Shown here in pieces: positions 1 to 32,000 of a DNA stretch of 32,000 bases. The stretch spans positions 60,001 through 92,000 of the forward strand of contig NW_008806281.1 of assembly GCF_000400465.1 (NCBI RefSeq), written 5' to 3'. The notes under the pieces were generated by a model. The model had not been told where the DNA came from and did not search any database. It saw nothing but the letters and a program-made list of their open reading frames with translations. The translations under genes were made by a program, and so were the position numbers. Every line of letters starts with the position of its first letter. Position 1 is the stretch's first letter. The DNA comes from Wallemia ichthyophaga EXF-994. Its lineage: Eukaryota > Fungi > Basidiomycota.

Positions 1-2
1 CC

Positions 3-1142
3 ATTGATGATCAAGACAGCGTTAGATTGCTCACCGTAGAAGCATTGATCACAATCATGAAGAAGCTAGACAAATCTCAAGTTAACTCTGAGCTCTTGCC
101 TTGTGTTCGAGCTGCATGCAACGACGCTTCTTGGAGAGTTAGATTCATGGTTGGCCAGAAGTTTGTTGAAATGGCTGAATGCGTCAATCAAGATATCATT
201 CGTGATGAATTGGTACAGGCTTTCGTTAACTTGTTAAAGGATAATGAGGCAGAAGTTAGAACTGCGTCCGCTTCTCAAATACCTGGCGTCGCTAAATTTG
301 TTGATCAAGAAATAGTTTTGGCAAAGATATTGCCCGTTGTGAGAGATATTGCAGGTGATCAATCACAACATGTTAGAGCAGCCGTTGCGAATGAATTATC
401 AGGATTAGCACCATTATTGGGTAAAGATGAAACAGTTGAAAACGTTTTACCAATTTTCCTTCAACTTTTGAAAGATGAATTCCCAGATGTTAGATTAAAC
501 ATCATTTCAAGACTTGATAAGGTGAATGATGTGATTGGTATTGATTACCTTTCAAAGGCATTACTACCCGCAATCTTTGAGTTAGCAGAAGATAAACAAT
601 GGAGAGTTAGACAAGCAATAATTGAGTATATACCACTTTTAGCAAAACAATTAGGCGTAGAATTCTTCAATGAGCAATTGGGTAACCTTTGCATGTCATG
701 GTTGGGTGATACAGTATTCTCAATAAGAGATGCAGCGACTATAAACTTAAAAAATTTGACAGAAGTGTTTGGATCAGATTGGGCATCACAAACGGTAGTA
801 CCAAAGGTGGTAGCAATGGGAAATCACTCCAACTACTTATACAGAATGACGACAGTATTTGCGATAACGACAATGTCACCTGCATTACAACCAAAAGTGA
901 TTCAAGAGCAAATATTAACGATAATATTATCATTAACGACAGATGCAATTCCAAATGTTCGATTCAACGTTGCAAAATGTTTAGAAGTATTGAGTGGAAA
1001 CCTACAACAAACACCAGAAGGACAAGAAGTAATCCAAAGAGAAATTTTACCTGCGGTGGACAAGCTGAAAGAGGATCCAGATGCAGATGTGAGGTACTTC
1101 TCAAATAAAGCAATTGAGTCAATTACAGGTGTTAAAAACTAA
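3..1142 (+). CDS. TPD3: Protein phosphatase 2A scaffold (A) subunit, HEAT repeats; 5'-partial
   Basis: Frame is open from the window edge (IDDQDSVRLL...). Contains PP2A-A hallmark segments DASWRVRFMV, LLKDNEAEVR, LLKDEFPDVRLNIIS, LAEDKQWRVR, WLGDTVFSIRDAA, HSNYLYRMT, D.IPNVRFNVAK and DPDADVRYFS. Confidence 0.96.
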   Translation: MDDQDSVRLLTVEALITIMKKLDKSQVNSELLPCVRAACNDASWRVRFMVGQKFVEMAECVNQDIIRDELVQAFVNLLKDNEAEVRTASASQIPGVAKFVDQEIVLAKILPVVRDIAGDQSQHVRAAVANELSGLAPLLGKDETVENVLPIFLQLLKDEFPDVRLNIISRLDKVNDVIGIDYLSKALLPAIFELAEDKQWRVRQAIIEYIPLLAKQLGVEFFNEQLGNLCMSWLGDTVFSIRDAATINLKNLTEVFGSDWASQTVVPKVVAMGNHSNYLYRMTTVFAITTMSPALQPKVIQEQILTIILSLTTDAIPNVRFNVAKCLEVLSGNLQQTPEGQEVIQREILPAVDKLKEDPDADVRYFSNKAIESITGVKN

Positions 1143-1232
1143 TTATAATTGTAATTAACGATTTAACTTTTTTATTTGATTGAGTCATCGAGTCATCATC
1201 TAGTTATTGAGTCTGTCAATACCGTGATCACA

Positions 1233-2876
1233 ATGGATTCAAACGAAGTGATCACGCTTGATCACGCAGAGCCCAGCCATTCATCATCGCCGTTAAATAG
1301 ATTACAGCAGTCACCTTCACATTCCAGCCTCGGTGTTTCAAAGTTGCTGTCACTGCCCGCTATCAATCTCAGTCTACACTCGTCTATAGTGTTTCTACAT
1401 CCACGACTCAACGATAACAATGAGGACGATGATGGCAGTGTTAGTCTACCACCACCTTCTTCTGAAGATGAGGATGTTATCCGAGGTGTGGTTGAGCTTT
1501 ACCTGCCATCATCACGTAAAATACACGGGATAGAAGTTAGGTTAATTGGATCTCAATGTATTAACTTCCCGAGTGGTGCATACGAGACTTTTCCAGTTCT
1601 CGACAAGTTTGTCGAGATAGATAAGACTTATTTGGAGAAAGGCACGCATAAATTTGAGTTTTCAATTATTATTCCATCTTCAACGCCGGGGTATGAGAGG
1701 TGCGCCTATGGGCGGGTGTACTACTATGTACGAGCCAAAGCGATAAGTGCAGGACCGCTCGGATTTGATTTAACGGATTCGAGGGAGGTGCTACTCGTTA
1801 TTAACCCCAATCCTGAAGGAGAACCGAGTGGATTGAGCTGGCACCACGATCAGATAATCGACGGTCTTGGAGCTATGTCTATAGATGTAGAATCTACCCA
1901 TCTTACTATCGGCGGACCTGTTCATTTACGCCTCCACCTCCACGAACCACCAAAGGGCGCCACGTTGCATTGCATCAATGTGTCGTTGCTGCAATATATC
2001 ACTCTGCGCAATAGAGATAGGAGTAAGGAGGAGAAAGCACCGGCTGTAGCTGTGAAATTCTTTCAACTTGGTTCGAGGAAACACGAGCCACTGCTCAGTC
2101 CATATGAGGAAGTGGACGAGGATGGATGGAAGCATGAGTGGATAGGCAGACTACCTGACGACGACCACGCCCGTCCGAGCACAGTCAAGACCAACAAAAC
2201 ATCCATCATCATCTCACATCAGTTGCTAGTACAGATATTCGTCACACCGTCCAACCTAGACGGAGAGCACGTGCGCGATAAAGATGATAAATCGCAGATG
2301 AAAGTTATAAGCATACGTAGACCTATCTTCGCCAGTAGCTGCTGCGTGAGTCTCGACTCAATCACACTGCCCGCTTATGAAGAGGTTGCACCCAGTCAAG
2401 ATGTAATGTACGAGTGTGCATGTGGTCAGCCGTTGAAATCACTTATTGCTAAAGAAACAGCGGTACCGCAAACGGGATCGGGTGGGGTAATGTCAATGTC
2501 AAGTGGTGGCATGCATGGTGGTATGCCAGGCACATCTGATCTCAGTAATGCTCTGCTACCTATCGCACAGGAGCAGGAAGATGAAGAGAAGGCGAGACTG
2601 GCTAATGAAGATGGCAGACAGGGTAGAACTCATGCGCGATTCGCTGATAATTATGTTAGCAGACAGCAGTCGAGAGATAGCTCCCTTAATAGAAACACAC
2701 GCTCTAGGTCACGCCCTTCATCCATCACATCGCCATGTATAGAACCCTCACCGTCGTCACAGTCACTCTCACGTGAAGCTAGATCTAGATCAAGGAATTG
2801 GTTCAAGCGCGCCACTTCAAGATCTACCTCAAGAGCTAACAGTAGAGCTCCTTCACCGGCTAGACGTAATTCGTAA
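1233..2876 (+). CDS. Alpha-arrestin / arrestin-N domain protein (probable Rsp5/Nedd4 adaptor)
   Basis: Arrestin-N pattern IRGVVEL...I.VRLIG...LEKGTHKFEFSIIIPSSTPGYERCAYGRVYYYVRA. Has an LPAY (L/PPxY-type) motif and an S/R-rich tail. First ATG is at 1233; the ORF track starts at an upstream TTG. Confidence 0.8.
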   Translation: MDSNEVITLDHAEPSHSSSPLNRLQQSPSHSSLGVSKLLSLPAINLSLHSSIVFLHPRLNDNNEDDDGSVSLPPPSSEDEDVIRGVVELYLPSSRKIHGIEVRLIGSQCINFPSGAYETFPVLDKFVEIDKTYLEKGTHKFEFSIIIPSSTPGYERCAYGRVYYYVRAKAISAGPLGFDLTDSREVLLVINPNPEGEPSGLSWHHDQIIDGLGAMSIDVESTHLTIGGPVHLRLHLHEPPKGATLHCINVSLLQYITLRNRDRSKEEKAPAVAVKFFQLGSRKHEPLLSPYEEVDEDGWKHEWIGRLPDDDHARPSTVKTNKTSIIISHQLLVQIFVTPSNLDGEHVRDKDDKSQMKVISIRRPIFASSCCVSLDSITLPAYEEVAPSQDVMYECACGQPLKSLIAKETAVPQTGSGGVMSMSSGGMHGGMPGTSDLSNALLPIAQEQEDEEKARLANEDGRQGRTHARFADNYVSRQQSRDSSLNRNTRSRSRPSSITSPCIEPSPSSQSLSREARSRSRNWFKRATSRSTSRANSRAPSPARRNS

Positions 2877-2952
2877 AATGTATTTGTAGATTTTAGTTTA
2901 AATATCCACGCATAGCATATTGTAATGTAATCGTTTTACTCGAGTGCTATAG

Positions 2953-3824
2953 TCACTGTGGTATAGTAATGACTTGCATGCCTATCCACTGACAATTAGG
3001 TTCAAGGGAGTAAAAGTCATTGACGTGTCCAGGTTCAACGCAAACGAATTGATTCCAACCGTTTTTGTGCATATCTGACATATTCTTTGCGCTTTCCTGA
3101 GGAGTGTGTTAGAGAAAGACGGATGAAAGGCACTCCATCACCAACTTACACTCGGATTCCACACAACAGTGTCTGGAAAGTTGTGTTTGCGAATTTTAAC
3201 GCCATTTGAGAGTTGCAAGTGGTCGTTAGTAGAGAGGTATACCGAGTCAGTGAGATTGTTTGCATGAACAATATCGCGTGATTCGATCACTTTGTTACTT
3301 GAAGCTGTCTTATCGAGGTAAGTGGCACCATTCAATCCAATAACGCCGACGTTGTGTGGGTTAGCGAGGTGATAAGTGTGGAGTAGAGCCTGGAAGGGGA
3401 GAGACTGAGTGGATGAAGGGTTGTGGACGTGAAGGGTGGAGGTAAGTTGATGGGCGGAGAGAGTGACAGTGTAAGTGAGAGTAGCTGGAGGGAGTTGAGG
3501 AGGGGAGTTGAGTGATAGTTTGATAGAGACACCGTCGTCGGAGTCCATAATCGGGCCATCGTAAGACCAATTCGAAATACGGGCGTAACCGTGTTGAGGG
3601 AGTTGTTTGTAAGGGCCATCAGAGGGAGGTTTACCGAAAATAGGGAATGCAATTGGTATACCGCCTCTAATTGCTTTATTGGGTTGACAGTTGTTTGATA
3701 AGAATAAGAGTTGGTTACCGTGGGAGTCCTTAAAGGAGGTGATTGTGGCACCCAGTGTAGACACAGTGGTTGAGTTGCCGGTAGAATGAATTAAATGGAT
3801 TTTATCATTCTCAAGTGAAATCAT
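2953..3824 (-). CDS. Galactose-mutarotase-like / glucose-6-phosphate 1-epimerase; 2 exons (3824-3150, 3096-2953)
   Basis: Motifs GATITSF, KAIRGGIPIAFPIFG, QHGYAR, FQALLHTY and DTVVWNP. A 53-nt intron (3149-3097, GTAAG...CAG) joins in frame to ESAKNMSDM...FVCVEPGHV, ending in TGA at 2955-2953. Confidence 0.9.
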
Positions 3825-3845
3825 TCTGATTCTTATTCAATTACA

Positions 3846-6433
3846 ATGGTGGTTGAAGATGAAGAAGTAAACAAAAAGCTGGGAATGTTGACAGTGGATG
3901 CACTAAAGAATATTATTAGAAGTTTAAATTCGCATTTAAAATTAAAACTCAGATTATCTGGCAATAAATCTGATTTCATTGATAGAATTGAGGACACTGT
4001 TGATCATTATAAGTTTAATAATAAAGCCAATTGGGATATTACAAGGGATATTATAACCCAGATTTTCAACACTGGTACTTATTCACGGCCTGCTAATGGT
4101 TCTGGTCCGAGGCAGCAACCACAGCAGCCACAGCAACCACAGCCACCAGTACAACCACAACCAAAACCACCTACACACCCTTCCCTCACCTGGAAAACAA
4201 ACCCCTTTCAATCCATTATCAAGCAAATTTCCCACGTCGCTGTCCTCAACGAAGCCAGAGACAGATCCCTTAGAAGTGCCCTATTGGAGTTTAAAATCCC
4301 ACCCGACTACTCCCAGCAACTTTATCAATCTAGAATTGTCCCCTCAAACCCCGTCCGTCATCAACTCAGAATCTACGCGGCTTCCTCTGACTTTTACAAG
4401 CCCCCCCTCTTCGATCAACCCCTCCCAATCGATTTTCCCGTTCTTTGCGACCTTAAAATTAACGGAAACCCTCTCAAATCAAACACAAGAGGCGTTAGGA
4501 ATCAACCTGGCACCGCTGCTCCTCCCAACGCTGATTCTGATAAATCCCTTCGCATCTCTCCAAACGCTTCAAACACCCTTGAAGTCGTTTATAGAGATAC
4601 TAACAAGAAACATTACATTGTCATTAACCTCGTCGAGCAATACAGTTGTGATCATTTGGTTAACTTGGTTAAACAGCAACCTCAAATTCCTTCTTCTGAT
4701 GTCTTAGATAAGTGTAAGTGAAGATTGTCACCCCACTCCATCCATCTCTTAGCCCTTTCACAGACCGTTCAATGCAAGATAACGACGATGTCGTCGCAGG
4801 TGCTTCCACACTCAGCTTGAAATGTCCCATCGGTTTCTTCAGAATGAACACTCCAATACGTCCAACCTCCTCTCAATCTCTTCAATGTTTCGATGCCATG
4901 TCCTTCTTTTCTATCAACGAGCAACTACCAACTTTCACCGACCCTTCATCAAAGAAACCAATCAAGTTCAACGATCTTGCAGTCGATCAATACACGTACG
5001 ACATACTCCAAGCCATCCCACAAGATTACGGTAGTGTGATTGTTGAACCAGACGCTGAATGGCACACTGAAGATGGCAAATACGGTTCAGATGCATGGAT
5101 GGCTGCAAAATTGGCTAATAACACATCTCATCCTTCTCACGACAAGCAGTCAACTGACAAGTCAGAAAGTTTAATCAAATCGGGTAAAAAGGTTAAAAAG
5201 GAAAAATCTGCTGAAATTCTTAACCTTTCCAGTGACGATGAGGAGACTGATCATAGTGCTGTTGCCGCTGGTTCGTCTAATCAACCACCTTCAATCACTC
5301 CCCAGTCACGTCAAAAGCTGCCAAAACAACAGGTCATTGATTTGACACTGTCGTCAGATGATGAGGGTGATCAAAGGGTGAATCCAAACAATACTGGTGA
5401 TGAAACTCGAGATACTACAAACACCCAAGATACAACCAACACTCAACATACTCCCAAAGCCCAAGATCCTGCTCAAGAAACAACCGCTCACAACTCCCTC
5501 AAGAGGAATAGAGAAGAGGAAGAGGAGAGTGCGAATGAGTGTGAAAAGAGGAGGCTGATTGAAAATGGTAATGCGGTTAGTGTGACTGAGAATGGTAATG
5601 GTGGTGTTGGTGGTGGTACTAATGCAGTTACACCAAATCCATCGAGCAATTTGCAGTCGCCAGCAGTAATTGAAAGACCACCTAGTGCAACACAAGATAT
5701 CCCACCAGCAATACAGCAAGCACAAGAAGAAATGCCATCACAGAGCAATACGCATATACAAAATGAGGTGCCTCTCAATCAACCAGAAAGGTCACCAAGT
5801 GTGCAAAAGTATAGATCCCAGAGCGATGTGCAAGATACGCCACATTACAATAACAGTCCCAGTAATATTCACAGTCTTAATAATCTGCCAGAAAGGCCAC
5901 TGGGCAATCCACCTGTCAGACACGTATCAGCACCACAAACTTCCTCTATTTCGTCGCTGGTATTGCCAAATTCTGGCCCACCAGGAGCAGCACCAGCAGC
6001 ACCATCACCGCCACGACCATTGACACCACAACTCCAATCTAGGAACTCGAGTATTGCGACTATGACAAGGCCGTCAATTAGCTACCAGCAACCCCAACCA
6101 TATAGACCATACTCAATTGCTGGTTTGGCACATACGCAGCATCCACCGCTGGATATGACAGCCCAGACGGCACAAGAGCCAATACATCAACCTATACATC
6201 AGCCTCGATTCGGCGGTTTACAACCCATACTAAATACTCAAGTTCCGCAAGTATCGCAAGTACCACAAGTGCCGCAAGCACCCCAATCTCCGCAAGTACC
6301 ACAAGCTCCGCAAGCTCACCACGGACTTCCCCTGCCTAGACCGACATACGCTAAACCTCCTACGAATCCAATCTACAGACCACCGTCGCAACGCAACGGC
6401 AATGGCAGCGCTAGCAACTACAAGACGTGGTAG
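3846..6433 (+). CDS. SIZ1: Siz/PIAS-family SUMO E3 ligase (SAP-like, PINIT, SP-RING, SIMs, P/Q-rich tail); exons 3846-4713, 4764-6433
   Basis: SAP-like LTVDALKNIIR...LRLSGNKSDFIDRI and PINIT-like PLPIDFP...LKINGN...GVRNQPGTAAP. A 50-nt intron (4714-4763, GTAAGT...CAG) joins DK/YRSMQDNDDVVAG..TLSLKCPI...QCFDA. Acidic-flanked SIM-like motifs ILNLSSDDEE and VIDLTLSSDDE. Confidence 0.88.
6235..6315 (+). repeat. Imperfect 9-bp coding repeat (PQV/PQA)n in the SIZ1 tail
   Basis: Translation TQVPQVSQVPQVPQAPQSPQVPQAPQA. Confidence 0.7.
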
Positions 6434-6539
6434 TGGTAGCGTTTCAGCGTGTTAGCGCGTCTGAGCAAATAACACGTCTAATTATTTAATTCCTTTGTTG
6501 TATTGTAGCTGTAAATGATAAGCTTATCGGTTGACGGTC

Positions 6540-9500
6540 ATGTTCGATTCATTCCCCGATATATTTGGTGGTAACGGTAGTGGCGGCGGCGGCGGCAGTG
6601 GCAGCAGTAGACACAAAGACGAAAGAAAAGCGAGAAATAGAGATGAAGATACACGCAGGCAGAGAAGGCACAGCGATAGAGATAGAGACAGGCAGCGGCG
6701 TAAGAGGAGGGAACTAGAGCGATACAATGAGGATTACGACAATAATCGATCGATTTCAAATACCACCGACTTCCGCCCACCAAAGCTCACTCACGACGAT
6801 AAGCGTTTCTTCTACACAAGCTCATTTCCTGAGAATAACCTTCTTCTTCTTGAGGGTCCTGAAATATCTACCATTCCGCGATATCGACGCTCTGGGCGTG
6901 AGTTTACTTACGGAGTTTCTGTCATGGTGCGTATGTGCTAACAATGCAATCCAACAGGCGGAAGAGTACTAGGCTTGCCTAGAGATATGCGCATTAGTGA
7001 AAAGGTGCATTACACGACGCGCAACATTATCCTCCCGTCTTCCAATGCATTGCGATCGCTGCGATCATCCAAGACACGTATGCCTGCACCCGAAAGCGAC
7101 GTGAGGCGGATAAGGTGTTCGAATAGTGACCTAAAAACAGGAGATGATTTCGTACCTGTTGTAAGTGATCGCAGGAAGGCTAAAGAACGAGAGGCGCATC
7201 AACGTGGCTTCCTCACGCTCGATGTGGACTATAGGGGAGTGAAAGGACCCTCAAAACCTGGCGCTATCGATGAGGATGTACACCCTTCTTACAGCGATGA
7301 CAGTAGCGAAGAAGACTCCAACAACACAAGGTACAACGACACACTCAACAAACGAATCGAATGGGATAGATATCTCAAAGCCTCCCCACAAGACGTGCAG
7401 GGTTGGTTGGATTATGTTGATTTTCAAAGCGATATTGTCACCCATCAGCATAACGAATTCAATAGAAAAACTGCTCAGAACGTCGTCTTGGATTTACAAT
7501 ACCAGGTGCTCGACAAGGCGCTCTCGCATCAGCCGCGCAATTTGGATCTAGTCGTAAAGAAGCTGCAATGCGGTGCGAAGGGATCGCGCGAGGGTTTGGG
7601 AAAAGATTTCAGAATTGCCATTCACAACCACAAAGGCAAGCCTGGTGTGTATAGAATATGGAAAGCTTACATAGACTACGCTCAATGTTACGCTTCAATC
7701 ATAGCACCTGGGGAATTATTCCCTAATGAGTACGACAGCTTGTGCTCATTCGAGATTGTGTCCAGGATTTATATGGACGCTTTTCGTGATTTGATTGATA
7801 TGTCTGATCTGACTCATCTGGCTGATATTGCAGCTGAAGACAACCTTCTTCAACTCTTCTTCAGATACTGCTCATTCCTCTTAAGCGCAGGATACACTGA
7901 ACGTGTATACTCCCTTTACCAAGCAATGTTTGAACTTAATTTTAGAGGCGTCCATCTGAACAAGCTTGGTGAGCTGTGGTATGACTACAAGTATAGGCGT
8001 GTTGGGGACGAGCTGACTGATGCTGAGGACGTTTATCAATTAGAGTACCCCACACACCCCAACTTTCAGCTGGAGGAGTGGCATGAGTACGAGAAATTCA
8101 ACGATGACATTGACAACGCTTTCCCTGTCGCTGGCGAGCAGAATAATAGTGATGATCCGTTTAGGAATGTTATATGGGAAGTTGACTTGTTACCATACCT
8201 GTTCAGCCTGCGTGGCTATAGCAGCAGAATGAGGCTAGCTGATAGCTTGCTAAATGTCTTTGGTATAGGTGTTGCTCTTAGCGGGTTGAACACGAATCAC
8301 CCTCTTCTCCATGACTCCCTGTTGCAGGGATCATCCAATTACAACGAGTTTTTTGAAGATAGCAGTCACTTATCCTTCAATCAACCGCAATACGTCAACA
8401 CACTCTTCCCATTCAGTGATTGTCCAACTATAATTCACAACGAGCATTTGGGAAATTTGCAGAGGATTATAGATGATTTGGGCATAACACATTTACAGAT
8501 GTTGCTATGTAAAGACGACAATCGCAAACTCAAACACTTGCTCGCGGCAAACCCTGACAAAAAGGATCTATACGATATATACGCAAGGATCCAATACGGC
8601 AAGGGTAAAATAGAAGCTGCTAGAAAGGTCTACAGCGAATGTCTGAAAGGTACAGGTGATGATGAGACCAACAAAGTCAAATTATGCTACAGTTGGTCGC
8701 ATATGGAGTTGGTGCAAGGTAATCGGAATGCTGCTCTGAATGTCTTGTGTGATGGTATTACCGTTGGAGTCGTCGATGATGGTGAGTTAGGTGATAGGCT
8801 GGTATTGATTATCCTGACTAAAACGTCTTAAGTCACTAGAGAGCAGAGTTCAATTAACATACTTAAAGCTCGCAAATTGTGGTCTTCGCAAGATTCATCA
8901 GCAGCTTTTGAGGCTGTCAGCTGTCGTGCTCTGTTTGAACTTCTCGTCAGCAGCTCGGTAGATAAAGCCGTGTCTATTTATGAGGAGTCACTGAAAAATC
9001 TTGACAAGCCATCATACGCTCATGAAGTGCTAACGTCGGAGCTGGTGCGTTTTGTTGATGCGCTAGATAAGTTGCATGACGCAGATAGATCTGTGCAGTT
9101 ACCATCGACCAGCACCACAAAGCGTATACTTAGAGGCGCTATCAGTGAATATCCCTACAATAGCTTCTTTAGCTACTCATACTACACTGCCAAAACTAAG
9201 CTCGATGGATATAGGCAGCTGTTTGACGAAGAAGTAGCCGAGAATGCACATTCGGTGGTTTACATACAAGCCGTGATGAACATTATGGATAAGAAAAGAG
9301 TTAGCAATACATCCTTGTTGAATCGGGTGAGGAGGGTGTTTACGATGGGCACTCTATCGCAGGATGCGCAACACTCTGTCGCGCTTTGGAAGCTATACTT
9401 TCAGTTCGAGTGGCATGTTGCAAGCGATTATAAGTTAGCCGAGCAGGTGATAATCAACAGTCTTAGATATTGCCCGTGGTCGAAACAGCTCCACATGCTG

Positions 9501-9698
9501 CTCTTCGATCTGTCCAACAAGACTCAAGTGGAGAGCCATTTGCTGCAGGTGCTCACGCTTATGGATAAATATGGCATGCGGCTCCGTATTGACCCTTCGC
9601 CATATATTAGGCGAGCTGTTGAGTTGGAGATTAGCAAAGGTGAGGGATTGCATGTGGAGCCATTGAGCGAAAATAGTGATGAAGAAATGTTCATGTAG
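6540..9698 (+). CDS. NRDE2: NRDE-2/Nrl1-like HAT-repeat nuclear RNA-processing protein; exons 6540-6897, 6958-8781, 8833-9698
   Basis: N-terminal MFDSFP and an R/D-rich segment. A 60-nt intron (6898-6957) restores IPRYRRSG/RGRVLGLP. Also L...PQDVQGWLDYVDFQ, FLLSAGYTERVYSLYQAMFELNF, DDPFRNV, and a C-terminal ALWKLYFQFE...CPWSKQL. The second intron (8782-8832, GTGAGT...TAAG) restores the frame; its acceptor is less certain. Confidence 0.82.
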
Positions 9699-9724
9699 AA
9701 ATCCATTCATTTGATGCGCATATT

Positions 9725-10437
9725 TCACAGCGCTATCCCACCTTCGACTGCGTAATAGCCTTCTGGTGTTGTGGTTCCGACTGCGGCAATTTCGATGCGC
9801 TCAAAAGGGTATGGACCACCAATGTTCAAATCTCCGAGAGACTTTTGCACGCTGCTGTAGGAAAAATTTGGCCTCTTCAGCTTCTTCTGCGTGCTTGATG
9901 TTTTTAGAATTGTGCAATGCAACTAGGAGATAGATTAGATGTTTTGTATTTCGATTAGTTGACCCACAGTAGGCGGACCTGTATCGCTAAGCAAACCCTC
10001 TTCTCTGAATTTCTTCCTCACAATCCCCGACACTATGTCTAGAATACCGTTCTCAGACGGCCTATAGTAGAGGACGCGTGCATTATCCTCATTAGGGAAG
10101 CATCCCAGATTGTTCATATGTATAAGGTTGTTATGTGATAGCAATTTGATGATGTCGGGTTTGAGCGAATCAAGCAGAGCGATCGCCGTGGGTATGGTGG
10201 TTTCAGATAAGCGCAACAGTCCTAATGTGAAGTGAAGCTTAGTCGATTTTACGAAGTCCTCCTCTTTGATGCCGTCTATCTCGACTTGGATAAGTTTCGC
10301 TCGTATCTGGTTGAGACGTGGCCGAATGGATGTCAATCTGGTCTATTGTCTTGTTACATAGGTGCACCGATACACCAACTACCTACCAACGGTACGCTTA
10401 TAAAATGAGTAGGCTTCAGATCTTTACTTTGGGGCAT
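9725..10437 (-). CDS. AKAP7/ASCC1-type 2H phosphoesterase domain protein; exons 10437-10387, 10342-9968, 9922-9725
   Basis: Predicted splicing (introns 10386-10343 and 9967-9923) gives MPQSKDLKPTHFISVPL...KLHFTLGLL...LHCTILKT. These are the two HxT motifs of the 2H fold plus the PTHF.S.PL start typical of the AKAP7 domain. Confidence 0.78.
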
Positions 10438-10752
10438 GAGGAGTGACGGAAATAACTTAGAATTAGGCTGGATTTGTGATTATATAGGACAGTTTCCTCA
10501 ATTTTTTGGAATCAGCTCACGCTCTTTGCTGACTGCTTCCTTTTCGTCGGAAGTCTACCGGAAACTTCCGTAAATGTATAATAAATTAAGAAGTATGTAA
10601 TATGCATTTGATAGTAAGGCAGCGTTAATTTTGTAGCTTTAAAAAATGTCCATATTAAATTTGAAAGAGGAACCATAACTGGCTGAAAAATTGAGCAATA
10701 TGTATTCAAATATTTTTGTTTTTAATTGAGTGTTTCTCGCTACGGTTATCAA

Positions 10753-10825
10753 GCCTTGCTAGCTCAATCGGTAGAGCGTGTGACTCTTAATCACAAGGCT
10801 GCGGGTTCGAGCCCCGCGTGGGGCT
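10753..10825 (+). tRNA. tRNA-Lys (anticodon CTT), no intron
   Basis: 73-nt cloverleaf GCCTTGC-TA-GCTC...GAGC-G-TGTGA-CT[CTT]AA-TCACA-AGGCT-GCGGG-TTCGAGC-CCCGC-GTGGGGC-T. A T5 Pol III terminator follows 4 nt later. Confidence 0.95.
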
Positions 10826-11014
10826 AATATTTTTGCAGTCCACAAAATTATCGGAAAACATTCAATATGATATATTCAAGGCAGCCTATGTTATTTATAG
10901 TCAAAAAAAGTTATTTTTAGAGTGATGATATTTGCTTAATTAGTAGTCCAACTCAGACTACGCTACGTTTGATCATGATGAATGACTCTTGATTAAGGCC
11001 GTGATCTTTAAGAA

Positions 11015-12946
11015 ATGATAAATGAAATTCCCGAGGAAACAATTAAAGCGAGAAAGCACGAGCTAATGCAAAGATTACTTCTACATCATAAGAGTCTGTT
11101 CAGTTGCCGTCAGTGCAGTCATTTCAATTGCATAACGTTCAACCGCAATCCTCGTCTGTCGCCATCTCACGGAGCCTTTCTCTGCTCTTGCATGTATATT
11201 CGCGATGATTGCCAATGCTTAAGTTTTCAAGACGTCGATGTATTGCTTCAGAAGGCAGAGAGGATGGGACTAATCTCAGTGCCGCGAAATGTGAGTACAG
11301 GGACTATTAGCCTAGTATATTATTTTTTTGACATTGTTTAGGGCATATTCAATGTCCAAAGCAATGGTCAAGCCAGTACTTCGAGAAATGTTATCGATGA
11401 AAGCCAAACAGCGCCACAGTTGCAATTACAGCAGAAAGAAGAGCAACAGCTACAACAGCAACCACAACAACAACCACAAGTACAGACACCATCGCGGGCA
11501 AATGACACGAGCAATCACAGAAGGGACATCCTCAGTATGACAACTCAAAAGATCCCCGATGAATTGAACGCCGCCAACATAAAACGTCTACAAATTACGA
11601 TAGAGAAGGGCATTATTCCAATCGTACAGGATTCGGTTTTGCCTATCATTAAGCGATACGTTCATAAACACGGCGAGAATTATCATTCGCAAGGCAACAC
11701 CTTATTTACAGAAATCTTCACCATAGTAAACGACCTTATCACACCCATGATCCAATCAACGATGGAGAAAGTGAGCGCTCAGCACATTACTCAACTGGTA
11801 TCGAATTCCATCAATACTACGATTTCTACCTGTTATTTGGACAACATCGACTCTAATGGTGTGGATTTCTTACATAATACTCATAAAATGCGCCATCAAA
11901 ATCAATTAAATCAACAAAGTGCGATTAATGCACAAAACAACGGCCTACAGTCAACCTGGTTGAGCAGTACAAGAAGTACCCCCTCTAAGCAGGATCAACG
12001 CAAACGTACTCGCAGAAGTAATGAGAATGATGAGCAGATTGCTGACGCCAATTCGAAACAAAATGATAATGACGAAGTGCACTTTCTCTCACACTCCAAA
12101 AACACATCTCCAATCAGTCAAGAGGTCCTTAAGAGTCTTTCAGATTTCAGAAATCATCTAGAGAAAAACATCAGAAGTAACATAGATATAGTCAAACAAC
12201 AGGAGTTGCACACCAGTAAACTCAAGGAACTCGAACATGTTTCCCGAACCTTGAACATTCGAACCAGTGCTACTCAAGAGTGGCGTAGCCAAACACAAAC
12301 ATGCATAGAGAGGTTGAGCCGAAATGAGCTAAGTATTAAGAATGCATCTAGAGCATTTGATAATATGACAGCTCGAATGGACGCCATGAATCTTCAATTG
12401 ACACAAGTGGATCAGCGTCAGTCGACATTAAGACGCACAGATTCCAATCAAGCGCAAGGTGACACCGAAAATTTCAAAATAAGTGCCATCGAAAATCTTT
12501 TGGAAAAGATGGGTGAGCGAATAACCTCAATCGAGAATACAAAAGTGGCCATAGGCGGGACGAAGCTGCAGAGCGCCGCAGAAAGCAGAAGCTCGACTCC
12601 TCAGCAGCAAGAAAAAGGGCTGGAGGACAGGCTGATGAAGAAGATTAGCAGTCTAGAGGAAAAGGTGAAGGAAAAGATTATCGAAATCAGACGAGACGCA
12701 AGCCAGCAGCAAGAAGATTTACACAAAAATCTTCTTGAGATGGTGCAAGCGAAGCTTAAGGAGCACTTTGCTGGTATAGACGAATCTAACAGCGGATTTC
12801 AGGACAAGCTGCAATCTCTTCGCGATGAACTGAAAGAATCAATTTTTGAGACGTTTGAGATCCAGAGGGAGAACAGCAGTAAGCAAGAAAGGAGAATAGC
12901 CGATCTTGAAATTGCGCTGAATAAATCATATGAACAAAGCTGGTAA
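11015..12946 (+). CDS. Uncharacterised protein: N-terminal Cys/His cluster, Q-rich linker, long C-terminal coiled coil; exons 11015-11290, 11342-12946
   Basis: A 51-nt intron (11291-11341, GTGAGT...TTAG) joins the 108-aa and 508-aa ORFs in frame. The C-terminal half is heptad-like and E/K/Q/L-rich. I do not recognise a family. Confidence 0.65.
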
Positions 12947-13112
12947 TAGAGGTGGTAACTTCAGAAAGTTGTAATTTTATATTTATGCTTGCTTTTTTGA
13001 AAGAGAGTACGTGGTCTTTTTGGCATGATTGATAGTGACGCGTTTGACATTACAAAACCATATCGTTTTTAACTTTGTGGAAGCAAAAATATTCAAAACT
13101 TTAGTTAGTAAA

Positions 13113-13215
13113 AGCTTTCGGCCGGAATCGAACCGGCGACCTCCGCGGAGCAACTAATCATCTCAGTAGATGAGCCGATGTTAACACGGCGCTATAACCC
13201 CTAAGCCACGAAAGC
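13113..13215 (-). tRNA. tRNA-Val (anticodon AAC) with a 30-nt intron at the canonical 37/38 position
   Basis: Reverse complement reads GCTTTCG-TG-GCTTAGGGGTTATAGC-G-CCGTG-TT[AAC]A-(TCGGCTCATCTACTGAGATGATTAGTTGCT)-C-CGCGG-AGGTC-GCCGG-TTCGATT-CCGGC-CGAAAGC. The intron contains a TCATCT/AGATGA hairpin. A T run follows immediately. Confidence 0.9.
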
Positions 13216-13235
13216 GATGGTTATGGAGTACATTT

Positions 13236-13247
13236 TGCTATATAGCA
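13236..13247. promoter_or_regulatory. Palindromic TATA element (TGCTATATAGCA) about 24-29 bp upstream of tRNA-Val; possible TFIIIB/TBP site
   Basis: Perfect 12-bp palindrome with a TATATA core, at the distance where upstream TATA boxes of fungal tRNA genes occur. Function is inferred. Confidence 0.4.
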
Positions 13248-13285
13248 TGTTTGTTTTCCAATCTCGATACAATCCAAAAAAATGA

Positions 13286-14369
13286 AAGTTTGAAAATAAC
13301 CTGAAGGAGATGGAAACCATATTACCCTATCCTTTCGTGCCGTGGGTACCTGCAACACTAAGCTTTTCACAAGCAGAGAATAAGGAACGAGCAAAAGCAG
13401 AGAATATGGAATTATGCAATCAGTACAATATGTCATGGTACATCTACACAGATGGATCTCTAGCTTAGGGGCAAGTTGCGCCAGGCTATGCAGCTAAGCT
13501 TCCACACAGACGAGACTGGTTTAGCTCATCATACAAACGGGGTCCTGACAGCAAATTCACAATTTACGAAGCAGAGTTATTGGGAGTATATCTCGCTTTA
13601 GAATGGATCGAGGAAGAGTTGATACCGCCAGTAGTCTTTATCAATAGCGACAGTCAGGCGGTACTTTCGGAGATCGTTCAATTGCAATCAACAAAGACAG
13701 GCCAATATTTGATAAAACCAGTCCTTGACAAAATTGATTGGATTAAACGAACGAAGGGAAAAAGACTTTGTTGTCCAATTAAACTGGATCCCACGACATG
13801 TGGATATTTACGGTAACGAACTAGCGGACAGAACCGCTAACGAGGGTTGGACACGGCCGACCCACCGGACTATGTGGAGTCAACTAACACTCAAAACTTC
13901 ATACTCTGCAATGCGACGCAGAATGCGCGAGCGCTATACAGCATCCCTAAAAGTAGAAGCCTCCAAAATATCAGACATTAAGTCCAACGCCGCAAAAACA
14001 TCAGCTGGAAGGCTGACAGCAGCAAAAACGGCCAAGATATTCAATGAACTGCCCAGAGCAACGAGATGCCTAGCCACCCAGCTACGGTCAGGGCATTACC
14101 CTACGACTAAGTCTTACCGTTACCGGTTCCGACTGATTGATTCACCTAAATGCCGTGCATGTGGCACAGAGGACAACATCTCCCATAGAATCTTCATATG
14201 CAGAAAACATACAATGACCAGAATCACGTTAAGAAGAAAGATTACCAAGATCAATATTCAGTTCGACTTAGGTCCAATACTCAGAAACGCACACTCTATT
14301 CAAGTCCTTTACGAGTTCTTCAAACCGCAATTAAATACGTACCAAAGATACTTCGGTGGTTCAGTGTAA
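13286..14369 (+). mobile_element. 5'-truncated, inactivated non-LTR retrotransposon (Tad/I-like) ORF2 3' end: RNase H plus CCHC knuckle
   Basis: Reconstructed frame: METILPYPFVPW...YIYTDGSLA*...TIYEAELLGVYLAL...FINSDSQAVL...(+1 frameshift in A5 run at 13759-13763)...LNWIPRHVDIYGNELAD...LATQLRSGH...CRACGTEDNISHRIFIC. In-frame TAG at 13466. No RT or endonuclease domain, poly(A) tail or TSD seen. Confidence 0.88.
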
Positions 14370-14479
14370 TTGAGAACCACCACCAATTTACATATTACGA
14401 CGCTAGTCAAGAAACGCTTCCAGTAAATTCGGAACCCCCTTTGACTCCTCATGCTTTAAGAAGTATTGATGGATGCAGT

Positions 14480-15260
14480 TTATAACATGTATCGTCTTAA
14501 AATATAATCAGATTTCATCATCATCATACCCCGTCGGACGTTTATCTTTGGACGGCACGTGAGAGTATAATTGACGACGTTACGCAGCAGAATGATCGCA
14601 CTTGGAATAATGTTCGATTGGGAGCGATACGTAACCTTGCACAGAACATACAAGCACTTCACGAGAGAGGCCACGTCCTCGTAGCTCATCTTTCCATTTG
14701 ATGCACACTGAAGTGCTAAAAGCTTCCTGCTCATCTTCTCCTACAAACAAAAAGGATTGTGACCATCTCTACTCATGTAATTTCGCTCATTTGTAATTAA
14801 TATTACGATTGAGAGGTACACAATCTTTTCATCCTCCGACCAAAGCCCCTTGCGTCTTTCTGGACAAGCAAACATCCGGTGGTAGCACTCGATGGCTGAA
14901 CGCTTGGAAATGTGCGATATCACTATCCAACAAGCTTCAAGCTGGACTGGTGCACTGAGCACGGGTTGGTTGATTGCAGTGCTTCAAATGTCTCACTCAC
15001 TCTACTAACCTATCATTCTTGTGTTTCGTCCAGACTCCTTTGTTTGCATAAGGATGCTATCGAGTTCGAACATAAGTGTATACACTTGCTAGCACTCTGT
15101 GTGAGACACACTCAGCAAGGTCATACCAGAAGTTGTCTCTGTTTTGTTGTTGCTCACTTTGTAGTTGCTGATGCAGTCATAGTCGATCCTCCTCTCTTCT
15201 TCGTTGAATGCAGAAATCAAACATCCTCTCCACAAACTTTTTCCACGCCAAGGGTATTTC
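14480..15260 (-). pseudogene. Degenerate Myb/SANT-repeat gene (Reb1/TTF1/DMTF1-like)
   Basis: Reverse translation gives DNFWYDLAECVSHRVLASVYTYVRTR*HPYANKGVWTKHKNDRLV, then after a GTGAGT...CAG intron ACWIVISHISKRSAIECYHR...RKGLWSEDE, then KLLAL...GKMSYEDVASLV. In-frame stops at 15059-15057 and 15179-15177. Boundaries are approximate. Confidence 0.6.
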
Positions 15261-15673
15261 TATGACTCATTTTAGTCTTTATCTTTAATTGCTATACTTT
15301 CAAATCAGAGTCACAGGAATGCAAGACAACAATATAAAAAGTGTAAATGAACGCAGATTTTACATTTTATCGCTTTAAATATGCATTTGAGTTTACAAAT
15401 TTTTTGAGGTTTCGTTGCAGAACATTTTCAAAGTGGGGGCGCCGCTGTAGCCATTCAAAATTCCACTGCGAGAGACTTTGCGTGAAGGCGTTTATACGCT
15501 CCTGGATAAAGCAATCCAACGCTACCTCTTCAAAAAACAGCGCGCAATCCGTAGTGAATTTCCATCACTTCCACACACTCTCCCTCTAATCCACAACCAA
15601 AAATTGGCCGGTTCGTTATTGAAAAACAAAATAATTGAGTGAATGTTTGAAAAGTTAATGGAAATACATAAAT

Positions 15674-18600
15674 CTACCAAGCTCTTCCTTGGTTTTTGCG
15701 CTTGTTTCTAAGTTTAAACTTTCTGACATTGTGTCGATCTTGAAGTTGTCGTGATGTTGTATGGGTCGATAGGGCATGTGGAGCTTCTTCGCCATGTTGC
15801 TGTTCTTGCGACTGCTTTTCCTGGCTACGTACCAGTTTTGTCCACATCGTAGCGAATAAACCATTCGAATTGAGAAGCTGAGATTCTGTACCGCTCTCAA
15901 TAACCTTACCGCCTTGAATGTAGAATATCACATCTGACTTGGTGATTGTTGAGATCCTGTTCGAGATAATAATTGTCGTTCTAGTTACGCTCAACTCCGC
16001 AAACAAAGCTTGGATCTCCTTCTCGGTGTCATCATCCAACTCCAAGCTAGTCACATCGAAGCAGAAGATTGGTGCATCTTTCAACAATGCTCTAGCTATG
16101 GCTATACGCAATTTATCACCACCGTTCAATGTGATACCTTCATCACCGATTCTGGTATCGTAGCCGTATTGGAATGAAAGTACCTTGTCGTGTAACTTAG
16201 CAACTTTACAGGCGCTTACGATCTCTTCCTTAGTAGCGCTTTCGTTACCATACTTTAAGTTGAAGGTGAAGGTCTCGTTGAATAATGGGCAAACTTGCGA
16301 GATGATGGCAATGTGTTTTCTGAGTGACTGAAGCTTCATGTCTCTGACATCAATACCATTAATGCTGATAGAACCTTTGCCGACATCGTGGAAGCGATAA
16401 AGCAAGTCTAATATCGTATTATTTCCACTGTCACCGTCACTGAAGAGCGTAATGGTCTTGCCAGTGGGAACTTCAAACGATAAGCCTTGCAGTGCATTGT
16501 CAGAGTCGTAGCTGAAAACGACATTATCGAATTTAATGACAGGTTGGCGAGTATCGAACGTGATGGCGTCAGGCTTATCAGAAACAAAGCTAAACCAGTC
16601 AAGTGACTCGATCAAAAAATTACCACCGAAGACAGAAACACCGTTGAAAATACTATCAAACTTGGAAGGGTACTCGACATCTGGCTGTGACTGGTCCTGT
16701 TTAGAAGATTCTGACAAGTCTATAAGCCTTCTGACACAATCTGTAATGCTAACAAACTCACCGTTACGGGCTTCGGTCTCTGCCTGCTTTGGATCACCTG
16801 GAGGACCATCTGACTCGTCAGATGAGGAAGAATCATCTGAAATATTTTTGACGGTTTTGTCAGAATCGCTGTCGTTATCCTCATCTTGAAGGTTCGTCCC
16901 TTCACCCTCTAGCAACTTAGGACGGCGTTGAGGAGAATTCGACGAGTCAGAAGAAGAATCATCTGAAGCATTCTTAATGGTCCTGTCTGAATCGCTGTCT
17001 TCTTCATCTTCCAACGGCCCTTCGACGTCATCACCTAAATGCTTCAGGTTGGCTTGCACATCAGACGTTGATGACCCAAGTAAAACATCACTGTAAGTAC
17101 TCCAACGCGTTCCAACTTGATCATTTACGACCTGATGATCTTGGGAAGGTCCTGAGAAATGAATAAGCTTTTAGTCAATCCAGAAAAAGCAAAAGAACAT
17201 ACCCTTTGGGTCTTTGCCGCCAATATGCTTCTCCTGGCTACGTACCAGTTTTGTCCACATCGTAGCGAATAAACCATTCGAATTGAGAAGCTGAGATTCT
17301 GTACCGCTCTCAATAACCTTACCGCCTTGAATGTAGAATATCACATCTGACTTGGTGATTGTTGAGATCCTGTTCGAGATAATAATTGTCGTTCTAGTTA
17401 CGCTCAACTCCGCAAACAAAGCTTGGATCTCCTTCTCGGTGTCATCATCCAACTCCAAGCTAGTCACATCGAAGCAGAAGATTGGTGCATCTTTCAACAA
17501 TGCTCTAGCTATGGCTATACGCAATTTATCACCACCGTTCAATGTGATACCTTCATCACCGATTCTGGTATCGTAGCCGTATTGGAATGAAAGTACCTTG
17601 TCGTGTAACTTAGCAACTTTACAGGCGCTTACGATCTCTTCCTTAGTAGCGCTTTCGTTACCATACTTTAAGTTGAAGGTGAAGGTCTCGTTGAATAATG
17701 GGCAAACTTGCGAGATGATGGCAATGTGTTTTCTGAGTGACTGAAGCTTCATGTCTCTGACATCAATACCATTAATGCTGATAGAACCTTTGCCGACATC
17801 GTGGAAGCGATAAAGCAAGTCTAATATCGTATTATTTCCACTGTCACCGTCACTGAAGAGCGTAATGGTCTTGCCAGTGGGAACTTCAAACGATAAGCCT
17901 TGCAGTGCATTGTCAGAGTCGTAGCTGAAAACGACATTATCGAATTTAATGACAGGTTGGCGAGTATCGAACGTGATGGCGTCAGGCTTATCAGAAACAA
18001 AGCTAAACCAGTCAAGTGACTCGATCAAAAAATTACCACCGAAGACAGAAACACCGTTGAATATACTACCATAATGACCAGGAAGCTCGAAAAGTGGTTG
18101 TTTCACGTCCAGGTTTGGCAGATGAACCCTCTTGAAAGACCAGTCAATCTTGCCATGGTCCTCACGAGGTTGCTTGACGTCTGGTTGCTTCACATCGACG
18201 TGTGGCTGATCAACCTTTTTGAAGTTCCCGTCAACCTTGCCATGGTCCTCACGAGATTGCTTGACGTCTGGTTGCTTCACATCGACGTGTGGCTGATCAA
18301 CCTTTTTGAAGTTCCCGTCAACCTTGCCATGGTCCTCACGAGATTGCTTGACGTCTGGTTGCTTCACATCGACGTGTGGCTGATCAACCTTTTTGAAGTT
18401 CCCGTCAACCTTGCCATGGTCCTCACGAGATTGCTTGACGTCTGGTTGCTTCACATCGACGTGTGGCTGATCAACCTTTTTGAAGTTCCCGTCAACCTTG
18501 CCATGGTCCTCACGAGATTGCTTGACGTCTGGTTGCTTCACATCGACGTGTGGCTGATCAACCTTTTTGAAGTTCCCGTCAACCTTGCCATGGTCCTCAC

Positions 18601-21600
18601 GAGATTGCTTGACGTCTGGTTGCTTCACATCGACGTGTGGCTGATCAACCTTTTTGAAGTTCCCGTCAACCTTGCCATGGTCCTCACGAGATTGCTTGAC
18701 GTCTGGTTGCTTCACATCGACGTGTGGCTGATCAACCTTTTTGAAGTTCCCGTCAACCTTGCCATGGTCCTCACGAGATTGCTTGACGTCTGGTTGCTTC
18801 ACATCGACGTGTGGCTGATCAACCTTTTTGAAGTTCCCGTCAACCTTGCCATGGTCCTCACGAGATTGCTTGACGTCTGGTTGCTTCACATCGACGTGTG
18901 GCTGATCAACCTTTTTGAAGTTCCCGTCAACCTTGCCATGGTCCTCACGAGATTGCTTGACGTCTGGTTGCTTCACATCGACGTGTGGCTGATCAACCTT
19001 TTTGAAGTTCCCGTCAACCTTGCCATGGTCCTCACGAGATTGCTTGACGTCTGGTTGCTTCACATCGACGTGTGGCTGATCAACCTTTTTGAAGTTCCCG
19101 TCAACCTTGCCATGGTCCTCACGAGATTGCTTGACGTCTGGTTGCTTCTTGTCGACCTTAGGAGATTCTAAAACGTCTATAAGCTTGGTTGAGAATTTCA
19201 AACTATAATTAAACTCACCATCAACCTTGCCATGGTCCTCACGAGGTTGCTTGACGTCTGGTTGCTTCACATCGACGTGTGGCTGGTCAACCTTTTTGTA
19301 GTTCACGTCAACCTTGCCATGGTCCTCACGCGATTGCTTGACGTTTGGTTGCTTCTTGTCGACCTTCGACTTGTCTTCTGTACCACCTACCAGCTTTGTC
19401 CACATCCTAGCGAATAAACCATTCGAATTGAGAAGCTGAGATTCTGTACCGCTCTCAATAACCTTACCGCCTTGAATGTAGAATATCACATCTGACTTGG
19501 TGATTGTTGAGATCCTGTTCGAGATAATAATTGTCGTTCTAGTTACGCTCAACTCCGCAAACAAAGCTTGGATCTCCTTCTCGGTGTCATCATCCAACTC
19601 CAAGCTAGTCACATCGAAGCAGAAGATTGGTGCATCTTTCAACAATGCTCTAGCTATGGCTATACGCAATTTATCACCACCGTTCAATGTGATACCTTCA
19701 TCACCGATTCTGGTATCGTAGCCGTATTGGAATGAAAGTACCTTGTCGTGTAACTTAGCAACTTTACAGGCGCTTACGATCTCTTCCTTAGTAGCGCTTT
19801 CGTTACCATACTTTAAGTTGAAGGTGAAGGTCTCGTTGAATAATGGGCAAACTTGCGAGATGATGGCAATGTGTTTTCTGAGTGACTGAAGCTTCATGTC
19901 TCTGACATCAATACCATTAATGCTGATAGAACCTTTGCCGACATCGTGGAAGCGATAAAGCAAGTCTAATATCGTATTATTTCCACTGTCACCGTCACTG
20001 AAGAGCGTAATGGTCTTGCCAGTGGGAACTTCAAACGATAAGCCTTGCAGTGCATTGTCAGAGTCGTAGCTGAAAACGACATTATCGAATTTAATGACAG
20101 GTTGGCGAGTATCGAACGTGATGGCGTCAGGCTTATCAGAAACAAAGCTAAACCAGTCAAGTGACTCGATCAAAAAATTACCACCGAAGACAGAAACACC
20201 GTTGAATATACTACCATAATGACCAGGAAGCTCGAAAAGTGGTTGTTTCACGTCCAGGTTTGGCAGATGAACCCTCTTGAAAGACCAGTCAATCTTGCCA
20301 TGGTCCTCACGAGATTGCTTGACGTCTGGTTGCTTCACATCGACGTGTGGCTGATCAACCTTTTTGTAGTTCACGTCAACCTTGCCATGGTCCTCACGCG
20401 ATTGCTTGACGTCTGGTTGCTTCACATCGACGTGTGGCTGATCAACCTTTTTGTAGTTCACGTCAACCTTGCCATGGTCCTCACGCGATTGCTTGACGTC
20501 TGGTTGCTTCACATCGACGTGTGGCTGATCAACCTTTTTGTAGTTCACGTCAACCTTGCCATGGTCCTCACGCGATTGCTTGACGTCTGGTTGCTTCACA
20601 TCGACGTGTGGCTGATCAACCTTTTTGTAGTTCACGTCAACCTTGCCATGGTCCTCACGCGATTGCTTGACGTCTGGTTGCTTCACATCGACGTGTGGCT
20701 GATCAACCTTTTTGTAGTTCACGTCAACCTTGCCATGGTCCTCACGCGATTGCTTGACGTCTGGTTGCTTCACATCGACGTGTGGCTGATCAACCTTTTT
20801 GTAGTTCACGTCAACCTTGCCATGGTCCTCACGCGATTGCTTGACGTTTGGTTGCTTCTTGTCGACCTTCGACTTGTCTTCTGTACCACCTACCAGCTTT
20901 GTCCACATCCTAGCGAATAAACCATTCGAATTGAGAAGCTGAGATTCTGTACCGCTCTCAATAACCTTACCGCCTTGAATGTAGAATATCACATCTGACT
21001 TGGTGATTGTTGAGATCCTGTTCGAGATAATAATTGTCGTTCTAGTTACGCTCAACTCCGCAAACAAAGCTTGGATCTCCTTCTCGGTGTCATCATCCAA
21101 CTCCAAGCTAGTCACATCGAAGCAGAAGATTGGTGCATCTTTCAACAATGCTCTAGCTATGGCTATACGCAATTTATCACCACCGTTCAATGTGATACCT
21201 TCATCACCGATTCTGGTATCGTAGCCGTATTGGAATGAAAGTACCTTGTCGTGTAACTTAGCAACTTTACAGGCGCTTACGATCTCTTCCTTAGTAGCGC
21301 TTTCGTTACCATACTTTAAGTTGAAGGTGAAGGTCTCGTTGAATAATGGGCAAACTTGCGAGATGATGGCAATGTGTTTTCTGAGTGACTGAAGCTTCAT
21401 GTCTCTGACATCAATACCATTAATGCTGATAGAACCTTTGCCGACATCGTGGAAGCGATAAAGCAAGTCTAATATCGTATTATTTCCACTGTCACCGTCA
21501 CTGAAGAGCGTAATGGTCTTGCCAGTGGGAACTTCAAACGATAAGCCTTGCAGTGCATTGTCAGAGTCGTAGCTGAAAACGACATTATCGAATTTAATGA

Positions 21601-24600
21601 CAGGTTGGCGAGTATCGAACGTGATGGCGTCAGGCTTATCAGAAACAAAGCTAAACCAGTCAAGTGACTCGATCAAAAAATTACCACCGAAGACAGAAAC
21701 ACCGTTGAATATACTACCATAATGACCAGGAAGCTCGAAAAGTGGTTGTTTCACGTCCAGGTTTGGCAGATGAACCCTCTTGAAAGACCAGTCAATCTTG
21801 CCATGGTCCTCACGAGGTTGCTTGACGTCTGGTTGCTTCACATCGACGTGTGGCTGATCAACCTTTTTGAAGTTCCCGTCAACCTTGCCATGGTCCTCAC
21901 GAGATTGCTTGACGTCTGGTTGCTTCACATCGACGTGTGGCTGATCAACCTTTTTGAAGTTCCCGTCAACCTTGCCATGGTCCTCACGAGATTGCTTGAC
22001 GTCTGGTTGCTTCACATCGACGTGTGGCTGATCAACCTTTTTGAAGTTCCCGTCAACCTTGCCATGGTCCTCACGAGATTGCTTGACGTCTGGTTGCTTC
22101 ACATCGACGTGTGGCTGATCAACCTTTTTGAAGTTCCCGTCAACCTTGCCATGGTCCTCACGAGATTGCTTGACGTCTGGTTGCTTCACATCGACGTGTG
22201 GCTGATCAACCTTTTTGAAGTTCCCGTCAACCTTGCCATGGTCCTCACGAGATTGCTTGACGTCTGGTTGCTTCACATCGACGTGTGGCTGATCAACCTT
22301 TTTGAAGTTCCCGTCAACCTTGCCATGGTCCTCACGAGATTGCTTGACGTCTGGTTGCTTCACATCGACGTGTGGCTGATCAACCTTTTTGAAGTTCCCG
22401 TCAACCTTGCCATGGTCCTCACGAGATTGCTTGACGTCTGGTTGCTTCACATCGACGTGTGGCTGATCAACCTTTTTGAAGTTCCCGTCAACCTTGCCAT
22501 GGTCCTCACGAGATTGCTTGACGTCTGGTTGCTTCACATCGACGTGTGGCTGATCAACCTTTTTGAAGTTCCCGTCAACCTTGCCATGGTCCTCACGAGA
22601 TTGCTTGACGTCTGGTTGCTTCACATCGACGTGTGGCTGATCAACCTTTTTGAAGTTCCCGTCAACCTTGCCATGGTCCTCACGAGATTGCTTGACGTCT
22701 GGTTGCTTCACATCGACGTGTGGCTGATCAACCTTTTTGAAGTTCCCGTCAACCTTGCCATGGTCCTCACGAGATTGCTTGACGTCTGGTTGCTTCTTGT
22801 CGACCTTAGGAGATTCTAAAACGTCTATAAGCTTGGTTGAGAATTTCAAACTATAATCAAACTCACCATCAATCTTGCCAGTGACTTTGCCATTGTAGGT
22901 GCGTTTGTATTCCCTGTAGTCTCTGTCAGCAGGCTGCTTCCCCTTTTCATCGACCTTTTCCTGGTGACGCTGGGTGGGTTTGCGTGTGTCTTTTTCTTCA
23001 TCATCATCTTCATCTGATCCTGAGTCTGAATCTGACGATGAATGGTCGTCCTCGTTACCTTTCTTAGCGCAGGTGCATTTCTTGCTTGTGCACTTGCCGC
23101 AATTGGAGCATCTCGAGCACTTAACGCCACTGCAGTAGCTGCAGTCCTTGAGGAGCTTAGGAAGATGATCGCCATCTTCAGTCTCACCCTCTACCTGTTT
23201 CTTCCACATGGTCGCAAACATGCCGTTAAGGCTGAGAAGGTGAGAGTGCGAACCGCTCTCAACGACGCGACCGTCCTGCACAAAGAGGATGAGGTCGGAT
23301 TTAGCGATAGTGGAGAGTCTATGAGCGATAATGATAGTAGTGCGACCCTGACTGAGCTCGTTGAATGCAGCCTGGATCTCGCGCTCTGTATTAGTATCGA
23401 GAGCCGACGTAGCCTCATCTAGACACAGTATAGGAGCGTCTTTGAGGAGAGCGCGTGCTATTGCAATGCGCTGTTTCTCCCCACCACTCAATCTTACGCC
23501 TCGCTCACCGACGCGCGTATCGTACCCGTCTTGGAAGGAGAGAATGCGCTCGTGCATCTGCGCCGCTTTCGCAGCCGATACTATCTCCGCATCTGTAGCA
23601 TCATCCTTGCCGTATTTCAAATTAAACGCGATGGATTCGTTGAAGAGGGCGCAATCTTGCGGTATGATGGCTATGAGACGACGTAGAGCATGTTGCTGCA
23701 TATCGCGCAAGTCTACCCCGTTGATAGTGATAGAACCCGCGTCGACGTCGTAGAAGCGGTAGAGAAGACGCAGAATAGTGCTTTTACCACTACCACTTTC
23801 ACCCACCAGAGCAACTGTCTGACCTGTAGGCACTTGGAACGACAAGTTATCGAGTGCGTATCCAGAACTATCATACCTGAACCCAACCCTATCGAATTTG
23901 ATGAGTGGTTGACGAGTGTGGAAAGCTACTGCGTTAGGCTTGTCGTTGATATCAGTGTGCTCGCTAAGCAGTTGCATTAGCTTCTCACTATCAACTAGAC
24001 TCGTATTAATCGAACGGTAAATCATCCCGAGATTGTTCAAAGGCACGTATAGCTGCTGGAGGAAAGTTAAGAACACTACCAGCTCTGCTGCATCAGATCG
24101 TCCTTGCGCTACTCCCGCACAAACCACTGCCGTACCCGCTGCTATACCCGAGACAATAATAACGTTCTGTGCCATGTTCAAAAGATACAGCGACGCTATC
24201 ACCTTTTTCTCCACCGCTTGGAAATTCTTGAAAGCGGTAGTGTAGCGACTGATTTCATGCGCTTCGGCTGTGAAATACTTGATCGTGTCGTAGTTGAGCA
24301 ATGCGTCCGTGTAGATCGCCCTTGTTATATTGTCCTTAGCGACGTAGTCGCGACGCTGCGCTGTGCGCCAGCGTGTGATAAGCACCGATATATACCCATA
24401 GAGGAACATGACAGACGCGATGATGAGCGACAACACCCCACCGAATTTGAAATAGAAGTAGCCGAGAGCGACACAGATATCGGCGACAGTGGGGAAGATA
24501 GAAAATAGAAGCATTTGGAAGAAGTTGTTCAAAGCTTGCCCCTTGTCGAGAATACGCAGAATCTCACCAGTCTTCCTGTGCGTGTGGAACGCCAGGCTAA

Positions 24601-25715
24601 GATTGAGGAGATGGGTGAAACAGTGAGTAGACATGTTCCGGTCTGTCCACTGTGTTATAGGAATCCAAGCGATGTTCTGGACTACTTGCAAAAGGCCTCC
24701 GGAGCCTTGGAAGAATCGAAGAGCGATATAAATGATCAAGTGCTTCCAAGGCGAGGAGTAGGAAGAGAGGTCTTCGACAACTTTACCCAACTGAATTGGA
24801 ACGAGAAGGTTGATATATCTACCGACAAGTAACAAAACAAGACAGAAGAAGGCAAGTGTTTGTAGGCGTGGTGAACCACGTGGCCAAAGGACATCACCGA
24901 GTTGATACATACGTTTCATGAACGCACCCATGCCAGCAGAAGGAGATTTGTCCTTTGCGTCGTGCGTAGCATCGTCACTAGTTGTGTCAGTTGTGTCAGT
25001 TGTGTCTTCGCTGGTTGCACCGTACTGTATAGAGTCGTTGAGCAAGGGAGAGTTCTCACCAGGCGCAGCATTGCCATGGCTGTCATACCTGACGAAGGTA
25101 GTAGTAACACCGCAAACAAGCAACGCACTTCCAATAGCAAGACATATGACGCGTAATGACTGAATCGCGATGTGTGCATATTCAATTGCAGGGAGATGCT
25201 TTGTATCTGTTCGAGTGAGATTGAGTACTAGAAACCAAAATAAACCCACCAGAATAAAATTTAAGATAGTCAATCCACGTAATAAGAAGACTCAATTCGA
25301 GGATTACCGATATAATGTAGAAAGATTGGACATAAGAGCAGATATTTTTATTTTTCTGGACCGCGTAGGCAATGGCAAGGGAACCAAAAGCATATGCTGC
25401 AGAAGCACCGATGCAATGCACGACGAGTGCCAGCCAGTGCTCGTATATGACTGGATTGCGATAAACAGATTTGAAGATAAAAAAGTGTAAAAAAGACGCG
25501 AGTAAATCAGCAAAGTAGGTAAATAGTACAGATTGCGTAATTACGAATAACCACACACGTCTGTATCTCTTTCGAGATGGCTGTGGATCTGGGGGGGAGA
25601 TATACACTCTAGCGAGACCAAATAAGACGACGGCATTGAGTAGAATAGGAATAGCATAGCGGGTAATTAGGATAACTTGCGGTGCAGCGCGCAATCCGAT
25701 TGCAATTACTGCCAT
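15674..25715 (-). CDS. HMT1: Giant HMT1/ABCB6-type half ABC transporter (~3315 aa predicted) with a C-terminal extension of repeat arrays and four degenerate NBDs; exons 25715-25250, 25206-17203, 17151-15674
   Basis: Hydrophobic N-terminal TMD0 and an ABCB6/HMT1-type TMD (RYINLLVPIQLG, LRFFQG.GGLL, FHTHRKTGEILRILDKG, DALLNYDTIKYF, QQLYVPLNNLG). Intact NBD with GESGSGKST, LSGGEKQ, LDEATSALD and IAHRLST. Introns 25249-25207 (GTGGGT...CAG) and 17202-17152 (GTATGT...GACTAA...CAG) both splice in frame; summed exons are 9948 nt = 3316 codons. Confidence 0.88.
15839..16589 (-). repeat. Degenerate ABC NBD copy 4
   Basis: Matches copy 3 at a 1413-bp offset, including the ATMWTKLVRSQEK end. It is preceded by an acidic linker instead of an 87-bp array. 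Confidence 0.92.
17252..18002 (-). repeat. Degenerate ABC NBD copy 3
   Basis: Matches copy 1 at a 3648-bp offset but ends in ATMWTKLVRSQEK. Confidence 0.92.
18143..19360 (-). repeat. One B-type unit, a duplicated pre-array linker, and 87-bp array A2 (11 full units)
   Basis: The A2 block matches A1 at a 3648-bp offset and gives the same 365-aa shadow ORF. It is preceded by one DVNYKK unit and the linker DGEFNYSLKFSTKLIDVLESPKVDKK. Confidence 0.93.
19397..20147 (-). repeat. Degenerate ABC NBD copy 2
   Basis: Appears identical by eye to copy 1 at a 1503-bp offset. Confidence 0.92.
20291..20860 (-). repeat. 87-bp coding tandem array B: 6 full units of variant DVNYKKVDQPHVDVKQPDVKQSREDHGKV
   Basis: Same period with array-specific substitutions (GN-F to VN-Y; mostly TCG rather than TCT Ser codon). 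Shadow ORF 233 aa = 24 + 6x29 + 35. Confidence 0.95.
20900..21650 (-). repeat. Degenerate ABC NBD copy 1
   Basis: Walker A reads SDGDSGNNT, signature LNGGD, Walker B FCFDVTS and H-loop ISNRIS. Ends in ARMWTKLVGG. Confidence 0.92.
21791..22800 (-). repeat. 87-bp coding tandem array A1: 11 full units of DGNFKKVDQPHVDVKQPDVKQSREDHGKV
   Basis: 87-nt period read from the sequence. Unit count from the antisense shadow ORF: 365 aa = 24 + 11x29 + 22. Confidence 0.95.
23070..23146 (-). other. 8-Cys cluster directly after the active NBD (CSYCSGVKCSRCSNCGKCTSKKCTC)
   Basis: Read directly from the long ORF: CxxC-x4-CxxCxxCxxC-x4-CxC, followed by an acidic DDHSSSDSDSGSDEDDDEE run. Confidence 0.85.
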
Positions 25716-25739
25716 GGTGGAGGTTTGGAGTCAACGTTC

Positions 25740-27414
25740 ATGATGACATCAAAACAGGCATTTAATCTTTTTAATAAGGTACCTCGGCAAGTGACACAGT
25801 CTTATGATGTCCTGATTGTTGGCGGTGGGCCTGTTGGATTGGCGTTGGCTTCGTCACTGGGATCGTGTGCCGATCTCAAAGCACTCAAAATTGGATTAAT
25901 CGAAGCGAATTCGCTGGATGGCGTGAGAAATTGGAATGGAAATGAACTCCCAGCGTATTCGAATAGGTGTTCGTCGATTAGTGCTTCAAATTACGTGTAT
26001 TTCCAGCGTGAGTTGAGTTTGACAAGTGGAGGTTGTGACAGCTGAAGAAGATGCAGGCACAGGTGGTTTAAACACTCTTAATACATGCCGTGTTTCTCCA
26101 GTCAACAATATGCAGGTCTGGGATGGCAGGACTGATGCCAGGATCACATTTGGCAGGCAGCTCGACGACGAAGACTACGGAGCACTCGCAAAGGACAGCA
26201 GCACGCTTTCGTATATGATGGAAAATACAAATCTGCAAAAATCATTCCTCGATCATATTGACAGGTCGACGTCTATTGACATACTCGACTCGGCAAAGAT
26301 TAGATATATAGATCGTGATAATGAGTGGCCCAGGGTTAATTTAGAAAACGGAGATAGCCTACGTACACGGCTCATAATTGGTGCAGACGGGTTCAACTCA
26401 CCTGTACGGAAATTCTCCGAAATCGAAGCAGTGGGATGGTCATACAACGCAGCAGGATTTGTTTCGACATTAGAAACACAACCATCTCATAACGCATCAC
26501 ATTCATCACAAACAGCGTTTCAAAGATTTTTGCCAACAGGACCGATCGCTTATCTGCCGTTACCGGGCTCAGCAGCGTCAATGGTGTGGTCAACAACACC
26601 TGAGCTTGCGAACAAGTTCAAACAGGCTGACATAAGAGTGCTTGGGTTACTTATCAATGCTGCGTTCAGATTTAGAGAGGATATACTTGCAACACTTTAC
26701 AATAACGTAAATCTCGACTATGATAGCTTTTTACTGCTAGTGAAGCAGCTTGAGAGTGCACAAGGAATTGATATGACTACCTCGCGACAGATTAGTAACG
26801 GAGTAGCTGATGGGATACCACCAAGTGATCATGAAGGGTTTCCACCGTTAGTGACATCAGTAGTGGATGGATCGCAGGCATCATTCCCACTGAAACTAAA
26901 TCATACTGATGGATATGATGGGAATAGAGCAGTATTGGTAGGAGACGCGGCTCACAGCTGTCACCCACTTGCAGGACAAGGGTTGAATTTAGGGATGGGA
27001 GATGTGCAATCACTCACGTCAGTACTAGCAGAGGGCCAAAGATTAGGGGGAGATATAGGAAGCAAGACGATATTGGAGAGGTATACGAGGGATCGCTATG
27101 TAGTAAATCTAACCATGCTTATGATGACAGATAAGTTAAATGCGTTGTTCCAAGTAAGTGGGGAGAACCCACTGGTGCAGCTGCGTAGTATGGGGTTGGA
27201 GATGATCAATGAGATAGATAGGGTGAAGGAATTCCTTGTGAGACATGCAGGCACAAAGGGCATAGAGAAGGAAGATGGTGATAGTATTATAGCAGATGGA
27301 ATAGAGAGTGTTGGAAAAGCAATAACAATGCTCAGCGCAACAGCAAGACAAGTTGGGAGATTTGGAGAGGGAAAGGTAAACGAAATGATGAATGGAATTG
27401 TAAATAAGAAGTAA
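25740..27414 (+). CDS. COQ6: Ubiquinone biosynthesis FAD-dependent monooxygenase; exons 25740-26007, 26057-27414
   Basis: Motifs YDVLIVGGGPVGLALA, NRCSSIS, MQVWDG, LIIGADGFNSPVRK, AFQRFLPTGPIAYLP and VLVGDAAHSCHPLAGQGLNLG. A 49-nt intron (26008-26056, GTGAGT...CAG) restores the frame. Confidence 0.93.
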
Positions 27415-27476
27415 GAAATAAAAAAATCAAGCATAGGATATGATTTGTGCGATAAAGAGATGATATAGAGTTGAGT

Positions 27477-28010
27477 TTAGAGGGAGTTCATTTGAGCGAT
27501 AACTTCGTCTAATTCACGTTTCATCGAACCCAACTTTTCTTGAGAGTCTTCATACTTTTTCTCCCAGGCATCACGTTCTTGTTCAACGCGCTGTACTTGG
27601 CGTTCAAAGTGCTCAGCTTTGACGTCAACTTGACGGAGTTTTTCAGTGACGTCTTTCAAATTCTTTTCAGAGTTGTCGAGTTCGTCTTCTAAGAGGGCTA
27701 TTTTGCGATGTAAAGCTTCAGCGTTTGTGCGGTGAGCGTCTTCCTCGTCTCTGAAACCTTTCAAGTCATTGAGACGAGATTCGAGGGAATCGTTGTCAGA
27801 TTCAGCGAGACTGAGTTTGTGTTGAAGGGATTGAACTTCTTGTTCCCTTTGAAGGGAATCCTGTTCAAGCTTCTTTACACGTTCCTCAGAAACTTCAGCC
27901 CTTTCAAGGTTGGAATCAGCTTCAATGCGGAGGTTGTTGAGTTTCTGTGTGGGTGTCAGTGTTATATTATTTGTAAATGAACCGATAAAAACCTCTTTAA
28001 TCTTCTCCAT
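27477..28010 (-). CDS. TPM1: Tropomyosin; exons 28010-27993 and 27944-27477 (161 aa spliced)
   Basis: Removing 48 nt (27992-27945, GTTTTT...CAG) gives MEKIKEKLNNLRIEAD..., a continuous coiled coil of 161 aa. That is the length of short fungal tropomyosins such as Cdc8 and Tpm2. Confidence 0.92.
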   Translation of the reverse strand: MEKIKEVFIGSFTNNITLTPTQKLNNLRIEADSNLERAEVSEERVKKLEQDSLQREQEVQSLQHKLSLAESDNDSLESRLNDLKGFRDEEDAHRTNAEALHRKIALLEDELDNSEKNLKDVTEKLRQVDVKAEHFERQVQRVEQERDAWEKKYEDSQEKLGSMKRELDEVIAQMNSL

Positions 28011-28937
28011 TCGTGATGAAATTTGTGGTTTGACGTGTGGTTTGACTTCAAACGTAAGTTTAATTCATCAAAACCCTAAGATGGGTTTCGGGGCGGGTGA
28101 AAAATAAATTCGACCGAGGAAAGAAGCCTAAATGAGCTTTTGTTTCCAATTGAGCGAGGAGAAAATTTTTAACGAAATGTTCATATTCTAGAAAATTTCC
28201 CGAAAATTTTGATCAAGAATGTAAACAGGTATGAATGCATTATGTAGATATTACACAGTTTTACACCGGTTTACGCCTTTGTTCGACTCCTGGGAAGAAA
28301 TGAGGCTAACGTGGAGAAACGGCTCGGATGGCGACTAGGTGCAGCCACAAGTACTTAGATAATAGAGGTTAATTGTGCAGGAAAGCCAATTTGTTGTCTA
28401 GGCTCACTATAACGAATGGCTTCAAATGCTCAATTCGAAGAAATGGTCGCTATGATGAACAGGGAGCGTGAAAAGGAGAAGAAGAAGCTGTTTTACGCCG
28501 AAGATGTAGCTAAGATCAGCAAAAGGACCAAAAACGCATTAAAAAATACAAGGAGAAGACAGAAACTGCCATAAAAAACGATTGGGGATTTCTCGTCAAT
28601 CCCAAACAACGCAAGGAGGATGCCACACCCTTGGCATCAGTAAAATATATGTCCAAGACGAAGCTATAATGCTTATGGATTTGCGTCCCAACTCCCTCAA
28701 CACGCGTCAAGTAAGTTACGTAATTCAATTGCAATGTCTGACGTGTGGCAGATGGTCTCGGCTCTTTCAAAAGAGGGAATAGAGAAGGCGAAAGCTCACT
28801 ACGATGGAATAACCTGCTTCAACACGAGTATTGAAAAGAAATTTGACTTGATATCAATTCCCAATTTTTTACTTTAAAGTTTATTCGAAGTCTTCTTCCT
28901 TGTATATTACAATACATATTTACTTGTGTCATTCCAT

Positions 28938-30040
28938 TTATACTGTACCTCTGCGCTTCACTGGTGAATGAGACATCCTAGCCTTGGAAACTTGTTCTGC
29001 CTGCGAAGGTCTCTTATTTACATTACTACCCCTAACTCCTCTCTTTGCTGGCATTCCCTTCCCTCCCTCATTGGTGTCCTTCAGCTTTGCCATCTTCACC
29101 CTTCCTGCAGCCCTCTGCTGTGCCTCTACTGTGCCTCTACTGTGCCTCTACTGCTTGGTTTGCGGAGCTTGTAGGTTTTGATGGGTTTGTAGTGTTTGCT
29201 GTGTTTGCATTGTTTACAGTGCTTCTACTGTTATCATTCCTATCGCCCTTTCCTCTAGCACCGGCAAACGAAAATGGCCTTGGCGTTGGCGGTGCTTACT
29301 GCACCTTCTTATGTTTTTTCACAATTCTCGTCTTTACTATACCTTCTTCGCCGCCTCCAGAGCTACTCAATTCCTTTGCATTAGTTGTACTACTACTACC
29401 TCCACCGAATATCTTCTTGCCTACACTCTTGATCATCCAAGCGGCCTTGCTAGCAGTTGCGACTCGAGTTGGTGGTTTCCCGCCTCCGATAATCCTACCA
29501 AGTGGTCTTCCTCTAGTGTTAGCTGTCATACTTAACCGTCTCTTCTGTCTCGACACCTCTAATCTACGCTTGATATCATCTCTACGCTCCTTTTCATTTA
29601 AAGGTACAGTCCCCTTGATTCTCTTGTTAGGTTGGCTTGGTTCTGCTACAGATGATCTAGCTTTAGCTTCCTTCTGCGTAAAACCCTCGTCTTGAGCAGA
29701 TGAGGTGGGTTAAGTAGGCTGTGTCGTTTGCCTAGATTGTTCAGACTTCGATGGACTTGCCTTGCCCTTGGTCTATGCTCTCGGCTGACCTGGCTTCTTG
29801 GGGGAAACCTTAGGTTTGGCTGCATAGTGATCGGCTATACTGCCCATCTTCTTAAATTAATTCTTATGTGCATAATCGAATTTCCTCTTTATCTTGAGAT
29901 TCGTGTTTATTTTGATATTCGTGGTACTGTTCAATCCTAACTGCGCTGCACTCTTTGATGATCTACTCGTCTCTGATTGCGCTTCAAATTTAGGCTTGAC
30001 TTCGGCAGTTGGCAGACGTCTGTTCAGTTCATTCATAATG
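28938..30040 (-). pseudogene. Disrupted K/R/S-rich low-complexity gene of unknown family
   Basis: Protein-like frame EKERRDDIKRRLEVSRQKRRLSMTANTRGRPLGRIIGGG...SPVKRRGTV*, interrupted by in-frame TAA codons (about 29710 and 29296) and a frameshift at an 11-bp repeat. The 5' boundary is uncertain. Confidence 0.5.
29112..29154. repeat. 11-bp tandem repeat (CCTCTACTGTG), about 4 copies
   Basis: cctctgctgtg-cctctactgtg-cctctactgtg-cctctactgc, read directly. Confidence 0.9.
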
Positions 30041-30404
30041 GATGTAAAACCTGCAATTGAAACACCTGACTGCTATCCAAACACGAATTGTGGCAGTGGT
30101 GGGTACACCTTAATTGATGCGCTTTCACTTGAGCCGTTGCTATTGTTAATTCCAGACAGACTTGGTCTGTTTACGAACCAAGGTTATGGCGATGGCGGTT
30201 TATTGTCATTGCTGACTAGTTTAACGGTATCGTCAATGATTTTGAAGAAAGAGAATTGACACGACACGTCTGTAAGATGTTAAAATGTAAAATAGAAAAT
30301 AACATGTATATAAATATCAATAAACAATAGATTTACTTAAAATAAAATAAAAATAAAAATAAAATGACAATCAATTAAGATACCTTTATCAAGTACATTC
30401 ATCA

Positions 30405-32000
30405 ATGAATAATAATGAAATTGGTAGATTGCTTCAACAACAACAACAGCAGCAATTTAATCAATTAAATCCACAACAGAGGCAGCAGGTGGGTTATTTG
30501 TTATATTAATTTAATTGCTCTGATTAGTGGATTTCCTTATAGGCGATGATTGCAACTCAAATGAGTAGAATGCAGCAGCAGCAGCAGCCCCAAGGACAAC
30601 CTCAACAAACACAAAATCATCCTCAGGACCTTAACCAATCACCTTCCCTTGAACAAGCATTTCAATCAAACAACCTCCACTTCCTAATCGACGCTGCAAA
30701 ATTAAATAAATTAAATAACGATAACCTTCAAAGATTACAGAGGCTTATTAGAAATTCTCAACTTGAGCATATTCAACGGGGCGGTGGACAGGGTGCCGGT
30801 GGTGGCCAGCAAGTTAGACAGCAACCACAGCAACAGCCACAACAACAACAACCTCAACAACCCCAGCAACACCCTCAGCAACCACCACAACATCCGCACC
30901 TAGTCCCCTCCCAAATAGCTGCCGCTAAGAACCTCCAACAGAAAATAGAAACCATCGATTTACAATTGAGAAATTCAAATTTATCCCCACAAGACCGAGA
31001 TAACGCTAGAAAGTCTTATGATGAAGCTAAAAATTTACAAGCTTTGTTTATTCAACAGCTTAGGAGTAATCAATCGACTAAACAATCAACCAATATGTTA
31101 CACTCTCAATCTCAGCCACAAGTTACAACCAACTACGATAACAACTGGGCTAATCAACACCAATTTCCCAGTCTCTCAAATAACTTTTCCGGCGATCATC
31201 ACTCAAACATCCTTGGTCTTGGTTTGGTTGGTACTTCAAATCCTCCACAGCAGCAACAACCTCCACAACAACCTCCACAACAACCTACACCCACTCACCA
31301 ACCTCCCACTCAACCCCGCCCAAACCTCTCCATGCTCCCTCAACTTCAACCCGAAAATTTTCTCAAAGCCCTTATCGATCTCATGAAGAAGCGTGGCACT
31401 CCTATTGAAAAACTACCTGAAGTTGATGGTAAAGGTATTGATTTACACAAACTCTACATGACTGTCATCCAATCTGGTGGCAGCTTGGAAGTTCATCGTC
31501 AATCAAAGTGGCCACTAGTTGGTGCAATCATCGGTTTACCAATGTCTAATCAATTCTCAGACTCTAATCCACGTATCTCTAACAACTCCTCCCAAGCTTT
31601 AGCAAACGTTTACAGAGAATACCTCGCTCCATTTGAACAAGTGTGGATGAAAGCTATTCATGATCAAGTCTCACAGAGAAGAGCCGCTGTCATGCATCAA
31701 CAACAATCACAACAACCACAACAATCACCTCTAACTAGACCAATGACTGGTTTCCCTCAACCAATTCCTCAACAATTCCCTCAACAATCTCAACCCCCCC
31801 AACCCCAACCTAATCAACCTCAACCTAATCCACCTCAGCCTAATCAGCCCATCCATCAACAACAACTAATGGCTTCTCTCTCATCAATGTCTGATGATCA
31901 GTTGAGAAATTTAAACTTGACTCCTGAGCAAATTTTTCAGCTTCGCAGAAAGATCCAACAACCACAAATGTCTACCACTGCGCCGTCTTTGGATGCCACC
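30405..32000 (+). CDS. Q/P-rich ARID-domain protein (Swi1/ARID1-like); 3'-partial; exons 30405-30488, 30543 to window end
   Basis: A 54-nt intron (30489-30542, GTGGGT...TAG), then a frame open to the window end. ARID pattern FLKALIDLMKKRGTPIEKLPEVDGKGIDLHKLYMTVIQSGG...KWPLVGAIIG...LANVYREYLAPFE. It is absent from the ORF track, probably because no stop lies in the window. Confidence 0.85.

Follow-up and report, generated by a model that had tools for sequence, protein, structure and literature searches.

Wallemia ichthyophaga EXF-994, a salt-loving fungus, carries a gene for an HMT1/ABCB6-type ABC transporter in which an intact nucleotide-binding domain (NBD) is followed, in one reading frame, by a long tail of repeat arrays and catalytically degenerate NBD copies (pseudo-NBDs). 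We give about an even chance to the account that an HMT1/ABCB6 half-transporter gene underwent tandem duplication of an NBD-plus-tail segment and then module amplification, leaving a tail that would serve as a non-catalytic regulatory or scaffold appendage, a mechanism that we infer.

One spliced gene for a transporter and its tail

The window, meaning the whole 32,000-nucleotide stretch analysed (source record KE007231.1), holds the gene on its minus strand at 25715-15674. An ORF scan of this strand gave three frames, 25715-25182 (177 aa), 25273-17171 (2700 aa, unbroken) and 17059-15674 (461 aa), the second of a length far beyond chance. Spliced through two canonical short GT..AG introns, they yield a 9948-nt CDS of 3315 codons with a single terminal stop, upholding the proposal of an earlier sequence-only reading that the locus is one spliced gene. 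The splice after ...KFYS at the end of exon 1 agrees with a strain gene model (P0121) and the reference model (P0250). The architecture is already annotated, the gene being deposited as 'Heavy metal tolerance protein', 3298 aa (GenBank EOR01095.1 / R9AG37). This model was made with GeneMark-ES, and its tail is a predicted protein. The 3298-aa reference protein (P0250) equals the spliced 3315-codon model minus one in-frame 51-nt intron, and the encoded protein matched W. ichthyophaga proteins at 99-100%.

Pfam matched ABC_membrane once and ABC_tran five times, all in one reading frame (Table 1). The domain order is TMD0, 6-helix transmembrane domain (TMD), intact NBD, 8-Cys cluster, acidic run, and arrays of a 29-aa repeat alternating with four NBD copies; Pfam, the repeat scan and the sequence give this same order, as claimed earlier. 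A tail peptide singled out by the sequence-only reading (SDGDSGNNTILDLLYR), the Cys cluster and the acidic run were all found in the translation.

Assignment to HMT1/ABCB6 was borne out by a TMD0 of five helices, a PF00664 TMD closest to ABCB6 and a competent first NBD. The TMD0 region is also present in the orthologues, which bear the names HMT1/ABCB6. Among solved structures, human ABCB6 was nearest to the TMD (E 1e-67), with Atm1/ABCB7 at 1e-45 to 1e-38. The active NBD reads GESGSGKST, PQD, LSGGEKQR, LDEATSALD and AHRLST at its motifs and shares 80% identity with those of P0122 and P0123, two Wallemia-like orthologues. With five ABC_tran domains, four of them non-catalytic by sequence, the polypeptide departs from the half-transporter layout of exactly one NBD. 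Past aa 600, a Kyte-Doolittle scan found no hydrophobic segment at threshold. Going by family membership, the intact TMD0-TMD-NBD core would, like its relatives, use ATP to export thiol-metal complexes into an endomembrane compartment.

The Cys cluster packs eight Cys, spaced as CxxC and CxC, into 25 residues, and no Pfam family matched it, metallothionein included. It is identical across all strain proteins read and is missing from P0122, P0123 and the tails of 119 basidiomycete orthologues. The cluster probably arose beside the active NBD, where it would form a local metal-binding site.

Table 1. Features of the gene, in window coordinates
Feature	Position	Strand	Evidence or remark
Exon 1: start codon at 25715 and most of TMD0	25250..25715	-	ORF, DNA
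TMD0 (N-terminal extension), five hydrophobic segments in aa 14-193	25073..25715	-	Kyte-Doolittle scan
Intron 1, 43 nt, GT..AG	25207..25249	-	junction as in P0121 and P0250
Core transmembrane domain, ABC_membrane PF00664	23993..24877	-	Pfam E 1.6e-32
Active NBD; Walker A, Q-loop, signature, Walker B and H-loop all intact	23198..23944	-	Pfam, motif alignment
Cys cluster, 8 Cys within CSYCSGVKCSRCSNCGKCTSKKCTC	23060..23149	-	sequence; metallothionein-like by pattern only
Acidic Ser/Asp/Glu run	22988..23059	-	sequence
In-frame intron-like segment, 51 nt, GTGAGT...TTTTAG; GEFDYSLKFSTKLIDVL if retained	22816..22866	-	strain model comparison
Array A: 11 units of 87 nt / 29 aa (VDVKQPDVKQSREDHGKVDGNFKKVDQPH) and one divergent terminal unit	21761..22804	-	TRF, unit list; unit number unreliable
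Pseudo-NBD 1, with diverged remnant of pre-NBD linker	20897..21742	-	Pfam ABC_tran, motif losses, AF2, fold match
Array B: 6 VNYKKV-type units and terminal unit	20258..20866	-	TRF, unit list
Pseudo-NBD 2	19394..20239	-	self-comparison, Pfam ABC_tran
One B-type unit, truncated unit, intron-like segment 19218-19168, array C (11 A-type and terminal unit)	18113..19363	-	TRF, unit list
Pseudo-NBD 3	17249..18094	-	self-comparison, Pfam ABC_tran
Acidic linker, net charge -23; intron-like segment at 16761-16711	16658..17248	-	sequence, charge scan
Intron 2, 51 nt, GTATGT...TGACTAA...CAG, phase 1	17152..17202	-	junction as in reference model P0250
Pseudo-NBD 4	15836..16657	-	Pfam ABC_tran E 1.8e-14, self-comparison
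C-terminal tail, polybasic end ...KFKLRNKRKNQGRAW, stop codon	15674..15835	-	sequence

Pseudo-NBDs, repeat arrays and copy number

All four pseudo-NBDs have lost the Walker A Lys, the catalytic Glu and the H-loop His, and retain the Q-loop Gln. Where the active NBD has GESGSGKST and LSGGEKQR they have SDGDSGNNT and LNGGDKLR; DE of Walker B has become DV, and AHR of the H-loop has become SNR. These changes agree with the catalytic-motif loss proposed earlier for the extra NBDs. Over nt 6 to 804 their cores show no difference (100% identity), and the copies overall are 99.5-100% identical, which speaks for a recent amplification. The pseudo-NBD shares 62% identity with the active NBD and 67% with P0122, with no long identical runs; judged by sequence comparison, the pseudo-NBD is an old paralogue of the active NBD.

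An open frame across 7.5 kb of duplicated DNA had been taken as a sign of translation. As originally framed, this argument is weakened, because identical copies have had no time yet to decay and a K=21 short-read assembly would yield identical copies anyway; given the identical cores and units, the independent sequence amounts to far less than the 7.5 kb counted. Coding constraint nevertheless holds, since the pseudo-NBD has diverged by 38% from the active NBD, a distance comparable to that between Wallemia species, yet is stop-free, and its codon positions changed at unequal rates. Its branch measured 0.17 at codon positions 1+2 versus 0.40-0.50 at position 3, and the ratio of the two was about 0.35-0.4 versus 0.12 in the active copy, a roughly three-fold weaker asymmetry with third positions near saturation. 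The neutral chance of 249 stop-free codons was 0.0005-0.005. The pseudo-NBD also keeps 73% of the sites invariant in three active NBDs, its substitutions concentrating at ATP and dimer-interface motifs and its core preserved. AF2 core pLDDT was mostly above 90, from an underlying alignment that consists of active NBDs, and the best Foldseek match for the model was the ABCB6 NBD 3NHA (TM 0.89 on target).

TRF placed the 87-bp arrays at 21743-22796 (12.1 copies), 20288-20858 (6.6) and 18095-19148 (12.1), and AF2 gave the repeats pLDDT below 50. The counts of 11, 6 and 1+11 units in the sequence-only reading stand when each array is counted without its divergent terminal unit. Segment 17240-19232 matches 20888-22880 at 99.75%. 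The acidic linker holds two copies of an ancestral tail motif (RTIKNASDDSSSDSSNSPQRRPK / KTVKNISDDSSSSDES; compare ...RIVKIASNDSSNSSSSQPPKR in the P0122 tail).

The reference is a 2013 short-read assembly (SOAPdenovo K=21, 500-bp and 2-kb Illumina libraries), in which identical 87-bp units are therefore uncountable and identical 800-bp cores indistinguishable. Assemblies of ten further strains are all interrupted within the first array, and other strain contigs stop before the 3' flank; because no other strain assembly spans the locus, the pseudo-NBD is seen in the reference assembly alone, and short-read origin together with these breaks makes the unit counts unreliable. A partial assembly artefact, with the same kinds of pieces in another number or order and copy identity produced by K=21 collapse and gap filling, is a possibility that we hold less probable than not. 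It draws support from the assembly method and the strain breaks, from 20 plus 5 internal 87-nt units that are identical to the base beside four cores identical over 800 bp, and from strain SPOE, whose array units differ from the reference and whose first ones are nearer to reference B-type than A-type. However, the window is free of N, and the core is entered by two A-terminal, one B-terminal and one linker junction and left by two GGTEDKSK junctions (differing by T/C), one intron-linker and one stop-tail. Counting single-nucleotide variants, these four distinct entries and four distinct exits form a balanced path needing four core passes, and the set of distinct junctions therefore requires at least four pseudo-NBDs. 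Nor can an assembler invent a diverged pseudo-NBD, so that the artefact concerns mainly counts and order, not the existence of the architecture.

Origin and possible roles of the tail

The Wallemia-like orthologues P0122 (907 aa) and P0123 (886 aa) have a single NBD followed by about 65 residues. They resemble the W. ichthyophaga gene in a core 80-83% identical, in upstream synteny (FAD monooxygenase, tropomyosin) and in a homologous ...RNKRKxxGxxW polybasic end (...NKHRNKRKTKGTIW in P0122), but lack repeats, Cys cluster and pseudo-NBD. More distant basidiomycete HMT1/ABCB6 proteins, such as the Hypsizygus marmoreus 'Heavy metal tolerance protein' and Sanghuangporus HMT1, share a core 50-57% identical and a long acidic low-complexity tail after the NBD that ends Ser-rich and polybasic; the polybasic end occurs in nearly all basidiomycete orthologues listed. 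A length of 800-900 aa, assumed earlier for HMT1 orthologues, does not fit the basidiomycete ones, which run to about 1100 aa with acidic, low-complexity, disordered tails of 200-390 residues (median 235 aa, longest 388 aa). These tails differ in having neither an NBD nor a Cys cluster, and their repeats are of another kind (VAFPSS-type). Extra NBDs, scored by a second H-loop, were present in 0 of the 119 basidiomycete orthologues, and the top matches of a 1.84-billion-protein search included no protein with at least four NBD stretches; within that compass the supposed rarity of the architecture was confirmed.

A disordered acidic tail of this length with a conserved polybasic end, normal in basidiomycete orthologues, would be the ancestral state. 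An old tandem duplication of the NBD-plus-tail segment in the W. ichthyophaga lineage may have been followed by loss of ATP binding and catalysis from the downstream NBD copy, while relaxed purifying selection kept that domain folded. The module of repeats and pseudo-NBD could then have reached four or more copies through later unequal crossing-over among the 87-bp coding repeats. The outcome would be a big cytosolic appendage in which disordered polyampholyte tethers carry folded but catalytically dead NBD beads. Rather than serve as an extra ATPase, it would modulate NBD dimerisation sterically or competitively, or offer a multivalent scaffold. In a more specific form, which we consider rather unlikely, a decoy NBD array on disordered springs together with a metal-binding Cys cluster would respond to the metal or ionic state of the cytosol by tuning dimerisation or ATPase cycling of the active NBD, or by clustering transporters. 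The roles put forward by the sequence-only reading, a dominant-negative partner, a nucleotide or metal sensor and a metal buffer, are likewise conjectural.

With the conserved polybasic C-terminus situated past it, the whole insert must remain in frame, and either this need or folding selection alone would explain the data without any tail function. The tail may accordingly be tolerated baggage, with locus and translation real, repeats and pseudo-NBDs functionless, the frame held only by the downstream polybasic end, the constraint reflecting selection against misfolding, and the arrays being unstable coding minisatellites. This is a serious rival to the appendage reading, though we hold it less probable than not. 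Conservation over basidiomycete orthologues of the polybasic motif that here stands at the extreme end speaks for it, as do the long disordered tails usual for the family, the relaxed pseudo-NBD constraint, variation of array units between strains and the tail-less Wallemia-like orthologues. Against it, the pseudo-NBD is still recognisable and confidently foldable over a divergence on the scale of that between species, substitutions cluster at ATP and dimer-interface motifs with the core kept, and the four or more amplified copies have persisted.

Two further explanations would separate the transporter from most or all of its tail. The three 51-nt GTGAGT...AG segments (22866-22816, 19218-19168 and 16761-16711) are homologous, and with intron 2 at 17202-17152 make four tail introns or intron-like segments that are all phase 1; in-frame skipping of whole modules, with an upstream donor joined to an acceptor further downstream, is therefore possible, and the main protein might then be much shorter, for example core, one pseudo-NBD and polybasic end. 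Annotators moreover disagree over splicing of the 51-nt segments, 22866-22816 being removed in strain models P0246, P0247 and P0249 and retained in P0121 and P0250. However, the genome's introns average 61-68 nt, which fits individual removal of each short intron, and skips of 3.6-6 kb lie far outside its intron range, making this explanation quite improbable. We give hardly any credence to the tail being no part of the transporter gene, that is, decaying NBD pseudogenes or a separate gene lying behind an HMT1 of normal length. It would suit this reading that orthologues end shortly past the NBD and that the pseudo-NBDs have lost all catalytic motifs, but 2490 codons are stop-free after the active NBD, the family's conserved polybasic C-terminus is found only at the far end, the pseudo-NBD is under coding constraint, and all strain contigs continue in frame from the active NBD through the Cys cluster into the repeats.

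The regulatory or scaffold appendage that we favour can be set beside several known systems. Some heterodimeric or full-length ABC exporters (TAP1/2, CFTR, MRP1, TM287/288, Pdr5) contain degenerate-site NBDs that, though devoid of the catalytic Glu, H-loop His and signature residues, serve as structural and regulatory partners; these keep the Walker A Lys, bind ATP, have their own TMD and occur once per transporter. The W. ichthyophaga pseudo-NBDs share those losses but also lack the Walker A Lys and Ser/Thr, have no TMD and stand in series in at least four copies. P1B-type heavy-metal ATPases have cytosolic metal-binding tails, e.g. the Cys/His-rich C-termini of plant HMA2/HMA4. Like these tails and fungal metallothioneins, the Cys cluster is a dense CxC/CxxC array, and it adjoins a metal transporter's motor domain; unlike the P1B-type tails it sits in another transporter superfamily. 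As a candidate metal-binding site it has no metallothionein Pfam match. S. pombe Hmt1, C. elegans HMT-1 and human ABCB6 have the same five-helix TMD0, six-helix exporter TMD and one intact NBD. The HMT1/ABCB6 family detoxifies cadmium, and an ABCB6 structure with Cd-phytochelatin bound is available (PMC11143254; 8YR4); in C. elegans HMT-1, the C-terminal region is important for self-interaction (PMC6077975). Described members differ in lacking a second NBD, whereas here about 2490 post-NBD residues hold four dead NBDs, 33 repeat units and the Cys cluster.

We found no mention of EOR01095.1 / R9AG37 in the literature; a striking gene model in a 2013 short-read reference has gone undiscussed, with module counts that are unreliable until the locus is re-sequenced. 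Should long reads and cDNA bear the gene out, no other known ABC transporter would have serial dead NBDs behind an active NBD and, were decoy-NBD regulation true, this one would be the first controlled by serial pseudo-NBDs in cis. The locus would then offer a natural experiment on pseudo-enzyme domains arising from intragenic tandem duplication and on decoy NBD control of an ABC motor. It also illustrates that a conserved C-terminal signal can keep a very large insert in frame.

Gene model and domain order

The transporter gene was read from three minus-strand open reading frames and two short introns. The spliced coding sequence of 9948 nt comprises 3315 codons with one stop, at its end, and Pfam returned one ABC_membrane and five ABC_tran matches in the encoded protein. 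A hydropathy scan placed the five hydrophobic segments of TMD0 at aa 14-193 and found no segment above threshold past aa 600; thus, the tail is predicted to be soluble. From the N-terminus, TMD0 and the TMD are followed by an NBD with every catalytic motif (active NBD), an 8-Cys cluster (CSYCSGVKCSRCSNCGKCTSKKCTC) and an acidic run. Downstream lie arrays A, B and C, tracts of 87-bp (29-aa) repeat units, and four NBD copies without catalytic motifs (pseudo-NBDs 1-4). Ahead of pseudo-NBD 1 stands array A, with 11 units and a divergent terminal one; array B (6 plus 1) leads to pseudo-NBD 2, and one B unit followed by array C (11 plus 1) leads to pseudo-NBD 3. Next come an acidic linker of 180 aa and pseudo-NBD 4, and the protein closes with 53 aa of basic tail. 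Repeat units are about 20% acidic, 21% basic and 7% His.

Features of the transporter locus, in window coordinates
Feature	Coordinates	Strand	Description
ORF 1	25715-25182	-	177 aa, ORF scan
ORF 2	25273-17171	-	2700 aa without interruption, ORF scan
ORF 3	17059-15674	-	461 aa, ORF scan
Intron	25249-25207	-	43 nt, GT..AG, canonical short fungal type
Intron	17202-17152	-	51 nt, GTATGT...TGACTAA...CAG, canonical short fungal type
51-nt in-frame segment	22866-22816		GTGAGT...AG ends
51-nt in-frame segment	19218-19168		GTGAGT...AG ends
51-nt in-frame segment	16761-16711		GTGAGT...AG ends, spliced in reference model
Plus-strand ORF	18074-19171	+	rejected as gene
Plus-strand ORF	20219-20920	+	rejected as gene
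Plus-strand ORF	21722-22819	+	rejected as gene
Unannotated ORF	13725-14369	+	no Pfam match

In the pseudo-NBDs, Walker A reads SDGDSGNNT versus GESGSGKST in the active NBD, the signature LNGGDKLR versus LSGGEKQR, the Walker B/D-loop FDVTSLELD versus LDEATSALD and the H-loop SNR versus AHR; the Q-loop Gln is retained. The sequence-only reading had proposed this domain order and had called the extra NBDs dead. The order was borne out by ORFs, introns, Pfam and repeat units, and the loss of catalytic motifs by the four alterations just listed. The three plus-strand ORFs (233-365 aa) are antisense readings of the stop-free 87-bp repeat. Public annotations treat the three homologous 51-nt segments inconsistently, splicing them in some strain models and translating them as GEFDYSLKFSTKLIDVL elsewhere.

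Coding constraint and rarity of the architecture

The same reading had taken about 7.5 kb of open frame as a sign of a translated module, an argument that proved weak because the duplicated copies are identical. Among sites invariant in three active Wallemia NBDs, 138/188 are kept in the pseudo-NBD, and the remaining 50 changed sites cluster at Walker A, signature, Walker B/D-loop and H-loop. Formal dN/dS was unusable because dS was saturated for most pairs, and codon-position branch lengths were used in its place. By three-point lengths, the pseudo-NBD branch carries 0.17 substitutions/site at codon positions 1+2 versus 0.40-0.50 at position 3, and the active-copy branch 0.11 versus 0.87-0.97, with third positions near saturation in this comparison. 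In neutral simulations at 0.25-0.5 substitutions/site, 249 codons stayed stop-free in only 0.05-0.5% of runs, and the pseudo-NBD differs from the active NBD in length by one codon only. AlphaFold2 was run, from an alignment of active NBDs, on a segment reaching from the last A unit through pseudo-NBD 1 into the first B units. In the NBD core pLDDT was mostly >90, and in the repeats and pre-NBD remnant it was <50; the predicted fold most closely matched the human ABCB6 NBD (3NHA, TM 0.89 on target). As read from substitution patterns, coding constraint on the pseudo-NBD is real but relaxed.

P0122 and P0123, HMT1 orthologues from other Wallemia-like genomes, are single ORFs of 907 and 886 aa, each with a lone NBD ahead of a short tail, and have the same upstream neighbors as the window gene (FAD monooxygenase and tropomyosin). 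Neither a second H-loop nor a Cys-rich tail was found in basidiomycete orthologues (0/119 each). In almost all 119, a long acidic low-complexity tail (median length 235 aa, longest 388 aa) follows the NBD, and its Ser-rich stretch is followed, at the end, by a KKKEKKEKKRK-type polybasic cluster. Basidiomycete members of the family normally have a long, disordered tail that closes on a polybasic stretch; to our knowledge, this conserved acidic tail and polybasic end of HMT1/ABCB6 orthologues is uncharacterized. Tails of the orthologues P0125-P0240 span 200-390 aa and are acidic and disordered, often with repeated (P)VAFPSS motifs. The C-terminus of Wallemia proteins is ...RNKRKxxGxxW, a motif found in the window protein solely at the extreme end.

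A word-indexed protein search with the pseudo-NBD returned nothing above 43% identity, partly because the 3298-aa reference protein sits inside the cluster represented by P0121, a W. ichthyophaga strain gene model. When the pseudo-NBD was run in an exhaustive HMMER search against 1.84 billion representatives, the best single-NBD match was the Wallemia HMT1 cluster (60% identity), and there was no representative with at least four NBD stretches, a kind of protein that would top the ranking by summed score. Neither the degenerate Walker A DNA nor the 87-bp unit was found in metagenome scans (0 matches each). The rarity claimed from sequence inspection therefore held, with extra NBDs in 0/119 orthologues and no parallel among the representatives; as far as the searched libraries show, the serial dead-NBD architecture is unique to W. 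ichthyophaga. The window gene belongs to a known transporter family, which it elaborates in a lineage-specific way.

Origin and copy number of the tail modules

Pseudo-NBD 4 and the tail are colinear with the ancestral C-terminus, and the ancestral tail motif occurs twice in the acidic linker (RTIKNASDDSSSDSSNSPQRRPK and KTVKNISDDSSSSDES; P0122 counterpart RIVKIASNDSSNSSSSQPPKR). Together with the recurring 51-nt segment, these two motifs argue that the duplicated unit was genomic DNA; to judge from sequence, it spanned pre-NBD linker, NBD and tail. Identity of the pseudo-NBD is 62% with the active NBD, 67% with P0122 and 63% with P0123. The first duplication is old, and with four-taxon informative sites split 5:4:2, it could predate or postdate Wallemia speciation. 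A recent transfer of the pseudo-NBD, or gene conversion, from a lineage like that of P0122 was rejected, as no exact run exceeded 12 nt and identity was uniform at 58-87%. Between nt 6 and 804 the four pseudo-NBD cores do not differ, and differences are confined to copy edges; amplification of the module would be recent, or at least looks recent. As separate observations, the pseudo-NBD (compared at 15836-16657) lies closer to the P0122 orthologue region (L002:4001-6724) at third codon positions (p = 0.468) than the active NBD of W. ichthyophaga does (p = 0.578), and GC content is lower in the pseudo-NBD (0.43) than in the active NBD (0.51).

The gene model rests on a short-read assembly, for which SOAPdenovo was run at K=21 on Illumina libraries of 500 bp and 2 kb (PMC3849046). 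From such data the number of identical 87-bp units in a run cannot be counted, nor can small differences between 800-bp repeats be preserved; 20 internal repeat units do not differ at a single base, and five others are identical among themselves. In ten other strains, assembled from PE150 reads (PMC6738226), the transporter proteins are 'partial' and all end within the first array, so the locus has never been independently crossed. These partial proteins confirm, across the species, that the active NBD leads through the Cys cluster and acidic run into the repeats. The contig of strain SPOE stops 12 bp past the partial gene, and its first units differ from those of the reference, being more similar to the B-type units of the latter (96.6% versus 94.8%). 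The 3' neighbor gene was recovered in two other strains, the contigs of which (L005 and L006) leave the reference at 13215 and 13425, respectively, and end after 119 nt of unrelated sequence, well short of the transporter gene; consequently, these contigs confirmed the pseudo-NBD in neither strain, nor was it confirmed in any other. Used as a query, the acidic linker and tail matched no other protein.

Within the reference, the pseudo-NBD core has four entries, two from an A-type terminal unit (QPRE...KIDWSF), one from a B-type terminal unit (QSRE...KIDWSF) and one from the acidic linker. Two A arrays are required because their start contexts differ: one has GEFDYSL and follows the Cys linker, the other has GEFNYSL and follows a B unit. 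Four exits were also found: two into GGTEDKSK and B units, with a T/C difference and different continuations, one into RSQEKHIGG, intron and linker, and one into RSQEKQSQEQQ and stop. Four entries and four exits make a balanced path, which implies four passes through the core. Provided that the junctions are real, at least four pseudo-NBDs are predicted, with uncertainty as to how the two middle segments are ordered and as to every unit count.

Predicted function, public record and flanking genes

By its domains, the core is an HMT1/ABCB6-type half-transporter, and the closest match of the TMD is human ABCB6. This family detoxifies cadmium, and a structure of ABCB6 with Cd-phytochelatin bound has been reported (PMC11143254; 8YR4). 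The altered motifs of the pseudo-NBDs predict that they cannot act as ATPases and should not bind ATP. Degenerate sites of asymmetric ABC exporters retain the Walker A Lys, unlike the pseudo-NBDs, for which loss of ATP binding is predicted.

We favor a reading of the tail as a non-catalytic cytosolic appendage, in which folded decoy NBDs would be carried on disordered polyampholyte tethers. Such an appendage could modulate NBD dimerization, sterically or competitively, or alternatively could serve as a multivalent scaffold, and the Cys cluster could provide a local metal site. In the main rival explanation, the tail would be baggage that is merely tolerated, its frame maintained through the C-terminal motif and its foldability through avoidance of misfolding; part of the constraint, namely the absence of stops and the restriction to in-frame changes, is accounted for simply by the requirement that the conserved polybasic C-terminus stay in frame. 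In-frame skipping of modules by splicing, a minor rival, is compatible with the phase of the four tail introns, all phase 1, but multi-kilobase skips are unlikely because introns in this genome average 61-68 nt (PMC3849046, PMC6738226).

The core matched Wallemia ichthyophaga proteins at 99-100%, and the cluster of the best match includes a 3298-aa 'Heavy metal tolerance protein [Wallemia ichthyophaga EXF-994]' (EOR01095.1 / XP_009267886.1 / UniRef R9AG37), which equals the spliced model minus one further in-frame 51-nt intron (16761-16711). The gene position is KE007231.1:65,674-95,715, given as window coordinates plus 50,000, and the model has been public since 2013. Literature searches with the accessions, the product name with Wallemia, or 'pseudo-NBD' found no paper naming the gene, nor is it taken up in the genome paper (PMC3849046), the supplements of that paper or the population paper (PMC6738226); the gene is deposited already, yet without discussion in the literature found.

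Just downstream of the transporter gene, 13200-15650 is probably a retroelement remnant or insertion polymorphism, and its unannotated ORF shows an RNase H-like motif by eye (NWIPRHVDIYGNELADRTANEG). No metal-related gene cluster surrounds the transporter in the flanks (1-13000 and 26000-32000). These hold ordinary housekeeping genes, encoding a HEAT-repeat protein, an arrestin-like protein, aldose 1-epimerase, a PINIT plus zf-MIZ SUMO ligase, NRDE-2, an AKAP7-like protein, a coiled-coil protein, FAD monooxygenase and tropomyosin.

What the first reader, a model, noticed from the sequence alone, without database searches (positions are those of the whole stretch)
20900..21650. Pseudo-NBD has lost the main catalytic residues while keeping the fold
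Aligned by eye to the gene's own NBD: Walker A GESGSGKST becomes SDGDSGNNT (Lys lost), LSGGEKQ becomes LNGGDKL, Walker B DEATS becomes DVTSL (catalytic Glu lost), and H-loop AHRL becomes SNRI. The A-loop Tyr, Q-loop Gln, D-loop Asp, hydrophobic core and domain length are retained, and well over half the positions look identical or conservative. Established: these residues are required for ABC ATP binding and hydrolysis. Inference: an old intragenic NBD duplicate under selection for structure rather than catalysis, amplified only recently.
Basis: partly seen in the sequence, partly recalled or inferred. Interest (0 to 1): 0.7.

Follow-up and report, generated by a model that had tools for sequence, protein, structure and literature searches.

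The report
Dead ATPase domains on a transporter
A metal-transporter gene of the salt-loving fungus Wallemia ichthyophaga carries extra copies of its ATP-burning domain that have lost the ATP-site residues but kept the fold, an unusual, undescribed layout known so far only from one short-read assembly.

Summary
Window 20890-21715 (- strand) encodes an ABC nucleotide-binding domain (NBD) that is 60% identical to the gene's catalytic NBD. It has a dead Walker A (SDGDSGNNT), Walker B Glu changed to Val, H-loop His changed to Asn, and signature LNGGD.

The gene is the annotated 3298-aa "heavy metal tolerance protein" of Wallemia ichthyophaga EXF-994. It holds four such copies, not one. The last copy carries the ancestral HMT1 C-terminal tail.

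Three other Wallemia species have a normal single-NBD HMT1. No closer relative turned up among 1.84 billion protein representatives.

Selection for the fold is supported:
- All 64 hydrophobic core columns stay hydrophobic, while 22 of 52 conserved polar columns are lost.
- Replacements are conservative.
- There are no stops or frameshifts.

However, the branch dN/dS of 0.3-0.6 is not significantly below 1.

"Old" is supported, because silent sites against the gene's own NBD are near saturation. "Copy of its own NBD" is not shown: trees place the domain with another Wallemia species' NBD, on few sites.

"Recently amplified" cannot be judged. The reference is a K=21 short-read assembly, so four nucleotide-identical copies and 22 identical repeat units may be reconstruction artefacts.

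The function is inferred, not shown.

The parts
15674..25715 (-). Whole gene: Wallemia ichthyophaga EXF-994 'heavy metal tolerance protein' (EOR01095.1 / XP_009267886.1), 3298 aa
   Evidence: P0250 is a cluster member that matches the window translation. The locus maps to KE007231.1 65674-95715.
25250..25715 (-). Exon 1: N-terminal membrane helices (TMD0)
   Evidence: An ORF from ATG 25715. It joins the main ORF as in the annotated models P0121 and P0250.
25207..25249 (-). 43-nt intron (GTGGGT..CAG). It accounts for the apparent one-base frame offset.
   Evidence: Sequence read. The junction YLKFYS|DTKHL in P0121/P0250 aligns with W. mellicola YIKVYTHNSLPK.
24041..24850 (-). ABC exporter transmembrane domain (Pfam ABC_membrane)
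   Evidence: Pfam PF00664, 113.7 bits, aa 142-411 of the ORF.
23174..23944 (-). Catalytic NBD with all canonical motifs intact
   Evidence: Motifs located. Pfam ABC_tran 120.9 bits. It is 79-80% identical to the NBDs of two other Wallemia species.
23054..23161 (-). Cys-rich cluster (CSYCSGVKCSRCSNCGKCTSKKCTCAKKG) immediately after the catalytic NBD
   Evidence: Translation and composition (22% Cys). It is also present in other strains' partial proteins.
21743..22796 (-). Array 1 of 87-nt (29-aa) charged repeats, 12.1 copies
   Evidence: Tandem Repeats Finder. The units are nucleotide-identical. GRAVY is -1.6 and 42% of residues are charged.
20890..21715 (-). Pseudo-NBD copy 1, the finding. It comprises a pre-NBD segment (SIFNGVSVFGGNFLIESLDWFSFVS) plus a dead NBD.
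   Evidence: The AF2 model has pLDDT 86. Its best structural match is the human ABCB6 NBD, TM-score 0.85-0.89.
20288..20858 (-). Array 2 of 87-nt repeats (the VNYKK variant), 6.6 copies
19387..20212 (-). Pseudo-NBD copy 2, nucleotide-identical to copy 1
18095..19148 (-). Array 3 of 87-nt repeats, 12.1 copies. With its flanks it differs from array 1 at only 2 of about 1960 nt.
17242..18067 (-). Pseudo-NBD copy 3. It is identical to copy 1 except for the last ~30 nt and its tail.
17152..17202 (-). 51-nt in-frame intron (GTATGT..ACTAA..CAG) that contains the TAA ending the 2700-codon ORF
   Evidence: Sequence. The junction PKG|PSQ appears in the annotated protein P0250.
16655..17151 (-). Last linker: unique, acidic and Ser-rich. 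It holds a candidate 51-nt intron (GTGAGT..CAG) at 16711-16761.
15829..16654 (-). Pseudo-NBD copy 4
   Evidence: Translation. It is identical to copy 1 from -69 to +729 nt. Pfam ABC_tran matches at 54.9 bits.
15674..15828 (-). Ancestral HMT1 C-terminal tail (...LRNKRKNQGRAW) plus the stop codon
   Evidence: It matches the C-termini of normal single-NBD HMT1 proteins: HRNKRKTKGTIW (P0122) and QKNKRRNKGKVW (W. mellicola).

Best explanation
**What it is.** The region is a supernumerary, catalytically dead NBD, that is, a pseudo-ATPase domain. It arose when the 3' part of a Wallemia HMT1/ABCB6-type half-transporter gene was duplicated in tandem. The duplicated segment ran from the end of TM6 through the NBD to the start of the tail. 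As a result, the catalytic NBD is now followed by linkers and by NBD-shaped domains, and the last of these carries the original C-terminal tail.

**What happened since.** The duplication is old, about as old as the split from the nearest sampled Wallemia species. Since then the ATP-site residues have been replaced far more often than other conserved positions, while the hydrophobic core has been kept. These include the P-loop Lys/Ser and two Gly, the catalytic Glu, the H-loop His, the signature Ser and the X-loop. The domain therefore very probably folds like an NBD but cannot bind or hydrolyse ATP.

**Shown:** the domain's identity, the loss of the motifs, the fold-level purifying selection and its lineage restriction.

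**Inferred:** it is translated as part of a roughly 3300-aa protein and sits in the cytosol on long disordered, charged tethers.

**Most likely mode of action (low confidence, about 0.2).** It works through protein-protein contact. It may act as a tethered, non-hydrolysing partner or brake for the catalytic NBD, forming a half-dead NBD sandwich. Alternatively it may act as a multivalent scaffold. The main alternative is that it is only a foldable spacer, tolerated because misfolding would be costly.
For: **Motifs and similarity.**

**Annotation.** The annotated 3298-aa gene model has the same introns that I derived from the sequence.

**Tail orthology and absence of the extension elsewhere.** The tail is orthologous to normal HMT1 tails. 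The extension is absent in W. mellicola, in species P0122 and in a third Wallemia species.

**Selection on the fold:**
- 14 of 27 canonical ATP-motif residues are changed.
- Among near-invariant columns, 20/38 are changed within 2 residues of a motif against 11/67 elsewhere (p=1.4e-4).
- Outside the motifs, 16% of invariant columns are changed against 42% of variable ones (p=0.001).
- 64/64 core columns stay hydrophobic, while 22/52 conserved polar columns are lost (p=1e-9). Neutral simulations expect 8.6+-2.6 core losses, and none of 3000 runs gave zero. They expect 5 stop-creating hits, with P(none)=0.009.
- The mean BLOSUM62 score of replacements is +0.27, against -0.61+-0.14 under neutrality.

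**Fold.** The AF2 model has pLDDT 86 and pTM 0.83. Its top structural matches are the ABCB6 and Atm1 NBDs, TM-score 0.85-0.89.

**Age.** Silent sites against the gene's own NBD differ at 0.65-0.69.
Against: - Branch omega for the pseudo-NBD is 0.30-0.60 and is not significantly different from 1 (p=0.06-0.52).
- 30% of columns that are near-invariant in catalytic NBDs are changed. These include the X-loop and D-loop, which weakens the idea of canonical docking to a TMD or to a partner NBD.
- No orthologue exists in any other species or database searched, so conservation between species cannot be tested.
- The domain is known only from one short-read assembly. I found no transcript, peptide or literature evidence.
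- The AF2 model was built from an alignment of catalytic NBDs and is biased towards that fold.
- The intact reading frame could partly reflect selection to keep the downstream tail in frame.
Confidence: 0.55

Rival explanations
1. It is a slowly decaying, functionless relic. The duplicated NBD lost its function and drifts. The frame stays open only because the C-terminal tail must be translated, or because gross misfolding is selected against. On this view the domain itself does nothing.
For: - Branch omega is 0.30-0.60, 20-40 times the background, and not significantly below 1.
- 31 of 105 near-invariant columns are changed.
- No orthologue is conserved in any other species.
- Sister lineages function with a single NBD.
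Against: - None of the 64 hydrophobic core columns is lost, against 8.6 expected (P<1/3000).
- Replacements are conservative, and there are no stops or frameshifts.
- Constraint is strongly heterogeneous between sites.
- A pure in-frame-spacer constraint would not preserve the core.
Confidence: 0.25
2. The array is largely an assembly artefact. One or a few pseudo-NBD copies and a collapsed repeat were replicated by the short-read assembler or gap closer. On this view neither four identical copies nor a 'recent amplification' is a property of the genome.
For: - The reference was assembled from 500-bp and 2-kb Illumina libraries with SOAPdenovo at K=21.
- 22 of the 87-nt units and all four ~800-nt pseudo-NBD cores are 100% identical.
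- Units A and C differ at 2 of about 1960 nt.
- Strain E3P91 is 99.95% identical up to window 22816. It then shows 13 mismatches in about 250 nt, and its variant repeats are absent from the reference.
- All other strains' contigs end inside the repeats or in the downstream dispersed repeat.
Against: - The assembly contains three different downstream junctions: ...VGGTEDKSK, ...VRSQEKHIGG and ...VRSQEKQSQE.
- It also contains at least two different upstream junctions to the pseudo-NBD. If these are read-derived, they need at least 3 copies.
- Copy 4 has unique flanks on both sides.
Confidence: 0.4
3. It is not a duplicate of the resident NBD. Either the duplication predates the split from the P0122 lineage, which later collapsed back to one NBD, or the [NBD+tail] segment came from another Wallemia lineage.
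For: - The pairing pseudo+P0122 gets NJ 98%, protein-ML RELL 0.90-0.91 and codon-ML RELL 0.74-0.90. The pairing pseudo+own NBD gets 1-10%.
- The domain is 66% identical to the P0122 NBD and 60% to its own.
- Four-fold sites differ at 0.47-0.50 against P0122 and at 0.65-0.69 against its own NBD.
Against: - Only 3 two-state informative sites support pseudo+P0122, against 1 for pseudo+own NBD, and all are conservative toggles.
- The codon-ML difference of 7-11 lnL is not significant (KH z about 1).
- The silent distance between pseudo-NBD and P0122 matches the species-level baseline of the neighbouring FAD gene (0.52), so no transfer is needed.
- 'TED' after the NBD is shared by copies 1/2 and the resident NBD, but not by other species.
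- Composition is native.
Confidence: 0.3
4. It is still a nucleotide-binding regulatory NBD with a non-canonical site, like the degenerate sites of asymmetric ABC exporters.
For: The A-loop Tyr, Q-loop Gln, Walker B Asp and most of the signature (L-GG) are retained.
Against: - The Walker A Lys and Ser are both Asn, and two P-loop residues are Asp (SDGDSGNNT).
- Known degenerate sites keep the Walker A Lys (established knowledge; compare PMC12038006).
- All P-loop family Pfam side hits are lost.
Confidence: 0.05

Closest known systems
Degenerate NBDs / degenerate nucleotide-binding sites of asymmetric ABC exporters (TAP1/TAP2, TM287/288, BmrCD, CFTR and other ABCC NBD1, fungal Pdr5, MsRv1273c/72c)
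   Same: An NBD that keeps the ABC fold but carries non-consensus catalytic residues: catalytic Glu, H-loop His and signature. The signature LNGGD recalls the N-containing degenerate signatures of fungal PDR proteins (my own knowledge). It is expected to be non-hydrolytic.
   Different: - Known degenerate NBDs are one of the two obligatory NBDs. Each is attached to its own TMD, keeps the Walker A Lys and still binds ATP.
- Here the dead NBDs are extra (3-4 per chain) and have no TMD.
- They hang on disordered tethers of 170-370 aa.
- They have lost the Walker A Lys/Ser and gained two acidic P-loop residues.
- The X-loop is altered.
HMT1 / ABCB6 / Atm1-type half-transporters (S. pombe Hmt1, human ABCB6, bacterial and yeast Atm1)
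   Same: The N-terminal ~870 aa is an ordinary member: TMD0, a six-helix exporter TMD and a consensus NBD. It is 75-78% identical to the HMT1 of other Wallemia species and about 50% identical to that of other basidiomycetes. The pseudo-NBD model matches the ABCB6 and Atm1 NBD structures best.
   Different: No described member, and none of the 1.84e9 representative proteins scanned, carries additional NBD-like domains after the catalytic one. Here the normal C-terminal tail is displaced by about 2400 aa.
Tandem pseudoenzyme domains that regulate an adjacent active domain (e.g. the JAK JH2 pseudokinase next to the JH1 kinase)
   Same: The logic is the same: an intragenic duplicate of a catalytic domain loses catalysis, keeps the fold, and is retained in cis (my own knowledge).
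   Different: A regulatory role is demonstrated for those pseudokinases. Here it is only inferred. The fold family is different, and the domain is repeated several times.

Membership tests
Catalytic ABC ATPase domain (ABC_tran, PF00005) | Walker A GxxGxGK[ST] | tested here: not met
   The motif reads SDGDSGNNT. Lys is changed to Asn, Ser to Asn, and two Gly are lost.
Catalytic ABC ATPase domain (ABC_tran, PF00005) | Walker B hhhhD followed by the catalytic Glu | tested here: not met
   ILCLDE has become IFCFDV. The Asp is kept and the Glu is now Val.
Catalytic ABC ATPase domain (ABC_tran, PF00005) | Signature LSGGQ/E and H-loop His | tested here: not met
   The signature reads LNGGD, and the H-loop His is now Asn.
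Catalytic ABC ATPase domain (ABC_tran, PF00005) | Q-loop Gln, A-loop aromatic residue and D-loop Asp | tested here: met
   IISQV, FSYD and LELD.
Catalytic ABC ATPase domain (ABC_tran, PF00005) | Sequence-profile membership and NBD fold | tested here: met
   Pfam scores 55.9 bits against a cut-off of 25. The AF2 model has pLDDT 86 and TM-score 0.85-0.89 to the ABCB6 NBD 3nha. The fold is predicted, not solved.
Catalytic ABC ATPase domain (ABC_tran, PF00005) | ATP binding and hydrolysis | not testable with these tools
   This needs the purified domain.
HMT1/ABCB6-type half-transporter (whole gene) | TMD0 plus exporter TMD plus a single consensus NBD, orthologous to fungal HMT1, in conserved synteny | tested here: met
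   Pfam domains. Identity is 75-78% to Wallemia HMT1. There is a colinear 4.9-kb alignment at 73% with the upstream FAD-binding gene conserved. The C-terminal extension is an addition to this architecture.
Asymmetric ABC exporters with one degenerate ATP site | The degenerate NBD is one of two TMD-coupled NBDs and retains nucleotide binding (Walker A Lys present) | tested here: not met
   No TMD precedes any pseudo-NBD. The Walker A Lys is absent.
Processed or decaying pseudogene fragment | Stops, frameshifts, and substitutions blind to structural class | tested here: not met
   There are no stops or frameshifts. No hydrophobic core column is lost (0/64) while 22/52 conserved polar columns are. 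Neutral simulations reject this pattern. Branch omega alone does not exclude neutrality.

The most novel reading that the evidence does not exclude
A half-size ABC transporter has evolved a cis-tethered array of dead NBDs. These dock onto its own or neighbouring catalytic NBDs and create, on demand, an asymmetric sandwich with one competent ATP site. This would give a homodimeric exporter a built-in brake or gain control, or would cluster transporters on the membrane through multivalency. The Cys-rich and His-containing charged tethers may serve as metal-sensing or metal-collecting elements. Supernumerary pseudo-NBDs would then be a previously unknown way of regulating ABC transporters.
Probability: 0.12. 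Interest if true: 0.8.

Novelty: new variant of a known kind. Interest (0 to 1): 0.55.

Why it matters
Degenerate NBDs are a central topic in ABC transporter mechanism, but they have always been studied as one of the two obligatory, TMD-coupled NBDs that still bind ATP. A natural protein carrying extra, TMD-less, P-loop-dead NBDs that are still kept foldable would be a clean test case. It could show what an NBD can do without nucleotide, whether that is docking, braking or scaffolding, and how pseudoenzyme domains arise by intragenic duplication. It also occurs in the most halophilic fungus known, in a metal-detoxification transporter, next to a metallothionein-like Cys cluster. Finally it is a caution: the locus cannot be trusted in detail until it is resolved with long reads.

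Tried and rejected
1. **A frameshift or sequencing error at the N-terminus (about window 25260).** Rejected. A 43-nt intron with the right phase restores the frame and matches both orthologues and annotation.

2. **The fourth NBD-like ORF (15674-17059) as a separate gene.** Rejected. It has no ATG before the domain, it is in frame, a 51-nt GTATGT..CAG intron removes the TAA, and the annotated model agrees.

3. **Horizontal acquisition inferred from unusually low silent divergence to species P0122.** At first this looked significant: p4 was 0.47 against 0.65 for the HMT1 core. It weakened for two reasons. Tests on matched sites were not significant, and the neighbouring FAD gene gave a species baseline of 0.52. 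I kept it only as a minor rival.

4. **Pairwise dN/dS.** It was uninformative for most pairs because dS is saturated. I therefore wrote a branch codon model. The first version had un-normalised branch lengths that hit their bounds, and I discarded it.

5. **Searches for orthologous pseudo-NBDs.** All found nothing closer than catalytic NBDs at 46% identity or less, apart from Wallemia HMT1:
   - the 5.8e9-protein word search;
   - an exact DNA pattern and peptide patterns against metagenome contigs;
   - an exhaustive HMMER scan;
   - an exact-protein contig look-up.

6. **Recovering the pseudo-NBD region from other strains through the downstream neighbour gene.** This failed because their contigs end in a dispersed repeat at window 13215/13425.

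7. **The linkers as degraded copies of the TMD.** No similarity was found by tblastx or blastn.

8. **Literature and supplements.** Searches for this gene, for pseudo-NBDs and for expression data found nothing specific.

9. **Pfam on the RNase-H-like ORF downstream.** No hit.

Full report
**What is in the sequence**

The window is part of scaffold KE007231.1 of the Wallemia ichthyophaga EXF-994 reference genome. The finding lies inside a 2700-codon ORF on the minus strand, 25273..17171. That ORF is the main exon of the annotated 3298-aa "heavy metal tolerance protein", EOR01095.1 / XP_009267886.1.

The gene runs from 25715 to 15674. A first exon with N-terminal membrane helices is joined through a 43-nt intron at 25249-25207. 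The TAA that ends the long ORF sits inside a 51-nt in-frame GTATGT..CAG intron at 17202-17152.

From the N-terminus the protein contains:
- TMD0, an exporter TMD and a fully consensus NBD at window 23944-23174;
- a Cys-rich cluster and an acidic stretch;
- three units, each made of an array of 87-nt (29-aa) charged repeats followed by an NBD-like domain;
- a unique acidic linker, a fourth NBD-like domain at 16654-15829, and a basic tail.

The finding's coordinates are the core of the first NBD-like domain.
- GESGSGKST to SDGDSGNNT;
- LSGGEKQ to LNGGDKL;
- LDEATS to FDVTSL;
- AHRL to SNRI.

The A-loop Tyr, Q-loop Gln, Walker B Asp and D-loop Asp are kept. Identity to the gene's catalytic NBD is 155/258 (60%), with 76% positives and a single one-residue gap. 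The X-loop is also changed, from GERG to GDEG.

Pfam still recognises ABC_tran at 55.9 bits, against 120.9 for the catalytic NBD. Every P-loop side hit has disappeared.

An AlphaFold2 model has pLDDT 86 and pTM 0.83. It superposes best on the human ABCB6 NBD and on bacterial Atm1, with TM-score 0.85-0.89. That model was built from an alignment of catalytic NBDs, so it shows compatibility with the fold, not proof of it.

**Where the domain comes from**

The basic tail after the fourth copy (...LRNKRKNQGRAW) is the orthologue of the normal HMT1 C-terminus. Compare ...HRNKRKTKGTIW in an unnamed Wallemia species (P0122, 907 aa) and ...QKNKRRNKGKVW in W. mellicola (886 aa).

Those two species, and a third Wallemia species recovered from metagenomes, have a single NBD followed directly by the tail. 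They share the same upstream neighbour, an FAD-binding gene.

The segment before each pseudo-NBD (FLIESLDWFSFV) plausibly aligns by eye with the post-TM6 segment SLVDSEKLMQLL. The simplest history is therefore a tandem duplication of the segment from the end of TM6 through the NBD to the start of the tail. Such a duplication leaves the original tail behind the distal copy.

No closer relative of the pseudo-NBD exists in any collection I could search. The 5.8e9-protein search gave at most 45% identity. The metagenome contigs gave at most 46% over full-length matches. The exhaustive scan of 1.84e9 representatives gave W. mellicola HMT1 at 59%, and everything else at 40% or less.

**Does it group with its own NBD?**

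- The pseudo-NBD falls inside the Wallemia HMT1 clade with 100% bootstrap.
- It is 66% identical to the P0122 NBD, 62% to W. mellicola's and 60% to its own.
- An NJ tree with outgroups gives pseudo+P0122 98% and pseudo+own 1%.
- Exhaustive protein ML over all 105 six-taxon trees gives RELL 0.90-0.91 against 0.02.
- My codon ML prefers pseudo+P0122 trees by 7-11 lnL units, but the KH z is only about 1.
- Only 3 two-state informative sites support pseudo+P0122 against 1 for pseudo+own, and all are conservative toggles.
- A "TED" motif just after the NBD is shared with the resident NBD only.

Silent sites between the pseudo-NBD and the resident NBD are near saturation (p4 0.65-0.69). Pseudo against P0122 gives 0.47-0.50, close to the species baseline of the neighbouring FAD gene at 0.52.

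I conclude that the duplicate is old, about as old as the split from the P0122 lineage. Three histories remain open:
- an in-lineage duplication followed by divergence of both copies;
- an older duplication that later collapsed in other lineages;
- a transfer between Wallemia lineages.

**Selection**

A branch codon model that I wrote gives omega 0.30-0.60 for the pseudo-NBD branch, depending on topology, against a background of 0.013-0.018. The model is GY94-type with F3x4 frequencies, on 5 sequences and 250 codons. Equality with the background is rejected (p<=1.6e-7). Omega=1 is not rejected (p=0.06-0.52).

Other tests, which do not depend on the saturated dS, are clear:
- 14 of 27 canonical ATP-motif residues are replaced.
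- Among columns that are at least 95% invariant in 112 catalytic HMT1-type NBDs, 20/38 within two residues of a motif are changed, against 11/67 elsewhere (p=1.4e-4).
- Outside the motifs, 16% of invariant columns are changed against 42% of variable ones (p=0.001).
- All 64 hydrophobic core columns remain hydrophobic, while 22 of 52 conserved polar or charged columns are lost (p=1e-9).
- Neutral mutation simulations stopped at the observed 82 amino-acid differences expect 8.6+-2.6 core losses. None of 3000 runs gave zero.
- The same simulations expect 5 stop-creating hits, with P(none)=0.009.
- Accepted replacements average BLOSUM62 +0.27, against -0.61+-0.14 under neutrality.

This is the signature of relaxed but real purifying selection on the fold, with constraint on the ATP site relaxed and its residues largely replaced.

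**"Amplified only recently" cannot be evaluated**

The four copies are identical over about 800 nt. Twenty-two 87-nt units are identical. Two ~2-kb units differ at two bases.

The reference genome was assembled from 500-bp and 2-kb Illumina libraries with SOAPdenovo at K=21 (PMC3849046). Such an assembly cannot resolve this structure.

A resequenced strain is 99.95% identical to the window up to 22816. It then shows 13 mismatches in about 250 nt, with repeat variants that occur nowhere in the reference. This suggests the reference arrays are homogenised reconstructions.

All other strains' assemblies break in the repeats, and in a dispersed repeat downstream at 13215/13425.

Three distinct downstream junctions and at least two distinct upstream junctions argue for at least three real copies. 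Only long reads or read depth can settle the number.

**How it probably works**

The extension is cytosolic by topology, since it follows the cytosolic NBD. The repeats are highly charged and hydrophilic (GRAVY -1.6, 42% charged residues). They are probably disordered, which is an inference from composition.

The pseudo-NBD cannot bind ATP in the canonical way. It has no Walker A Lys or Ser and has two Asp in the P-loop. It lacks the catalytic Glu and the H-loop His.

I therefore read it as a folded, nucleotide-independent module on a flexible tether. Its most likely action is contact with the catalytic NBD, as a non-hydrolysing partner or brake, or multivalent scaffolding. I put this at about 0.2. 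Changes in the X-loop and D-loop argue against fully canonical docking. A merely tolerated, foldable spacer is the main alternative.

**Comparison with known systems, and novelty**

The closest known systems are the degenerate NBDs of asymmetric ABC exporters (for example PMC12038006). Those are obligatory, TMD-coupled and still bind ATP.

The gene as such is already annotated in public records. I found no description of its pseudo-NBD array, and no other protein with supernumerary dead NBDs, in the literature or databases I searched.

I rate it a new variant of a known kind. It is interesting if confirmed, but it rests on a single short-read assembly and a single species.

Noticed in passing
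window 23054-23161 (-): A metallothionein-like Cys cluster (CSYCSGVKCSRCSNCGKCTSKKCTCAKKG, 22% Cys) sits directly after the catalytic NBD of a metal-detoxification transporter. It is present in all strains' partial proteins. It may be a metal-binding element.
   Followed up: partly
window 21743-22796, 20288-20858, 18095-19148 (-): There are three arrays of 87-nt (29-aa) charged repeats with two His per unit. The start of the repeat (SKVDKKQP) resembles the ancestral tail (MSKQPQEAHQNGE) of other Wallemia HMT1 proteins, so the repeats may have grown out of the old C-terminal tail. The 22 units are nucleotide-identical in the reference but variant in another strain.
   Followed up: partly
window 16711-16761 (-), and the homologous GEF[D/N]YSLKF... 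segments near 22867 and 19219: Each linker unit begins with an in-frame 51-nt GTGAGT...AG candidate intron. It is annotated as an intron only in the last unit of the reference and in the first unit of one other strain's model (P0249). The annotation is therefore inconsistent.
   Followed up: partly
window 13221-14369: These ORFs carry an RNase-H-like motif (WIPRHVDIYGNELADRTA) but have no Pfam hit. Contigs of two other strains end at 13215 and 13425. This is probably a fragment of a dispersed retroelement, lying in an otherwise unannotated 2.7-kb gap downstream of the gene.
   Followed up: partly
window 14456-14528; L002 9240-9320: An 81-nt block, 75% identical between W. ichthyophaga and species P0122, lies downstream of HMT1 in both. 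It is not a tRNA and its nature is unknown.
   Followed up: no
L007 about 7362-7430: In a third Wallemia species an intron splits the second Gly codon of the LSGGE signature motif. W. ichthyophaga has no intron there in either the catalytic NBD or the pseudo-NBDs.
   Followed up: no
window 23174-24939 compared with L002: The catalytic NBD of W. ichthyophaga is less conserved against species P0122 (80% aa) than its TMD is (86%). This is the reverse of the P0122 / W. mellicola comparison (90% against 87%). The HMT1 core also has higher four-fold-site divergence (0.65) than the neighbouring FAD gene (0.52).
   Followed up: partly
window 23209-23224 (-): The reference reads MFATMW at the end of the catalytic NBD, where the three other-strain models I read (P0121, P0243, P0249) have MFAAMW. 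Pseudo-NBD copies 3 and 4 also read ATMW, while copies 1 and 2 read ARMW.
   Followed up: no
window 10752-10826 (+): tRNA-Lys (CTT).
   Followed up: no
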